Shown here: piece after piece, positions 1-64,000 of the stretch
Numbering within the stretch: position 1 is the first letter of the stretch
How the letters are laid out: each line of letters starts with the position of its first letter
NCBI GenBank assembly: GCA_031416315.1
Contig: JANOTL010000130.1
Span: forward strand, 23,605 to 87,604
Length of the DNA: 64,000 nucleotides
Direction of reading: 5' to 3'
Source: Pseudomonadota bacterium
Lineage (GTDB): Bacteria > Bdellovibrionota_B > Oligoflexia > Oligoflexales > CAIYRB01
The notes under the pieces: generated by a model
The model's input: only the letters and a program-made list of their open reading frames with translations
The model's database searches: none
Told to the model about the DNA's origin: nothing
Made by a program: the position numbers and the translations under genes

Positions 1-1
1 C

Positions 2-2932
2 CCGCTCGGTCGACAGGAGGGGGATGCGCATGAGGGCCGCGCCGTCGCCGCCGAGGCGGTGCACGGTCGTCGTCACCGACCAATCGAGGCCTAGGGTGAG
101 CTGCCGCTCGACGCGCAGGAACGGCGGCAAGCCCGCGTCCTTCGCCGGCGCCTTGGCGCCGGTCGCGGTCTTTTCCCGCTCGCGGATGAGCATGAGGGTC
201 GCATCAGCTGCGCCATCCTCGTGCACGCCGTCAGCGCGCCAGCCGTTGCCTTTGAAGCTCACGTGTCGCGGGCGCAAGGGGAGGGGGATCTCGACCGTTT
301 CGCGCTCCGGCAGGGCGCCTTTCAGCTCGACGCGATGGACGCCGGCCGTGAGCGCTAGCCACAGCGAGCCGTCGTCTTCGCGGCGCATCTCCTTCGCCGC
401 CTGGCCGTCGACCTGGACGGAGGCGGGCAGCCAGTAGGCCGTATTACCGGGCAAGGGAATCGCAGCGCCGGTCGCCATGTGGGCTTCGATCAGCATCGTG
501 ACGCTATCGCCTGAGGCCTCGATCGAGAGTCGCGCGAGGGTCGCGCACTGGGGCATGCAATCAGGACGTTGAATCAGCCGGTCGCGCAGCTCGTTCAACA
601 GCGAATCGGGGGGGAATGCGACGGGCGTCGTCTGCGCGAGCGCTGGTCGCGTGCCGCTGGCCGTGCCGAAGGCGAGAAGCGCTAGGGCGACCGCGGCCGT
701 GCCGAGGCGTCCGGCCCACTTGCCGAACTGCCGCGGGTCGACGCCGAGGACGAGGATCAGCAGGAGAAACGAGAGCCCGACGCGTAGGAACGCGAAGACC
801 TTGTTCGCCCATGGCGGCAGGACCACGAGGCGGAAAGTCTGGTCTTGCCGGACGGGGCCGTTCCAAGCGAGCTGAAAGCGGTTCCAGCTCCAGGCGGGAA
901 GCCCCGGTCCCGTCTGCACCGTCGCGTTCGGGTCGACGTAGGCGAACTGGCGGTTCAGCATCCTTTGCTGCTCGGGCTTGGAGCCCTTTTTGGAGAAGCC
1001 GCCGCCGCCCGAGCCGAAACTACTGGGCGCATCGCTGTTCGGAGAGAGGCCGAGGCTGGGCCCCCCGGCCGGGGGGGCGGCAGGTTCGGACGGGGCGCCA
1101 GACTCCGCTTCTTCCGCGTTCTGCTCCATGGGCGCCTCCAGGGCGACCGGCATCTCGTCGTCGAGCGCCCCGGTCGGCATGGCGCCGTCGGCGACCGGCG
1201 CCTCGAGCTTCCGCCACGGATACTCGAGGCTCGGAAACATCGCCTCGCGGATCTGCTCGACGGCGAAAGCGAAGATGACGAGCGCGAGAAGGACGCCGAT
1301 CGTCGCGTGCACGCCGACGGTGGCCGTGCGCAGCTTTCCCGCCGGCAGGTAGCGCTTCAACGCCAGGGCGGGTACGAACGCGAGCCACAAGTAGCGCGGC
1401 GCGTTCGCCTCCGGGATCACCAGGATCAGGGTCACGAGCGCCAGAGTCGCGGTGCGCCAACCGAGGAGCTTGCCGAGGGCGAGCGACACGAGGAGGACGA
1501 TGAAGATATTGAGCAGGTCCCAGCGCTTCAGCCACGTGCCGGAGGTCTGGTCGACCCCGAACGCGGCCAGGAGACGGTAGCCCGGCGGCAAGTGGAGGCT
1601 CGCCGCGACCGACTGGAAATCCGCCCGCCACGCGGTCGCCGGCAGCTCGGACGTGCGACCGTCGACGCGCAGGTCGGCCTCGAGCGCCAGATTGCCGAGC
1701 CGCACCTCCAGCCCCGTGGCGTCGCCGCCATCGCTCGCGAGCTTCGTCAGGAGTTGATCGCGCCCTTGGATTGCCGCGCGGCCGAGCTCCGCCGGCTTCG
1801 CCACGGAGAGGCGCCAGCTGCGGCTCACCTTACCCTTGATGCGGTCGCGGAAGGTGTAGCCGCCGCCGTCGAAGTCGAGCCAGACGTCCCGCGTCAGGCC
1901 GAGCTGATCGGGCGCCGGATCTGGGTCGCCGCGCTTGCGCGTCGTCAGCTCGAGGATCGCATCCTTTGCCATGAGGAAGGCCGGAAGCCGCTTCCAGTCC
2001 GTCGGCAGGCTCGACTGCTGCGGATCGATCGAGGCGGCGCCGCTCGGCGTGACGAGGCGCAAGGCGCTCGCCGCGGCGAAGACCCAGATCTCTTCGTCCG
2101 TCCACGGCTCTGGCACCTCGGGACGCTTCAAGGACTCGACCGGGCCGGCGTGCCGCGCCACCAAAGTGATCGCATAAGACCCCGGCCGGGCTTGGATTTT
2201 GAGCCTGCCATCCGGCTGCAGCGCGGTCGGCAGGTCGGCGTCGAGCCGGACGGGGGTAAACTCGGCGCCGTGAATCGGGCCGAGGACGATCTCGCGGTTC
2301 CTGCCGGCGATCTTCAGCTCGATGCGCGTCGTCAGCTGCAATGGGATGTCGTCCTGGACGTGACGGAACACCTCGAGCGCCAGGCTGTCCGTCTGCGCGT
2401 CGGCGTCCGACTTCGTCTCGCCCGCGAGGAAGATGCGGCCTTCACCGTCGACGGCGGGAAACGGCACGCGTTTCCCCGCGATGGTCAGCTCGACGAGGCC
2501 GGTGTCGCGCGGCACGTGGATCGCCTCCGGCAGGCGACTCCAGAGGAACTTGCCCGTGACGACGTGCGCGCCGGGCGCGAGCGCGACGACCGGCAGCCCA
2601 TTCTGCGTTTGCACGAGCGCCGGTTTCCCGCCGGCGGTGACTTCCTGCGGCCAGCGCTCCGCGTCGCCGGGAAGGATCGCCGCCATCTTCGCATAGGCCT
2701 GCGCCGCGAGGCTGAAAGAGCCGCCGCTCGCGTCGACGTCGAGCGTTAAGGTCCCGGGAAAGAGGCAGCGCCTTTGGCCTTCGTCGTCCTGACGAAAAGG
2801 GCAAGCGCGCGTCTCCTGCCCGCGCATCACCCACTCGGTCCACGGCCGGAGCGCGTCGGGAATCGCTGGAGCCTGCGCTGTGGCCGGCGTTGCGGCAATG
2901 AAGAGCGCGGCGGCAAGGAAGCGCGGGAGCAT
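2..2932 (-). CDS. Large conserved hypothetical secreted/multi-pass membrane protein, 3' end runs off the window
   Basis: Not in the ORF track (no stop inside the window). Manual translation of segments from ATG 2932: signal peptide MLPRFLAAALFIAATPATAQ, then IPDALRPWTEWV..CP..C, LPGDAERWPQEV, a central TM bundle (WDLLNIFIVLLVSLALGKLLG...), DPNATVQTGPGLPAWSW, and PDCMPQCA...LPGNTAYWLPASV. Confidence 0.85.
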   Translation of the reverse strand, partial: MLPRFLAAALFIAATPATAQAPAIPDALRPWTEWVMRGQETRACPFRQDDEGQRRCLFPGTLTLDVDASGGSFSLAAQAYAKMAAILPGDAERWPQEVTAGGKPALVQTQNGLPVVALAPGAHVVTGKFLWSRLPEAIHVPRDTGLVELTIAGKRVPFPAVDGEGRIFLAGETKSDADAQTDSLALEVFRHVQDDIPLQLTTRIELKIAGRNREIVLGPIHGAEFTPVRLDADLPTALQPDGRLKIQARPGSYAITLVARHAGPVESLKRPEVPEPWTDEEIWVFAAASALRLVTPSGAASIDPQQSSLPTDWKRLPAFLMAKDAILELTTRKRGDPDPAPDQLGLTRDVWLDFDGGGYTFRDRIKGKVSRSWRLSVAKPAELGRAAIQGRDQLLTKLASDGGDATGLEVRLGNLALEADLRVDGRTSELPATAWRADFQSVAASLHLPPGYRLLAAFGVDQTSGTWLKRWDLLNIFIVLLVSLALGKLLGWRTATLALVTLILVIPEANAPRYLWLAFVPALALKRYLPAGKLRTATVGVHATIGVLLALVIFAFAVEQIREAMFPSLEYPWRKLEAPVADGAMPTGALDDEMPVALEAPMEQNAEEAESGAPSEPAAPPAGGPSLGLSPNSDAPSSFGSGGGGFSKKGSKPEQQRMLNRQFAYVDPNATVQTGPGLPAWSWNRFQLAWNGPVRQDQTFRLVVLPPWANKVFAFLRVGLSFLLLILVLGVDPRQFGKWAGRLGTAAVALALLAFGTASGTRPALAQTTPVAFPPDSLLNELRDRLIQRPDCMPQCATLARLSIEASGDSVTMLIEAHMATGAAIPLPGNTAYWLPASVQVDGQAAKEMRREDDGSLWLALTAGVHRVELKGALPERETVEIPLPLRPRHVSFKGNGWRADGVHEDGAADATLMLIREREKTATGAKAPAKDAGLPPFLRVERQLTLGLDWSVTTTVHRLGGDGAALMRIPLLSTER

Positions 2933-3014
2933 GATCACCTCGGCGTTTGGGACTCGGCTCGATTATGGTACAAAAGTCTCGTCTGGACTGGAAACGACAT
3001 GGCAGGAGGCCCCG

Positions 3015-3449
3015 ATGCTCTCGTCTTTAGCCCTCGCCGCTTTCACCGCGCTCGCGCCCGTGTCGCCATCCGGCGATTGGGAGTTCGACGGCCAGTTCAG
3101 CGACGTCCGCCGCTCCAGTGAGCCTGCTTGCGCCGAGCTCTTCTCCGCCGTCGACTATCACGCGAAGCACGCGCTCGCGGGCCCGTCCTGGCGCACCTCG
3201 GTCTTGCGGCTCGACCTTGCCGAAAGCGAAGGCGAAGGCTTCTTCGACGGCGTGGTGTTCGTCGGGCTCCTCGGCGGCTCGAACGACCTTTACTACGAAA
3301 AATCCTTGGAGCGCGACGGTATCACCTACAACGTCCTGGCCGAAGGCTTTGTCGACCGCGAGGTCCTTTATCTCGAGGTCAAGGTCGACGCCGAGCGCGA
3401 CGGCACGGCCCTCTGCGACGCCGGGGCGACCTTCTCGGCCTTCAACTGA
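3015..3449 (+). CDS. Small secreted hypothetical protein
   Basis: AGGAGG RBS shortly before ATG 3015; signal-like MLSSLALAAFTALA; beta-rich body with two Cys. Confidence 0.75.
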   Translation: MLSSLALAAFTALAPVSPSGDWEFDGQFSDVRRSSEPACAELFSAVDYHAKHALAGPSWRTSVLRLDLAESEGEGFFDGVVFVGLLGGSNDLYYEKSLERDGITYNVLAEGFVDREVLYLEVKVDAERDGTALCDAGATFSAFN

Positions 3450-3466
3450 ACGGAGCTCTTTCCCGC

Positions 3467-3829
3467 ATGCAACGCCTCATTCGATCCGCCCTCGTTATCG
3501 GCCTCTCGACCGCCGCTCTGACCGGCTGCGTCACCAACGGCAGCGACTTCCGCTCCGACGTCACCTGGATCAAAGAGAGCCAGACCCAAAAGAAGGACGT
3601 CCAGATGCTTCTGGGCGAGCCTTACTCGACCGGCAATGCCAGCGGCAAGTCGACTTGGACCTACGGCTACTATCGCTACAAGCTCATCGGCAAGAGCCTG
3701 CAGAAGGAGCTGAAGCTCTATTGGAACGAGGACGGCACGGTGAACAGCTTCTCGTTCAACTCGAGCTTTCCCGAGGACACGGGCCTGAAGCCTTCCACGG
3801 GCCAACCGTCGAAGCCGGCCGTGCCGTGA
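3467..3829 (+). CDS. BamE/SmpA/OmlA-like outer-membrane lipoprotein
   Basis: Lipobox LTGC; TQKKDVQMLLGEP...WTYGY...LKLYWNEDGTV pattern of the SmpA/OmlA fold; start moved to ATG 3467. Confidence 0.75.
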   Translation: MQRLIRSALVIGLSTAALTGCVTNGSDFRSDVTWIKESQTQKKDVQMLLGEPYSTGNASGKSTWTYGYYRYKLIGKSLQKELKLYWNEDGTVNSFSFNSSFPEDTGLKPSTGQPSKPAVP

Positions 3830-5100
3830 GCATCCTGCCGCTCGCGCCGCCGGCCGCGCCGCTCCTCCCGGACGCGCGCGGCTACTTCGGCGCGTACGGC
3901 GGCGCTTACGTGCCCGAGATCCTGGTCCCGAACCTGCTCGAGCTGGTGCAGGCGTTCGACACGGCGCGCGGTGATCCGGCGTTCTGGCGCGAGTACATCC
4001 AGGAGCTGGCGACCTTCAGCGGCCGGCCGACGCCGATCACGGCGCTCCCGAACCTGTCGAAGATGCTGGGCGGCGCCAGGATCCTGCTGAAGCGCGAGGA
4101 TCTGGGGCAGACCGGCGCGCACAAGATCAACAACGTCATCGGCCAGGGCATCCTGACGCGGCGCTTTCTGAAGAAGCCGCGCCTGATCGCGGAGACCGGC
4201 GCCGGCCAGCACGGCGTCGCCACCGCGACGATGGCGGCGCGTTACGGCTTCGACGCCACGATCTACATGGGCGCCGAGGACGTCGAGCGGCAGCGCCCGA
4301 ACGTTTTTTGGATGGAGCGCATGGGCGCGAAAGTCGTCGCCGTGGAAGACGGCGCGCGCACGCTCAAAGACGCGATCAACGCGGCGCTGCGCGACTGGGC
4401 GACCAACGTCCAGGATACGCATTACGTGCTCGGCACCGTCTGCGGTCCGCATCCTTTTCCGGCGATGGTCGCTTGGTTCCAGAGCGTCGTCGGCCTGGAA
4501 GCGGCGGCGCAGCTGGCGGCCGACGGCGTGAAGCCTTCTGCCGTGTACGCCTGCGTCGGCGGCGGCTCCAACGCCATCGGCATTTTTCAGGGGTTTTTGG
4601 CGCAAAACGATGTCGAGCTCGTCGGCGTCGAGGCGGGCGGCAAGGGCTTTGGGGTCGGCGAGCACGCGGCGCGCCTCGCGGGCGGCGGTGGGACGCCCGG
4701 CATCGCGCAGGGCTACGAATCCTTGTTTCTCCAGAACGCCGACGGCCAGATGCAGGAGACGCACTCCGTTGCCGCGGGCCTCGACTACGTCGGCGTCTCG
4801 CCGATCATCGCCGACCTGGCGCAAAGGGGCCGGATCCGCGCCGAGCGCGCCAGCGACCTCGAGGTCGTCGAGGCGGTGCGGCTGCTGATGAAGCACGAAG
4901 GCATCATCCCCGCGCTCGAGTCGTCGCACGCGCTCGCCGCCGCGATCCGGGCCGCACCGAAGCTCTCGCCCGACAAGACCTTGCTCGTGAACCTCTCGGG
5001 CCGCGGCGACAAGGACATCTTCACCGTCGCCGGCGCGCTGGGGGACGCGTCCTGGGGCCGTTTTCTCGCGAAAAAAGCCCAGGAGATGCAAGGTGGCTGA
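3826..5100 (+). CDS. trpB: Tryptophan synthase beta chain
   Basis: GYFGAYGGAYVPE, KREDL..TGAHKINN (PLP lysine), AETGAGQHG, CVGGGSNAIG, IIPALESSHA, NLSGRGDKD; GTG start overlaps the upstream stop. Confidence 0.97.
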   Translation: MSILPLAPPAAPLLPDARGYFGAYGGAYVPEILVPNLLELVQAFDTARGDPAFWREYIQELATFSGRPTPITALPNLSKMLGGARILLKREDLGQTGAHKINNVIGQGILTRRFLKKPRLIAETGAGQHGVATATMAARYGFDATIYMGAEDVERQRPNVFWMERMGAKVVAVEDGARTLKDAINAALRDWATNVQDTHYVLGTVCGPHPFPAMVAWFQSVVGLEAAAQLAADGVKPSAVYACVGGGSNAIGIFQGFLAQNDVELVGVEAGGKGFGVGEHAARLAGGGGTPGIAQGYESLFLQNADGQMQETHSVAAGLDYVGVSPIIADLAQRGRIRAERASDLEVVEAVRLLMKHEGIIPALESSHALAAAIRAAPKLSPDKTLLVNLSGRGDKDIFTVAGALGDASWGRFLAKKAQEMQGG

Positions 5101-5866
5101 GCCTCTGCCGAAGGTCGGCCTGATGGGCCACGTGATCGCGGACTATCCGTCTTCGGCCGAGGTGCGTCGGATGATCGCGGTGATGGCGGCCGAAGGCGTC
5201 GCCGTAATCGAGATCCAGATACCGTTCTCGGAGCCGATGGCGGACGGGCCGACCTTTCTGGCGGCAAATCATCAAGCCTTGGCGCAAGGCGTCGACTACG
5301 CCGCGAGCCTTCTTCTGTTGCGGGAAGCCGCGACAGCGCATCCCAAGGTGCAGTTTTATCTGATGACCTACGTCAACGTGGTCTACAAGCGCGGCTGGCA
5401 GCGCTTCGCCGCGGAGGCGAAGGCCTCCGGAGCGGTCGGCGTGATCTTGCCCGATTTGCCGTTCGAGCTCGCCTTCGCGTTCGACGAGGCCTGCGCGGCG
5501 TCGAAGTTCGCGAACGTGCCGCTCATTCCGCCGAACTGCGCCGGCGCGCGTCTCGACGCCTTGTGCCGGCGCGCGCCGCTTTCGACCGATCTGATTTATG
5601 CCGTCGCGCGAGCCGGCGTCACCGGCGCCGCCAGCGCCTTCGGCCAGAACCTCGCGCCTTTCCTGCGCTCGATCCGCGAGCGCTCGCCCGCGCGCCTCGC
5701 GCTCGGCTTCGGCGTGAAGCTTCCCGAGCACGTCAAAGCTCTCCGCGGCCTGGCCGACTTCGCCGTCGTCGGGACCGCGGCGCTCGAAGCGCACGCGCGC
5801 GGCGGGCTCGCCGCTTATACCTCGTTCTGGCGCGGGCTTGCCGCCGCGGCCAAGGCCCCCGCATAG
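5093..5866 (+). CDS. trpA: Tryptophan synthase alpha chain
   Basis: EIQIPFSEPMADGP, LMTYVN, GVILPDLP, R.GVTG, LGFGV; overlaps trpB stop. Confidence 0.93.
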   Translation: MAEPLPKVGLMGHVIADYPSSAEVRRMIAVMAAEGVAVIEIQIPFSEPMADGPTFLAANHQALAQGVDYAASLLLLREAATAHPKVQFYLMTYVNVVYKRGWQRFAAEAKASGAVGVILPDLPFELAFAFDEACAASKFANVPLIPPNCAGARLDALCRRAPLSTDLIYAVARAGVTGAASAFGQNLAPFLRSIRERSPARLALGFGVKLPEHVKALRGLADFAVVGTAALEAHARGGLAAYTSFWRGLAAAAKAPA

Positions 5867-5893
5867 AATTCCATAGAATATCTTATAATACCT

Positions 5894-5922
5894 TTGACAA
5901 TTGCAACGAACTACCTTACAAA
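5894..5922 (+). promoter_or_regulatory. Putative sigma70 promoter
   Basis: TTGACA (5894-5899), 17 nt, TACAAA (5917-5922) in an AT-rich intergenic patch upstream of 5954. Confidence 0.5.
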
Positions 5923-5953
5923 TCAAGGTGGGTCCGTTGCTTTTGCCTGTTGA

Positions 5954-6673
5954 GTGTCTTTTTTGAAGCTCCTTCTCCAAAATTCCTTCGTCCTGACGCT
6001 GCTCTTGCTGTGTCTCCTTTGCTTCGCGCTGCACGAAGCCAAGGCCGACGTGAAGGGAATCCCGTTCAGCCAGGACTTCGCCGAGGCGGAGTTCCCCTAT
6101 GCTCGCGTCGCCACGAGCTGCCAAGGCTGGCACAAGCCGACGAGCTTCGGCGCCGCCCAGGACGAGTGGGGCGCGGTCGGCTTTTCCGGCGCCTGCGTCG
6201 AGCTCGACCGCTGCTATCACACGCTCGGCCAGAGCTGGGGCGAGTGCAACCGCCGCTTCCACGACGACCTCCGCAACGCCTGCGACCGCGATTTGAAGGC
6301 CGCGCAGCTGGAGAAAGCCAACGCCGCCGAGATGGGCGCGCGGCCCGACGACCAAGCCCTGACGCTTTGCTATAAGATCGCCGACCTTTACGTCGCGCGT
6401 GCCCAGCAAAAAGACACGCCGCGCTTCTTCGACGAGGCGCAAAAGACCCAACGTGCCTATCTCGACTTCGTCCGTAAAGTCGTCGATCAAACCTACCGTT
6501 CCGTGCTGAAACGCCCGGCGACGCAGAAAGAAGCCCTGCGCGCGCTCGCATCGCTCGCGCAAGGCTACACCTTGGACGATCTCAAGGCCTCCCTCATGGG
6601 CGCCCGGATCGACCAGGACCGCGACGCCGAAGTGCTCCCCGCGCTCGTTCCCGATGAGGAGTTGAACCCGTGA
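5954..6673 (+). CDS. Secreted phospholipase A2-fold protein (catalytic His replaced) with DUF4214-like C-terminal helical domain
   Basis: Signal peptide; FSGACVELDRCY...CNRRFHDDLRNAC follows the PLA2 C-x-x-H-D-x-C-Y pattern with H->L; C-terminal YRSVLKRPAT...LAQGYTLDDLKASLM. Confidence 0.65.
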   Translation: MSFLKLLLQNSFVLTLLLLCLLCFALHEAKADVKGIPFSQDFAEAEFPYARVATSCQGWHKPTSFGAAQDEWGAVGFSGACVELDRCYHTLGQSWGECNRRFHDDLRNACDRDLKAAQLEKANAAEMGARPDDQALTLCYKIADLYVARAQQKDTPRFFDEAQKTQRAYLDFVRKVVDQTYRSVLKRPATQKEALRALASLAQGYTLDDLKASLMGARIDQDRDAEVLPALVPDEELNP

Positions 6674-7956
6674 AACGCATGCTGTCCATTATCTCCGCCG
6701 TGTCGCTCGCGAGCTTCGCGCTCGCTTGCAGCCAGGCCCAGTTCACCGGTACGCCGCCGGCGAGAGCGAAGCCGAAGACCGAGATCCCGACGCCTCCGCC
6801 CGGCGGCGTAAGCTGTGCGGCTGCGCCTGCGAGCCTGAAGCTGGGCGAGCGCGCCACCATCGGCATCCGCGCCGAGGCGACCGACCGCGAGCTGTTTCAG
6901 ACCGTCACCAGCGCCTCCGGCGCCAAGGGCGAGTTGCGGCTTTCCCGCGGTGAAAGTGGCGTCTACGTCGCCGCCGGCGGCGGCGAGAACGTCGTCGAGG
7001 CGCTCGAGGCCGGGATCTACAAGATCGAGATCCGCCGCTTGGCCGGCGCCGCCGCGGCCGACGCGAGCTGCGACTTAGTCGCCGAAAACGGCGGCGTCAC
7101 GCTGCCGCCGCCGCCGCCCCCGCCGCCGCAATGCGAGCCGACGCAGCAATTGGTCGGGGCGCACGTCGCCTTTATGATCGACAACTCCAACTCGAACGCC
7201 GCGACGGACTGCCCGTCGCCGACGAAGACCGGCACGTTCCAGGGCGCAGACCTCTACGTCTGCGGCGGCGAGACGAGCCGTGAAAAAGCCGTGCTTTCGG
7301 CCTTCGACACGCTCCTCGCCGTCGCCGCGAAGGAGCCTGCGAACGCCAACGCGATCTCGACCCTCGCGATTTCCTCCTTTCCGACGACCGCCGACTACGT
7401 CGGCGGCTGGGCGAGAGAGACGCAAGGCATGCTCGACGTCCTTCCGGCCTCGCGCGACACCGTCAAAAGCGCGATGCAGTTCAGCCGCAAGCCCTACGGC
7501 CTGACGCCTTACGGCGCCGGTCTCGCCGGCGCGGACGCCATGTTTCAGGGCTTGGCCGACGACGGCAAGGCCAAGGTCGCCATCCTCGTCACCGACGGCG
7601 AGCCCACCGACCGCGACCCGCTCGCGGTCATCGACACGGCCGCGGCCTTGAAAGCGCGCGGCATCGACGTCATCACCGTCTTCTACACCGGCGCCGACGC
7701 CCGCGCCGTCCGCCAAGCCAAGCACGTGGCGATGCTGCGGGACGTAGACGCCGCCAACCGCCGCGCCGGCAAGGGTCCCTGGTACGCGAATTCACTTGCG
7801 AGTTTAGAAGCTTACGTCAAGGCCTTGCTCGGCGACGGCAGCCAGAAGAGCCTAGCCCAAGCGATCAGCTCCGGCGTCGTCGAGGTCCAAGACGCCAAGG
7901 CACTCGAAGCCGCGTTCCAGGCGATCATCCGCACGAAAGCCATCCAGTGCGAATAA
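6670..7956 (+). CDS. von Willebrand factor A domain lipoprotein (paralog 1)
   Basis: Lipobox ALAC; poly-Pro linker; MIDAS-like FMIDNSNS, TPYGAGL, ILVTDGEP. Confidence 0.85.
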   Translation: MKRMLSIISAVSLASFALACSQAQFTGTPPARAKPKTEIPTPPPGGVSCAAAPASLKLGERATIGIRAEATDRELFQTVTSASGAKGELRLSRGESGVYVAAGGGENVVEALEAGIYKIEIRRLAGAAAADASCDLVAENGGVTLPPPPPPPPQCEPTQQLVGAHVAFMIDNSNSNAATDCPSPTKTGTFQGADLYVCGGETSREKAVLSAFDTLLAVAAKEPANANAISTLAISSFPTTADYVGGWARETQGMLDVLPASRDTVKSAMQFSRKPYGLTPYGAGLAGADAMFQGLADDGKAKVAILVTDGEPTDRDPLAVIDTAAALKARGIDVITVFYTGADARAVRQAKHVAMLRDVDAANRRAGKGPWYANSLASLEAYVKALLGDGSQKSLAQAISSGVVEVQDAKALEAAFQAIIRTKAIQCE

Positions 7957-8012
7957 AAATATCAATAAATTCAATATATTGATAGAATATTTAAAATCGT
8001 ATAGAAATTCTA

Positions 8013-8041
8013 TTGACTCGACTTGGCAGTTGTAATAGAAC
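8013..8041 (+). promoter_or_regulatory. Putative sigma70 promoter
   Basis: TTGACT (8013-8018), 17 nt, TAGAAC (8036-8041), preceded by a very AT-rich tract with short palindromes. Confidence 0.45.
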
Positions 8042-8135
8042 TGTCTGAGCGAGGGTGCCTCTCACTCCCGCCGTTGCCTGCTCCCTTCTCCCGCTGAGTT
8101 CCCAAGCTGAATCGCTGTTGCCAAGGACGATCCAA

Positions 8136-9680
8136 ATGATGTTGAGAATTTTGACTGCATCGGTCATCGCGACCACTCTCTTTTCCTGCAGCGAAGCCAA
8201 GTTCGCCGGGACCAATCCCCACCGCTCGCGCACCGAGCCCAAGTCCGACGCCCCAAAGGGCCCGACTGCGGCGCCGGAAAATCCGACGAGCATCATCGCC
8301 ACCAACGGCGTCTCTTGCACGATCACCCCGGCGGTCGTGAAAGTCGGCGGCGCGGCGACGGTCAACGTCAGCTCGACGGCCGGCGAGACCGAGCTCTTCC
8401 AAACCGTCGTCATCGGCGAGATGAAGACCGAGACCCTGCTCGCGAAATCGGGCAGCGCCTACGCCGGTCAAGCCTCGGCTCCGGCCGCGGGCCTCTACAA
8501 AGTCGAGATCCGCAAGCTCGCGGGCAGCGCTGCCGCCGACGCGATCTGCGAATTCAACGCCACGGCCGACGGCACCATGCCGCAGACGCCGACGAATCCT
8601 GCCAATCCTGCGAATCCTTCGACGCCGAGCGATCCTGCCAACCCGTCGACGCCGAGCGATCCTTCGACCCCTGCCAACCCTGCCAACCCGTCGACGCCGA
8701 GTGATCCATCGATCCCGGCCAACCCGTCGACCCCGAGCGACCCGTCGAATCCGTCGACGCCGAGCGATCCTTCGACCCCGGCCAACCCCTCGACCCCCTC
8801 GACGCCTTCGACCCCGACGACGCCCTCGAACCCGATCGATCCGGTTCCGCCCTGCGAAGACACCGAGACCTCCATCGGCGCGCACCTGACCTTCATGATC
8901 GACAATTCCAACTCCAACGCCGCGACCGACTGCCCGAGCCCCACGAAGGTCGGCAGGTTCCAGAACGCCGACCTCTACGAATGCGGCGGCGAGACCAACC
9001 GTGAAAAAGCCGTCCTCGCGGCCTTCGACCTCCTGAACGCCGTCGCCGCGAAAGAGCCCGGCAACGCCATGGCGATTTCGAGCCTCGCGCTCACGTCCTT
9101 CCCCACCCGCGCCAACTACGTCGACGGCTTCGCCAAAGAGACCAACGGCATGATCGAAGTCTCGGCCCAGAGCCGCGGCCAAATCGCGAGCGCCATGGCC
9201 TTTGCCCGCAAGCCCTTCGGTCTCACGCCTTACGGCGCCGCCCTCGAAGGCGCGCAAGCGCAATTCGCCGGCTTGGCCGACGACGGCAAAGCCAAAGTCG
9301 CCGTGCTCGTCACGGACGGCGAGCCCACCGACCAAGACCCGGCCGGCGTCGCCGCCACCGCCCAAGCGCTGCGCGCCCAAGGCATCGACGTCATCACGGT
9401 GTTCTACACCGGCGCCGAAAGCCGCGAAGCGCGCCAGTCGAAGCACATCGCGATGCTGAAGCAGATCGACGACGCGAGCCGCTCGAGCGGTCACGGCACC
9501 TGGTACTCGAACGCGCTCGGCTCCTTCGACAACTACATCAAGACGCTGCTCGGCGGCGTCGGCCAGAAGAGCCTCGCCCAGCAGATCTCCTCCGGAATCG
9601 TCGAGATCAAGGACTCCAGCTCCCTCGAGCAAGCCTTCCTCGCGATCATCAAGACCAAGGCCATTCAGTGTCAGCGCTAA
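8136..9680 (+). CDS. von Willebrand factor A domain lipoprotein (paralog 2) with Pro-x-x repeat stalk
   Basis: AAGGA RBS then ATG 8136; lipobox LFSC; FMIDNSNSNAATDCPSPTK identical to paralog 1; VLVTDGEP. Confidence 0.87.
   Translation: MMLRILTASVIATTLFSCSEAKFAGTNPHRSRTEPKSDAPKGPTAAPENPTSIIATNGVSCTITPAVVKVGGAATVNVSSTAGETELFQTVVIGEMKTETLLAKSGSAYAGQASAPAAGLYKVEIRKLAGSAAADAICEFNATADGTMPQTPTNPANPANPSTPSDPANPSTPSDPSTPANPANPSTPSDPSIPANPSTPSDPSNPSTPSDPSTPANPSTPSTPSTPTTPSNPIDPVPPCEDTETSIGAHLTFMIDNSNSNAATDCPSPTKVGRFQNADLYECGGETNREKAVLAAFDLLNAVAAKEPGNAMAISSLALTSFPTRANYVDGFAKETNGMIEVSAQSRGQIASAMAFARKPFGLTPYGAALEGAQAQFAGLADDGKAKVAVLVTDGEPTDQDPAGVAATAQALRAQGIDVITVFYTGAESREARQSKHIAMLKQIDDASRSSGHGTWYSNALGSFDNYIKTLLGGVGQKSLAQQISSGIVEIKDSSSLEQAFLAIIKTKAIQCQR
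8580..8850 (+). repeat. Coding degenerate 9-nt tandem repeat (NPA/NPS/TPS/DPS)
   Basis: About 29 consecutive tripeptides with Pro at every third residue. Confidence 0.9.
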
Positions 9681-9731
9681 GACCTAGGTCTTTCGCCCAC
9701 TAGTGCATCAGCGATCATCCCATCGTCCCAA

Positions 9732-9770
9732 GGAGGACGGCTTTTCAAGCCGTCCTCCGATTTGTTTTTG
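9732..9770 (+). terminator. Rho-independent terminator
   Basis: Perfect 12-bp stem GGAGGACGGCTT / AAGCCGTCCTCC (9732-9758) followed by a T-rich tract. Confidence 0.85.
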
Positions 9771-9804
9771 TGGTATTGAAAAAGCCTCTAGATGAGGTTT
9801 TTCC

Positions 9805-11181
9805 ATGGCCGTCCAAGACATCCCCGCCATCGTCTCGCGTCAACGCCAATACTTCGAGACGAACGCGACGCGCCCGGTCGACTTCCGCATCGCCCAGCTG
9901 AAAGCGCTGAAGAAGGCGATGAAGGAGATGGAGCCCGAGCTACTCGCTGCGCTAGCCAAGGATCTCGGGAAGTCCGATTTCGAAGGCTACACTTCCGAGG
10001 TCGGCTTCACCTACGAAGAAATCAATCATACGATCGATCACGTCGCCGACTGGGCGCGTCCCGTCCGGGTCGCAACGCCCTTGCTGCATCAGCCGTCCTC
10101 CAGCCGCATCCACGCGCAGCCGAAGGGCGTGACGCTGATCATCGGACCCTGGAACTATCCCTTCCAACTTTTGATGTCGCCCTTGGTCGGCGCGCTCGGC
10201 GCCGGCAACACCGCCGTCCTGAAGGCGTCGGAGATCGCGCCGGCCACGGCCGCCGTGATCGCCAAGCTAGTCGAGAAGACGTTTAAGCCCGAGTACGTCG
10301 CCTACGTGGAAGGCGGCATCCCGGAGACGACCGAGCTCCTGAAGCAGCGCTTCGACCACATCTTCTTCACCGGCTCGATCCCCGTCGGCAAGATCGTCAT
10401 GCGCGCCGCGGCGGAGAATTTGACGCCGGTGACTTTGGAGCTCGGCGGTAAATCGCCGTGCTTCGTCGACAAGAAGGTCGACCTGAAAGTCGCCGCGCGC
10501 CGGATCGTCTGGGGCAAGTTCTACAACGCGGGCCAGACCTGCGTGGCGCCGGATTACCTGCTCGTCGACAAGGCCGTGAAGGCCGACCTGATGACGGCGA
10601 TGAAAGCGCAGATCAAGGAGTTCTTCGGCGAGGATCCGCAGAAAAGCCCGGACTACGGCCGCATCGTCAGCGATCGCCATTTCGACCGTCTGGTCGGCAT
10701 GGTGAAGGCGGGGAAGGTCGCCTTCGGCGGCGAAAGCGACAAGGCGACGCGCTACCTCGCGCCGACCGTGCTCGACGACGCGACGATGGCCGACAAGGCG
10801 ATGGAAGACGAGATCTTCGGGCCGATCCTGCCCGTCTTGACGGTCGACGACGTCTCGCACGCGCTGAAGCTCGCCAAGCAGCGTCCGAATCCGCTCGCCT
10901 GCTACGTCTTCACCAACGACTCAGACACCGAGGACCGCATCGTCGAGGAGCTCCCCTTCGGCGGCGGTTGCATCAACAACGCCTTGATCCATCTTGCCAA
11001 CCCCAATCTCCCGTTCGGCGGAGTGGGGGAGAGCGGCATGGGCGCCTATCACGGCAAGGACAGCTTCGACGTCTTCTCGCACCGCAAGGGTCTCGTGAAG
11101 ACCTCGACCTTGGTCGACGTGAAGCTCAAGTATCCGCCGTACGCGGGACGCCTCAGCCTCATCAAGAAATTCATGCGCTGA
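9805..11181 (+). CDS. NAD(P)-dependent aldehyde dehydrogenase (ALDH3/fatty-aldehyde type)
   Basis: IGPWNYP, LKASE, FFTGS, TLELGGKSP, NAGQTCVAPDY (catalytic Cys), DEIFGPILP, LPFGGVGESGMG. Confidence 0.95.
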   Translation: MAVQDIPAIVSRQRQYFETNATRPVDFRIAQLKALKKAMKEMEPELLAALAKDLGKSDFEGYTSEVGFTYEEINHTIDHVADWARPVRVATPLLHQPSSSRIHAQPKGVTLIIGPWNYPFQLLMSPLVGALGAGNTAVLKASEIAPATAAVIAKLVEKTFKPEYVAYVEGGIPETTELLKQRFDHIFFTGSIPVGKIVMRAAAENLTPVTLELGGKSPCFVDKKVDLKVAARRIVWGKFYNAGQTCVAPDYLLVDKAVKADLMTAMKAQIKEFFGEDPQKSPDYGRIVSDRHFDRLVGMVKAGKVAFGGESDKATRYLAPTVLDDATMADKAMEDEIFGPILPVLTVDDVSHALKLAKQRPNPLACYVFTNDSDTEDRIVEELPFGGGCINNALIHLANPNLPFGGVGESGMGAYHGKDSFDVFSHRKGLVKTSTLVDVKLKYPPYAGRLSLIKKFMR

Positions 11182-11343
11182 GTCGGCTCCGGGCTTCGGC
11201 TTTGTGCACACCGCCAGATCGGGTCCGGATCGCGCTCGTCAGCGATTCCGCCCGATCCCCTTGTGTTTTCTTCCGCCTGTGTAGAAAATGATAACCACTC
11301 ATCCCGTGACATATCGATCCGAGTTCGTGAAAAGGAGCTGCCC

Positions 11344-14085
11344 GTGTTCCTGCGGCCGTCGTCCTTCGCCAAAATGGCAAGCCTCAGCGTCGTCCTGATC
11401 ACCGCGATTCTGGTGACGTGGGCCTGTAAGCCGCGTAACAGCGCGTCGAAGGTGAAAGAAGGCGATGCCTACGCCTACGACGACTCCTACGTCGGGCCGA
11501 ATATGTCGTCGCCCGAATGTGCGGCCGATGCCTCGAAGTGCAAATGCTTCTTGGGGAACGAATACGACAAGTACGCGAGCGAGCCGGAAGGCTCGCCGAA
11601 GAAGAAAGAATGGTACCGCCAGTGCATCGGCCAGGAGCTTTGGGCCTTTGCGACCGGCACGTCGAGTCGCTACCACACCTACACCGTAGCGCAGCGCCAG
11701 AACGTCCCCGGCGACACCGCGCTCGTGTTTCACACGGATGACCGTGAGCACCGCTTCAAGAACTGGGGCCTCGTCAACGACCCCAACTGCTGCCGCCCGC
11801 GCTCGAAGGCCGGAGCCAACGACGGCACCTGTCCCGACAGCGTCAAGTTCACCCAGGAAGACACGTACGGGATGGACTTCTGCCCGGGCGACGAAGAGCT
11901 GTTGAAATACGTCGGCAATCCGGACATGGACTACACCAAGGCCGACAAGGGCTGCCATCTCTCGAAGCTCGAAGACCGCATCAAGGCCGGCATCCGCACC
12001 ACCGTCGGCGGTGACGACACGGCGGCCAAGCGCTCCGACTCCTGCTACGTCGAGCTCGGCACCTCGCTTGGCGCCGTCGGCTTCCGCAAGTTTCCGAACC
12101 CCCGCTTCGACCGCGAGAAGTGGAAGAAGCTGAACAACGGCGACGTCGCGTCCTGGGAAAACTACAGCTGGCGCGAGTCGGGCAAGAAGGGCGCGCCGAA
12201 CTACGGCAAGGCCAAAGCCGGCACCAACCGCATCGACGACGGCTCGGTCGAGCCGCCCTTCCACTCGTCGCAGAGCTGCGGCTCCTGCCACGTCGGCTTC
12301 GCCCCGACCAGTCCGCCGAAGGACGTCGCCAATCCGAAGTGGGAGAACATCCAGTACGCGATCGGCAACACCTTTATCCACGACACCGAGATCCACGCCT
12401 CGGGCGCGCCCCAAGGCGGCTTCGAGCACGAATACATCATGTATTCCCGCCGCGGCGTCGTCGACACGTCAGCCGCGACCAACGATTACGTTTACAACCC
12501 CGGCACGTTCAACGCCATCATCAACCTGGACCGCCGCCCCGGCTTCATCGATCCGAAGCTGAAAGACCAGTTTCCGAACACGATCGACCGTTTCAAAGAA
12601 GTCGTCTCGACTTACCGCCGCGACGTCTCCGGCAAGTTCGTCTACGGCACGAAGACCGAGCAGATTGCGCACATCCTGAAGGGCGGCGAAGACTCCGTCG
12701 ACGCTTCCGGCGGCATCATGCGGGTCTACGCCAACATCTTCTCTTGCACCGAGACCTGCCTCGCCAACCACCTGGACGATCCGAAGTCCTTCTCGGGCCG
12801 GGGCTCGCGCCAGACGCCCTTCGAGATCGAGCAGTGCCGCCGTGACTGCCCCGGATACGCGGCGCTCGAGGACCGCGTCTATGACATCCTCGACTTCCTC
12901 CTGCACGTCCGCCCGAATGACCTAAAAGACGCCAAAGACCCGGAAGGCGTCGAGGGCGGCGGCGTCGACGGCGCCAAGATCGTCGAAGAGATCATGCAGA
13001 AGAAGGTCGACGAGTCCAGCGAGCCCGGCAGCTGGTACGCCGCCGGCAAGCAGGTCTTCGGCGAGAAGTGCGCCAAGTGCCATTCCAACATGGCGGGACA
13101 AGAAGCCCGCGCCGGACTCGTGGAGAACGGCAACGTCAGGGACATCGACGTCAACAAGTTCGTCGCCAACGCCGACAAGCGCGACGAGGCCGGCGTCCGC
13201 CAGGAGTGGTTCGGCTCCGACGTCAACGTGCCGCAAAAGGTCGTCGACACGTTCCGCTGCCGCTCCCTGCACACGAACCACATGGAAGGTCATCTCTGGG
13301 AAGGCTACGGCTCAGACACATACCGGGGGCGCGCGCGCTACGACGTGGCGGGCGACGACGTCTTTAATTACCCGGAAGAGCGCCTGAACAAGGACAACCT
13401 GGGCGGCCGTGGCTTCTACCGCAACATCTCCCTCATCAATGCCTGGGCGCACGCGCCGTTCATGCACAACAACGGCTTAGGCCCTGACTGGGATTCGCCC
13501 TTCCTCGCGCCCGACCGCGGCTCGCCGACCAAGTGGAAGAAGCTCGAGCCGATCCCCTCGGTGAAGCAGCGCCTCGCTATGTACCAGCAGTCGATGGAAC
13601 AGCTCTTCATGCCCGAGGACAAGCGGGAGAAGACCGGCAACATCCCCTTCAAGGTCATGACGACGGCCAACCCGATCACCTTCATCTCGATCCCGATGAT
13701 CCCGGAGCTGCCCGACTCCGTGTGGAAGCTCGGCGAGTTCGCCAAGAGCCTTCTCGTCGAGGACTGGGGCGCCATCAAGGTCGGGATCCCCGCTGGCATG
13801 CCGACCGCGGTCTTCTCCTCGATCCGCATCAAGCAAGTGATGCACGACCTGATGCAGGCGATCAAGGACGAGCCGACGCCGAAGACGAAGGCGATCGCCG
13901 CGCAGAAGTTCATCGACGGCGTCTTCGGCAACCTGGCGAATCCTGACCCGCGCAAGATCGCCTCGCAGCTCGCGCAGAAGGGCTACTCCAACTGCGCCGA
14001 CATCCGCGACAACGGCGGCCACGAGTTCTCCGACATGAACGACACGCAGAAAGCGCAGATCATCGATTTCGTCAAGACGCTCTGA
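11344..14085 (+). CDS. Di-heme c-type cytochrome lipoprotein, CCP/MauG/RoxA superfamily-like, uncharacterised
   Basis: AAGGAG RBS before GTG 11344; lipobox TWAC; CGSCH (12277-12291) and CAKCH (13069-13083); MauG/RoxA-type WAHAPFMHNN; C-terminal GHEF...KAQIIDFVKTL. Confidence 0.8.
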   Translation: MFLRPSSFAKMASLSVVLITAILVTWACKPRNSASKVKEGDAYAYDDSYVGPNMSSPECAADASKCKCFLGNEYDKYASEPEGSPKKKEWYRQCIGQELWAFATGTSSRYHTYTVAQRQNVPGDTALVFHTDDREHRFKNWGLVNDPNCCRPRSKAGANDGTCPDSVKFTQEDTYGMDFCPGDEELLKYVGNPDMDYTKADKGCHLSKLEDRIKAGIRTTVGGDDTAAKRSDSCYVELGTSLGAVGFRKFPNPRFDREKWKKLNNGDVASWENYSWRESGKKGAPNYGKAKAGTNRIDDGSVEPPFHSSQSCGSCHVGFAPTSPPKDVANPKWENIQYAIGNTFIHDTEIHASGAPQGGFEHEYIMYSRRGVVDTSAATNDYVYNPGTFNAIINLDRRPGFIDPKLKDQFPNTIDRFKEVVSTYRRDVSGKFVYGTKTEQIAHILKGGEDSVDASGGIMRVYANIFSCTETCLANHLDDPKSFSGRGSRQTPFEIEQCRRDCPGYAALEDRVYDILDFLLHVRPNDLKDAKDPEGVEGGGVDGAKIVEEIMQKKVDESSEPGSWYAAGKQVFGEKCAKCHSNMAGQEARAGLVENGNVRDIDVNKFVANADKRDEAGVRQEWFGSDVNVPQKVVDTFRCRSLHTNHMEGHLWEGYGSDTYRGRARYDVAGDDVFNYPEERLNKDNLGGRGFYRNISLINAWAHAPFMHNNGLGPDWDSPFLAPDRGSPTKWKKLEPIPSVKQRLAMYQQSMEQLFMPEDKREKTGNIPFKVMTTANPITFISIPMIPELPDSVWKLGEFAKSLLVEDWGAIKVGIPAGMPTAVFSSIRIKQVMHDLMQAIKDEPTPKTKAIAAQKFIDGVFGNLANPDPRKIASQLAQKGYSNCADIRDNGGHEFSDMNDTQKAQIIDFVKTL

Positions 14086-14110
14086 ACTGACGACCAGGAG
14101 CCCTGCCGCC

Positions 14111-15019
14111 ATGAAAAACGCGCTCTTCGTCACGCTGGCTCTCACCGCTTCGTCGGTCTTTGCCGCGGACTTCGACTACACCGCCGACCGCGAGTTCCAG
14201 ATCAAGTACCCCGACCTCGCCTGCGTCGACACCGGCCCGCTCGCGCGCGAAGAGGCCGAGGCGATGACGGCGGCGAAGCTCCAGGAGATGGGCCGGAAGG
14301 ACAAGATCGAGGTCAAGCGGGGCCCCTGCTTCGGCGACGCCAAGAATGCCACCGCGGACGTCGAGCAGACCATCACCGGCTCTGAGTATCTGGACCGCCT
14401 CTACGCGCGCCTCACCTCGGGCCCGATCCCGCACGGCTTCTACAACGGCAAAGTGATCATCTCGCGCGACCGCGGCATCAAGTCCGTCGCCGAGCTCGGC
14501 GTGTGGATGCCGAAGGAAGACAAGATCGAGAAGATCGCCGAGCGCATGTGGTCGGGCAAATACTTCGACCGCGACAAGATGTACCTGAAAAACCGCATCA
14601 ACCTCGACGGCGTCAGCTGGAACTCCTTGCCGAAGAACATCGAAGACAAGCGCATGAAGTTCCCGGCCAAGCTCTATTGCGGCCAGAGCCTCTTCGACTC
14701 GCGTCGCGAGTCGCTCGTCATCGACTACAAGTACGGCATCGAGGACCGTCCCGAAGGCGTCGAGACCGACAAGACGATCGACTGGCTCGCCGGCAAAAAG
14801 GGCCTCGCCGTGCGCGACGAGGTGCGCATGATCCGCCCGGGCCTCCTCCTCGGCCGCGCCTACATGCACGGCGCCTTCGGCCTCTACTTCGTCCTCGAGT
14901 ACGCGCCCGGCACGGGCAAGGACCCGAGCTGGGACGAGCCGGACGCCTGCTGGATCGGCCACCAGCGCCAGATCCTGACCAAGAAGAAACCGTCCGACTA
15001 CTCGCCGCGCGGCATCTGA
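14111..15019 (+). CDS. Secreted hypothetical protein with 'IDY...RDEVR..PG..LGRAY' beta-rich domain
   Basis: AGGAG RBS; signal peptide SVFA; WSGKYF, FPAKLYCGQSLFDSRRESLVIDY, RDEVRMIRPGLLLGRAY. Confidence 0.85.
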   Translation: MKNALFVTLALTASSVFAADFDYTADREFQIKYPDLACVDTGPLAREEAEAMTAAKLQEMGRKDKIEVKRGPCFGDAKNATADVEQTITGSEYLDRLYARLTSGPIPHGFYNGKVIISRDRGIKSVAELGVWMPKEDKIEKIAERMWSGKYFDRDKMYLKNRINLDGVSWNSLPKNIEDKRMKFPAKLYCGQSLFDSRRESLVIDYKYGIEDRPEGVETDKTIDWLAGKKGLAVRDEVRMIRPGLLLGRAYMHGAFGLYFVLEYAPGTGKDPSWDEPDACWIGHQRQILTKKKPSDYSPRGI

Positions 15020-15051
15020 TGACACAGGGACCCATCGGAGGACTCAGCACC

Positions 15052-16872
15052 GTGAAGACCCTCGTTTCCGCCGCCGCGACCGCGCTGGCACTGCACCTCC
15101 TCGCCGCGACCTCGGCCTTGGCCCTCGAGGCGTCTGCCGACTCGAAGCCGGTCGTCGGTCGCTCGCTGTTCGATTACATGGTCACGAAGACCACGGGCGA
15201 CACGGCGACTTATGACGTCCCGTTCCCGTTCGAGAAGCTCATGGCCGAGCTCGCGAAAAAGTCGCAGGGCACGGTCGGCGGCGCCGCCAACCTGCCGGCT
15301 ATGCTCCTGATCCCGAGCGGACGCTCGCTGCAGAAGGACCACACCGACATCTCCGCGCCGCGCGTCATCGCCGCCTTCACGGAGCATCCGCTCAAGGGCA
15401 ACGACGTCAGCCTCACGGTTCGCGACCGCATCTACATCGGCTACGCCGCGAAAGCGAACCAGGTCGAGGTCATCAGCTACAACGAGCAAGCCGGGCGCTA
15501 CGAGTTCCAGATCATCGCCGACTACCGCGAAGGCGGCATGAAGCGCGTCATGTATGCGAACCGCGCCTTCTGCGTCGAGTGCCACAAAGCGCAGACGCCG
15601 ATCTTCGCCAAGAACACTTGGGACGAGACCAACGCCAACCTGGGCGTCGCGAGCGCGATGGAGAAACAGAGCGCGACTGAAGCGACCGACACCTTCTTCG
15701 GCGTCGTGCGCACGCGTGGCAACAAAGGTCTTTCCTACGCGATCGACACCTCGACGGACCGCGGCGGGCGCCTGCCGACCGTCTCCCGCTTTTGGCAAAA
15801 CGGCTGCAAAATGGCTTCCGGCGGCCTCAAGCCGGAAGACTGTCGGGCTGCGATCTTCCTTTACGGCCTCGCCGCCGCGCAGGGCCTCGAGCCCGACGCC
15901 GTCCCTGGCGTCGCCGCCTACGCCGACGTGCTCAAGGCCTTCAAGGCGAGCTTGACCGAGCAACAGCTCCGCTTTTATGTCGGCGACATCGCCAACCGGA
16001 ACCCCTCCGGCTTCGAGCAGATGCAGATGCTGCAGATGCCAGAGGAGTCGGACCGCATCGCCCTTTGGCAGAAGAACCTCGCCGCGAATCGCGAGATCGA
16101 GGAGTCGGAGGATCCTAAGCAGGCGCCGCTCCAGGCCTACGACTGGAGCCCGGGCGTAGACACCGCGAAGCAGGCCTTGGACCTCACCATCTCGACCATC
16201 TCGGGATTCGTGACGCCGAGCGAGCGCGGCGCGCTGCCGAAAGAGGCCGCGAAGCTGGCCTCCGCGGTGAAGACGGCGCTCGCCGCAGGCGGCGAGGACC
16301 AACCGTTTGGCGAGATGCCCCTGCGCAAAGGCGCGCTCATGGGTCCCTTCTTCAAGGCCGCTGGCGTCACCCAGATCGGCGGCTTCCCTGTAACAAATGG
16401 ATATCACGATAATAAATCGAAGATGCCGAGCATCGAGGTCGACACTGGCGGCGCCGCCACGGGCTCCGGCCTCTTTGCCATCGAGAACTATTGCGGCACC
16501 TCGTGCCACGGCGTGCAGGGCTTCGGCGACGGCATTGACTTCCTCGCCCGCGACGCCAACACGACCGACAAAGACCTCTGGATCAAGATGATCAAGAGGG
16601 AAAAGGGCGAGATCTGCAAGCGCATGGATTGGACCGACCCCACCGTCACCGCGATGGCCCGGATGCCGCGCCCGCCGCGCATGCAGGACTTCTTGAAGGA
16701 CGAGAAAGAGAAGGGCGTCTCCGACCGCAAGATCTTGATTGAGACGTATCGCGATAAACTCCTGGAGATCGCGGGCAACCCCGAGCAGCTCGCGGCCGTG
16801 GGCCTCAGCGCGGACGAGCTCAACGCCATCGCCGCCAAGTGCAAATGGACCAAATACGTCGAGGCGAACTGA
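15052..16872 (+). CDS. Secreted c-type cytochrome-like hypothetical protein
   Basis: GGAGGA RBS before GTG 15052 (alternative ATG 15019); signal peptide SALA; CVECH (15571-15585) and atypical CGTSCH (16492-16509). Confidence 0.8.
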   Translation: MKTLVSAAATALALHLLAATSALALEASADSKPVVGRSLFDYMVTKTTGDTATYDVPFPFEKLMAELAKKSQGTVGGAANLPAMLLIPSGRSLQKDHTDISAPRVIAAFTEHPLKGNDVSLTVRDRIYIGYAAKANQVEVISYNEQAGRYEFQIIADYREGGMKRVMYANRAFCVECHKAQTPIFAKNTWDETNANLGVASAMEKQSATEATDTFFGVVRTRGNKGLSYAIDTSTDRGGRLPTVSRFWQNGCKMASGGLKPEDCRAAIFLYGLAAAQGLEPDAVPGVAAYADVLKAFKASLTEQQLRFYVGDIANRNPSGFEQMQMLQMPEESDRIALWQKNLAANREIEESEDPKQAPLQAYDWSPGVDTAKQALDLTISTISGFVTPSERGALPKEAAKLASAVKTALAAGGEDQPFGEMPLRKGALMGPFFKAAGVTQIGGFPVTNGYHDNKSKMPSIEVDTGGAATGSGLFAIENYCGTSCHGVQGFGDGIDFLARDANTTDKDLWIKMIKREKGEICKRMDWTDPTVTAMARMPRPPRMQDFLKDEKEKGVSDRKILIETYRDKLLEIAGNPEQLAAVGLSADELNAIAAKCKWTKYVEAN

Positions 16873-16874
16873 TC

Positions 16875-17339
16875 ATGAAAAAATACCTCGGACTCGTCCT
16901 CTTGCTGATCACGGCGTGCAAGACGCCGAACACCGACAATTCCTTGAAGAACGCCGAGCTGAAGACGTCGCCGGAGTTCGTGGCCCCCGAGCCGAAGTGC
17001 GCTCTCGACCAGAAGACCTGGGCTGGCCGCATGGGCATCAGGCTGAAGGATGGCAGCGGCGCTGCCGAGATCGAGTGCGTGGTCGTGGGCGAAGGGCTCC
17101 ATCACATAGGCCTCAAGGTCGGCGACAAGATCAAGGCGTTGAACGGCGGCGAGAAGGTCGCCTCCGTCACCGGCTTCGAGACGGCCGCGAGCAAGGTCGC
17201 CGGCGCGGTCACCAAGCGTTGGCGCGCCTTCCAGTTCCAAGTCGACCGCGGTGGCGCCGAGCAGACGGTGAAGGCCTCGGACGAGTACCCGGGCTGCAGC
17301 CTCTTCAGCTACGACGATTGCGGTCCACTGGCGCAATGA
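16875..17339 (+). CDS. Small lipoprotein, unknown function
   Basis: MKKYLGLVLLLITAC lipobox; starts 2 nt after the upstream stop; four further Cys. Confidence 0.8.
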   Translation: MKKYLGLVLLLITACKTPNTDNSLKNAELKTSPEFVAPEPKCALDQKTWAGRMGIRLKDGSGAAEIECVVVGEGLHHIGLKVGDKIKALNGGEKVASVTGFETAASKVAGAVTKRWRAFQFQVDRGGAEQTVKASDEYPGCSLFSYDDCGPLAQ

Positions 17340-17369
17340 AGCCCGCCGGCTAGTAGGCCGACGGGCTTC
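17338..17369. terminator. Hairpin between convergent genes (probable terminator)
   Basis: GAAGCCCGCCGGC-TAGTAG-GCCGACGGGCTTC, 13-bp stem with one mismatch. Confidence 0.6.
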
Positions 17370-17398
17370 TGTTGTCCGCTTGCAGGCCGGATCCGACC

Positions 17399-17926
17399 TC
17401 AGTCGTTGAAGTCGAGGATGAAGTTCACGATCATGTGGTCGAGCAACAGACCGCGGAGGTAAGCGCGCCCGAGGTAGAGGCCCGGCGCGACCTGGCGGAT
17501 CTCGTCGCGGATGCGGCCGGCGACGATCGAGGTGCGCGAGTAGTCGATGATGATCGCGCGCTGACCGTCGAAGAGCGACGGACCGTAGAACACTTCGGCC
17601 TTGATGGCGTTGAAGCCGAAGACCTTGTTCTCGAGGACGCCTTCACCGTTCTCGGTGTCGAACACTTTGCCTTGCCACACGAGGCCGGCGAGCAGCTGGG
17701 TCGGAGTGTTGATGGTCGAGCCCGCGAAGAACACGGCCGTGCCGTTCGATTCGCCGTCCGGAACGGCGCCGATCTCACGCGAGGCGTTGAGGTAGGTCTG
17801 GTTCAGCTCGGTTTGCGTCATGTCGCGCAGGACTTCGACGGTCAGCAAGGACTCGTCGGCGAGCGCGACGTTGGCGGCGAGCGGCAACAGACACGCGAGC
17901 GCGAGATTGCGGGCAAAACGTTTCAT
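17399..17926 (-). CDS. Secreted hypothetical protein, second 'RDEIR..PGLYLGRAY' family member
   Basis: Signal peptide MKRFARNLALACLLPLAANVALA; WQGKVF, AEVFYGPSLFDGQRAIIIDY, RDEIRQVAPGLYLGRAY. Confidence 0.85.
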   Translation of the reverse strand: MKRFARNLALACLLPLAANVALADESLLTVEVLRDMTQTELNQTYLNASREIGAVPDGESNGTAVFFAGSTINTPTQLLAGLVWQGKVFDTENGEGVLENKVFGFNAIKAEVFYGPSLFDGQRAIIIDYSRTSIVAGRIRDEIRQVAPGLYLGRAYLRGLLLDHMIVNFILDFND

Positions 17927-18015
17927 CGGGTTCCTTCCCAAGCTTGGTTACGCAGCGATTCTCATGAAATGAACTGGTAGAATGGATAAAGGCTTACCGG
18001 GCCGGGGAAGGGCGG

Positions 18016-18633
18016 TCAACCGGAAGTAAAGATTCCGCGCATCGCCAGCATCCGCGACGCGGCGAGGCGATAAAAGTCCTGCATTCGTCGCTCTTGGTCG
18101 CGATCGTCCTCGAGCACGCCGAGCGCCTGCGCCAGCGCTTCGTACGTCGACATGCGCTCAGCCGTAACCTGACGTCTTGGACGCAGCATCGCCTCCGGCG
18201 CCTGCGGCAAAGTGACACGAGGCCACGACGACAGGCCCTCGATCCTTTTCACCATGTGTCGCGCCTGACCCCAGGTCCCGTCCGGGACTATGAGCGCCAG
18301 GGGCCGCGGGTCTTTGAGCGCCAGCTCTCGGCTGAGCGGGATCGCCGTGGGCGACGGATAGAGCACGACGGGTCGGTAGCAGGCCTCGTCGATCCACTGA
18401 CGCGCATCGCTACGCTCGCCGATGCGACCGTGGACGTGCACGTCGAGCTCGGCGGAGAGTTTCAGAAGGAGCCCCGTGTTCGACGAGCGCTTCAGCTCTT
18501 TCGAATGGAGCACCAAGACGACCCGCGTGCGCAAGGCCGCGAGCTTCGGCGCTGCCGCGCAAATGCACAGGTGTACGAACAGGCGGCAGCGAATGCAGCG
18601 AGAAACCGGGCAGTTAGGGGCGGGGCTGACCAT
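18016..18633 (-). CDS. DTW-domain tRNA-uridine aminocarboxypropyltransferase (TapT/YfiP family)
   Basis: CxxC..CxC, H.KE..RSSNTG, VLYPS, VPDGTW, MSTYEA. Confidence 0.88.
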   Translation of the reverse strand: MVSPAPNCPVSRCIRCRLFVHLCICAAAPKLAALRTRVVLVLHSKELKRSSNTGLLLKLSAELDVHVHGRIGERSDARQWIDEACYRPVVLYPSPTAIPLSRELALKDPRPLALIVPDGTWGQARHMVKRIEGLSSWPRVTLPQAPEAMLRPRRQVTAERMSTYEALAQALGVLEDDRDQERRMQDFYRLAASRMLAMRGIFTSG

Positions 18634-18808
18634 GCTATTCGTCTCGAAGGGTACCGTTATCTATGGATTTTCCGGAAACATTTCAAGGGCGGACCTCCGG
18701 GGACCGATTGCTAGGACTAGGTAAGCACTGGGGGCAAATTTTGCTCAGGTCTTCCTTCGAGGGTTCGGCCTTGGCAGAATATTTAGTAAGACCTCTGAAG
18801 GGATAAGC

Positions 18809-19768
18809 ATGCAGTTGACGTTCTGGGGAGCGCGCGGCTCGAGCCCGGTGGTCATGAACCACCAGGGTGTGCTCGCCTTCCTCGAGACGCTCGGGGCCAA
18901 GGCGAAAGCCAAAGGCCTTGCGTCGATAGACCAACTCGTCGCGGCCGCCAAGGCCGGCGACCTCGGCGTTCCGCTTGTGTACGGCGGCCATACGCCGTGC
19001 ACGGAAGTCTCCGAAGGCGCGCAGTCCATGTTCATCGACATGGGGACGGGCCTACGCGAGGCCGGCACCAAGTACATGTCGACGCGCAAAGAGTGGACGA
19101 TCTTTCTGACCCATATGCATTGGGACCATCTCCAGGGCCTACCGTTCTTCATTCCGATCTTCATTCCCGGCAACAAGATCACGATCTATCACGTGCACAA
19201 GAACGCGCCCGAGTTCGTGCGCATCATGTTCAACGGCGTCAACTTCCCCGTGAAGTGGGATCAGCTCGGGGCGACGATCGAGTTCAAAGAGCTGAAGCTC
19301 TACGAGCCGGTGCAGCAAGGCGTCGTCAGCGTCACGCCCTTCGCCTTGGACCATCCGGGCGGCAGCTTCGGCTACCGCTTCGAGGCGGGCGGCCGCTCGG
19401 CCGTCGTCGGCTTCGACGGCGAGTACACGCGCATCAGTAAGGAAGAGCTCGGCAAGGACCTGCCCTTTTATCAGAACCTGGATCTTTTGGTGTTTGACGC
19501 CCAATACGAGCTCGAGGAGCTCTTGAACAAGCACGACTGGGGCCACTCCAGCTCGACCATCGGCATCGACCTCGCGCTCCGCGAGACCATCAAGAAGCTC
19601 GTGCTCATCCACCACGATCCGTGGGCCTCGGACGAGCGCCTCCACGCCTCGATCAACAACGCCCGCAAATACGTCAAAGCCAACTTGAAGTGGTACGAGA
19701 ATTGGAAAGATCAGCCTAACGGACCGGAAGTCGTCTCCGCCTACGACGGCCTGACGCTTACGGTCTAG
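18809..19768 (+). CDS. MBL-fold metallo-hydrolase (phosphodiesterase-like)
   Basis: FWGARGS, YGGHTPC, IDMGTG, THMHWDHLQG, HPG, DAQY, WGHS, HHDP. Confidence 0.9.
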   Translation: MQLTFWGARGSSPVVMNHQGVLAFLETLGAKAKAKGLASIDQLVAAAKAGDLGVPLVYGGHTPCTEVSEGAQSMFIDMGTGLREAGTKYMSTRKEWTIFLTHMHWDHLQGLPFFIPIFIPGNKITIYHVHKNAPEFVRIMFNGVNFPVKWDQLGATIEFKELKLYEPVQQGVVSVTPFALDHPGGSFGYRFEAGGRSAVVGFDGEYTRISKEELGKDLPFYQNLDLLVFDAQYELEELLNKHDWGHSSSTIGIDLALRETIKKLVLIHHDPWASDERLHASINNARKYVKANLKWYENWKDQPNGPEVVSAYDGLTLTV

Positions 19769-19777
19769 GAGCTCTGT

Positions 19778-20266
19778 ATGGGGAAGAACGCTTTCAAAGT
19801 GCAGATGGCCGCCGAGGGCGAGTGGCAGCGCCTCGCGTTCTCCGGCGCCATCAACGAAGACGCCAAAGGCACCCTCATGCCTTTCGCGGACTCGACCGGC
19901 ACGAAAGTGATCTTGGACCTGCGTGACGTGACGCTGATCAACAGCTGCGGCATCCGCGACTGGTCGATCTTCCTGCGTGCCCTGAAAATGAACCGCGAGG
20001 TCGTGTTCGACCGGTGTCCCGACGAGATCGTCCGCACGATGAACATGGTCACCAACTTTTACTATCGACTACCGGTCAAGAGCGTCTACCGCGCTTACGG
20101 CTGCGAGAACTGTGGCCACGAGCAGGCGGAGCTCTTGAAAGAAGGGGCCGACTACGCGGCGGGCGCGATCCCGAGCGGGAAACCCGTGAAATGCGCGTCG
20201 TGTGGCGAGATGGCCGAGGCGTTTGAGCCGGATGACGAGTTCTTTCAGTTTTTGCTTTCGGCTTGA
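19778..20266 (+). CDS. STAS-like domain plus zinc-ribbon protein (paralog 1)
   Basis: FSGAINED, LDLRDVTLINSCGIRDW, CENC...CASC, C-terminal FFQFL. Confidence 0.8.
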   Translation: MGKNAFKVQMAAEGEWQRLAFSGAINEDAKGTLMPFADSTGTKVILDLRDVTLINSCGIRDWSIFLRALKMNREVVFDRCPDEIVRTMNMVTNFYYRLPVKSVYRAYGCENCGHEQAELLKEGADYAAGAIPSGKPVKCASCGEMAEAFEPDDEFFQFLLSA

Positions 20267-20273
20267 AGCCGAT

Positions 20274-21116
20274 CTATTCGATCCCGCTCAACACCGCCTC
20301 AGCGACCGCTTGAGCCGTCTCCGCGCTCACCGACTTCGCATACCCGTAATAAGTCGTCCCACCCTGCTCCATCAGGAAGCCGGTGACGTTCACGGTCCCG
20401 GCGTGCGGCACGCCGCCGCCGACGGTCTTGGTCGTCGAGATGATCTTCCAGTCGTATTTGCCGAGGCGTTTCGACGCTTCGGGCGCCGTCACCTGCGCGC
20501 CGTTCACGAAGAGCTCGCGCGTCGTCATGCCCGAGCCCGCCTTCGCGTAAACCGCGACGAAGTCTTCGCCTTTGGCGTAGCCGACGAAGGTCGTGCCTTC
20601 CGCTTGGCCTTGCTGCGCGACGGCAAAGCCGGCAGGGCCGGTAACCGTGATGCCCCCGAGGCGGGTCTTGCCGCCGCCGAGGTCCTGCGCGCTCGTGCCG
20701 CTCGGCGGCGTCGCGCCGGCCGGAGGCGTCGCCGGCTCATTGGCCGAGGGCGGTGTCGCCGGCGGATTCGTCGCTTGCGCGCCGAGGGGCGGCGTCGCGC
20801 CGTCGAGCGGCGGCACGGTGTTGCCGGATCCGCCCGAGGGCACCGCGCTGCCCGTGGACGCCGTCGCTCCGGGAACGGCGTCTCCCGATGCGGGAGGGTT
20901 GGTGTTGATGACGCCGTTCTGCGGCTGCTGCGGCTGCTGCGGCTGCTGCTGAGCTTGCGGCAGCGGCACGGCCGGTGTCGCGGCTTGAGGCACGCCGGGG
21001 CGCGGCTTGAGCGGCTGAGCGCCCACCTCGACGCGCTTGTTCTGACTGGAGGTGCAACCAGCGGCCGCGAGGGCCAGGCTTACCATCGACGTCACGACGA
21101 GATGCTTCACGCTCAT
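20274..21116 (-). CDS. Pro/Gln-rich lipoprotein, unknown function
   Basis: Lipobox AAGC; QAQQQPQQPQQPQ and Pro/Ala/Thr-rich tether, globular C-terminal half. Confidence 0.8.
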   Translation of the reverse strand: MSVKHLVVTSMVSLALAAAGCTSSQNKRVEVGAQPLKPRPGVPQAATPAVPLPQAQQQPQQPQQPQNGVINTNPPASGDAVPGATASTGSAVPSGGSGNTVPPLDGATPPLGAQATNPPATPPSANEPATPPAGATPPSGTSAQDLGGGKTRLGGITVTGPAGFAVAQQGQAEGTTFVGYAKGEDFVAVYAKAGSGMTTRELFVNGAQVTAPEASKRLGKYDWKIISTTKTVGGGVPHAGTVNVTGFLMEQGGTTYYGYAKSVSAETAQAVAEAVLSGIE

Positions 21117-21148
21117 CTGGAACTCCTAGTCTCTCAGGCGCGATCGTC

Positions 21149-22084
21149 TCACCCGCCGACTAGGGCGTCGAGGATGCTTTGGTCCGAGGCTTCGGTCGCG
21201 GCTTGCACGGCTTGGACGCTCATCGCGCCGGTGCCGCCTTCGCGGATCTGCGCGGCGGTGTAAGCGCCGTTCGGGTTCTTATTCATGATCAGGTTGGTGT
21301 TGTAGGTCCCGGTGACGACCGGCGTGTGGCCGCCGACCTGCTGCGTCTTCTGGGTCGCGAACGCGGCGATCTCGCCGAGCGACACGAAGCCGTCCTTGAC
21401 GCCGTCGAGGAAGCCGTCGGCGTCGCCGCTGAGGGCTTTCCAGAGGGCGTGTCCGTAAGCGCTGCCGGCCGAGCCTTCGGGGCCGTTCTCTTGCGCGTCG
21501 ACGCCCGGGCCGGTGCTCGAGAGCTCCTGCGCGGTCGACGATGCCATCACGAAGAGGCTGCGACCTTGCTGGCTCCAGCTCTCCCACTTGCTCTTCTGCT
21601 GGTTCACTTCGTCGACGAGGGAGCCGGAGTGGCAGGCCATCGTGAAGATCACGACCTCTTTCGCCTGCGAGCCGAGCGCGGTGGTGACCATGTCGCGATA
21701 GTCGATGCCGATGCCCAAGCCGCCTTGGTAGCCGTGGCCCGAGGAGTACTGCACGTACATGTCGTCTTTGCCGAGCGCGCCGGTGATCTGGCGCATCGAA
21801 GCCATGACCTGCGAGCCGTCGAACTGCTGCTCCGTGAAGGTCTTCGCCTCGTACTTGCCGCCGACGCCCGACGTGAAGATGTCGTGCGTGTGCTTGACGT
21901 CGTACTTCGTCTCGTTGCCCATGAAGCCGTCGAGGACTTCACCCCAGCCGAGGTAGGCCTTTTTGCCGGCGGCGCCTTCGAGGGAGAGCGATTGCGCCTC
22001 GCTTTGATTGACTTGGTCGACCGGGCCGCAGGCCGAAAGGCTTGCGGTCAGCACTAGGGTCGCGAAAGCTTTGCGAGAAGCCAT
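21149..22084 (-). CDS. Caspase/hemoglobinase-fold (clan CD) cysteine peptidase lipoprotein
   Basis: Lipobox LSAC; YVQYSSGHG and IFTMACHSGS dyad motifs; VMASS; ALSGDADG...DGFVSLGE. Confidence 0.78.
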   Translation of the reverse strand: MASRKAFATLVLTASLSACGPVDQVNQSEAQSLSLEGAAGKKAYLGWGEVLDGFMGNETKYDVKHTHDIFTSGVGGKYEAKTFTEQQFDGSQVMASMRQITGALGKDDMYVQYSSGHGYQGGLGIGIDYRDMVTTALGSQAKEVVIFTMACHSGSLVDEVNQQKSKWESWSQQGRSLFVMASSTAQELSSTGPGVDAQENGPEGSAGSAYGHALWKALSGDADGFLDGVKDGFVSLGEIAAFATQKTQQVGGHTPVVTGTYNTNLIMNKNPNGAYTAAQIREGGTGAMSVQAVQAATEASDQSILDALVGG

Positions 22085-22134
22085 GCCTTTTTCCCTCTAG
22101 GAAAGGCGGAACGATCAGTCGGTACGAACGATCT

Positions 22135-22150
22135 TGCAAGCCTCGTACCC
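22135..22150 (-). promoter_or_regulatory. Possible sigma54 -24/-12 promoter for the caspase-like gene
   Basis: Minus strand GGGTACGAGGCTTGCA (GG-N10-GC), about 50 nt upstream of ATG 22084. Confidence 0.35.
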
Positions 22151-22226
22151 AGGGCTCTTGGGCGGATTCGGCTATCGAATCAAGGGGTAGGGGAGTCGAA
22201 AAGTGCCCAAGCAATGGACGGTGCTG

Positions 22227-22232
22227 TATAAT
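22227..22232 (+). promoter_or_regulatory. Putative -10 element
   Basis: Perfect TATAAT 25 nt upstream of ATG 22258; -35 weak. Confidence 0.4.
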
Positions 22233-22257
22233 CGGCTAAACGCCCGGGAGCCCCGCC

Positions 22258-23763
22258 ATGCATTTTCGCCACGCGCGCCTGGTCGCGCCTGCCGCTCTTC
22301 TCGTGTGCTTCACGGCGTGCAAGGAGACGACGCACCTCCCCGAGCACGATGCGGGGCCGGCGGACGACGAGGCGGAGGTCTTGGCGAAAAGGACGCCGGC
22401 GAAGCCGCGAGGCGAAGGCCTGTACGCCGCCGACGCCGAGGCGTTGCAGAAGAACTCTACCTTCTTCTTCCGGATGTTCGACCAAGGCTTCTCGCGCAAG
22501 TTCGAAGACTTGCCCGCGGTCGGCGAGGTGCCCGAGGAGTCGAAGCCGATGTCGGGCGGCTACTACCCCGAGTCGACGGGCGGCACCGACGTCGCGGTCA
22601 ACGGCAAGACCGCGCTCGCGAAGTACGACGAGGTCTTCAACGGCGAAGGCAAGGCGCAAGCCTGGGAGCGCGAGAAGCACGTGAGCGGGCCCGCCTGGGC
22701 CGGCCATTGCAACGGTTTCTCCGCCGCGGGCCAAAGACACCCGAAAGAGCCGTCGAAGACCGTCGTCAAGAACGGGGTCACCTTCGACCCGCGCGACATC
22801 AAGGCTTTGATGGCCGAGATCCACATGAGCGCCGACTACGAGTTTCTCGGGGGCGCGCGCTGCGAGCTTGCGGCCCCGCCTTCCGTGGCCTCCCGCGCCG
22901 ATCCGACGATCATGGGCGACTGCGAGGACATCAACCCGGGCACGCTCCACGCCGCCGTCGGCAACTGGATCGGCCGCAAGAAGCATGTCTTGATCATCGA
23001 CCAGTACTCCGGCGAGCAGGTCTGGAATTATCCGCTGGTGAAGTACGAATCCTCCTCCGCCGTCGTCAGCGAGACGGAGGCGAAGCGCATGGTCACGGCC
23101 GGCGGTTCCGATTACATCTTCAATCCGCAGGCGGCGAAGTTCGTCGCCGTCACGATGAAGCTCGTCTACGTCGAGGCGCAAAAATCCGAGATCCTCGGCA
23201 AACGCTATTTGGCCGAGATGCCCTTGTCCTACGTCCTCGAGCTCAACGCCCAGGGCGAAATCCTGGGCGGCGAGTGGACCGGGCAAAGCCAGAAAGAGCA
23301 TCCCGACTTCCTCTGGCTCGCGCTCGAGCCGCAACCGGGCAACGGCACGCGCTACATGGGGAACCCCCACCTCGACGCCAAAGAAGTGATCAAGCTCTGG
23401 GCCGAGTCGGCGGGCTTCGATCCGGACGATCCGCCGCAAGACGTCATGCGCCCCGCCGCGATCACCGACTGGGGCCGCTGGGCGACTTTCGAGGTGACGC
23501 TCGACGGCCGCACCACCGGCGCGGTCTTCGCCGGGAAAAAAACCGTGCTCCGGGTGAAGCGGAAGGACACGCTCGCCAAAGCCGGCGTCACCCTCGACGT
23601 CGGGATGAACGGCTCGGCGCTGACGAGCCTTGCCGGCGGCGCGGGCGACGAGCTCTCCTACGCCTTCGAGCCCGGGCCGGGACTAAACAGATTTCAGTTT
23701 ACATTCAAGAAGGACGGCACGGTCCTCGAGGACCAGTTCTTACGCTTCCACGTCCTGCGCTGA
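22258..23763 (+). CDS. Transglutaminase-elicitor (GP42-like) family lipoprotein
   Basis: Lipobox FTAC; WAGHCNG, DIKAL, DINPGTLH, EQVWNYP, YVLELNAQGEILGGEW, HPDFLW. Confidence 0.82.
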   Translation: MHFRHARLVAPAALLVCFTACKETTHLPEHDAGPADDEAEVLAKRTPAKPRGEGLYAADAEALQKNSTFFFRMFDQGFSRKFEDLPAVGEVPEESKPMSGGYYPESTGGTDVAVNGKTALAKYDEVFNGEGKAQAWEREKHVSGPAWAGHCNGFSAAGQRHPKEPSKTVVKNGVTFDPRDIKALMAEIHMSADYEFLGGARCELAAPPSVASRADPTIMGDCEDINPGTLHAAVGNWIGRKKHVLIIDQYSGEQVWNYPLVKYESSSAVVSETEAKRMVTAGGSDYIFNPQAAKFVAVTMKLVYVEAQKSEILGKRYLAEMPLSYVLELNAQGEILGGEWTGQSQKEHPDFLWLALEPQPGNGTRYMGNPHLDAKEVIKLWAESAGFDPDDPPQDVMRPAAITDWGRWATFEVTLDGRTTGAVFAGKKTVLRVKRKDTLAKAGVTLDVGMNGSALTSLAGGAGDELSYAFEPGPGLNRFQFTFKKDGTVLEDQFLRFHVLR

Positions 23764-23787
23764 AGGCCCGGACCGCCGGCGGGGGCC

Positions 23788-24492
23788 TCAGTCGATCCAT
23801 TCGTCCATGTCGATCGCGGGATCGAGGCGCAAGGCCAAGACCGCGACGGCCGAGCCCGGGCACGAGAAGAGGGCGATTTCTTCGTCGACCCTGTTGTAGT
23901 CGAGCGAGTTGCAGTCGTCTTCGAAGCCGATCGCGACGCTGCGTGCGTACATCGTCTTGCCGACGAAGCACTGCGGATTCGACGGCAGGTACGTCTCGCC
24001 GTCGCGCACCGTGCTGATCTTCAGCACGACCTTGGGCTTCGAGCACATGCCTTCGAGGTCGACTTGCTCGCCTTCTTTCGGCCAGGTCAAGGTCGCGGTC
24101 TTGCCGTCGTCGGTGACGATCGTCAGCGTGACGTCGTCGTCGTCCTGGCGCAGGCCCTTGATCGAGAGCTTGGCGCGGTCGCCGGTGATCGTTCCGTCCG
24201 ATCCGTCGCCCTGGCTCGCGCTGCCGGAGCTGGAGCCTAAGCCCGAGCCGCCTTCGGCGCTGCCGCCGTCGCTGCCGTCGATTTCACCTACGTCGAGGCC
24301 GCCGTCGCTGCCTAGGCCGGACGAGCCGTTGCTAGTGGACCCGCCGGAGCCGCTGCCCGTCAGGGAGCCGCCGCCGCCGCTCTGAGACGCCTTCGAGCGC
24401 CGTCCCGTGGTCGAGCTGCCGCTGAAGTCGGCCGAGCCGCAGGCGACCAACAAAGACAAAAGCGCTGCACCAACACAAGTGACGTGTTTCAT
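23788..24492 (-). CDS. Gly/Ser-rich lipoprotein, unknown function
   Basis: Lipobox LVAC; long G/S/D linker, Cys-containing C-terminal domain. Confidence 0.78.
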   Translation of the reverse strand: MKHVTCVGAALLSLLVACGSADFSGSSTTGRRSKASQSGGGGSLTGSGSGGSTSNGSSGLGSDGGLDVGEIDGSDGGSAEGGSGLGSSSGSASQGDGSDGTITGDRAKLSIKGLRQDDDDVTLTIVTDDGKTATLTWPKEGEQVDLEGMCSKPKVVLKISTVRDGETYLPSNPQCFVGKTMYARSVAIGFEDDCNSLDYNRVDEEIALFSCPGSAVAVLALRLDPAIDMDEWID

Positions 24493-24597
24493 CGGGACGC
24501 TCCTCTAGGGATAGCGCCTGATCGGCGCGGCGCCCGAGAAACTTGAACTTCCGACAAAAATCCACGCAATTCGGAAAGATCGCCGCGGGTTTTATCT

Positions 24598-25146
24598 TTA
24601 TCCCTTCAGCCGCCGCGTCCATCCCGCGAGCGCCTCGAGCTGCGCCCCGATCAGCTGGCGCGTCGCTTCGTCGGTGAGCTTGCCCTCGCCGTCGAACTTG
24701 TCCTGGGCCTTGCCGATGAAGATCTCCGGCTTGTTCAGAACGTGGGCGTCGAGGAACACGAAAACCTGGCGCAGGTGATACTGGGCACGCGCCGTGCCGA
24801 GAACGCCCATCGAGGCGCCCAGGATGGCGACGGGTTTGCCCTGGAAGGGCTGCGGCTTCCCCCGCGAGGCCCAATCGATCGCGTTCTTGAGCCCGCCGGG
24901 AATCGAGTAGTTGTACTCTGGCGTCGCGATCAACACGGCGTCGGCCGCGGCGATCTTGGCGACGAAGGTCTTCACGCTTTGCGGACGGCTTTGGTCGTTG
25001 TCGAGGTCGCCGTTATAAACCGGCAAGTCCGCGATCTCGCCGATCTCGATCTTCATGCCCGCGGGCGCTGCGGCTTGAGCCGCACGCAGAGTCGCCGTAT
25101 TGAAAGAGCCCTTGCGCAGGCTCCCCGAAATGCCGAGAACGTTCAT
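24598..25146 (-). CDS. NAD(P)H-dependent FMN reductase (ChrR/SsuE-like)
   Basis: ISGSLRKGSFN, ATPEYNYSIPGGLKNAIDW, GTARAQYHLRQ. Confidence 0.93.
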   Translation of the reverse strand: MNVLGISGSLRKGSFNTATLRAAQAAAPAGMKIEIGEIADLPVYNGDLDNDQSRPQSVKTFVAKIAAADAVLIATPEYNYSIPGGLKNAIDWASRGKPQPFQGKPVAILGASMGVLGTARAQYHLRQVFVFLDAHVLNKPEIFIGKAQDKFDGEGKLTDEATRQLIGAQLEALAGWTRRLKG

Positions 25147-26138
25147 AGGCGGAAATCCCTCAGTGCGTCTTCTTTGACGGCGATGCTGGCTTTGCCGCGC
25201 ACCTCCTTGGTCAGTTCTTCTCTGGCCGCTTTCTCCGCGGCGACCTTCACCTCTGCGGCGACTTGCTCGTAAAGGACGCCGTCGTCGCCTTGCACGTCCT
25301 CGACCTTGATCACGTGCCAGCCGAAGCGTGACTGCGTCAGCGCCGCGAGCTCGCCCTTTTTCGTCGCAAACGCCACCTGGTCGAACTCCGGCAGCATCCG
25401 CCCGCGCGGGAACCAGCCGAGCTCGCCGCCGTTCTGCGCGCCCGGCGCTTTCGAGCGCGCCTTGGCCAGCGCCGAGAAATCCGCGCCCGGCTTCTTAGCC
25501 AGCTCTAGGACGGCCTTCGCCTCGGCCTCGTCCTTAAGGAGGATGTGCGAGGCCTTGATCTTTTTCTGCGAGAACTCGGCCTTGTGGGCAGCGAAGAAAC
25601 GGCGCAGCGACGCTTCGTCGGTGACGCGTGCTACGCGCTTTTTCTGGTAGAGCTGCGCGAGGATGTTGATCCTTGCGGCCGCGAGCAGCTCGGCATAGTT
25701 CGGATCCAGCTCGACGCCGGCAGAGATCGCCGCCTTGGCCAAAAGGCGGTTGTCCACCATTTGATCGAGCAGCTGCCGCCGCGTCGTCGGATTGGTCGCC
25801 AGCGCCTGACCCCGCGCGCCGACAGCCTCCGCCGTCTGCCTAAGGTCCGAGTCCATGATCGGCTCGCCGTCGATGGTGACGAGCGCCTGCGGCCCCCGTC
25901 GCCCGGGAGGCGGGGTCACCGCCTGATCAGGCGCCTTCGTCTCCAGCGGCGTTCCTGCCCCGACTCCAACCGGCGCTTCCGGCTGGGACGCGGGCGCCGA
26001 AGGCATCTCCGCCGCCCCGGCCCCGGCCGGCGGCGCGCTCTTGTCCGCCGCCTCCGCGGAGAGGGTCGTCACGACAATCAAGAACAAAGGCACGACCGCC
26101 GCGCGCAGCCCAGGACTGATATGAGGAATCATCACCAT
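25143..26138 (-). CDS. Exported PpiC/parvulin-type peptidyl-prolyl isomerase
   Basis: Signal peptide; IKASHIL, FSALAK..S, GGELGWF, MLPEF, SRFGWHVIKV. Confidence 0.9.
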   Translation of the reverse strand: MVMIPHISPGLRAAVVPLFLIVVTTLSAEAADKSAPPAGAGAAEMPSAPASQPEAPVGVGAGTPLETKAPDQAVTPPPGRRGPQALVTIDGEPIMDSDLRQTAEAVGARGQALATNPTTRRQLLDQMVDNRLLAKAAISAGVELDPNYAELLAAARINILAQLYQKKRVARVTDEASLRRFFAAHKAEFSQKKIKASHILLKDEAEAKAVLELAKKPGADFSALAKARSKAPGAQNGGELGWFPRGRMLPEFDQVAFATKKGELAALTQSRFGWHVIKVEDVQGDDGVLYEQVAAEVKVAAEKAAREELTKEVRGKASIAVKEDALRDFRL

Positions 26139-26166
26139 CGCTCACTCCCTGCTGAAAATCCGGACC

Positions 26167-28698
26167 TCAGCGCCGCACGGCGCCGCAACTCTCACCGAGC
26201 CACGCCACCAGTGCCTCCATCTCCTGCTCGACCTCCTGGTCGATCAGGGTGCGCTCATTCGACTGGAAGCTGAACGCATATGCCAAAGACTTCTTCCCCG
26301 CCGGCAACTTGTCCGACTCCGCGAAGACGTCGAAGAGCGCGGCGTCACGGAGATTTTTCTTCTTCTTGAACTGCTTGATCGCCTTCGTCACGGCCTCGTG
26401 CGTGAGCGCCCGATCCACGAGGATCGCCAGATCGCGCGTCACCGGCGGGAAGCGCCGGATCTCCGAGCTCACTTTCAAGCCTTTCCCTCGCACGTCGAAC
26501 AGGATCTCCAGGTCGACCTCGAGCACGACCGGAACGGCCTCGCCGAAGCCCAAGGCCGCCGCGGCTCGCGGATGCAGCTCGCCGACGTAGCCCGCCGTCC
26601 GGCCGCCAAGGCTCAGCACCGCGGCCGCGCCAGGGTGCAGGAACGGAAAATCCGCCGCGCCCGGCCGCGCCATCTGCGCGCCCTCGATCGCGAACGCCTT
26701 CAGAAGCGACTGCAAAGCCGCTTTGCCGTGATAAAACGCCGCCCGCGCTTCGTTCGGCGCGTCCCAGCTCTTCTCGCGATAGGGCTGGTCCAGCACGGCC
26801 GCGAGCCAATGTCTTTCGGTCAATCGTCCTTGATCCTGCCTCGCGCGCGGCCCGATGTGCCGCGCCGGCCGCGCGAGATGCTTCCACGTCGGAAACTGCG
26901 CCGCGTCGACCGGCTTCGCCGCGAAGTCGAAGTAGCCGCGCCCGGCCTCGAAGAGCCGCGCCCCGCGCGCTCCGTGGCGCCGGTTCGCCAGCAAGGCGCC
27001 GAGGAGATTCGGCACCAGGAAGGTCCGCATCCACGGCACCGTCTCCTGCAGCGGATTCGCCAGCTGCACGGTCGGCCGCAAAGGATGACCTTCGCCCAAT
27101 CCCAGGGCCGAGAGCGCGTCTTCGCCGAGAAACGGGAAGCTGATCGTCTCGCGGTAGCCGGTCGCCGCCAGCGCCAACCGGGCTTTCTCCTGGAACTCGA
27201 TGAACTCGTCCTCGACGTTCGGCCGGATGCTCATCACCGGCAAGCTCATCGGGATCTTGTCGAAGCCGTAGAGCCGCGCGATCTCCTCGATCAGGTCGAC
27301 CTCGCGCTCGACGTCTCCGCGCCACGAGGGCACCTCGAAGACCATGCGGCCCGCGACCGTCTCGTCCAAAAGCCGAAACTGGAGCCCCGTCAAGATCTCC
27401 ACCGCCTCGTCGCGCGTGAGCTTCGGCAACGCCAAGAGCCGCTGCGCCTGCTCGAGCCGCAAGGCCACCGGCCTCGGCGTGCGCTCGACCGGCGCGCAGT
27501 CGATCGCCTCTTTCGCGATCTCGACCTCCGGCGCATGGTCGGCGATCAGCTGCGCGACGCGGAACGCGACCGTGGACAAGCGCTCGATGTCGATCCCGCG
27601 CTCGAAGCGATGCGACGCCTCCGTATGCAGGGAAAGCCGGCGCGCCGTCTTGCGAATCCGTCGCGGGGCGAAGGCCGCGACCTCGATGATCACGTTCTTC
27701 GTGTCGCTTTTCACTTCGGAGTCTGCGCCGCCCATGATGCCGGCGAGGCCGATCGCGCCCTCGGCGTCGGCGATCACCAGGTCGCCCTCCTCGAGCACGC
27801 GCTTCGCGCCGTCGAGCGTCGTCAAGGTCTCGCCGGCGGTCGCCGAGCGCACTTCGATGACTTTGCCGCGGATCTTCCGCTCGTCGTACGCATGCACGGG
27901 CTGCCCGAACTCGAGCAGCGCGTAGTTCGTCGCGTCGACGACGAGGTTGATCGGCCGCTGTCCGGAGGCCTCGAGCCGCTTCTGCATCCACGCCGGCGAC
28001 GGCACGACGCCGACGTTCTTCACGTAAAGGGCGACGAAGCGCGGGCACAGCTCAGAGTCCGCGACACGCACCTCGACCTGGGTCGCGGTCGTGAGCGTCT
28101 CGCTCTTTTTCGGCGCCGACTTCGGCTCTTTCAGGGGGCGTTTCAGCTTCGCCGCCAGGTCCCGCGCCAGGCCGATGTAGCCCAGGCAGTCGGCTCGGTT
28201 CGGCGTCACGTTCACGGTCAGGATGGCGTCCTCGAGGCCGAGGAGCTTGCCCACGCTCACGCCGAGGGGGCTCCCATCCTTCAGCTCGATGATGCCCTCG
28301 GCGTCCTTCGAGATGCCGAGCTCGTCCGCGCTGCACAGCATGCCGCTCGAGTTCTCGCCGCGGATCTTCGACTTCTTGATCTTGAAGTCGCCGGGGAGCA
28401 CCGCGCCGACCTTCGCCACCGCCACGAAAAGCCCTTCGCGCGCGTTCGGCGCGCCGCAGACGATCTCCAAGGGCTCGGCCCCGTCGCCGACGTCGACTTT
28501 GCAGCAGCGGAGCGTGTCCGCGTTCGGGTGCTTCACCGCCGACAGGACCTTGCCGACCACGACGTCGGAGGAGAACGCGGCTTTCGCCTCCGTGCCCTCG
28601 ATCTCCAGGCCGATCGACGTGAAGGCCGCAGAGACCTCTTCGGTCTTCAGGCCGGTGAGGTCGACGTAGTCATTGAGCCAGTTGAGCGAGATTTGCAT
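26167..28698 (-). CDS. pheT: Phenylalanine-tRNA ligase beta subunit
   Basis: MQISLNWL, HPNADTL, CGAPN, TPNRADCL, ASHRFERG, DLIEEIAR, C-terminal FPPVTRDLA...KKSLA; true start ATG 28698. Confidence 0.97.
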   Translation of the reverse strand: MQISLNWLNDYVDLTGLKTEEVSAAFTSIGLEIEGTEAKAAFSSDVVVGKVLSAVKHPNADTLRCCKVDVGDGAEPLEIVCGAPNAREGLFVAVAKVGAVLPGDFKIKKSKIRGENSSGMLCSADELGISKDAEGIIELKDGSPLGVSVGKLLGLEDAILTVNVTPNRADCLGYIGLARDLAAKLKRPLKEPKSAPKKSETLTTATQVEVRVADSELCPRFVALYVKNVGVVPSPAWMQKRLEASGQRPINLVVDATNYALLEFGQPVHAYDERKIRGKVIEVRSATAGETLTTLDGAKRVLEEGDLVIADAEGAIGLAGIMGGADSEVKSDTKNVIIEVAAFAPRRIRKTARRLSLHTEASHRFERGIDIERLSTVAFRVAQLIADHAPEVEIAKEAIDCAPVERTPRPVALRLEQAQRLLALPKLTRDEAVEILTGLQFRLLDETVAGRMVFEVPSWRGDVEREVDLIEEIARLYGFDKIPMSLPVMSIRPNVEDEFIEFQEKARLALAATGYRETISFPFLGEDALSALGLGEGHPLRPTVQLANPLQETVPWMRTFLVPNLLGALLANRRHGARGARLFEAGRGYFDFAAKPVDAAQFPTWKHLARPARHIGPRARQDQGRLTERHWLAAVLDQPYREKSWDAPNEARAAFYHGKAALQSLLKAFAIEGAQMARPGAADFPFLHPGAAAVLSLGGRTAGYVGELHPRAAAALGFGEAVPVVLEVDLEILFDVRGKGLKVSSEIRRFPPVTRDLAILVDRALTHEAVTKAIKQFKKKKNLRDAALFDVFAESDKLPAGKKSLAYAFSFQSNERTLIDQEVEQEMEALVAWLGESCGAVRR

Positions 28699-28706
28699 CG
28701 TGCCTT

Positions 28707-29759
28707 CTAGGTGAACGTCGGGAATTGTTGCAGGAAGGGGTCCGAGCCCTCGAAGAGCTGGCGCAGGTCCTCGAGCTTGTATTTCAGCATCGCCATGCGG
28801 TCGATGCCGAAGCCGAAGGCGAAGCCCGTGTAGTACTCGCTGTCGTATTCGACGGCCTCGAAGACGTTCGGATGGATCATCCCGGCGCCGCCGACCTCGA
28901 GCCAGCCGGTCTGCTTGCAGAGGCGGCAGCCCTTGCCGCTGCAATGCACGCACATCAGGTCCATCTCCGCGCCCGGCTCGACGAACGGAAAGAAGCTCGG
29001 CCGGAGCCGCGTCTTCATGCTCGAGCCGAAGATCGCCTTCATGAAGGCGTCGATCACGCCCTTCATGTGGCCGAAGGTGATGTTCTTGTCGACGACGAAC
29101 GCTTCGATCTGGTGGAACATCGGCGTATGCGTCGCGTCGGAGTCCCAGCGGAAGACGCGGCCGGGGGCCACGATCCTGAGCGGCGGCTTCTCGTTCAGCA
29201 TGCAGTGCACTTGGATGTTCGACGTGTGGGTGCGCAGGAGGAGCTCCTTTTGCCCTTTCACGTAGAAGGTGTCCTGCATGTCGCGCGCCGGATGGTCGTC
29301 CGGGAAGTTCAGCGAGCGGAAGTTGTAGAAGTCGTAGTCGATCTCCGGCCCATCGTAGACGGTGAAGCCCATGCGCCGGAACTCGGCGAGGAGCTCGCGC
29401 CGGATCAGGGTCACCGGATGCAGGGATCCGCTCGGCAGGAGCGCTTCGGTCGGCAGGCTGATGTCGAGCGGCTCGGCGCTCACCTTCGCGTCGACCGCGA
29501 AGGCCTCCGCTTTCGTCTTCAGCTCGAAGACGCGCGCCTCCACGCGCTGCTTCAAGACGTTGACCGCCTTGCCGAGCAAAGGCCTCTCCTCCTTCGTCGC
29601 CTCGCGGAGGCTCTCCAGGAGCTTCGTCACCTTGCCGCTCTTGCCGAGCCAGGCGAGGCGCATGGCCTCGACCGACTTCGGATCCGGCGAGGCCTCGAGC
29701 GCCGTCGCGGCCCTCTCGAACTCGGCCGCGTATTCCTCGGACATTTTGACCAGGCTCAC
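28707..29759 (-). CDS. pheS: Phenylalanine-tRNA ligase alpha subunit
   Basis: HPARDMQDTFY, LRTHTS, HTPMFHQIE, RPSFFPFVEP, GFAFGFGIDR; GTG start overlapping the upstream stop (alternative ATG 29744). Confidence 0.97.
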   Translation of the reverse strand: MSLVKMSEEYAAEFERAATALEASPDPKSVEAMRLAWLGKSGKVTKLLESLREATKEERPLLGKAVNVLKQRVEARVFELKTKAEAFAVDAKVSAEPLDISLPTEALLPSGSLHPVTLIRRELLAEFRRMGFTVYDGPEIDYDFYNFRSLNFPDDHPARDMQDTFYVKGQKELLLRTHTSNIQVHCMLNEKPPLRIVAPGRVFRWDSDATHTPMFHQIEAFVVDKNITFGHMKGVIDAFMKAIFGSSMKTRLRPSFFPFVEPGAEMDLMCVHCSGKGCRLCKQTGWLEVGGAGMIHPNVFEAVEYDSEYYTGFAFGFGIDRMAMLKYKLEDLRQLFEGSDPFLQQFPTFT

Positions 29760-30931
29760 TTCAAGCTCTCCAGCGCGCTCGCAAGGCGCCCAAGTCCGTC
29801 TTCGATCGTCTTCTCGTCGGTCGCGTACGACAGGCGGAGGAAGCCGGGCGCGCCGAACGCCTCGCCTGGCACCATCGCGACGTTCTCTTTCATCAGCAAG
29901 CGGTCGCTGAACGCGAACGTGTCCTTCACCAGCTTGCGCAGGTCGATGAACACATAGAACGCGCCGTGGGGCTGGACCAGGTCGACGCCGGGCATTTTGC
30001 GCAAAAGCGAGACCGCGAGGTCCCGACGCCGGCGCATGGTCTCGAAGCCGTCCGCCAAAAGGGCCTTGCCCTGACCGATGGCGAACGTCGCCGCTTCCTC
30101 GATGAAGGGCGGCAGGCAGGTCGACGAATGACTCTGCAGATCGCGCACCATTTTCATCACGCCGGTCGGGCCGGCGCAGTACCCGACGCGCCAGCCCGTC
30201 ATCGCAAAGCCCTTCGACATGCCGTTGACGTGGATGTAGCGGTCCGCGAGCTCCGGAAACAGCGTCCCGAGCGACAGGTGCTTCCGGTCGAACGCGAGGT
30301 ACTCGTAAATCTCGTCGGAGATGATCCACCACGGCTTCGTGCGCAGGTACTCGCCGAGCTCGCGCGTCAGCTTCTCGGAGAACATGTAGCCCGCCGGGTT
30401 ATTCGGCGAGTTGAGGACGATTGCCGTCGTCCTGTCGGTCGCCAGGCTCTCGAGCATCTCCACAGTCAGAGGCTCGTCCGCGACGTTCTTCGACAGGGGC
30501 AGAAACACGGGCTTGCCGCCGGCCGCCAGCACCTGGTCCGGGTAGCTCACCCAGTAAGGTGTCGGCACGAGCACCTCGTCGCCGTCGTTGAGGAGCGCCA
30601 GGAAAATGTGGAAAAGGAGCTCTTTCGCGCCGATGCCGCAGACGATGTCGCCCTCGGGGAACGAGAGCCCGTTCTCGCGGGAAAGCTTCGCGGCGATCGC
30701 CGCGCGGAACTCGGGGCCGCCGCCGGCGGCGCCGTACTTCGTCTTCCCGGCCTGGAGGGCCTTCACGGCGACGTCCACCACGCTCGCGGGCGTCGGAAAG
30801 TCCGGCTCGCCGACCGCGAAGCTCAGGACCTTGATGCCGTCCCGCGCGAGAGCCTTGGCCTTCCCGTTCAGCGCGACGGTCGGGGAGGACTTGACGGCAG
30901 AGATCCTACGGGAGACGGACGCGTGCGGCAT
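29756..30931 (-). CDS. Class I/II PLP-dependent aminotransferase (aspartate aminotransferase-like)
   Basis: GEPDFPTP, PYWVSY, NSPNNPAG, SDEIYE, SKGFAMTGWRVGY, GAFY, LRLSYA. Confidence 0.93.
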   Translation of the reverse strand: MPHASVSRRISAVKSSPTVALNGKAKALARDGIKVLSFAVGEPDFPTPASVVDVAVKALQAGKTKYGAAGGGPEFRAAIAAKLSRENGLSFPEGDIVCGIGAKELLFHIFLALLNDGDEVLVPTPYWVSYPDQVLAAGGKPVFLPLSKNVADEPLTVEMLESLATDRTTAIVLNSPNNPAGYMFSEKLTRELGEYLRTKPWWIISDEIYEYLAFDRKHLSLGTLFPELADRYIHVNGMSKGFAMTGWRVGYCAGPTGVMKMVRDLQSHSSTCLPPFIEEAATFAIGQGKALLADGFETMRRRRDLAVSLLRKMPGVDLVQPHGAFYVFIDLRKLVKDTFAFSDRLLMKENVAMVPGEAFGAPGFLRLSYATDEKTIEDGLGRLASALESLK

Positions 30932-30980
30932 GACGTGCTGGTCCCTTCATAAAGCCTAAAACCTTTGGCCCATTAAGCCT

Positions 30981-32855
30981 TTGGCGCTGACGCCGCGCAA
31001 CAGGAATGATACGGATCTGCGGGCAATGCTCGACCGCCTCACACTGACCTTTCCGAAGTTCGCTCGCCTCGTTTCCACGGGCAGCGAGGCCGCGGCGCGC
31101 GTGGACCAGGTGAAGTACGTCCGCCTGACCAACTCGTGCGCCGTCTTTACTCTCGTTATCAGCGTGATTTACGCCGCGTATTTTGCCGCGCTCGGCGCCT
31201 GGGGGCCCGTCCTCCTCGAGGCCCTGATGGTCGCGATGGGCGTTCTGGCCTTGCGCCTCAACGCCCGAGGGCGAACGTACGCAGCGCGTCACGTCTTGCT
31301 CTTGGCCGCCAACCTGGTGACCTACGTCTTCGCCTCCTGGCAAGGCCACGCATCCCAGATCCACCTGATTTATCTCGCGCTTCTTGCTTACTCGGTGATG
31401 CTCTTCGCGCCGAGGGACTGGCGCCACGTCGTCGCCTGCCTGTCGCACCAGCTGGTCGCGTTCTTCGTCCTGCTGTATGCGCCCGGCGCGCACGAATTTT
31501 CGCTGTTCGGCGCGGCGCCGGAGCACCTGATCCGCAGCAACGCGGTCGTCTCGGTCCTGATCACCGCCGGGCTGATCCTCTCGACCTTCGTCACCTACTC
31601 GGTCTCCATTCATCGCTCCGAGGCGCGCGCGGAAGCCGCGCTCTTGCGCCTCGACCGCGAGATGGATCTCGTCCAGCTTCTCCAGGACGTCGCCATCATC
31701 GCCAACAGCGCCACCGAGCTGGGGAAAGCGGCGAACTCTGCCGCCGAGCGCATCAAGCGCGTCACCGGCTGGGGCCTCGGCCGCTTCACGCCCCTGAACG
31801 GCGAGCGCCGGGCTTCCTGCGGCCTAGAGCGCGACTGCGCCGCCAGCGCGCGCTCCGTCTGGCGTCGGCGCGGCTCGGCCCAGGACCCGAGCTGGTGCGA
31901 GGCCTGCCGTCAGGCCTTCGGCCCGGGGCCCGTGCCCCTCATGCTGGTCACCGTGCCGATCGTCGCCGGCCGCGACGCCACGATCGCGATGCTGCAATTC
32001 ACCAACGATGGCCCCGTGCCGCCCTCGACGGAGATGCTCGCCAACCTAGACAACATGGGTCGCCAGCTCGGGATGATCTTCGAGCGTCGCCGCGCCCAGG
32101 ACGAGGTCGCCGAAAGCCACGTCAAGATGATCGCTGCCGCGAAGATGGCGACGCTCGGCGAGATGGCCGGCGGCATAGCCCACGAGATCAATAACCCTCT
32201 GTCCGTGATCCAGGGCTACCTCGCGCGCATCCGCCGCGGCATCGAGTGGCCCGATGCGCGCGAGCGCACCGAAGAATCGATCGCCGAGATCAACGCGACC
32301 CTCATGCGCATCACGCGGATCGTCAACGGGCTCCGCGCCTTCGCCCGCGACTCGACCGCCGACCCGTTCGAGCCGGTCAAGATTCAGCGCGTCATGGCCG
32401 ACACCCTCGCCCTTTCCGCCGAGCGTTTCCGCAGCCGGGGCATCGCCTTAGCCGTCGAGCCGGTCGATCCGGCGCTCGAGCTCGAATGCCGGCCCTCGCA
32501 GATCTCGCAGGTGCTGATCAATCTCCTCAACAACGCCTTCGACGCCGTCCAGGAGGGCCGCGCTCGCGGCTCGAAGCGCGTCAGCCTCGCGACGCGCGAC
32601 CGCGGCGACACGGTCGAGCTCGTCGTCGAGGACGACGGTCCCGGCATCCCCACCGACGTCCGAGAGAAAGTGCTTCTGCCGTTCTTCACGACCAAGCCCG
32701 TCGGTCGCGGCACCGGCCTCGGCCTCTCGATCTCCAAAGGGATCGTCGAGAGTCACACCGGAACGCTGGAGTTCTGGTCCGAGCCGGGAGCGACGCGATT
32801 CGTCGTCACTCTACCGAAAACTCAAGAATTCCACGACGACGGCAAGGGCGGCTAG
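30981..32855 (+). CDS. Membrane sensor histidine kinase (orphan)
   Basis: About six N-terminal TM segments, GAF-like region, H-box LGEMAGGIAHEINNPL, NLLNNAFDA, DDGPG, FFTTK..GTGLGL; start may be ATG 31026. Confidence 0.92.
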   Translation: MALTPRNRNDTDLRAMLDRLTLTFPKFARLVSTGSEAAARVDQVKYVRLTNSCAVFTLVISVIYAAYFAALGAWGPVLLEALMVAMGVLALRLNARGRTYAARHVLLLAANLVTYVFASWQGHASQIHLIYLALLAYSVMLFAPRDWRHVVACLSHQLVAFFVLLYAPGAHEFSLFGAAPEHLIRSNAVVSVLITAGLILSTFVTYSVSIHRSEARAEAALLRLDREMDLVQLLQDVAIIANSATELGKAANSAAERIKRVTGWGLGRFTPLNGERRASCGLERDCAASARSVWRRRGSAQDPSWCEACRQAFGPGPVPLMLVTVPIVAGRDATIAMLQFTNDGPVPPSTEMLANLDNMGRQLGMIFERRRAQDEVAESHVKMIAAAKMATLGEMAGGIAHEINNPLSVIQGYLARIRRGIEWPDARERTEESIAEINATLMRITRIVNGLRAFARDSTADPFEPVKIQRVMADTLALSAERFRSRGIALAVEPVDPALELECRPSQISQVLINLLNNAFDAVQEGRARGSKRVSLATRDRGDTVELVVEDDGPGIPTDVREKVLLPFFTTKPVGRGTGLGLSISKGIVESHTGTLEFWSEPGATRFVVTLPKTQEFHDDGKGG

Positions 32856-33048
32856 CGGTGGCGAACATGAGGCTAAGGGGAACCCACCATCTTAAGGTGG
32901 GTGCCATCTTCCAGTCACATCAGGCTTCCCCCTACTTGCCTTGTGCTCCGTGAAGAGCTCGGCGGAGGGCTTGCACACCGTGAAAGGATCTGGCTCCCTA
33001 ATTTATATGTATCGGTTCTCCAGCTAAACATGCCCGCCACCGCGAGCC
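32850..33048 (-). ncRNA. ssrS: 6S RNA
   Basis: About 199 nt closed by a terminal stem (GGCTAGCGGTGGCG 32850-32863 pairs with CGCCACCGCGAGCC 33035-33048); the minus-strand read has 6S-type motifs GAACCGA..AAATTAGGGAGCC, GGTGTGCA, GGAAGCCTGA, GGCACCCACC..GGTGGGTTC. Confidence 0.85.
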
Positions 33049-33054
33049 AAATCC

Positions 33055-33081
33055 AATATAGCACGCTGGCGGCATTTGCAA
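33055..33081 (-). promoter_or_regulatory. Extended -10 promoter for 6S RNA
   Basis: Minus strand TGCTATATT (33063-33055) about 7 nt before the RNA 5' end; TTGCAA further upstream (short 15-nt spacer). Confidence 0.6.
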
Positions 33082-33131
33082 AACGGGAACACACGCTTGT
33101 CTTTGCGCAAAAACCGCGCGACAAGCTCTCC

Positions 33132-33989
33132 ATGAATGAGGACTTGACCCAGCGTCGCGCCGCCGTTTTCGTCGTCGCCACGCCCATCGGAAATTTGGAC
33201 GACATGACCCCGCGGGCGCGCCGCACGCTGGAGAACGCCGATCTGATCGCGGCCGAGGACACGCGTCATGCGCGCAAGCTTCTGACCCTCCTCGGGATCT
33301 CCGGCAAGAACTTGGTCAGTTACCAGGACCACGGCGAAGAGCAGCGCGCAGCGGCGCTCCTCGACCGCATCGTCGAGAACGGCCTGTCGCTCGCCCTGGT
33401 CTCCGACGCCGGAACGCCCTGCGTCTCGGACCCCGGCTACCGCATCGTCAGCCAGGCTCGCGCCCGCGGGATCTCCGTCCATCCGGTCCCGGGCGTCTCG
33501 GCCGTCACGACGCTCGTCAGCGCCGCGGGCCTGCCGTGCGACCGTTTCACGTTCATCGGCTTTCTGCCGGCGCGCGCCGTCGCGTTGCAGCAGGAGCTCG
33601 AATCTTGGCAGCCCGCGAGCGCGATCGTCTTCTTCGAGTCGGCGCGCCGCTTGAAATCGACCTTGGCGGTGATCGCCGCCGTGCATCCCGGCGCGCGCAT
33701 CGCCATCGGTCGCGAGCTGACGAAGCTCCACGAGGAGATCGTCACCCTTCCGATCGCGGAGGCGATGCTGTGGGTGGAGTCGCACGCGACCTTGAAAGGC
33801 GAAGCGACGTGCATGATCTCGATCCCCGAGATGGCGCTCGGGGAGGGGGTCGACGCGGACGCGCTTCTCGACGAGGCGCGGGCGGGCTTCGCGCGCGGCG
33901 CGACCTTGAAAGACCTCCTGCGCTCGATGAAGGATCGCGGCTTGAAACGAACCGAATTGTATCAACTGCTTCTTAAGGCACGACAATAG
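33132..33989 (+). CDS. rsmI: 16S rRNA (cytidine1402-2'-O)-methyltransferase
   Basis: VVATPIGNLDD, AAEDTR, LVSDAGTPCVSDPG, FFES..R, RELTKLHEE, KGE; start ATG 33132. Confidence 0.95.
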   Translation: MNEDLTQRRAAVFVVATPIGNLDDMTPRARRTLENADLIAAEDTRHARKLLTLLGISGKNLVSYQDHGEEQRAAALLDRIVENGLSLALVSDAGTPCVSDPGYRIVSQARARGISVHPVPGVSAVTTLVSAAGLPCDRFTFIGFLPARAVALQQELESWQPASAIVFFESARRLKSTLAVIAAVHPGARIAIGRELTKLHEEIVTLPIAEAMLWVESHATLKGEATCMISIPEMALGEGVDADALLDEARAGFARGATLKDLLRSMKDRGLKRTELYQLLLKARQ

Positions 33990-33995
33990 TACGCG

Positions 33996-34022
33996 TTGAC
34001 AAAGCCGACCCGCAGTTATAAC
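33996..34022 (+). promoter_or_regulatory. Putative sigma70 promoter
   Basis: TTGACA 33996-34001 and TATAAC 34017-34022 (15-nt spacer, short). Confidence 0.4.
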
Positions 34023-34073
34023 TCTTTGGCGATTTCTAACTAGCAGTTCTCGTCGTCTCAAAGGGGGTTCCAG

Positions 34074-34895
34074 ATGCGTCGTTCCATGTTGTTGGCTGCC
34101 GCTGGCATTGCCATGTCTTTCGCCTCGGCAGCCGTCGCCGCGGATCAGTGGACGGATGCCGACACGTTCTACGCCGCCCGCGAAAATAACCGCGCCAACA
34201 TCGCGGAAGCCCGGTCGCGCTACGTCACGATTCTGAGCGCCGCGACGACGAATGCCGACAAGCTCCGTGCCGCCTCGCAGCTCGGCCGCCTCGCGATCTA
34301 CGAGGGCGAGATGGTGCTCCCGAAGGACAACACCACCGAGCGCAAGGCGATCTTCCGCGATTGCTGGGACAACTTCGCCGAGAAGATCAACCCGACCGCC
34401 GTCGGCGAGAACGCGGCCTACTACTATTTCAAAGGCGTTTGCCTCGCGTACTGGGGCGAGGCCGCTGGCCCGCTCGCTTCTTTGCCGCACGTCCCGACCT
34501 TGAATCGCATGATCGAAGGCGGCGTTCGGGTCGACGAGCGCTTCGAAGGCGCCGGCGTCCATCGCCTTGCCGCCGGCGTGTACTCGAACCGCGCGGCCCG
34601 TGGCGTCGGCCTCTACCAGCCCGAGCGCGCCGTCAACCACGCCGAGCGCATGGTCACGCTCCCGGCTTTCCCGGGCGACCCGTCGAGCGGCGCCGAGTAC
34701 TACGACAACTGGCGCGGCCTCGGCCTGGTCTATGAAGAAGTCGGCCGCGTCGAAGACGCCAAGTCGACGCTGGAAGAGAAGATCGCCGAGCTCGAGGAGC
34801 TCGTCCTGGCCAACACCCTCCCCGCCGGCCGCGGCCCCGAGGCGAAGTGGAACTTGAGCCAGATGCAAGAGCAGCTCGCGCGCCTCAGCCAGTAA
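34074..34895 (+). CDS. Secreted TPR-like helical protein (TatT-like)
   Basis: Signal peptide AAVAA; YYFKGVCLAYWGEAAG...DERFEGAGVHRLAAGVY resembles TatT-type cryptic TPR proteins. Confidence 0.65.
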   Translation: MRRSMLLAAAGIAMSFASAAVAADQWTDADTFYAARENNRANIAEARSRYVTILSAATTNADKLRAASQLGRLAIYEGEMVLPKDNTTERKAIFRDCWDNFAEKINPTAVGENAAYYYFKGVCLAYWGEAAGPLASLPHVPTLNRMIEGGVRVDERFEGAGVHRLAAGVYSNRAARGVGLYQPERAVNHAERMVTLPAFPGDPSSGAEYYDNWRGLGLVYEEVGRVEDAKSTLEEKIAELEELVLANTLPAGRGPEAKWNLSQMQEQLARLSQ

Positions 34896-34922
34896 GCTTT
34901 CGCGCCATTTCCGAATGATCCG

Positions 34923-34955
34923 GCGCTCGCGCGTCTCTTCCAGACGCGCGGGCGC
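34923..34955 (+). terminator. Intergenic hairpin (terminator or mRNA-stabilising stem)
   Basis: GCGCTCGCGCGTCT-CTTCC-AGACGCGCGGGCGC, 14-bp stem with one G-U pair. Confidence 0.55.
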
Positions 34956-34992
34956 TTCGTCTCTCGATCCATTTCAACGGAGCCCGTGCCCC

Positions 34993-36216
34993 ATGCGGAC
35001 TTTCACGTATCTCGTCCTATCGGTCCTCGCCGTCGCGCCCGAAGCCCTCGCGTTCGAGAACGCCAAGGTCTTGCCGCCCGGCGTGCGCAACCTCAACGTT
35101 CGCCAGGTGAACACCAACATCTCGGCGAAGACCGACGGCAACGCCGACGCGCAGCCTTTGGCCCAGCCCTTGATGCAAGACCTCACCTTCGCGAAGATCG
35201 CGCAGGGCGAGAACGATCTCAAGGCCGCGCAGCTGAAGGCCTTTCTGCTCACCAACGGCTTCGACGAGAACGCCGCCGTCGGCTCTTTCGTGGCCGACCT
35301 CAAGGGCAACCTCGCGGTCACGGCCGGCATTGCTTCCTACGGCGTCTCCTCCAACGTGACGTTGGCGCTCGCGGTGCCGTACTACCGCGCCTCGACCTCG
35401 CTCGCCGTCGGCTTCGTGCCGAACGCGACCGGACAGGCCTTTCTCGACAGCCTCGCGAAGCCGGAAAACAACAACACCGTCTCGGCCCGTGAGGCCGGCG
35501 CCAAGCTCAATGACGCCGTCGGGCGTTTGAACACCAAGCTTGCCGACAACGGGTACCGTGAGCTGGAGAACTGGAACGACCGCGGCTTAGGCGACGTCAC
35601 CCTCGCCGCCAAGGCCCGCGTCTACGAAAGTGGCGGCGTCGCCTTGGCCACCACCTCGGGCTTCGTCGCGCCGACGGGCCGCGTCGACGATCCGAACATC
35701 CTGAACGACGTGGCCTTCGGCGACGGCCAGTGGGACGTTTTCGGCCAGCTCGCGCTCGACGAGGACTTGGGCCTGGGCTTCGGCCTAAACCAGTTCGCGA
35801 AGTACACGGTGCAGCTCCCGGCGGAGCGCCAAGTGCGCGCGGCGACCAAGGCCGAGTCGATCGAGGTCGACCTCGTCAAAGCCGACGTCAAGCTCGGCGA
35901 CAAGTACGATGCCGGCGCCTCCCTCCAGTACGGCGCAGGCAACGGCTTCCTCGCCGGCGTCGGCGGCACCTACTTCAAGAAAGTCGGCGACGTGTACCGC
36001 GGCCTCGAGCCGGACGTGAAGGCAAAGCTCCAGGACGGCACCGACCAGCAAGCGTTGAACTCGGAGCTCTGCGTCGGCTTCAGCACCGTCCCGCACTACC
36101 AAGCCAAGCGTTTTGCGATCCCCTTCGAAGTGAAGATGACCTACGCGAAGCAGGCGATGAGCCGGAACATGCCGATCACCGACCTCGCCCAGATCGACCT
36201 CAACCTGTTCTTCTGA
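34993..36216 (+). CDS. Putative outer-membrane beta-barrel protein (MetA/phenol-degradation channel-like)
   Basis: Signal peptide ALA; GLGDVTLAAK, APTGRVDD, FGDGQWD; C-terminal IDLNLFF beta-signal. Confidence 0.7.
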   Translation: MRTFTYLVLSVLAVAPEALAFENAKVLPPGVRNLNVRQVNTNISAKTDGNADAQPLAQPLMQDLTFAKIAQGENDLKAAQLKAFLLTNGFDENAAVGSFVADLKGNLAVTAGIASYGVSSNVTLALAVPYYRASTSLAVGFVPNATGQAFLDSLAKPENNNTVSAREAGAKLNDAVGRLNTKLADNGYRELENWNDRGLGDVTLAAKARVYESGGVALATTSGFVAPTGRVDDPNILNDVAFGDGQWDVFGQLALDEDLGLGFGLNQFAKYTVQLPAERQVRAATKAESIEVDLVKADVKLGDKYDAGASLQYGAGNGFLAGVGGTYFKKVGDVYRGLEPDVKAKLQDGTDQQALNSELCVGFSTVPHYQAKRFAIPFEVKMTYAKQAMSRNMPITDLAQIDLNLFF

Positions 36217-36226
36217 GAAGAAAAAC

Positions 36227-38167
36227 ATGAAATATATCATTAGTTTGACCTTAATCTGCGCGGCCGCTCTCGCTGGCTGCGAAAGCGCCAACAACGAAAA
36301 GCGGCTTACGGCGACCCCGCAACCTCGCGGCACGCTCCGTCTGCCCGAGCCCACCGATCAAGGAGCGCCATTGGCGCTGACCGGCGGCGAGCTCGCGACG
36401 CAGTTCGGCGGCAGCCTGCTTTTCTGGGCGGACGGCGTCTCGAAAGAGCAGATCGCCGCGATCTCCGACGCCTCGGTCGAAGGCCGCCTGGCGAAGGCCG
36501 CGGACATGGATTACCGCTTCGCGACGCTGAAGCTCACCGACGCGAAGATCGCCACGCTCGAAGGCGAGATCACGGCCGTCGACGCCGCGATTCAACAAGC
36601 GAAGCTCGACAACCGCGACTCCGACTTCGCGCGGGACCTGCAGAAAGGCCTCGCGGCCCGCTGGTTCGAGCGGCGCGTCGAGGAGCTCCAGACGGCGGGC
36701 GTCGTCGATGCCGCCGCCGGCGCCGCGGCCCTTGGCGCGTTCCAAGGTTACTGCGAGTTCAAGCTTTACGAGCTCGCGACGAGCCGTTTGATCCAGCTCG
36801 ACTACGCAAAGAGGCCGACGCCGCTCTCGATGTGCGAGGCTTATTATGCCTCGCGCCAAATGTTCACGGGACCGAGCTGCGAAGGCGGCCAAGGCAAGTA
36901 CTTCGCCTGCCTGTGGCAGGAAGGCGTGGTGAAATCACAGACCTTCGCCGCGCTCGAAGCGCACAATCCCACGGGCGCGGACTGCGCTAAGAGCGGCCAG
37001 AAGCGCGCGGCGGCGCTCCGCGCCTGGCTCGCGAGCGGTACGCTCGAGCGGCTCGTCTTCGACAACGACGAGAAGCCGATCGACCGCAAGACTTACGCGC
37101 AGCTCTTTGAGGCCGCTTTTCTCGGCGGCAAAGCGCTCAACATGACCAAGATCAGCCTCAAGAAGGTGGACGGCCAAGCCGTCTACCCAGACGTCGCCGC
37201 TTGCAAGTCGGTCGTCATCCGCGCCGATCTCGGCGCCCTGACCTGGACGGAAGCCGAGCTCGGCGATCTGAAGGCGATCGGCGAGTCCGCTGCCGGTCAG
37301 GCGCAGAAGTACACGATTTTTGCGGCCTTCGAGGGTGAGGCGGCCGAGACTGCGGAGCCGAAGCAGGCGGTGATCGAGAACCTCCGCCTTTACGCCGAGC
37401 GCAACACCGGCTCGCTCGGCGACCAGGCCGACGTCCTCGTCAGCGTCGACGACGCCTTCTTCAACCGACCGATCGACCTGGCCCTGGTCGCCAACGCGCA
37501 AAACGTCGCCAACGTGAAGAGTGATGCCGCCTTCGCCGAGCTCTTCGCCATCGACGATCAACTCGTCCCCCAGGAGCTGCGCGACCAGCTCGCGACGCTG
37601 GCCGAGAACGCCACGGCGCTCCAGGCGCAAAGGGACCTCGAGGCCGCCGAGGCGGCTGTCCGCTTTCAACGCATCAGCGACGCCAACGTCGCCGGCATCA
37701 ACGCGCTCGGCGCGCCAGGCGCCCTGGAGATGTCGCGCAAGCTCGTCCTTGGCCTCGTCACCGACGGCGCCGTTCTGAGCGCGAGCTTTCAAGTCGGCGG
37801 CGGCACGAAGTACCGCGGCTGCGTCGATCTCGCGTCCGGCCTCCCGGTCGCCTGCGGCGACGCCGATCCGAGCGACGCCCTCCTGCAGGGATTAGCCTAC
37901 GATTCGGGCACCGGCAAAGTGACGCTCTCGGGCGTGCTGCTCGATCCGGAGGCAGCCGGCTTCGGCTTCCGCGCGCGCGCTCCGGGCGACACGGACTTCA
38001 ACGACAGGGACGCGAGCCAGTATGCCTCGCGCACCTTGCGGCTCGAGATTTACGCCAACCGCATCGGCGAGCGTTTCCAGTTCCTCAGCGGCAACGCCAA
38101 GCTGGAGGCGGCGTCGGGCAAGGTCGAGCGGGAAGGCAGCTTCTCCGCCGACGCTTATCGCCAGTGA
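36227..38167 (+). CDS. Large lipoprotein with coiled coils, unknown function
   Basis: Lipobox LAGC; two coiled-coil-like segments and several Cys. Confidence 0.8.
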   Translation: MKYIISLTLICAAALAGCESANNEKRLTATPQPRGTLRLPEPTDQGAPLALTGGELATQFGGSLLFWADGVSKEQIAAISDASVEGRLAKAADMDYRFATLKLTDAKIATLEGEITAVDAAIQQAKLDNRDSDFARDLQKGLAARWFERRVEELQTAGVVDAAAGAAALGAFQGYCEFKLYELATSRLIQLDYAKRPTPLSMCEAYYASRQMFTGPSCEGGQGKYFACLWQEGVVKSQTFAALEAHNPTGADCAKSGQKRAAALRAWLASGTLERLVFDNDEKPIDRKTYAQLFEAAFLGGKALNMTKISLKKVDGQAVYPDVAACKSVVIRADLGALTWTEAELGDLKAIGESAAGQAQKYTIFAAFEGEAAETAEPKQAVIENLRLYAERNTGSLGDQADVLVSVDDAFFNRPIDLALVANAQNVANVKSDAAFAELFAIDDQLVPQELRDQLATLAENATALQAQRDLEAAEAAVRFQRISDANVAGINALGAPGALEMSRKLVLGLVTDGAVLSASFQVGGGTKYRGCVDLASGLPVACGDADPSDALLQGLAYDSGTGKVTLSGVLLDPEAAGFGFRARAPGDTDFNDRDASQYASRTLRLEIYANRIGERFQFLSGNAKLEAASGKVEREGSFSADAYRQ

Positions 38168-38243
38168 TCCTGGCTTATGGGTCGGGCAAGCGAAAATGAT
38201 GAAAAGATCTTGCGGCCACGGTCTTTTGCGCTAGATTGTTCCC

Positions 38244-38330
38244 ACGAATTGAATCTGTTTTGACGACACCCCCCCTATCATGTCGTCAAGTCTCATGAAG
38301 GCCCATCCCCCCGGATGGGCCTTTCTTTGT
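38244..38330 (+). ncRNA. Candidate small RNA with two C-rich-loop hairpins
   Basis: Promoter-like TTGCGG(38210)-16-TAGATT(38232); hairpin TTGACGACA/TGTCGTCAA with CCCCCCCTATCA loop; hairpin AAGGCCCATCC/GGATGGGCCTT with CCCC loop and T-tail. Confidence 0.45.
38298..38330 (+). terminator. Rho-independent terminator
   Basis: Perfect 11-bp stem 38298-38323 followed by TCTTTGT. Confidence 0.8.
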
Positions 38331-38363
38331 CTGCCATCCCCTCCGCGCCCTTCGCGCCGTCGC

Positions 38364-39917
38364 TTATGACCCGATGGCCTTCTTTTTGGCCAAATCGAGC
38401 ACATGCCCCGCCTTGTCCTCGTCCGGCTTCGTATTCGCCTCGGTGATCCCGGCCGTCGACGAGATCTCTCCGTCTGCCGGAGGGTCGCCGATCTCGCCGT
38501 TCGGAAAGAGCTTGTTCAACGCGTTGAACGCCGCGATGCGATACGCCTCGGCCAAGGTCGGGTAGTTGAACACCATGTCGACCAAGTCCTGCGCATGGCC
38601 GCCCTTCTGCATGAAGGCCAGGCCGATGTGGATCAAGTTGCAGGCGTCGTGGCCAAGGATGTGAAGACCCAAGATCTTGTGGGTTTTCGAGCACACCAGA
38701 AGCTTCAGTAGACCGTGGTCGTCGCCGCGGATGAAGCCCCTCGCGACTTCGGCGTAATGCGCCCGACCGACGACGAACTCGACGCCTTTGGTGATGAGGT
38801 CTTGCTCCGACTCGCCGACGCTCGAAAGCTCGGGGATCGTATAGATGCCGATCGGAAAGACCTTCGGGAAAGCCTGCACGCGTTGCCCGAACATGTGGCA
38901 GGCCGCGTGCCGACCTTGCGCGGCGGAGGTCGCGGCCAAGGCGGGGGAGCCGATGTTGTCGCCCGCGGCGTAGATGTTCGGGATGTTGGTCTGGAAGTTG
39001 TCGTTGACGACGATCTCGCCGCGATCGGTGGCCTTGATCCCAAGGCGCTCGAGGCCCAGGCGATCGGTGTTCGGCACCCGTCCGGCGGCGAAGAAGAGGA
39101 CCTCGGCCTCGAGGTTCGCGTCGTTCTCCAGCTTCAGCAAGGTCGAGGCGCCGCGGATCTTCACTTCCTTGTACTTCGAGCCAAGGACAAACTTGATGCC
39201 GATCTCTTCCATCGCCGCCTTCAGGGCGAGCGCGGCCTCCTGATCGACGTACTGCATGATCGTGCCGCGGCCGTCGATCAGCGTCGTGTCGACGCCGAGG
39301 AGGCGCAGGATGCAGGCGTATTCGCAGCCGATGACGCCGGCGCCGTAGATCAAGACCGACTTCGGCACGGCCTCGAGCCGGAGGACCTCGTCGGCGTCGA
39401 CGACGCGCCAGCCGTCGAACGGAATCTCCGCCGGGCGTCGCGGGCGCGACCCGGTGGCGATCAAGATGTGCTTGCCGCGCACGAGGCGCGCGTTCGAGTC
39501 GGGCTGCGCGACGCGCACCGTCCAACGGTCCTCGAGCGTCGCGAAGCCCTCGATGATCTCGATTTTGTAGCGCTCGAAGTAGCGTCGAACGATGCCTTCC
39601 TCGTACTGCGACACCTTGAGCGCGTGACCCAGGAGCTTCGGCGTCGACAGGTCGCGGATGATGCGCTCGACCCATTTGCTGCCGGCGTGAAAGCGGATCG
39701 AGTGGATCGCCTCCATGCTTTCCCGCAAAGTTTTCGAGGGAATCGTGCCGGTGTGGATCCAGGCGCCGCCGAGGCGTGAGGGCGTCATCTCGACGACGGC
39801 GACGGACTTCGACAGCTTCGCGGCCTGCACCGCGGCGCGATAGCCGGCCGGTCCGGAGCCGATGATGACGAGATCGTATTCCTGAACGGGGAGTGATTCG
39901 TTCGGAGCATCGGCCAT
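38364..39917 (-). CDS. sthA: Soluble pyridine nucleotide transhydrogenase
   Basis: IGSGPAG, HTGTIPSKTLRE without the redox-active CxxxxC, GIYTIPELS, FNYPTLAEAYRIAAFN. Confidence 0.9.
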   Translation of the reverse strand: MADAPNESLPVQEYDLVIIGSGPAGYRAAVQAAKLSKSVAVVEMTPSRLGGAWIHTGTIPSKTLRESMEAIHSIRFHAGSKWVERIIRDLSTPKLLGHALKVSQYEEGIVRRYFERYKIEIIEGFATLEDRWTVRVAQPDSNARLVRGKHILIATGSRPRRPAEIPFDGWRVVDADEVLRLEAVPKSVLIYGAGVIGCEYACILRLLGVDTTLIDGRGTIMQYVDQEAALALKAAMEEIGIKFVLGSKYKEVKIRGASTLLKLENDANLEAEVLFFAAGRVPNTDRLGLERLGIKATDRGEIVVNDNFQTNIPNIYAAGDNIGSPALAATSAAQGRHAACHMFGQRVQAFPKVFPIGIYTIPELSSVGESEQDLITKGVEFVVGRAHYAEVARGFIRGDDHGLLKLLVCSKTHKILGLHILGHDACNLIHIGLAFMQKGGHAQDLVDMVFNYPTLAEAYRIAAFNALNKLFPNGEIGDPPADGEISSTAGITEANTKPDEDKAGHVLDLAKKKAIGS

Positions 39918-40213
39918 GGAAGAGGATCCTCGGGAGGGAGCGCGTGTCAGACTTCCCGCATGAGCTGGACGCGGTCGTCGTCGTCGATGCGCTCGTCGGA
40001 CTTCGGTGGGCGGTGATCTCCGCGACGGCGTTAGCGATCGTGGATGTCCTCACTACATATTACACCACTGGACTATTGGATTACGGCCAAGCGCTCGGGC
40101 TCGTCCCGGCGTGTCTCATCCATGCCGCGCCGGTCCGGCTCGGCTCGGTTCGGCGCGGCGTCGCGACGGCCCGTCTTAATCCTTCGCAGATCATTCAATT
40201 TTCTCGCAAAGCT

Positions 40214-40222
40214 TGTTAGAAT
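40214..40222 (+). promoter_or_regulatory. Extended -10 promoter
   Basis: TGTTAGAAT upstream of ATG 40276. Confidence 0.45.
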
Positions 40223-40275
40223 CCCCCCACGACACCAAGCGACACCTTTGAAATTGCATTGCGAGAGCTGTACGG

Positions 40276-41397
40276 ATGAATGACTTCAGCTCTGAGCCCG
40301 GCGCGGCCCGGGCCTTTCCTGCCGCTTTTCTGAGCGATCGTCTGCCCCGTGTGCCTGGGCTGGCGCTCCGCGGCAACGGCGTGCTCGCGCGTCGTCAACG
40401 AGGTTACGAGCTCGGCCTTCCGCGCTTCGCCGAGGCTCGCGGTCGGCTCATGCCGCTCGTGGTCGCGGTCGGCGGCGGCAAAGGCGGCGTCGGCAAGAGC
40501 TTGGTCGCCGCGAACCTCGCCGTCCGGTTTGCGCACGCCGGCCTCAAGACCTTGGCCGTCGACCTCGACGTCGGCGGCGCCAACCTGCACACGTATTTCG
40601 CGGTCGGGCAGCCGACGGCGATCTGGCCGGAGGCCGTCGTCCTCCAGACGAAGCCCCTTCGTGACGTGATCCAAGTCACGGGCGTCCCCAACGCCCGCTT
40701 CCTCGCCGGCGGGCGCGAGGAGGTCTGGGGCGGCGCCGCGGCCCTCGACTCCGTCGCCTTGACCCGCCTTTGGAACGGGTTCGCCGACCTCGCCGAATCG
40801 GGCGAGGTCGACGTCGTCATCCTGGACCTGGGCGCCGGCTCGGGCCGCCAGACGGTGGAGTTTTTCACGTCGGCGCACCTGTCGCTCCTGACGGCCCTAC
40901 CCGAGCCGACATCGATCGAGAACGCCTACGCCTTCCTGAAGGCGGTGCTCTTGACCCTGATCGATCAGGTCGGGGAGCGCACCCACTCGGAGCACTTGGT
41001 GCCCGAGATCAAAGCGCTTTTGTGCGGCTCGGGCGCGCGTGGCTACGCCGAGCGGCTCGCCGCCGCCGCCACGCTCTACCCCGGCTTCGTGGCGCAGATT
41101 CGCGCCGCTTTCGCCGGCCGCGTCACGGGGATCGTGGTCAATCAAATTCGTTGTCAGAAGGACATCGATGTGGGTAAATCCATGGAACTGATCGGAGAAC
41201 GGTACTTCGGGCTGGATTGCCGCTTTCTCGGCCACCTCAACTACGACGAGGCGGCTTGGAAGGCCCTACGCAATCGGCGGATGCTGGCCCTCGACTTTCC
41301 TCACTCGGCGCTAGCGCTGCGCTTAGCCGAGGTCGCACGCCAGGCGTTGTCTTCTTTGGGTCTCCCGGAGGTGCATGGTGCAGACAGGATCCGTTGA
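40276..41397 (+). CDS. MinD/FlhG/FleN-like P-loop ATPase
   Basis: Deviant Walker A GGGKGGVGKS, VDLDVGGANLHT, LDLGAG, PEPTSIENAY; start may be ATG 40450. Confidence 0.9.
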   Translation: MNDFSSEPGAARAFPAAFLSDRLPRVPGLALRGNGVLARRQRGYELGLPRFAEARGRLMPLVVAVGGGKGGVGKSLVAANLAVRFAHAGLKTLAVDLDVGGANLHTYFAVGQPTAIWPEAVVLQTKPLRDVIQVTGVPNARFLAGGREEVWGGAAALDSVALTRLWNGFADLAESGEVDVVILDLGAGSGRQTVEFFTSAHLSLLTALPEPTSIENAYAFLKAVLLTLIDQVGERTHSEHLVPEIKALLCGSGARGYAERLAAAATLYPGFVAQIRAAFAGRVTGIVVNQIRCQKDIDVGKSMELIGERYFGLDCRFLGHLNYDEAAWKALRNRRMLALDFPHSALALRLAEVARQALSSLGLPEVHGADRIR

Positions 41398-42067
41398 ACA
41401 GCCGAACTATTATGCGATCCTGGACGTCGAGCCGAAGGCGACGCGCGCCGAGCTGCGCGAGGCCTTCCTTCGCGTGAAGAGCGCCTTCAGCGCCGGTAGC
41501 GCCGCGCTCTATTCGCTGATCGACGAGGACGAGGCGCGCGCGCAGCTGGCGCAAGCCGAGGAAGCATTCAAGATCCTGAACGACGACGTGCGACGCCGCG
41601 ACTACGACCTGAGAATGGGCTACATCCGCTCCGGCGCCACCTCAGAGCGACTCTTCGCGGCCGAGATGCTCGGCGTCGAGAAGGCGGCCTATGACCCCCA
41701 CGTCTTGAAGACGACCCGCTCCAACCTCCCCATCACCAAGCTCCACGCCTCCAACGCCGGTGCACTGGACCTGAAGCGTCGCTACGAAGAGATGCTCCAG
41801 GCCGGCGATCCCGCCGACGGCGACCTTTACAAGCGCCTCCGCGAGGCCGCCGAGGTCGCCGAGGACGAGATGGTCGAGCGCACGAAGGTGTCGATCACCC
41901 ACGTCCGCGCGATCGAGACGAATCGCTTCGAACGGCTCCCGCAGGCAGTTTATGTGAAGGGCTTCCTGCGCGCCTATTTCCGCTATCTCGACGTGCCAGA
42001 CGCCGAGAGGCTCGCCAACGCCTTCGCCACGAGGCTCGGGGATTGGCAAGCGAACAAGAAGAGCTGA
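41375..42067 (+). CDS. J-domain-like plus RodZ-type HTH protein
   Basis: NYYAILDV...EEAFKIL...RRRDYD (J-domain without HPD); C-terminal LREA...RTKVS...IE..RFERLPQAVYVKGFLRAY. Confidence 0.85.
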   Translation: MVQTGSVEQPNYYAILDVEPKATRAELREAFLRVKSAFSAGSAALYSLIDEDEARAQLAQAEEAFKILNDDVRRRDYDLRMGYIRSGATSERLFAAEMLGVEKAAYDPHVLKTTRSNLPITKLHASNAGALDLKRRYEEMLQAGDPADGDLYKRLREAAEVAEDEMVERTKVSITHVRAIETNRFERLPQAVYVKGFLRAYFRYLDVPDAERLANAFATRLGDWQANKKS

Positions 42068-43116
42068 AGCTCACCGCGCCCGCCGAGGCGCACGGCAGCC
42101 GCATCGACAAATACCTGGCAGAGGCTCTGGCTTCGCAGGGACTGTCGCGCTCGAAGCTCCAAGCGCTGATCGAGGCCGGCTCGGTCTCGGTCAACGGCAC
42201 GGTCGTCCGCGCCAAACATCTTCTGCGCGAAGGTGACCTCATCGAGCTCAGCGCCACCACCATGAAGGCGGAGGCCGCCGGTCCCACGCTCACGCCCGTG
42301 GCGATGAGCTTGGACATTCTTTATGAGGACGAGCACCTTCTGGTGGTGAACAAGGCCGCGGGAATCTCCGTTCACCCCGGCGCGGGGACGCATGAGCCGA
42401 CCCTCGTCGAGGGCCTTCTCCACCACTGCGGTGGCCGCCTCGCGAAGCCCGTCGGCTCCGAAGAGGACGACGACGCGGACGACGACGCCAACTCCGTGCG
42501 GCCCGGAATCGTCCACCGTCTCGACAAGGACACGACTGGCGCGCTGGTCGTGGCGAAGTCGGATCGGGCGCACGCGGCGCTCTCAAAGCAGTTCCACGAC
42601 AAGACGAACGAGCGCGAGTACATGGCGCTGCTCGACGGACGGATGCCAGAGCATACGATCGTGGTCGAGAGCTACCTCTTCCGCGACCCGGAGCGCCGTA
42701 CGAAGTTCGCGGCCGTCACCATGGCCGACTACGCGATCCTCGAGAAGTCGGGAGCGCTGGGTGGCCGCCGCTATCGTTACGCGAAGACGACGTTCACGCG
42801 CGTCGCCGACTTGCACGATCGCTTGACGCTCGCGCGCGTGCATCTGCACACGGGGCGCACGCATCAGATCCGCGTCCATGCGGCCGCGCTGCGCTTGCCC
42901 GTGATCGGCGACGGCCTTTATGGTCGCGCCCTCGCCCTGCCCACGGGCTTTCCGCCGGCCCTCGCCATGCGCCTCAGGCAGGTCGGTCGGCAACTTCTGC
43001 ACGCTCGGACTCTGGGTTTCGTCCACCCGGCGACCGAAAAACCGGTTCGCTTTGAGGCGCCGTATCCCGCTGATTTTAAACAAATATTGACCGACTTGGG
43101 CATTCCCGCCACCTGA
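42043..43116 (+). CDS. rluD: 23S rRNA pseudouridine synthase (RluD family)
   Basis: S4 domain RIDKYLA; NKAAGISVHPG, RPGIVHRLDKDTTG, TGRTHQIRVH, QLLHA. Confidence 0.9.
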   Translation: MASEQEELKLTAPAEAHGSRIDKYLAEALASQGLSRSKLQALIEAGSVSVNGTVVRAKHLLREGDLIELSATTMKAEAAGPTLTPVAMSLDILYEDEHLLVVNKAAGISVHPGAGTHEPTLVEGLLHHCGGRLAKPVGSEEDDDADDDANSVRPGIVHRLDKDTTGALVVAKSDRAHAALSKQFHDKTNEREYMALLDGRMPEHTIVVESYLFRDPERRTKFAAVTMADYAILEKSGALGGRRYRYAKTTFTRVADLHDRLTLARVHLHTGRTHQIRVHAAALRLPVIGDGLYGRALALPTGFPPALAMRLRQVGRQLLHARTLGFVHPATEKPVRFEAPYPADFKQILTDLGIPAT

Positions 43117-43234
43117 AGGCCATGGGCCGTAGGGTTTTGGCGTTGAGGCCAGCTATTGTTTGCTCGCCTTCATTCGGAAAATAATGAAGGGTGAGCTTTT
43201 CATGGTGCGTCCCCGCTTCGGGAGCCGACTCTTG

Positions 43235-44257
43235 ATGCAGTCCCTCCGTCTTCTCGTTGTTCCGATCCTTCTCGCAGCCGAGATCGGGCTTGCCGCCACG
43301 GGCTCCTCGCCCGGTGCCGTCATGCCGACCAAAGGCGCGGTCGAGAACACCGCCGTGCGTTCCGACATGATGCTGCTGATGGTCGACAAGGGCTCGCTCG
43401 AAGCGAAGCTCATGACCTGGCCGGCGGACCCGACGGCGGCGAGGCTCCTCCGAAGCTTCCGCATCGCCATCGGCAAGGGCGAGGGCGACAAAGAGCGCGA
43501 AGGCGACAATCGCACGCCCGAGGGCGTGTACTTTGCGCAGTCGCACATCAACGGCTCCACGCTCCCGAACAAGTACGGCCCGCGCGCGATCCCGATCGAC
43601 TTCCCGAACCCCATCGACCAGATCTCGGGCAAGACCGGTCACGGCATCTGGCTGCACGGCGTCGAGCGCGATAGTCGCATCGAAGAGGCGAAGGTCACCG
43701 AGGGCTGCGTCGCCTTCTACAACGCCGACATCGACCGACTCTCGGCCTGGCTGCGCTCGCATCAAGGCGTCGTCGTCATCGCCGGCGACACCGGGGCCGT
43801 CAACGCTCAGCCCGACGTCGACCGCGTTCGCGAGCGCACCGTCGCTTGGATGAACGCGTGGGCCGACCGCAAGATCGACGACTACATGAGCTTCTATGCG
43901 CCCGACTTTCGCTTCGCCTCTTACGATCTGAAGAGCTACGCCGCGTACAAAGGACGCGTGTTCAATAGTTATAAAGTGATGAGTGTGACCTACGACAATC
44001 TGCGCGTCGTCACCCATCCCAAGTACGCCGTCAGCTTCTTCAACCAGGACTTCCAGGGCGATCGCCATTTCTCGTCGATCGGCCGGAAGATCTTGTACTG
44101 GGAAAAAGGCGCGGACGGCGACTGGCACATCAAGCGCGAGGTTTTCGAGAATCGTCGCTTCGAGTCGGTGACCTTCACCGAGTCCGAACTGGCGTTGCTT
44201 TCAGCGGACGTCTCGGGTAATTCTACGGAGAAAGATCAAAAAACTCCGAACCTTTAG
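43235..44257 (+). CDS. L,D-transpeptidase/carboxypeptidase with C-terminal NTF2-like domain (Csd6/Pgp2/Bd1075-like)
   Basis: GDKEREGDNRTPEGVY, GIWLHG, TEGCVA; C-terminal W..AW...Y..FY...F.QDF...GRKILYW....W.I..E; start uncertain (43184/43202/43235). Confidence 0.85.
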   Translation: MQSLRLLVVPILLAAEIGLAATGSSPGAVMPTKGAVENTAVRSDMMLLMVDKGSLEAKLMTWPADPTAARLLRSFRIAIGKGEGDKEREGDNRTPEGVYFAQSHINGSTLPNKYGPRAIPIDFPNPIDQISGKTGHGIWLHGVERDSRIEEAKVTEGCVAFYNADIDRLSAWLRSHQGVVVIAGDTGAVNAQPDVDRVRERTVAWMNAWADRKIDDYMSFYAPDFRFASYDLKSYAAYKGRVFNSYKVMSVTYDNLRVVTHPKYAVSFFNQDFQGDRHFSSIGRKILYWEKGADGDWHIKREVFENRRFESVTFTESELALLSADVSGNSTEKDQKTPNL

Positions 44258-44266
44258 GATCCCCCG

Positions 44267-45259
44267 ATGCGACATCTGCGTGCGCTTTTGGTCGTGAGCC
44301 TCTTGGCAGGCTCCCCGGCCCTCGCCGAGCCGTTGTTCAAGTACAAGGGCAAAGCTTTCGAGGCGAAGGACCTGACGGTTCCGATGCAACAGACTCTCTT
44401 CGATCTGGAGAGCGAGTCCTACATGCGCCGCGAGGCGCTCGCCGAGCAGGCGATGATCGAGATGTACCTCGACGAAGAGGCGAAGAAGGCCGGCAAGAGC
44501 CGGACCGACTACGAGGCCACCGTCTTCAAGACGACCGAGCCGACGGAGAAGGAGGTCTCGACCTGGTTCGAGGCGAACAAGGCCCGCATCCCTCCCGGAT
44601 ACAAGCTCGAGCAGATCGCGGGCGACATCAAGCAACTCCTCAAGGGCGAGCAGAAGAAGAAGGTCCACGACGAGCTCGTCGCCAAGCTGAAAGCGGACGG
44701 CACGATGGCTTTCGTCGGCACCGAGCCGGTCGCGCCGATCGTCAAGGTCGACACTTTGGGCTACCCGATGAAAGGCGCGAAGGACGCGAAGGTCCAGATC
44801 GTCGAGTTCGCCGACTACCAGTGCCCGCATTGCAAGGAAGCCGTCGCCGACCTCGACGCGATCGTAAAGAAGTACGACGGCAAGGTGAGCCTGGTGTTCA
44901 TGGACTTCCCGATCAACCAATCGGGCATCTCCACCATGGTCTCCCACGGCGCCTACTGCGCGGAGCAGCAAGGCAAGTACTGGGAGTACAACAACCTGGC
45001 GTTCGAGAAGCAGCGCACCTTGGACAAAGACTCGCCGAAGGCCCTGGCCAAAGACCTGAAGCTCGACGAGAAGAAGTTCGACGAGTGCTACGCCAGCGAG
45101 GCGCCGAAGACGCGCGTCGCCAAGGCGAAAGCCGAGGGCGAGAAAGTCGGCGTCGGCGGCACTCCCACGATCTTCGTCAACGGCCGCAAGGTCCGCGGGC
45201 ATGCCTCGCCGGAGATCGCGAAAGAGATCGAAAAAGCCCTCAAGGGCGGCCAGTCCTAG
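44267..45259 (+). CDS. DsbA-family thioredoxin-fold protein with N-terminal helical domain
   Basis: Signal peptide; EFADYQCPHC, DFP, GVGGTPTIFVNG. Confidence 0.9.
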   Translation: MRHLRALLVVSLLAGSPALAEPLFKYKGKAFEAKDLTVPMQQTLFDLESESYMRREALAEQAMIEMYLDEEAKKAGKSRTDYEATVFKTTEPTEKEVSTWFEANKARIPPGYKLEQIAGDIKQLLKGEQKKKVHDELVAKLKADGTMAFVGTEPVAPIVKVDTLGYPMKGAKDAKVQIVEFADYQCPHCKEAVADLDAIVKKYDGKVSLVFMDFPINQSGISTMVSHGAYCAEQQGKYWEYNNLAFEKQRTLDKDSPKALAKDLKLDEKKFDECYASEAPKTRVAKAKAEGEKVGVGGTPTIFVNGRKVRGHASPEIAKEIEKALKGGQS

Positions 45260-45855
45260 AAGGCGAACGCATAGCCGAGCTGGAAATTCCCGCCGGTGCC
45301 TTGGATGGCTCGGAGCTCTTGCTCCGAGCCTTTCTCTTTGCCGGTCGCGACGTAGAGCTGAGCGTTGACGCGGAAGTAGATGCCGCTCGCCCCGACCATC
45401 GGCCCGATGCCGAGGCCGAGGCGGAGATCGAGGCCGCCGAACTTTTGCGAGCGCTTCGCCTCGCCCGTCTGCTCCAGGCTCATCGCGGCATAGCCGACGT
45501 TGGCGAAGAGGTGCAGGTTCGGGATTTGCTTCGTGCAGAAGTTCATACTGAAGCCGCCCCCGCGAGCCGTCAGCGTCTCCTTCGCCTCGCCGAGCGTGTG
45601 GGCGTTCTTGTAGGCACCGGCAGTGCCGTAGATGCCCCAGCTGACCAAGAAGCCGTCCTGCCTGGCGAAGAAGGGAAGGTGCAGGTCGAGATCGGCGCGG
45701 CCGCCGGAGAAGCCGAACTTCTTCGGCGAGCCTTCGGCGGTAAACGAAAGATTGGGAGTGTAGGAGGCGTCGAGGGAGACATACTCGCCTTCTCCGCGTG
45801 CGGAGGTCGCGAGAAGGGCGAGGCAAAGCAGCAGGAAGGCGCTCAGGTTTTGCAC
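45256..45855 (-). CDS. Small outer-membrane beta-barrel-like protein
   Basis: GTG start 45855, signal VQNLSAFLLLCLALLATSARG; amphipathic strands; C-terminal QLGYAFAF. Confidence 0.65.
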   Translation of the reverse strand: MQNLSAFLLLCLALLATSARGEGEYVSLDASYTPNLSFTAEGSPKKFGFSGGRADLDLHLPFFARQDGFLVSWGIYGTAGAYKNAHTLGEAKETLTARGGGFSMNFCTKQIPNLHLFANVGYAAMSLEQTGEAKRSQKFGGLDLRLGLGIGPMVGASGIYFRVNAQLYVATGKEKGSEQELRAIQGTGGNFQLGYAFAF

Positions 45856-46442
45856 GGCACGAGCCTCATCGCGGCCTGGAGCGCGCCGTTCACGGTCCAA
45901 GCCATCGTCTCGTGATCGTAGGTCGCGAAGTTCGCCCCAGGCAAGGTCAGCCACGACGCCACTCGTGTCTCCGCGGCGGCGTATTGTGGCGTCACCTGCA
46001 GCCAGTAAGCGCCGTTCGAGGGCACCTTCACGGGCGCCTTGAAGCTCACCGTCACCCAACCCGGCGTCGCGGGGATCGCCTCGGCTGGAATGGTCCCGGC
46101 GTCGGAGGCCGTCACGCCATCCGGCGTCGCCTCGAAGCCCACGCTAAAAGAGACGGTCAAACCGGAGGGCGGCGGCGTCTCGGCGCCGAGAAGAAGGCGC
46201 GCGCCCCAGTAGATCTCTTCGGCATAGAGGCGCGGCATCCGCTGTGCCGCGCGTCCCAGCGCGCCGTTCGTGCCGACGATCGCGACCGGCGCCGCCGTCG
46301 TGTAGTCGGTCGCATCGAGATCGGCGCGCGCGTCGTCCGGATCGCAGGTCGTCGCATCGGAAAGAAAGCCCGACGAATCCGGGCCCCCGCATCCGACCGA
46401 TACCGCCAGAACCGCCCCCAGTGCCGCCCACCGTAATCGCAT
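45843..46442 (-). CDS. Lipoprotein, unknown function
   Basis: Lipobox SVGC; beta-rich body (GWVTVSF..PV....YWLQV). Confidence 0.7.
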   Translation of the reverse strand: MRLRWAALGAVLAVSVGCGGPDSSGFLSDATTCDPDDARADLDATDYTTAAPVAIVGTNGALGRAAQRMPRLYAEEIYWGARLLLGAETPPPSGLTVSFSVGFEATPDGVTASDAGTIPAEAIPATPGWVTVSFKAPVKVPSNGAYWLQVTPQYAAAETRVASWLTLPGANFATYDHETMAWTVNGALQAAMRLVPCKT

Positions 46443-46529
46443 GACAAATCCCCCGATCTTTCACCGCCTTCGGCGCGAACGAACGGGGGACTTGATTTGG
46501 TCAGATGGAAAGCCACTGATTACACAGCC

Positions 46530-47819
46530 TTATTTGCGCTGCAGGCGCACCGCGCGCGTCAGCGCCGTCGCATCGACCTTGCCACCGGTCGTGGCGACGA
46601 CGACGAGCTCGGTCTCGTTGCCGCCCGTCGCGACGACGTCGACGGCGCGGAAGAGGCGCCGGCCCGCGAGCGTCATGAAAGGCTCTGCCGCGATCTTCTT
46701 GGCGCTGCCGTTTGCGTCGAGACACTGGACCGGTGTGCCGAGGCAGAGGCTCATGCCGTCGAATTTCTCGGCGGCGGCCGCGACGAGGCTCAGCTGGTCT
46801 CCCGTGGCTTCCTGGTCGACGGCGACGAAGAGGTCGCCCGAGATCAGGGGGCTCGCGCCGCCTCCGGTGCCGCCGACCCCGCCGACGTTGGCATCGCTCG
46901 AGGCGACGGCCAGGTCGAAGATCGAGCCCCAGAGCTCGACGTGCTTCGGCAGATTCTGGGCTTCGTTGCCTTGCGAGCCTTCGAAGGAGAAGGAGCGGCG
47001 ACCGTAGGTCTCGAAGTAGTAGTCGTCCGAGCCGCCAATCGCGTCGTAGCCGACGATGTCGCGGACGGTGCCGTAGCCGTAGCCGAAAAGGCTCTTCACC
47101 TTTTTGCCGACCTCGACGTGCCGCGCTTTCGCGTCCGCGGGCAGGGACGTCTCGGTGTAGGCCCAAGGGTGAATCAAGCCGCCGATGCAGCAGTGGTATT
47201 CCATCGTCGCCTCGAGCGTGAAGCCGAGCGCTTCTTGCTCTTTCGCGATGAAGGTGGCGATGCCTTTGGTCTCGGGCTGCGTGAATGCGGCGTTGTTCGC
47301 GGCCTTGATGGTGAAGTCGCGGTTCAAGTCCTGGCCGCGCGCGTTCTCGCGCTGGCGCGCCGCGTAGCCGTCTGGGTTCACGATCGGCACGACGTAGAGG
47401 ACGCCGCCCTTGGCGATGAACTTGCCGAAGCTCGAGCCCGAGGCCTGGGTCTCGAGAAATTCGCGCGGCAGGCGGTCGCTGATGTTCAGGTATTCGTTGC
47501 CGTGGATCGCTTCGGAGATCAGGATCGCCGGGCGCTTGCCCGAGGCCACGGTCAGCGACTTGTCCCAGATCTTGATGGCGGTGAGCTTGCGGCCTTGCGT
47601 CGACGTGCCGTACTCAATGACCTCGGTCATGCTCGCGTGCTTCGCGGACAGGTCGCGCAGATCCTTGGTGATGTCCTCGAACGAGTTGCCGCTCTGGATG
47701 CCGGAGTCGCCGTGCAAGATCGAGTAGCCGACGTTCTTATCGCCGAAGCCTTTGGGACCGCAGCCAAAGGCGAGCGGCGCGAAGAGCAACGCGAGGGAAA
47801 TGCGGTTGACCGAGCTCAT
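46530..47819 (-). CDS. M14 zinc carboxypeptidase lipoprotein
   Basis: Lipobox AFGC; IHGNE, PIVNPDG, RENARGQDLNRDF, QPET, EYH, GGSDDY, FE; start ATG 47819. Confidence 0.9.
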   Translation of the reverse strand: MSSVNRISLALLFAPLAFGCGPKGFGDKNVGYSILHGDSGIQSGNSFEDITKDLRDLSAKHASMTEVIEYGTSTQGRKLTAIKIWDKSLTVASGKRPAILISEAIHGNEYLNISDRLPREFLETQASGSSFGKFIAKGGVLYVVPIVNPDGYAARQRENARGQDLNRDFTIKAANNAAFTQPETKGIATFIAKEQEALGFTLEATMEYHCCIGGLIHPWAYTETSLPADAKARHVEVGKKVKSLFGYGYGTVRDIVGYDAIGGSDDYYFETYGRRSFSFEGSQGNEAQNLPKHVELWGSIFDLAVASSDANVGGVGGTGGGASPLISGDLFVAVDQEATGDQLSLVAAAAEKFDGMSLCLGTPVQCLDANGSAKKIAAEPFMTLAGRRLFRAVDVVATGGNETELVVVATTGGKVDATALTRAVRLQRK

Positions 47820-48021
47820 GGGGCCGTCCTGCGGATCGAGTGCGAGTGCGAGTGGGAATGAGGAAGCAAGTTCCATGCTTCCGCATCGCGCCGGTAATTA
47901 CTGGCGAATTTGTCCCCCGGGCCGGTCAAGCCTTGAGCAGCGTCGAAACGGGCGCCGGGCAATTCTTACCGCGTTAAGCCGAGGCGCCAAGCTCCGATTC
48001 CCAGAAGGAAGGAGACCCGCC

Positions 48022-50295
48022 TTGCGCCTCGCGCTCTCGCCATACCTCGCTCTTGTGCTTACCTTAGCGACCGCTGCCAATGCAGCGGCGCCGAAGGGGC
48101 CTGCGAGCCACGAGAAGCTCCGCGTCGAGATCGACCGCGAGGTGCGCTCACGCCTTTCGCCTCTCCTCACCGATTACTGCAAGGATGCGTGCACGCTGAT
48201 CGACGTCGAGGTCGACGTCGAGGACGCGCTCGGTGAATCCGACGACCTAGGCTTCGAAGGCCTGGCGGAGGACGGAGCCGCCGCGAGCGCTTATCCGAGC
48301 CACATCGCCGTCGTCATCCAAGTAGACGACCGCGTGTCGAGCCTCAATCGCGAGCGTCTGGGCTCGGTCTTGAAGAACGGACTCGGCACCATAGCCGACG
48401 GCGCCGTCGTCGACCTCGCCTGGCGGCCAGTGACCTTGCCGCAGATCGGCCAGTCGGCCGCGCTCGAGGAGCAGCTGAAGCGGCAGTTGTCGCAGCGGCT
48501 AACGCAAGCGGTCGACAAAGTGATCGACACCTTTTGCCCCGACGAGTGCGTTTTGGCGCAAATCAACGTCGACGGCAAGCTCGTGACGCCCGACGAGGCC
48601 GCGAACCTGCCCATCGAGCAACAGGTGCGCGACAAGACCGGGACCGCCATCCTGAAGCTCGATGCGGTCGACCTCGAGGTCGCCGTCGACTCGAACCTCG
48701 ACGCCGACACGAGAAACCGCATCCTTTCCGTGCTCAAGGCGCGCACACGCTTTGCCGCGCCCGTCACGGTCGAGCTCAACGTGACGGCCTTTCCCGAGCC
48801 CTACCTGAAAAAACAGGAGCGCTTGAGCCGTACCTCGAAGGATCCTTTCGGTCTGGAGCAGCTGCGCCAGACCCTGCGCATCTTCAAGGAGATGGCAGGC
48901 ACCAAGGAGATCGTCACCAATACGTCGAGCAACGCGCAAACGACCGCGTCGGAGTCCACCGCGACCGAGGCTCGGAACGGAGGCGGCGACAAGCTCTCCC
49001 CCTGGGAGTGGGCCGCCGTCGCTCTCCTTCTGCTCGCGCTCGGAACCGGCGCCATCATCTTAGTCGGCCGCTTCGCCGGCGCCTCCCGCGACGCTCGCCT
49101 CATGGTGTCGTCCGCGCGCGAAGCCGAGAGCGGCCGAAGCGGCAACGCCTTATCGCCGGCGCAGGCGGCGAATCCCGGCCGGACGGTCACCGACGAGCAG
49201 CGCCGCGAGATGACGCAGCGGCTGAAGATCGAGGAGCTTCGCGACGAGCTCGTGCGCATCTTTCTCGAGGCGCCGCGCGTCGCGAAGGAGACGTTCGCGC
49301 GCCTCCTTCAGGAAGAAGGGATCGAGGAGACCGCCCGCTACGTCCACATCTTCGGCCACCTCGTGGTCTTCGAGCTGCTCGGCGACCCGAACTTGCAAAG
49401 AGACCTTTACGAGCTGAGCGAGTACTACCACAAGTCGAACTTCCAGTTCACGACGGAAGACGAGCTGCGTCTGCTGAACACGCTGCGGACGCGCGTCACC
49501 GCCAACGAGATCCGCGTGCTGACGCGCCGGCAGATGGACCAATACGACTTCCTAGCGAAGCTCGACTCCGGCCAGATCTACAACCTGATCGCCGAGGAAA
49601 AGCCGCAGGTGCAGGGGATCGTCCTGACGCAGCTGGACCACAAGCGGCGCCGCGCCGTCTTCGACATGTACCACGGCGAGTCGAAGGTCGATCTGATGCG
49701 AGAGCTCTGCCGCGCCGACGCCATCCCCAAGGAATACCTCGCCAACGTCGCCAAGGCCTTGGCAAAAAAAGTCACCTCGCGGCCCGAGTTCGACACCGAG
49801 AACCTGCGCTCTTCCGACATCCTCCTAGACCTCCTGGAAAAGGCCGGCTTGGACGAGCAGCGCGCTCTGATGTTGAACCTCGTACGCACCAACGCCGAGG
49901 CGGCGCGCGGCATCAAGCTGAAGCTGGTCACGGTCGAGATCCTGCCTTACCTGAAGGACGGGTATCTCCTCGAGATCTTCTTGGGCCTCGAGCGCGAGGA
50001 GCTGGTCTGCTTCCTCGCCGGCACGCGCGAGCACATCCGAGCGCTGGTCCTCTCGAAGGCGCCCGACGAGCTCTCGGACTCCTGGCTCGAGGAGTTGGAG
50101 AACGTCAAGGCGCTCGACGAGCAAGCCTACCGCCTGGTCGAGCTGAAAGTGATCGGCCGGATCCGCGCGCTCGCCAACAACGGGGTGATCAACCTCCTCG
50201 ACGTGAATGATCTCGTGTTCAGCTCCGCGAACGCGGTCGACCTCGACGCGCCGGCGGCGCGCGGCGCCGGCGAATCCGCGGCGCGGGTGGCGTGA
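48022..50295 (+). CDS. Signal peptide + two periplasmic repeats + TM + FliG middle/C-terminal-like domains
   Basis: AAGGAG RBS before TTG 48022; repeats YCKDAC/FCPDEC; TM WAAVALLLLALGTGAIILVG; YDFLAKLD..EEKPQ..IVLTQL (FliG-M EHPQ-like); C-terminal IGRIRALANNGVINL (FliG-C-like). Confidence 0.8.
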   Translation: MRLALSPYLALVLTLATAANAAAPKGPASHEKLRVEIDREVRSRLSPLLTDYCKDACTLIDVEVDVEDALGESDDLGFEGLAEDGAAASAYPSHIAVVIQVDDRVSSLNRERLGSVLKNGLGTIADGAVVDLAWRPVTLPQIGQSAALEEQLKRQLSQRLTQAVDKVIDTFCPDECVLAQINVDGKLVTPDEAANLPIEQQVRDKTGTAILKLDAVDLEVAVDSNLDADTRNRILSVLKARTRFAAPVTVELNVTAFPEPYLKKQERLSRTSKDPFGLEQLRQTLRIFKEMAGTKEIVTNTSSNAQTTASESTATEARNGGGDKLSPWEWAAVALLLLALGTGAIILVGRFAGASRDARLMVSSAREAESGRSGNALSPAQAANPGRTVTDEQRREMTQRLKIEELRDELVRIFLEAPRVAKETFARLLQEEGIEETARYVHIFGHLVVFELLGDPNLQRDLYELSEYYHKSNFQFTTEDELRLLNTLRTRVTANEIRVLTRRQMDQYDFLAKLDSGQIYNLIAEEKPQVQGIVLTQLDHKRRRAVFDMYHGESKVDLMRELCRADAIPKEYLANVAKALAKKVTSRPEFDTENLRSSDILLDLLEKAGLDEQRALMLNLVRTNAEAARGIKLKLVTVEILPYLKDGYLLEIFLGLEREELVCFLAGTREHIRALVLSKAPDELSDSWLEELENVKALDEQAYRLVELKVIGRIRALANNGVINLLDVNDLVFSSANAVDLDAPAARGAGESAARVA

Positions 50296-50831
50296 GCATG
50301 GGCGCGCACGGCTTGAATCTGCGGCCCGCCGACCTCCTCCGCGAGGTGACGCTGTTCTCGCGCTTCACCGGCACGGAGATCGAGGCGCTCGGCGACCTCG
50401 GCCGCGAGGTCCACCTGAAGCCTCACGCTTACGCCGTTATCGAAGGCGAGCCGACGCGCGGCATGTTCATCCTCCTCGAGGGCGTCGTCTCCGTTTACAA
50501 AGCGGATCAGGCTTCGAGCGCGCTGGCGCGCTTGGCGACCCTGGAGGCCGGCGCGCACTTCGGCGAGCTCAGCCTCTTCGATGCCGCGCCGCGCTCGGCG
50601 ACCGTGGCGGCCGACAGCAACTGCCGCCTTTTCGAGCTTGATCACGAGGCGTTCAACAGTTTCTTGAGCCAGAGTGGTGCGGATCTGGAGCTCCGGTTCT
50701 ATCGTACCTGTGCGGAAGAGTTGGCGCTTCGCTTCCGGACCCTGAACGGGGACTATCTGACGGCCCAAAGACTCCTGTGGAAATTCGCTTTACGGCGGCC
50801 AGAGAACGAGCGGGGAGACGCGAATCGATGA
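50292..50831 (+). CDS. Stand-alone cyclic nucleotide-binding domain protein
   Basis: VIEGE....MFILLEGVVSV, GAHFGELSLFDAAPRSATV; no Crp HTH. Confidence 0.9.
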   Translation: MSMGAHGLNLRPADLLREVTLFSRFTGTEIEALGDLGREVHLKPHAYAVIEGEPTRGMFILLEGVVSVYKADQASSALARLATLEAGAHFGELSLFDAAPRSATVAADSNCRLFELDHEAFNSFLSQSGADLELRFYRTCAEELALRFRTLNGDYLTAQRLLWKFALRRPENERGDANR

Positions 50832-51298
50832 AGTACGAGCTGTTGAAAGAAGGCGGACTGGCGACGGTGAAGTTCTACGGCGGTCTCAGCGAGCGCTCGG
50901 AGGCGCCCTTAGCCGAGCTCCAGGCCGCGCTTGGGAAGCGCCCGGTGCGCCTCGATCTCTCCGCGGTCATGCGCGTGGCGCCGGCCGGCGAGGGCATCTG
51001 GCGCGCCTTCCTGCTCGAGCTCGGCAAGAAGGCGTCCTCCGTCGAGGTCGTCGCCGCCTCGGTCGACTTCATCGAGGCCGTCAATAAGAACCCCGACCTG
51101 GTGCGCGACGTGCGCCTCGTGAGCTTTCACGCTCCGGTGCGATGCCCGAGCTGCGCGCATGCCGCGGCGATCATGATCGAGACGGCGAAGGTGAGCCCGA
51201 GCTCGACCTTCGGCGCACCGCCTTGCGGCAAGTGCGGTCGGGCGATGGAGCCGGCGGTGCCGCCGGCGGCTTATTTCTCGTTTCTGTTCGGCGATTGA
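50828..51298 (+). CDS. STAS-like domain plus zinc-ribbon protein (paralog 2)
   Basis: ATG 50828 overlaps the upstream stop; FYGGLSE, LDLSAV, CPSC...CGKC, C-terminal YFSFL. Confidence 0.78.
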   Translation: MKYELLKEGGLATVKFYGGLSERSEAPLAELQAALGKRPVRLDLSAVMRVAPAGEGIWRAFLLELGKKASSVEVVAASVDFIEAVNKNPDLVRDVRLVSFHAPVRCPSCAHAAAIMIETAKVSPSSTFGAPPCGKCGRAMEPAVPPAAYFSFLFGD

Positions 51299-51313
51299 AC
51301 CGGCGTCAGAGCC

Positions 51314-52648
51314 TCAGCCTCCGAACACCGCGTCGGTCTCTCCCGCTTGCTCGCGGATGTCCTCTACGCCGCGATCTTGCTTGAAAGTCCGGATGACGCG
51401 GTCGATCGGCTCGCCCATCGCCTCGTCGTAGCCGAGCTTCTTCAGTGCGCCGCGGTATTGCGCGTTGTCCTGTTGAAACTGCGCGGCGAGCTTCGACGGC
51501 TCCGGATAGTAGGCGCGCGCGGCGCTGCCGGGCGCGAGCTGCAGGCCGACCTCGTCGACGCGGATGTTGAGCCCGCCGGCGTGGCAACGGAAGCAGGATT
51601 CGCCGTTGATCACGAGCTTGTCGGCGCGCGCCGGATCGTTCGCGACCGAGAGCTGCGCGTCGAAACGGTGTTGCGCGCCGAAGCCGCTCAGGTAATAGGC
51701 GTGCAGGCCGTTCGGCAAGGAGAAGATGAATTCGCCCGCGATCAGGTTGGCGACCGAGCGCCCCTTCGCGTACCAGGGGTCGCCTTTCGTCAGCGCTTCC
51801 CGCGCCGCGCCCGTGCCGAGGAAGTCGTAGGAGCGCCAGTAATAGGTGTCTTTGCCTTTGAGCTTCGCCGGCGTCCGCTCGAGGATGCGGCCGTTCTTGG
51901 CGACGATCGACGTCGAGACGCCTAGGTAGATCGCTTGCTAGCGGTCGACGCCGAGACGCGACTCGAGCATGCTTTCGAGCGGCGGCAGCTCGAGGATGCG
52001 GTCGTAAACTTCGGGGCGCGTGGCGGAAAACACGAGCCAGTCGGCTTTGGCGAGGACGGCGCCCGAGGCGAGGCGCTCGACGTTCCCCGCCGCGTGCTCG
52101 CCGCCTTCGACGCGCTGCCAGGTGGCTGCGGTCCACTCGTAACGAGATAGGCGCATTTTATAGACCGAGCGGGCGCTGCCGACCGGCTCGAGACGAACGA
52201 TGTCGTCGGCCATGGAGAGGCTATTGAGAAGTTTTTCGACGCCGATGCGCAGGGTCTCGACCTCGACGGGATCGGTTTCGCCGAGGTGGGCGAAGCTGAG
52301 GTAACGCAGATCCTTCTGGTCTTCGACCGAGGCCTTCGCGAAGTCCGCCTCGACGAGGGCGGCGACGGAGTTGTCGGTCAGGGTCGGAAGAGGTCCGGCC
52401 GGTAGCGCGTCGGCCGAGCCGGCGCCGCCGCTGCCGACTTTTCCGCCAATGCCGGCGGTGCCCGGTCCCGAACCGGCTCCGGTTTTGCCGCCGGTCTCCG
52501 GCTTCTGCGGACCATCGCCGATCAAGCCCTCGAATCCGGTCGGACGCTCAGCTCCCTGATCGCCAGCCTCGACCTTCTGACTCTCGCCACCGCAGGCCAA
52601 GAGCATCGTCGTCATCGCCAGCATTCCGATCTTTTGCTTTGCTCGCAT
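51314..52648 (-). pseudogene. c-type cytochrome lipoprotein gene interrupted by one in-frame TAG
   Basis: MRAKQKIGMLAMTTMLLAC start at 52648; TAG at 51940-51938; the same frame continues QAIYLG...YWRSYDF...GEFIFSLPNGLHAYYL...NGESCFRCH to the stop at 51314. Confidence 0.75.
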
Positions 52649-53029
52649 CGCATCTCCCGATTCGTTCTCTGTGCGACTCTCGTTGTAAGTCGATGCCCGG
52701 GTGTCGCCGAGCCGCAAATGCCGTTCTGCGCGCAGGATCTTCAGCGCGCCGCGCGCCGGGTCGTCGCCGGGCGCTGTTCGCCCGAGCTGCGCGCACAGCT
52801 CCTCCAGCCGATTCCACTCCGGCGCGCTCAAGGCTCCGTCGCCGCCGCGCTGCTCTTCGAGCCAAGAGCGCAGCAAGAGCTCGACGGCGATGAGCCGCGT
52901 CCGCAACGGATCGCCGCCGTCGTCGGCGTCGAGCGCCGCCTTCAAATGCGCGAGCGCCGTGGCGGGCGGCAGCGCCCGCTCGCGGATCTCGGCTCTCACG
53001 AGCTCCAGCGCTAGGCGCGCTGCCGTCAC
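52649..53029 (-). other. Short helical ORF segment in frame with, and without a stop before, the cytochrome lipoprotein
   Basis: GTG overlaps the CBS stop; Leu/Ala/Glu/Arg-rich; reads through into the downstream signal peptide. Confidence 0.35.
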
Positions 53030-54387
53030 CGGATCGGCTTCGCCGCCTGCAGGTTCTTACACATCCAGTCGACCAGGTCGATCTTGGTCACGATGTGCTT
53101 CGGCGTGCGGCCGTCGACGACCACCGCGCAGCTCGCGTACATCAAGATCTCCTGCAGGGCGCTGATCGGCGTCGATTCCTCGACCGTCGGCACGGTGCGG
53201 TCCATCACGTCCTGGACGCTCGATCCGGTCGTCACCTCGCCGGTCGCGAGGTACTGGAGCACGTCGTCCTCCTTCACCATGCCGATCAGCTGGTCGCCGT
53301 GCGTGATCGGGATCTGCGAGATGCCTTTCGAGGTCATCAGCTGGATCGCGTCGGCGATCGTCGCGCCGTGCTTCAAGCTGAGCAAGGTCGGCTTGCCCGG
53401 GAGGAGCTTCCCGACCGCGCCCTCGATCGCGTCGACGCCGGAGAAGCGGTTGTCGCGCATCCACTTGTCGTCGACGAACTTCGACATGTAGTTGCGTACG
53501 CCGTCGGAGAGCAGGACGACGCAGTTCTGCCCCTTCTTCAGCCGTTTCGCCTCTTTCAGGCCGGCGTAGAGGGTCGCGCCGCAGGAGCCGCCGACGAGGA
53601 GGCCCTCCTCGCGGATCAGGCGGCGCGCCAGCTGAAAGGACTCGCGGTCGGCCGTCTTCACCCACTTGTCGACGAGCTTCCGGTCGAGCACTTCGGGGAC
53701 GAAGTCGTAGCCGATGCCTTCGACCTTGTAGCTGTGGATCGGACCGTCACCCGCGAGGATGGAGCCGAGCGGGTCGGCGCCGACGACGATGCAGGCGGGA
53801 TTCTTCTCTTTCACGCGGCGGGCGACGCCGGAAATCGTGCCGCCGGTGCCGGCGGAGACGACGACCATATCGACCTTGCCGCCCAAGTCGTCGAGGATCT
53901 CCTGCCCGGTGAACTCGTAGTGGGCCTTCGGGTTCGAGGGGTTGCTGTACTGGTCGAGGATGTGGGCGTTCGGCAACTCCTTCTGCAGCTTCTTGGCCAC
54001 GCCGATGTGGCTCTCCGGGGCGTCCCACGCCGCCTCGGTCGGCGTCCGGATGATCTCGGCGCCGAGGGCCTCCAGGATCACCTGCTTCTCGCGCGACATC
54101 TTCTCCGGCATCGTGATGATGACGCGGTAGCCCTTGACGGCCCCGGCGAGCGCCAGGCCGATGCCGGTATTGCCGCTCGTCGGCTCGATCAGGGTGTCGC
54201 CCGGCTTGATCCGGCCGCTCTTCTCGGCGTCGGTCACCATCAGGTAGCCGATGCGGTCTTTGACCGAGCCGCCGGGGTTGAAAAACTCGCATTTCGCGTA
54301 CAAATTGCATTCTAGGCTCGCGCCGATGCGGTTCAGCTTCACGAGCGGCGTCCGGCCGATCGTCTCGAGGATGTTGTTGAACAGCAC
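53026..54387 (-). CDS. cbs: Cystathionine beta-synthase with C-terminal CBS domain pair
   Basis: NPGGSVKDR (PLP Lys), EPTSGNTG, GTGGT, YKVEGIGYDF, RNYMSKF, Bateman module; GGAGG RBS before GTG 54387. Confidence 0.9.
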   Translation of the reverse strand: MLFNNILETIGRTPLVKLNRIGASLECNLYAKCEFFNPGGSVKDRIGYLMVTDAEKSGRIKPGDTLIEPTSGNTGIGLALAGAVKGYRVIITMPEKMSREKQVILEALGAEIIRTPTEAAWDAPESHIGVAKKLQKELPNAHILDQYSNPSNPKAHYEFTGQEILDDLGGKVDMVVVSAGTGGTISGVARRVKEKNPACIVVGADPLGSILAGDGPIHSYKVEGIGYDFVPEVLDRKLVDKWVKTADRESFQLARRLIREEGLLVGGSCGATLYAGLKEAKRLKKGQNCVVLLSDGVRNYMSKFVDDKWMRDNRFSGVDAIEGAVGKLLPGKPTLLSLKHGATIADAIQLMTSKGISQIPITHGDQLIGMVKEDDVLQYLATGEVTTGSSVQDVMDRTVPTVEESTPISALQEILMYASCAVVVDGRTPKHIVTKIDLVDWMCKNLQAAKPIR

Positions 54388-54437
54388 GGGAACCTCCAAG
54401 CAGTTGTAACGACAGGAATTTAGCAGGTTCGTAGCGC

Positions 54438-54809
54438 ATGATCCAGCTCAACCTCAGCTGCCACAAATGCCGCCTCCAATGGCAGATCGAGCCCCCCATC
54501 GCCCGCCGGGAGGAGTGCCCGAAATGCAAAAGCGACGCAAAATGTTGCCTAAATTGCCGCTGGTACGACGCGGGCGTCCACCATGAGTGCCGCGAGGAGC
54601 AGGCGGAATGGGTGAAGGAAAAGACCCAGGGGAACTTTTGCGGCTGGTTCGAGCCCTTCTCCGGCCCCTCGGCCGCGGCTGAAGAGCAGGCGAAAGCGCA
54701 GTCGAAATTGGCCGCCCTTTTCGGGGGGTCCAAACCGGAGGCGCCCGAGCCGAAACCCGGCGCGAGCCTTGCGGACGAGTTGCAGCGCTTTCTCGGCGCG
54801 AAGAAATGA
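54438..54809 (+). CDS. Small Cys-rich (probable metal-binding) conserved hypothetical protein
   Basis: CHKC, CPKC..D..CCLNCRWYD, CREEQAEWVKEK..GNFCGWF. Confidence 0.8.
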   Translation: MIQLNLSCHKCRLQWQIEPPIARREECPKCKSDAKCCLNCRWYDAGVHHECREEQAEWVKEKTQGNFCGWFEPFSGPSAAAEEQAKAQSKLAALFGGSKPEAPEPKPGASLADELQRFLGAKK

Positions 54810-54944
54810 CGCCGTCAATCCCTTGACGCGTGCGTGCGTTGACGCTCGCGCCCTGCGAGTGAGACGATAGTCTGACGAATCCCCGCTAATCTCTCCGTTT
54901 CCCGCCATTTCCCGTATTCCACCGCGCGCCAAAACCCAGGTCCG

Positions 54945-56006
54945 ATGTTCAACCGACCCATGATCGCCATCGACATCGGTTCGTCCGCCGTGAAGGTGGT
55001 CGAGCTCACCGGTGCCAAACAAAAAAAGCTGAGCGCCATCGGCCTCGAGGTGCTGCCGCCGGGCGCCGTCGTCGACGGCCAGCTGCAGAGCCCGGAAGTC
55101 GTGGAGCAGGTCCTGAGCGAGCTCTTGAAAAGGCTGAAGATCAATCCGCGAGGCCGACGGGTCGCGCTCTCCCTCGGCGGCAGCTCGGTCATCATCAAGA
55201 AGCTCAACGTGCAGGGATCGAAGGATCGCGACGTCTCCGAAGCCGCCTACTACGAGGCGGAGCAGCAGTTCCAGATCGACATGGCCGAGCTCGAGTTCGA
55301 TCACGTCAATCTCTCCGGCCGCTCGAAGAAGGACGAGACTTCGCCGGTCGTCGCCGTCGGCGCCAAGCGCGAGATGATCGAGCAGTATCTGACGCTCGTC
55401 CGCGCGCTCGGCATGCGCACGGGCTGCGTCGAGTGCGACGTGTTCTCCGCCGCCAACATGTTCGAGTACAACTACGGCACCGTCGAAGGCCTCATGGCCT
55501 TGGTGAACATCGGCGCGGCCGCGACGCAGGTCTCCCTGATCTTCCACGGCGACTACCTGTTCACGCGCGACGTCGCCATCGCGGGCGAGGAGTACACGCG
55601 GCAGATCATGCAGGCGCTCGGCGTCGCGCGCGAGAACGCCGACGGTCTCAAGGTCGCCGTGAGCCAGGCCACGGGCGGCGTGCCGCCGGAGGTGCAGAAG
55701 ATCGTCGGCACGATCAACGAGCAGCTCGCGCACGAGATTCAGGTCACCATCGACTACTTCTTCCAGAGCGGCGAGGCGCCCGCCGGCACCGGCCTAGCCG
55801 GCGTTTTCCTCACCGGCGGGGGCTCGCGCACCCTCGGGCTAGACGTCGCGCTCGCCGCGGCGCTGCAGATCCCCGTGCAGGTCGTGAACCCGTTCCAACG
55901 CGTGGAGATCAATCCGAAGCGCTTTCAGCTCGACTACATCCTGGCGCAGGGCCACCTCTACGGCGTCGCGGTCGGCTTGGCGATGCGCGCTCTGGACGAC
56001 AAATGA
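54945..56006 (+). CDS. pilM: Type IV pilus assembly protein PilM
   Basis: IAIDIGSSAVKVVEL, LVNIGA, FLTGGGS, NPF, AVGLAMR. Confidence 0.95.
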   Translation: MFNRPMIAIDIGSSAVKVVELTGAKQKKLSAIGLEVLPPGAVVDGQLQSPEVVEQVLSELLKRLKINPRGRRVALSLGGSSVIIKKLNVQGSKDRDVSEAAYYEAEQQFQIDMAELEFDHVNLSGRSKKDETSPVVAVGAKREMIEQYLTLVRALGMRTGCVECDVFSAANMFEYNYGTVEGLMALVNIGAAATQVSLIFHGDYLFTRDVAIAGEEYTRQIMQALGVARENADGLKVAVSQATGGVPPEVQKIVGTINEQLAHEIQVTIDYFFQSGEAPAGTGLAGVFLTGGGSRTLGLDVALAAALQIPVQVVNPFQRVEINPKRFQLDYILAQGHLYGVAVGLAMRALDDK

Positions 56007-56785
56007 TCAAGATCCAACTATGTCCGCGCGAGGAGCTCGAAAGCCAGTACTGGTGGGCGTTCGACGTCGGCGTCGGCATCGCCGCGCTCTTCGCCGCCTA
56101 CATCGGCGTCCAGTATTACCTCGGCACGATTCAGGAGAGAATCGACTCCGTCGACGAGAAGGCGGCGAGCCTGGTCGAGAGCACGAAACGCCTGCAGCCC
56201 GACCTCGAGCGCTTCAAGATGCTCGACAAGGACATCAAGGCGCTGAACGTGAAGCTCGACGCCTTGAAGAAGATCACCGTCTCCAAGATCTCGCGCTACA
56301 AGCCCGTCATCGTCGTCGAGCATTTCCAGAACTTGAAGCCGGAGGGCGTCTGGTTCAAGTCCTTCAAGGTCGGCGCCGCCGGCAATAAGGACGAGTTCGA
56401 GCTGCGCGGCCAGGCCTTCGACAACCTCCTCGTCGCCGAGATGATGACGGCGATGCGCGCGACCGAGACGCAGGAGAAGGACGACGGCGATCTGCGCACG
56501 CAGGTGCGCTTCGCCGAGCTGATGATCGAAGAGACGCAGATCGGTCGCGAAGGCGGCGGCGGCGGGTCTTTCCCCGAGCTCGCGACTTATCCGGAGTTTC
56601 GCATCAAGGGCAAGTTCGCCGATCACGGCGGCAAGGACGCCGTCGGCCCTTTCGGCGAAGGCGCGGAGAGCGGCGAAGGCTCGGGCAGTGGGACCTCCGG
56701 CGCCGAGCCGGGCGACCGGCCGAAGCCGAAGGATCCGGGCCCGATGGCGACGCGCGGCGCGACCAAGGACGCAGAGACTTTCTGA
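56003..56785 (+). CDS. pilN: Type IV pilus assembly protein PilN
   Basis: MIKIQL (INLL-like motif), TM, coiled coil, PEGVWF..F, LRGQA; overlaps pilM stop. Confidence 0.85.
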   Translation: MIKIQLCPREELESQYWWAFDVGVGIAALFAAYIGVQYYLGTIQERIDSVDEKAASLVESTKRLQPDLERFKMLDKDIKALNVKLDALKKITVSKISRYKPVIVVEHFQNLKPEGVWFKSFKVGAAGNKDEFELRGQAFDNLLVAEMMTAMRATETQEKDDGDLRTQVRFAELMIEETQIGREGGGGGSFPELATYPEFRIKGKFADHGGKDAVGPFGEGAESGEGSGSGTSGAEPGDRPKPKDPGPMATRGATKDAETF

Positions 56786-56797
56786 GGACGGGACCCG

Positions 56798-57670
56798 ATG
56801 GAGCTCGACGAGATCAAGGAACGATACAAGTCCGTGCCCATCCTGGGGCGGCTCCTCTGTATCGCCGCGCTCGCGGTGCTCCCCGCCCTATATACATGGT
56901 GGGACGAAGGCACCGTGCTCGAGGAGACGCTCGTCGATTCGCAGTCGAAGGAGGACGCCGCGCGCGTGACGTTCGAGAAGAACCGCAAGATGAAGGGCAA
57001 CCTCCCGGAGCTGGAAGCCAAGCTCGAGTTCACCGAGGTCCAGCTCGGCAAGGCGAGGAAGAAGCTCCCCGACAGCTACCGCATCGAGGACGTCCTGCAG
57101 AAAGCGGCCACCATCGCCAAAGAGACGGGCGTGAAGCTCAAGCTCTTCAAGCCCGGCAAGGAAGCGCGCAGCGGCGTCGAGTACAAGTACTTCGAGTTGC
57201 CGATCACCACCGAGATCAGCGGCAAGTTCAGCCAGGTCGCCTCGTTCTTCGACCGCGTCGTCCACCTCGAGGGCACGATCTTCCTGCGCAACATCGCCGT
57301 CCAGACCCGCGCTTCCGAGCTCAACGAAGATACGGGCGCCGTCCGCCGCGACAAGAACGCCGCGGCGGCGCGCGAGTTGTCGGACTACGAGAAAGCCCGC
57401 CGCGCGCGCACCGAGCTCACCGTCGACGGGCGCTTCGAGATCGTCATCTTTCGCGGCATGTCGGAGCGCGAGCAGGCGCTCGCCGAGAACGACGTCCCCG
57501 GCGGCGCCGGGGTTCCCGGCGTCCCGGGCGGCGACGTTCCCGTCCCGGCGCCGCCGGCAGGCCGACCGCCGCGACCGGAAGGGGCAGACGACGGCATCCC
57601 GAAGCCCAAAGCCGGGGACGAGAGCGCCGCCAACACCATCATCGGCGGCGCCGCCGAAAGGCGGTTTTGA
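56798..57670 (+). CDS. pilO: Type IV pilus assembly protein PilO
   Basis: TM, coiled coil, LP...IEDVL, YFELPI...GKFSQVASFFDRV. Confidence 0.88.
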   Translation: MELDEIKERYKSVPILGRLLCIAALAVLPALYTWWDEGTVLEETLVDSQSKEDAARVTFEKNRKMKGNLPELEAKLEFTEVQLGKARKKLPDSYRIEDVLQKAATIAKETGVKLKLFKPGKEARSGVEYKYFELPITTEISGKFSQVASFFDRVVHLEGTIFLRNIAVQTRASELNEDTGAVRRDKNAAAARELSDYEKARRARTELTVDGRFEIVIFRGMSEREQALAENDVPGGAGVPGVPGGDVPVPAPPAGRPPRPEGADDGIPKPKAGDESAANTIIGGAAERRF

Positions 57671-58881
57671 TGCGAAAGATTACGGTCGCGCTTTGGATCG
57701 CGCCAACGCTCTTCGTCGGCTTCGCCGCCGCGTTCGCGCAGGACGAGGAGCCGGACGGTCCCGCCGGCGATCTGCCTGAGGAGGAGAACGTCGAGACGGA
57801 GGCGTCGGACGAGGCTGACGAGACCGAGGCAGCGCCGGTCAAAGGCAGCCCGAAGGGCCAAGATAAAGGCAAAAAGACGGGCAAAGGCAAAGGCGCCGGC
57901 AAAGGCTCTGGCAAGGGCACCGGCCCGTCCAAACCCGCGGGCACCACGGCCGCCGACGACGAAGAAGACGTCGCGACCGGCTCCGGCTCCGGAGCAGACG
58001 GCTGGGAGTCATTCACCAGCATGGGCAAGAGCGCCAGCGTCGCGACCGAGATCACCAAAGGCGTACGCGTCGAGGACATCGTCGAGCCGCCGTCCGACTA
58101 TCGCTACGCCGCCTTCGGGAAACCCGATCCTTTCGTGCCGCCGCTCTTGATCGAGGCGGAGCCGCCGGGACCGAGCGCGCTCGAGATCCCGCTCGTCAGC
58201 CCGTTGCAGCGTTTTCAGCTCGAGGATCTCGCGGTGGTCGGCGTCTGGCAGCTCGCCTCGGGCGACCGCAAGGCGATGATCCTCACGCCGGGCAACCGCG
58301 GCGGCAACGCCGGCGCGGGCATCATCGTCAAGAACGGCGACCTGATCGGCAACCGCGGCGGCAAAATCCTCGCGATCGCCGACGACTTCCTGACCGTGCG
58401 CGAGTTCTACCTCGGCGCCGACGGCACGCGGCAGTTCGAGGATCGGCAGCTCTTCATGGGCAAAAGAAACGAGGAGGATCTCGCCGGCAAAATCCGCTTC
58501 ACTCCGGGCCAAAAGCAGTCGCAGATCATCATGGAGAAGGACGAGACCGTGGTCACGCCGGAGATCGGCGGCGGCGGCGAATTCGACGAGGCGCCCTTGG
58601 CCGGTGGCCGCCGCGGCAACGCCAAGAAGGCGCAAGGCGCGCCCGAGGCCGCGGCGAAGGCGATCGACCCGAACGTCGGCCAAAAGGTCCCAGGCGTCGG
58701 CGGTAACGATGCCGGCGGCGCCGGCGGCCAGCCCGCGGCCGCAAAAGCGCAGTTCGCCCCGCAAGGGGCCGCCAAGCCCCAGTTTGCGCCGGGCGGCGTC
58801 GCCGCCGAGCCCGTGAAGGCGAACCAGCCCGCGGGCGCCGCCGTTCCTGCCGGCAATGCCGGCGCCAAGCAGACGTTCTGA
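57670..58881 (+). CDS. pilP: Type IV pilus assembly protein PilP (extended, no lipobox)
   Basis: Y...GKPDPF.P, SPLQRFQLEDL.VVGV, KAMI, VKNGDLIGNRGGKI; start ATG 57670. Confidence 0.85.
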   Translation: MRKITVALWIAPTLFVGFAAAFAQDEEPDGPAGDLPEEENVETEASDEADETEAAPVKGSPKGQDKGKKTGKGKGAGKGSGKGTGPSKPAGTTAADDEEDVATGSGSGADGWESFTSMGKSASVATEITKGVRVEDIVEPPSDYRYAAFGKPDPFVPPLLIEAEPPGPSALEIPLVSPLQRFQLEDLAVVGVWQLASGDRKAMILTPGNRGGNAGAGIIVKNGDLIGNRGGKILAIADDFLTVREFYLGADGTRQFEDRQLFMGKRNEEDLAGKIRFTPGQKQSQIIMEKDETVVTPEIGGGGEFDEAPLAGGRRGNAKKAQGAPEAAAKAIDPNVGQKVPGVGGNDAGGAGGQPAAAKAQFAPQGAAKPQFAPGGVAAEPVKANQPAGAAVPAGNAGAKQTF

Positions 58882-58892
58882 CCGGAGCCCGC

Positions 58893-61800
58893 ATGTCCTT
58901 ACGCCCCAAAAAACTCTTCCGACTCCTGGTTCCGGCTCTGCTGGGGCTCGCGCTCGGCTGCGCCGACGACAAAGCGCCGACGGAGGAGGTCGAGCCGAAC
59001 GTCGAGGACACGGGCGACGGCGATCTCAGCTCGGAAGGGGAGGGGGACAAAGGCGAGCCGGCGAACGGCAACTCCCAGAACGCGGAGGGTAACAACGAAG
59101 AGACCTCTGACGACGGCTACGACGACGACTGGAACAACATGGGGTCCCAGCAGCAGAAGCAGCAGCAGCAACAACAGCAGACGAACCTCGGCAACGACCA
59201 GGAAAACGAGAACGACGAGCCGCCGATTCAGAACGTCAAGCAGGAAGAGCCGCCGCCGGAGGAGCCGGTGGTCGAGGTTATCCCGGAGGAGCCGCCGCCG
59301 GAGCCCGTGCCGGTCGAAGAGCCGCCCGCCGACCCCGAGCCTGCCCCGATCGCCGAAGAGCCCAAAGCGCCCGCGCCGCCACCCGAGGAGCCCCCGCTCG
59401 TGCCCGTCGTCTCTGGAGCGCCGCTCCTGAAACAAGATTTGCAGCCGATCCTCTCGACTTTGCACTGGGTCGGCTACGACTACGTCGAGAAAGACGGCGT
59501 GATCCGCATCGAGATCGTCACGCGCGGCTCGCCGAAGTTCAACGTGTTCCAGGAAAGGAACCGCTCCGATCAGCCCGAGCTCGTCGTGCGGTTTTTCAAC
59601 ACGAAGCTGCGCGACAAAGTGAAGCGGGACATCGACGCGAGCGAGTTCCGCTCGCCGGTCGCCTTCGTGCGCCTTCGCGAGGACCTGGAGGAGTCGAGCG
59701 TCGACGTCGTGATGACCATGCGTGACCCGGTCCAGCCGCGCATGTTCGCGAAGCACGGCAACGTCATGCTCACCTTCGCCATCCCGGACCATTACTTCGG
59801 CAACTCCGGCATCGGCGGGGCGCCGACGGCGAAGGCCGAGGTCCTTGCCAATACCAACGTCATGCCCGAGCTCGACGACCAGAGCGAGATCACCGAAGGC
59901 ATGAAGATCGCGAAGGCCTTCATCAACAATCCCGGCGCGGACACCTTCAAGGGCGCGCCGGCCAATGGCGGCGAGCCGGTCGCAACCGAGCCGCCGCCGG
60001 AGCAAACTCCCGTGAACCAAGGACTCCCCGCCGATTTCAACGCGCCGGCGAACCAGCCGCCGGCCAACAACGTCCCGGTGAATCAGCCCCCCGCGAACGG
60101 CGGTGGCAACCTCCTGCCCGCCAACGCGCCCGCCAACGAGCCGCCCGCGAACGACATGTTCGGCGCAGACGGCGGCGACGGCGGTGACGGCGAGGCCGAC
60201 GTCGACTTCGGCGACGCCGGCGGCGAAAGCCCGGTGGACGGCGAGCCGCCTCCCGGCGAGGGCAACGGCGGCGAAGGCTTCGGAGGCGGCGAGGAAGGCG
60301 AGGAAGAGGGCGGCGAGGAAGGCGAGGAAGAGGGCGAAGGCGGCCTCGACGGCGAGGAAAGCCTGGACGACTTCGACGACGGCGACGGCGAGTCTTCGCA
60401 AGAGATCGACAAGTTCGACGTGCGGCTGAAGGCCCCGGCGGCGGACGTCGTGACGCTCGGCGCCCGCGCGCTTTTGCGGCTCCCGACTGCGGCGATCCAT
60501 CGCGAGCGCCTCGGCTCGAGCCGCGCGCCGGCCTACCTCGCGGCGGCGGCGACCGTGCTGTTCACGACCTTCACCACCGCGGGCGTCGCCCAGGACGAAT
60601 TCGGCGAAGACGAGCCCGCCGAGGAGGGCGGCGGCGGCAACAACGCCGGGGGCAACGTCGGCGCCAACAACGCCGGGGGCAACAACGGCGGCGGCAACAT
60701 CGGCGCGAACAACGGCGGCGGCAACGGCGGCACGAACAACGCCGGCGGCAACGGCGGCACGAACAACGGCGGCGGCAACGGCGCCATCTCGAACAATACC
60801 TTCAGCAACAACGGCGGCGGCGAGAACCCCTTCGGCAACGGCGCCGGCAACGCGCCCGCCAACAACGCGGGCGCCGGCGCCAACGCGCCCGCCGGCAACA
60901 GCGCCTTCGGCAACGCCGCTGATCCCGGCGCCGCCGCCAACGGCGCTGCACCCGCCGCGAATGCCGCGCCCGCCGCGAACGCGGCCCCGGCCGGCAACCA
61001 GGCCGCCCCGGACGACGCCGCGGCCAACGCGGGCGACGGCGCCCAGCCGGGCGAGCCCGCCATGGCCGAAGGCAACGAGATGGCCGGCGAGGAGCAACAA
61101 GGCCAGGAATCCGGCGAGGCTCCGGCGCCGTCGGCCGGCGGCCGCCCGATCAAGCTCGACTTTCGCGGCGCGCCGCTCACCGAGGTGATCCGCGCCCTCT
61201 CCGAGGAGAGCGGCGTCAACTTCGTCTTTCCGCCGGAGATCGGCGCGAAGCCCATCTACATCAACTTCAACGGCGTCCCCTTTAATGACGCCCTCCGCGC
61301 CCTCCTGATGTCGAACGGCCTAGGCTACCTCGAAGCCGGCCCGAACATCGTCCGCATCGAAACGCTCGAGAAGCTCGCGACCGAGAGAGAGGCCCTGGAG
61401 CGCCGCCGCAAGGCCGAGCTCAAGCTGCGCCCGACCAAGGTCCTGGTCCAACGCCTCTCCTACGCCAAGGCCGACGAGGCCGCGAAGATGCTCGCCGACA
61501 TGCTCGGCGCGGTCGCCAAGGAAGACGGCCGCGTCGCCGTGCAGATCGACGCGCGCACCAACTCGGTCATCGTCAACGCTCCGGCGAGCGACCTGCCGAT
61601 GGTGAAGGCGCTCCTCGAGCGGATCGACCTAGAGACGCCGCAAGTCAAGATCGCCTCGCGCATCGTCGAGGTGATCAAGAAATTCTCCGAGGGCTTCGGC
61701 GTCAACTGGGGGATGCCGCTCAATTACGACCAGGGTCGCGGCCTGGGCTTCGGCAACCTGACCTTCCCGAACTACATGGTTTCCCGCTACTCCGTCGACC

Positions 61801-62768
61801 CCGGCGCGCCGAACCCCGCTTCCTTCCAGGGCGGCTTCCACTTCGGCTCGATCGGTAAGGCCATCGACTTGGACTTGGTCCTCAGCATGGAGGAGTCACG
61901 CGGCACGACCGAGATCCTCCAAACGACCAACGTCTTCGTCGAGGACAATACCGAAGCGGAGATCGTCGCCGGCCAGTCCGACTTCTTCCGTAACGCCAGC
62001 GCCGCGGCTCCTGGCCCCGGCGGCGGCGGCGGCGACGACCTGGACGAGGTCACCTACAACCTGTCGATGAAGGTGAAGCCGCACATCACCGCCGACGGTG
62101 CCGTGCAAATGAAGCTGCAAATCGAGAGCGACTCGCCGAGCGTCGCGACCACGGCCAACGCCGCCGCCGCGAAGAACAACCGCTCCCTAACGACGAGCCT
62201 CCTCCGCCGCAACGGCGAGACCGCCGTCATCGGCGGCATCTACAACACCAACATCGAGACCAGCGCCCGCGGCGTGCCCTTCCTGTCGTCGATCCCGATC
62301 ATCGGCGCGCTCTTTCGCTCCACCGGCAACAAGGAATCGAAGCGCGAGCTCCTCGTCATGGTCACGCCGACGATCATCAACGACGGTAAGTCGGCCGCGA
62401 GCGGCGGCGGCGGCGAGGAGGGCGGCAACGTCGCTCTCAACGAGAACAACAACGGCGGCAACAACAACGGCGGCAACAACGCCAACTTCGGTGGCCTGAA
62501 CAACGAAGGCGGCGGCAATAACGACCAGGGCGGCGACAACGAGAACTTCGGCGGCGGCAATCAGAACGCCGGCGGCAACCAAAACGCCGGGAACCAGAAC
62601 GCCGGGAACCAGAACGCCGGCGGCGACGAGAACCTCGGGGGCGACGAGGAAGGCGAGGGCAACCAGAACGCCGGCAACCAGAACGCCGGCGGCAACCAGA
62701 ATGCAGGCGAAAACCAAAACGCCGGCGGCAACCAGAACGCGGGCGACGAGGAAGGCGGAGAGGAATGA
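58893..62768 (+). CDS. pilQ: Type IV pilus secretin PilQ with long low-complexity extensions
   Basis: IKLDFRGA (N0), LSYAKA, IDARTNSVIV, QVKIASRIVE, VKPHITADG, GETAVIGGI, VPFLSSIPIIGALF, ELLVMVTP. Confidence 0.92.
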   Translation: MSLRPKKLFRLLVPALLGLALGCADDKAPTEEVEPNVEDTGDGDLSSEGEGDKGEPANGNSQNAEGNNEETSDDGYDDDWNNMGSQQQKQQQQQQQTNLGNDQENENDEPPIQNVKQEEPPPEEPVVEVIPEEPPPEPVPVEEPPADPEPAPIAEEPKAPAPPPEEPPLVPVVSGAPLLKQDLQPILSTLHWVGYDYVEKDGVIRIEIVTRGSPKFNVFQERNRSDQPELVVRFFNTKLRDKVKRDIDASEFRSPVAFVRLREDLEESSVDVVMTMRDPVQPRMFAKHGNVMLTFAIPDHYFGNSGIGGAPTAKAEVLANTNVMPELDDQSEITEGMKIAKAFINNPGADTFKGAPANGGEPVATEPPPEQTPVNQGLPADFNAPANQPPANNVPVNQPPANGGGNLLPANAPANEPPANDMFGADGGDGGDGEADVDFGDAGGESPVDGEPPPGEGNGGEGFGGGEEGEEEGGEEGEEEGEGGLDGEESLDDFDDGDGESSQEIDKFDVRLKAPAADVVTLGARALLRLPTAAIHRERLGSSRAPAYLAAAATVLFTTFTTAGVAQDEFGEDEPAEEGGGGNNAGGNVGANNAGGNNGGGNIGANNGGGNGGTNNAGGNGGTNNGGGNGAISNNTFSNNGGGENPFGNGAGNAPANNAGAGANAPAGNSAFGNAADPGAAANGAAPAANAAPAANAAPAGNQAAPDDAAANAGDGAQPGEPAMAEGNEMAGEEQQGQESGEAPAPSAGGRPIKLDFRGAPLTEVIRALSEESGVNFVFPPEIGAKPIYINFNGVPFNDALRALLMSNGLGYLEAGPNIVRIETLEKLATEREALERRRKAELKLRPTKVLVQRLSYAKADEAAKMLADMLGAVAKEDGRVAVQIDARTNSVIVNAPASDLPMVKALLERIDLETPQVKIASRIVEVIKKFSEGFGVNWGMPLNYDQGRGLGFGNLTFPNYMVSRYSVDPGAPNPASFQGGFHFGSIGKAIDLDLVLSMEESRGTTEILQTTNVFVEDNTEAEIVAGQSDFFRNASAAAPGPGGGGGDDLDEVTYNLSMKVKPHITADGAVQMKLQIESDSPSVATTANAAAAKNNRSLTTSLLRRNGETAVIGGIYNTNIETSARGVPFLSSIPIIGALFRSTGNKESKRELLVMVTPTIINDGKSAASGGGGEEGGNVALNENNNGGNNNGGNNANFGGLNNEGGGNNDQGGDNENFGGGNQNAGGNQNAGNQNAGNQNAGGDENLGGDEEGEGNQNAGNQNAGGNQNAGENQNAGGNQNAGDEEGGEE
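60625..61030 (+). repeat. Coding low-complexity Gly/Asn/Ala repeats inside pilQ
   Basis: GGNN/NNAGG and AAPAAN units. Confidence 0.85.
62430..62765 (+). repeat. Coding (G)GNQNA repeats at the pilQ C-terminus
   Basis: Multiple copies of AACCAGAACGCCGG-like units encoding NQNAG. Confidence 0.85.
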
Positions 62769-63415
62769 GCATGAGAAACCTGCACAGTCTGCTGCTGGGC
62801 GCGGTCCTCGCGCTCTCGGCCGCTTGCTCGGCGGATCCGGAGCCCGACTCTTTCGGCTCCTGCTCCTTGAGTTGCGCGCAGCCGCGTGTCGCGGCGTCGA
62901 ACTACATCGTGCGCCCGCTGTCGCCGGAGACCGACCTCAAGATCGCCTGCGTCGGCGACTTCTCCTCCAACAGCGTCTTGGCGCTGAACGGCCCGGTGCA
63001 GGTGAAGTATCAGGTCCTCGAGAAGACCAAGGTTTTCAGCGGCGGCAAGGGGGGCGGCGCGGGCGACGCGGCCGCGGCGCCCGCCGGCCTGGTCGACCCT
63101 GAGGACATCGAGGTTCCCCGCGGCGGCATCGGCTTCGAGCCCTGGGTCTCCGGAGTCCTCGCGGGCGAAAAGACCTCCCCAGAGTTCATAAACCCCGACA
63201 ACACCATCACGCCGTTCAAGTTCGCCGGCGTCGTCACACCCTCCAGCGAATGGTGCTCCGACACCTGCGGAGTCATCAGCTTCGAGGTCTGGCCGACCTG
63301 CGTCGAGAACACCGAGAACGCCATCTCCGCTGGCATCCTCGTCGGGGGCGTGAAAGTCGACTCCTTCTACAAGATCACGGTCAGCACCGCCGACCCGGCC
63401 GAGACGGCACCCTGA
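62765..63415 (+). CDS. Cys-containing lipoprotein coupled to pilQ
   Basis: ATGA overlap with pilQ stop; lipobox SAAC; CSLSC, WCSDTC. Confidence 0.8.
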   Translation: MSMRNLHSLLLGAVLALSAACSADPEPDSFGSCSLSCAQPRVAASNYIVRPLSPETDLKIACVGDFSSNSVLALNGPVQVKYQVLEKTKVFSGGKGGGAGDAAAAPAGLVDPEDIEVPRGGIGFEPWVSGVLAGEKTSPEFINPDNTITPFKFAGVVTPSSEWCSDTCGVISFEVWPTCVENTENAISAGILVGGVKVDSFYKITVSTADPAETAP

Positions 63416-63444
63416 GTTTCTGAAAAATGGTGTATGGTGATCGG

Positions 63445-64000
63445 ATGGATGGACCTTGGCTAGCCCTGCTGGAGAAGCTGCCGCTCTCGCGCACCGAGCG
63501 TGAGGTCGTGAAGCGCTTCGAGACCGACCCGCAGGGCCGCACCTTTCTCCCGATCGCCGACATCCTGCGCTCGCACCGTCTCGTCGACGAAAGCCTCGAG
63601 CTCCTGACGCAAGGGGTCGACCGCCACCCGACCTTCACCGTGGCGCGCGTCGTCCTCGCTCGCGAGCTCCTACAAAAGGGGCTCGTGGAAAGCGCTTGGC
63701 GGGCCCTCGAGGCTTCGCCGGTGCCCTTGGGCGAGAACATCCTGGCGCAAAAGCTCCGCTTCCGCCTGGCCGTCTTCCTCCTGCGCAACGCCGAGGCGCG
63801 CGCCATCCTGCGGCACATGCAACTGCATCAGATGGTCGACGCCGATACGAAGAAGGTCGCCGACCTCCTTGAAGTCACCGGCCTGGACGCCGCGCACGCC
63901 CGCCTCGTCGAGGATCTGCGCGCCCGGGGCACTGAGCCGGTCTTGCCGGCACTGCCGCCCGAGCCGCCGCTGCCGGTCGACGCCGCCACGGCCGCCGCCG
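63445..64000 (+). CDS. Tetratricopeptide-repeat protein, runs off the window
   Basis: Not in the ORF track; manual translation DPQGRTFLPIADILR...ESLELLTQGVDRHPTFTVARVVLAR is TPR-like. Confidence 0.75.
   Translation, partial: MDGPWLALLEKLPLSRTEREVVKRFETDPQGRTFLPIADILRSHRLVDESLELLTQGVDRHPTFTVARVVLARELLQKGLVESAWRALEASPVPLGENILAQKLRFRLAVFLLRNAEARAILRHMQLHQMVDADTKKVADLLEVTGLDAAHARLVEDLRARGTEPVLPALPPEPPLPVDAATAAA

Follow-up and report, generated by a model that had tools for sequence, protein, structure and literature searches.

In the flagellar motor, FliG is normally a soluble protein of about 330 aa, in which the EHPQ motif, visible in the solved FliG chains, serves to bind FliM. FliG and the flagellar-type MotAB are regarded as specific to the flagellum. 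A natural fusion of FliF with FliG reportedly exists in Chlorobium, and a search of the literature for this fusion found nothing relevant, just as no paper was found on the module described below. Two rotor-stator pairs, Arg281/Glu98 and Arg90/Asp288, are named in the available text of PMC12505986, and that of PMC11087270 attributes a negative charge to the torque helix. An engineered FliF-FliG fusion of Vibrio (PDB 8z4d) forms rings, according to the accessible part of PMC10941966.

A natural gene of comparable layout lies at 48022..50295 (+) of the window (the whole 64,000-nucleotide stretch of DNA analysed), where ORF, Pfam, homologue, model, and fold searches identify a candidate rotor subunit. 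Unlike the soluble FliG, it encodes a chain of 757 aa with a membrane helix, and combines two RBM3-like periplasmic domains, this one helix, and the N, M, and C domains of FliG. The start codon is TTG, with a Shine-Dalgarno-like AAGGAG (48009..48014, +) located 7 nt ahead of it. The sequence-only reading had described the 757-aa chain, two repeat motifs, a single transmembrane helix, the change of EHPQ to EKPQ (526-529) and of MFxF to LVTV (635-638), and a presumed torque helix, KAPDELSDSWLEELE (679-693), all of which are present in the translation; this observation is confirmed, and the interpretation placed on it, a ring with a different stator or a scaffold, is supported, with none of the contrary results occurring in full. 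An artefact of frame or assembly was rejected given the 196 homologues recovered at E <=0.001, the best 120 of which are nearly all full length, and the fusion is kept at full length throughout the Oligoflexia. No relative of P0255 was found in viral contigs, and none of P0261 in plasmids.

Residues 1-22 (48022..48087, +) are likely to represent a Sec signal peptide, based on the reading of the sequence and a helix at residues 7-16 of the model; the peptide is under the hydropathy threshold in this protein, and above it in 67 of 150 homologues. The single transmembrane helix (residues 331-349; 49012..49068, +) is indicated by hydropathy and is also a helix in the model, with exactly one hydrophobic helix being found beyond residue 200 in 144 of the 150 homologues. 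The two periplasmic repeats ahead of it are genuine copies of one another (hhalign 99.4%, E 3.5e-21). The first (residues 28-141; 48103..48444, +) has the topology of a ring-building motif, according to profile, alignment, and fold searches, together with Cys53/Cys57 and a conserved GFE loop, and the second (residues 144-258; 48451..48795, +), which carries Cys172/Cys176, is nearest to the RBM3 of FliF minus its beta-collar, by fold and by a chain of profiles. The first cysteine pair is present in 149 of the 150 aligned homologues, and the second in all of them.

The ring-building character claimed for these repeats agrees with their predicted alpha-beta-beta-alpha-beta fold, for which FliF chains are the top matches; the model of repeat 2, for example, matches 8z5v_A with a Z of 11.4 and an rmsd of 2.1 over 98 aligned residues, and the fold searches also recovered EscJ (Z 9.2) and SpoIIIAF (Z 7.9). 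This fold is widespread, with FliF (Z 11.0) being tied with the C-terminal domain of CzrB (Z 10.6), and the EscJ/PrgK matches of repeat 1 tied with unrelated domains that share it. The relationship with the FliF RBM3 is indicated by the fold matches, which are unspecific by themselves, in combination with a profile chain through distant fusions. The direct profile comparison of the repeats with RBM3 is weak (5-11%), rising to 25% and 15% when the collar columns are omitted, and the collar-free scores of 24.0 and 22.2 compare with shuffle maxima of 16.9 and 18.7 (40 shuffles each). The beta-collar insertion itself is absent from the model, in which only some 20 residues separate the first two strands. 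The search of the fusion for RBM1/RBM2 (Pfam YscJ_FliF) gave no Pfam match and hhalign values of <=2%, and the family profile, when compared with solved sequences, matched FliG alone, and no FliF. Atlas features assign the repeats to YscJ_FliF_C at 0.84, which is a lead only.

In the cytoplasmic part, helices resembling the FliF tail (400-432) lead into a FliG-N-like domain (432-503; 49219..49530, +, for both), as indicated by the fold of FliG N and by the alignment of the 400-503 region with its counterpart in distant fusions, for which matches to the C-terminus of FliF and to FliG N were obtained. The direct comparison of the tail helices with the FliF C-terminal helices was not significant (0.08%), residues 398-434 had no match in the FliF tails of the same phylum, and the search of the fusion for Pfam FliG_N returned no match. 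The middle domain of FliG (residues 518-587; 49573..49782, +), in which EHPQ reads EKPQ, is recognised by PF14841 at 42.5 bits (cut-off 25) and by its fold (4fq0_D, Z 13.0, rmsd 1.7). The C-terminal domain (residues 620-725; 49879..50196, +), which includes the acidic equivalent of the torque helix at 681-694, is recognised by PF01706 at 34.8 bits (cut-off 23.3) and by its fold (1qc7_B, Z 14.1, rmsd 1.7). Residues 432-731 of the model, which include the FliG-N-like region, align with residues 5-327 of the Salmonella FliG (8umd_B) with a Z of 14.6, and an rmsd of 17.7 that is due to a different arrangement of the domains. The proposal that the C-terminal third is FliG-like is borne out by these matches, and a generic MgtE_N/ARM fold was rejected, having reached an E of only 0.12 where the FliG families pass their cut-offs. 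Against the whole-protein equivalog TIGR00207 (cut-off 226.7 bits), the fusion reaches 49.6 bits, and the canonical FliG gene 334. The EHPQ motif occurs in none of the 150 homologues, and His at the corresponding site in none of them.

A flagellar-type MotA and MotB are co-inherited with the fusion, and share an operon with it in other lineages, which bears out the suggestion of a different stator. No fliF, fliM, or mot gene had been noticed nearby, and searches of the genome for the FliF, FliM, and MotA families gave no match on this contig; the partner motAB is found on contig C202, and the five genes of the module are scattered in the source genome. Among 86 genomes, in which related genomes are not independent samples, the fusion is present in 55, all of which also have the dedicated motAB, X (a putative outer-membrane barrel protein), and Y (a TPR protein), and orthologues of MotA (C202 type), X, and Y share an identical set of 57 genomes; in G047 and G068, the partners are present and no fusion was found. 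The distribution of the fusion agrees with that of the partner set in 84 of the 86 genomes, versus 63 for FliF, 67 for the AglR-like gene, and 66 for PilM. As motAB is remote from the fusion in the source genome, and also in all 48 of the loci compared, the pairing rests on this co-occurrence and on operons found elsewhere. The order X-Y-motA-motB-fusion is found in all 11 loci of the sister family f18, and the same operon in all 22 of the Myxococcota-type loci that have sufficient upstream DNA (52 were fetched), the proteins of which have their best matches in the source genome in the same five genes. No export gate, rod, hook, or FliM/FliN gene was found in the operons of either group. The dedicated MotA clusters with the flagellar MotA rather than TolQ/ExbB/AglR (100/100), its best solved relatives being MotA/PomA, and the dedicated MotB has the plug, the OmpA domain, and the conserved Asp, which is retained in 39/39. 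Two further tethered FliG-like genes in the source genome each adjoin another motAB. The cultured Oligoflexus tunisiensis (L076) has both the fusion and the matching MotA.

The torque helix does lack its usual Arg, as claimed. The Arg281 position has no Arg or Lys in any of the 150 rotor homologues, and has Glu or Asp in 149 of them, whereas the acidic sites (Asp288/289) are kept, Glu690 of the fusion being acidic in 147. In the stator, none of the 24 Oligoflexia MotAs has Glu at the Glu98 position, and all 24 retain Arg90. The loss at the Arg281 position of the rotor is paired with the loss of Glu98, a matched loss at the interface, and the Arg90/Asp288 pair is retained in the rotor and the dedicated MotA. 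In the Myxococcota-type relatives, the helix has diverged further, and the MotA has Lys at Arg90. Both of the basic torque positions are lost in the fusion, and it is also possible that no torque is generated at all.

The ring may, alternatively, be static, a scaffold that recruits and opens MotAB, so that MotAB energises X via Y in a TonB/Tol-like fashion or reports envelope load. The loss of the basic torque residues in 150/150 homologues and the more diverged Myxococcota-type interface would fit this arrangement, as would the LpoB/CsgG/TolB_N-like domain and barrel of X, a lead from language-model features only. We nevertheless consider it quite improbable, given that MotB has the same plug and OmpA wall anchor as the flagellar stators, that neither Arg90 of MotA nor the acidic side of the interface has been lost, and that FliG is conserved in all three of its domains.

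The source genome also encodes a normal flagellum, with canonical FliF, FliG, FliM, and motAB-flbD genes separate from the fusion, as a check for canonical fliFG revealed. The module may be an accessory of the flagellum, for example in the form of a second ring and its stators, coaxial with the first, or of a sheath-associated structure at the basal body, every part being homologous to flagellar proteins. All 55 carriers of the fusion are flagellated (54 have FliF, and G050 has FlhA and flagellins), the other nine genomes without FliF all lack the module, and a putative hook-type gene, identified by eye, lies 3 kb away in one of the 11 f18 loci (L127). These nine genomes are small (1.8-3.1 Mb), however, so general gene loss may account for the nesting, and 20 flagellated genomes of six groups lack the entire set. 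The flagellar genes are distributed differently from the module across the 86 genomes, the canonical ones exist apart from the fusion in the source genome, FliF, FliM, and FlhA are unmatched in all 52 Myxococcota-type loci, and EHPQ is absent throughout the homologues, making an accessory role unlikely.

An auxiliary role in Agl-Glt gliding or for type IV pili is more doubtful still, and very improbable. PilM is present in all 55 carriers and an AglR-like gene, which had been suggested as a co-occurring system to look for, in 54, and pilM is located 4.7 kb downstream of the fusion here and lies within 13 of the 48 loci. On the other hand, 20 genomes with PilM and 18 with the AglR-like gene lack the fusion, there are no pil or agl genes beside the core of the intact operons, and the upstream neighbours are housekeeping genes in a conserved order. 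Mere tracking of the flagellar, pilus, or gliding genes was rejected as a full account by the distribution in the 86 genomes.

Two genes follow the fusion, with GTGA and ATGA overlaps that agree with the translational coupling described. The first (50292..50831, +) encodes a single-domain cNMP-binding protein (PF00027, E 3.5e-19), a candidate regulator, and the second (50828..51298, +) a STAS-like/Zn-ribbon protein, identified by Pfam. The partnership proposed for them holds in part. The cNMP gene is co-inherited with the module (49 of the 86 genomes, all within the 57 carriers), but is adjacent to the fusion in only 15 of 48 loci, in eight of which it is on the opposite strand. The STAS gene was rejected as a member, being found near the fusion in 1/48 loci and in 2/86 genomes, with 18 paralogues in the source genome, and is a local passenger.

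The fusion is a natural FliF-FliG with a co-inherited MotA/MotB pair of its own, and probably forms a membrane ring that this stator would turn outside the flagellum; it is likely to serve as rotor in a motor not described before. Export by Sec, with cleavage of the signal, would bring the repeats, which are probably locked by disulfides, into the periplasm, where they may stack laterally into an S-ring-like ring, with the FliG domains closing the ring below the membrane, by analogy with the engineered fusions. Wall-anchored MotA5B2 would push the acidic helix via Arg90 of MotA. Since EHPQ is altered and the operon lacks fliM/fliN, a CheY switch would be missing, and the motor would turn one way. 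As the set includes neither an export gate nor a rod or hook, the output would probably pass through Y to X and perform mechanical work at the surface, for example by moving or exporting a component, which is the most speculative step. In this lineage, the cNMP-binding protein may act as a brake or clutch that responds to cyclic nucleotides. The balance tips slightly towards a flagellum-independent rotary machine of the Oligoflexia and Myxococcota, composed of rotor ring, MotAB, TPR protein, and barrel, with three versions of it in the source genome, where the cNMP-binding protein would control it. If so, a five-gene set with a rotor and stator, and without a filament, export gate, or switch, would represent a minimal flagellar motor core at work in another job, providing a small system for tests of torque generation, and allowing one to ask whether the rotor-stator pair preceded the flagellum or came from it.

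Among known systems, the flagellar motor core (FliF, FliG, and MotA5B2/PomA5B2) shares with the module an RBM3-like domain, a membrane helix, FliG N, M, and C, a flagellar-type MotA with Arg90, and a MotB in which the plug, the Asp, and the OmpA domain are all present. The fusion differs in being one chain, in which a signal peptide replaces the first membrane helix, RBM1/RBM2 homology (by profile) and the beta-collar are missing, the RBM3-like domain is doubled and Cys-paired, and EHPQ, MFxF, and the basic torque residues are altered, and the operon lacks fliM/fliN, export gate, rod, and hook, and adds the barrel protein X and the TPR protein Y. The engineered Vibrio fusions also join FliF to FliG in one chain, but, in the accessible part of PMC10941966, are of full length and were built in the laboratory for the flagellum, whereas the present gene is natural, shortened, conserved, and has its own stator. 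The ring-building fold is also found in SpoIIIAG/AF and in the SctJ/SctD rings of type III secretion, but these have no FliG domain or ion-driven stator. ExbBD-TonB, TolQR-TolA, AglRQS-Glt, and GldLM, as covered in the available text of PMC9389320, similarly couple an ion-driven motor to outer-membrane proteins, but belong to other stator clades, and have no FliG ring.

The gene at window positions 48022-50295 of the forward strand, which has a TTG start codon and an AAGGAG motif 7 nt upstream, encodes a 757-aa FliF-like/FliG fusion and belongs to a real protein family. Its 196 homologues (E <= 0.001), the best 120 of which are 44-70% identical and nearly all full length, come from source loci that include some labelled Oligoflexales, Oligoflexus, and Pseudobacteriovorax. 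An alignment of 150 members shows the four cysteines of the repeats conserved in 149-150 and a single membrane helix after residue 200 in 144. In a 28-row tree, the root of which is arbitrary and therefore implies no order of events, the family forms a clade (100/98) separate from four canonical FliGs. The C-terminal third is FliG, as the sequence-only reading had proposed, given that Pfam FliG_M and FliG_C both score above their cut-offs and the M and C domains superpose on those of FliG with Z 13.0 and 14.1 (rmsd 1.7). The FliG equivalog cut-off is not reached by the window protein (49.6 vs 226.7 bits), which is neither FliG nor FliF by their defining features, yet is built from both.

The AlphaFold2 model of the whole protein, based on a 150-row alignment (mean pLDDT 86, pTM 0.44), is therefore confident in the domains, but not in their relative arrangement. 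The periplasmic part alone (pLDDT 94, pTM 0.80) is predicted to form two alpha-beta-beta-alpha-beta domains, and its top seven Foldseek matches are all FliF (E 6.7e-7 to 1.2e-4), with TM-scores that are low because of domain placement. Repeat 2 resembles RBM3, the S-ring domain of FliF (Z 11.0-11.4, rmsd 2.1), and unrelated domains that share this fold, such as CzrB (Z 10.6), tie with FliF; the fold being non-specific, the specificity for FliF comes from sequence comparison. In profile comparisons, the two repeats are duplicates of each other (99.4%). Seven distant fusions with a single repeat link repeat 2 to FliF: their N-domain is matched by repeat 2 (85%, E 6e-6) and itself matches the RBM3 of FliF (94.6%, E 7e-8), with control pairs reaching 2% at most. 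These seven proteins (P0243, P0252, P0253, P0255, P0263, P0264, and P0266) are closer to FliF, with a match spanning RBM3 to the C-terminus; used as a profile, they match residues 261-579 of Vibrio FliF (E 1.4e-10), as well as full-length FliG, and align with the window family over its residues 208 to 731 (E 1.2e-40). Compared directly with RBM3, the repeats give a weak match, though one exceeding all shuffles, and the FliF tail has no direct profile match to the window family. The suggested likeness of the repeats to ring-building motifs is borne out by the Foldseek matches and by the chain through the single-repeat fusions.

The genome also contains canonical fliG and fliF, for which the same reading had advised a check, together with fliM, flagellins, and motAB-flbD, all on other contigs, as well as three additional motAB pairs and, the window gene included, three FliG-like genes tethered to the membrane. 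Of these three genes, two adjoin a motAB pair. The second tethered gene (574 aa, one repeat) lies in a 14-gene cluster (G000:C136:25384-39565, L110) with a divergent motAB and paralogues of the TPR protein Y and, by a weak match, of the partner protein X, in an order conserved in six longer loci from relatives (L212-L217). The third (724 aa; G000:C109:107356-116829, L109) is followed directly by a short gene (74 aa) and a further motAB; TPR, PEGA-like, and barrel-like genes lie close by. An orphan second FliG (G000:C16:265-1242) and a second FliM-like gene (G000:C31:29511-30254) lie outside the flagellar clusters, and two short MotA-like ORFs stand in tandem at G000:C187:9393-10414, with no adjacent motB.

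As only the window gene and the motA-motB pair at G000:C202:64926-66440 were left unpaired, their co-inheritance was tested in those 86 genomes of a phylum sample that have a completeness of at least 90%. The fusion is present in 55 and the C202-type MotA in 57, which are exactly the genomes that contain X, a putative outer-membrane barrel, and, at E < 1e-10, the TPR protein Y; two further genomes have only weak Y matches, from the C136-type cluster. X and Y, the other inferred partners, are encoded at G000:C105:54157-56185, where X has no Pfam match, and an LpoB/CsgG-like domain and a barrel by Atlas features. None of the 55 fusion carriers lacks any of the three partners; in G047 and G068, the partners occur with only FliG-sized matches to the fusion, and 29 genomes have none of the four. 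The fusion agrees with the partner set in 84 of the 86 genomes, vs 63 (FliF), 67 (an AglR-like gene), and 66 (PilM), counts given without a P value, the related genomes not being independent. That the module assists pili or gliding is very improbable. All 55 carriers are flagellated, including G050, which has no FliF match, but has FlhA and flagellins, and the remaining nine FliF-negative genomes all lack the module, which counts against a non-flagellar role and favours a flagellar accessory; this reading is nevertheless considered unlikely, and the whole set is missing from 20 flagellated genomes belonging to six groups.

The order X-Y-motA-motB-fusion is found on a single strand in 11/11 loci of f18, a sister family in the same class (11 of 13 carriers fetched). 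A single-repeat relative of the fusion is abundant in proteins source-labelled Polyangia, and the same order recurs in all 22 of the 52 Myxococcota-type metagenome loci that have enough upstream DNA, with best matches to the five genes in the C105, C202, and window genes of the source genome. No match to FliF, FliM, or FlhA was found in any of the 52. In the source organism's order, this operon is broken up, with motAB adjacent to the fusion in 0/48 homologue loci. The separate stator that had been envisaged does exist, then, co-inherited with the fusion in every carrier and co-operonic in other lineages, and a stator-driven ring outside the flagellum is the probable, if far from certain, identity of the fusion. 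Ahead of the fusion, 26 to 33 of the 48 loci carry the genes of window 40450-45259 (MinD/ParA-like ATPase, DnaJ-HTH, RluD-like, L,D-transpeptidase, and DsbA-like). The last of these could act on the paired cysteines of the repeats, or its proximity may be plain synteny. A pilMNOPQ-like operon, named by resemblance, with a long low-complexity secretin, occupies window 54960-62768.

In Escherichia coli, MotA Arg90 pairs with FliG Asp288/289, and MotA Glu98 with FliG Arg281, according to PMC12505986. Alignment to Aquifex FliG places the equivalent of Arg281 at position 683 of the window protein, where 149 of 150 family members have Glu or Asp and none has a basic residue, while position 690 is acidic in 147. 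The partner MotA retains Arg90 in 24/24 sequences and lacks Glu98 in 24/24, so that the fusion and its MotA have each lost their half of one salt bridge and kept their half of the other. The partner MotB retains its Asp in 39/39, with plug and OmpA domains, and MotA clusters with flagellar MotA vs TolQ, ExbB, and AglR (100/100) in a 27-row tree with flagged long branches. The fusion likely works like the flagellar motor core, and a ring acting as a static scaffold is an improbable alternative.

Of the two downstream neighbours proposed as partners, the cNMP-binding protein holds up by co-inheritance, and less so by position. It occurs in 49/86 genomes at E <= 1e-25, all module carriers, and in 0/29 non-carriers; among seven of the eight remaining carriers, retesting gave five full-length matches near 1e-24 and two without, and three retested non-carriers reached 1e-9 at best. 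It adjoins the fusion in only 15/48 loci (39 with at least 1 kb of downstream DNA), on the same strand in seven and the opposite strand in eight. Its absence from all 52 Myxococcota-type loci indicates that it may be lineage-specific. The STAS-Zn-ribbon protein was rejected as a module part, being a local passenger by locus and genome counts. Its family has 18 further members in the genome (E <= 0.001); one paralogue lies at window 19778-20266, and one adjoins Y on C105.

No description of the module was found among the papers listed by full-text searches, in the course of which PMC12505986, PMC9389320, PMC10941966, and PMC11087270 were consulted, and a text search of PMC6445934 gave no match. 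The dedicated stators may already appear in the tables of a MotAB survey. A natural FliF-FliG fusion has reportedly been mentioned for Chlorobium in reviews, which could lower the novelty of the present one. The window adds a ring domain in two copies with paired cysteines, scattered partner genes that could be assigned through their co-inheritance, a salt bridge between stator and rotor that both have lost, and a candidate for a cyclic-nucleotide regulator.
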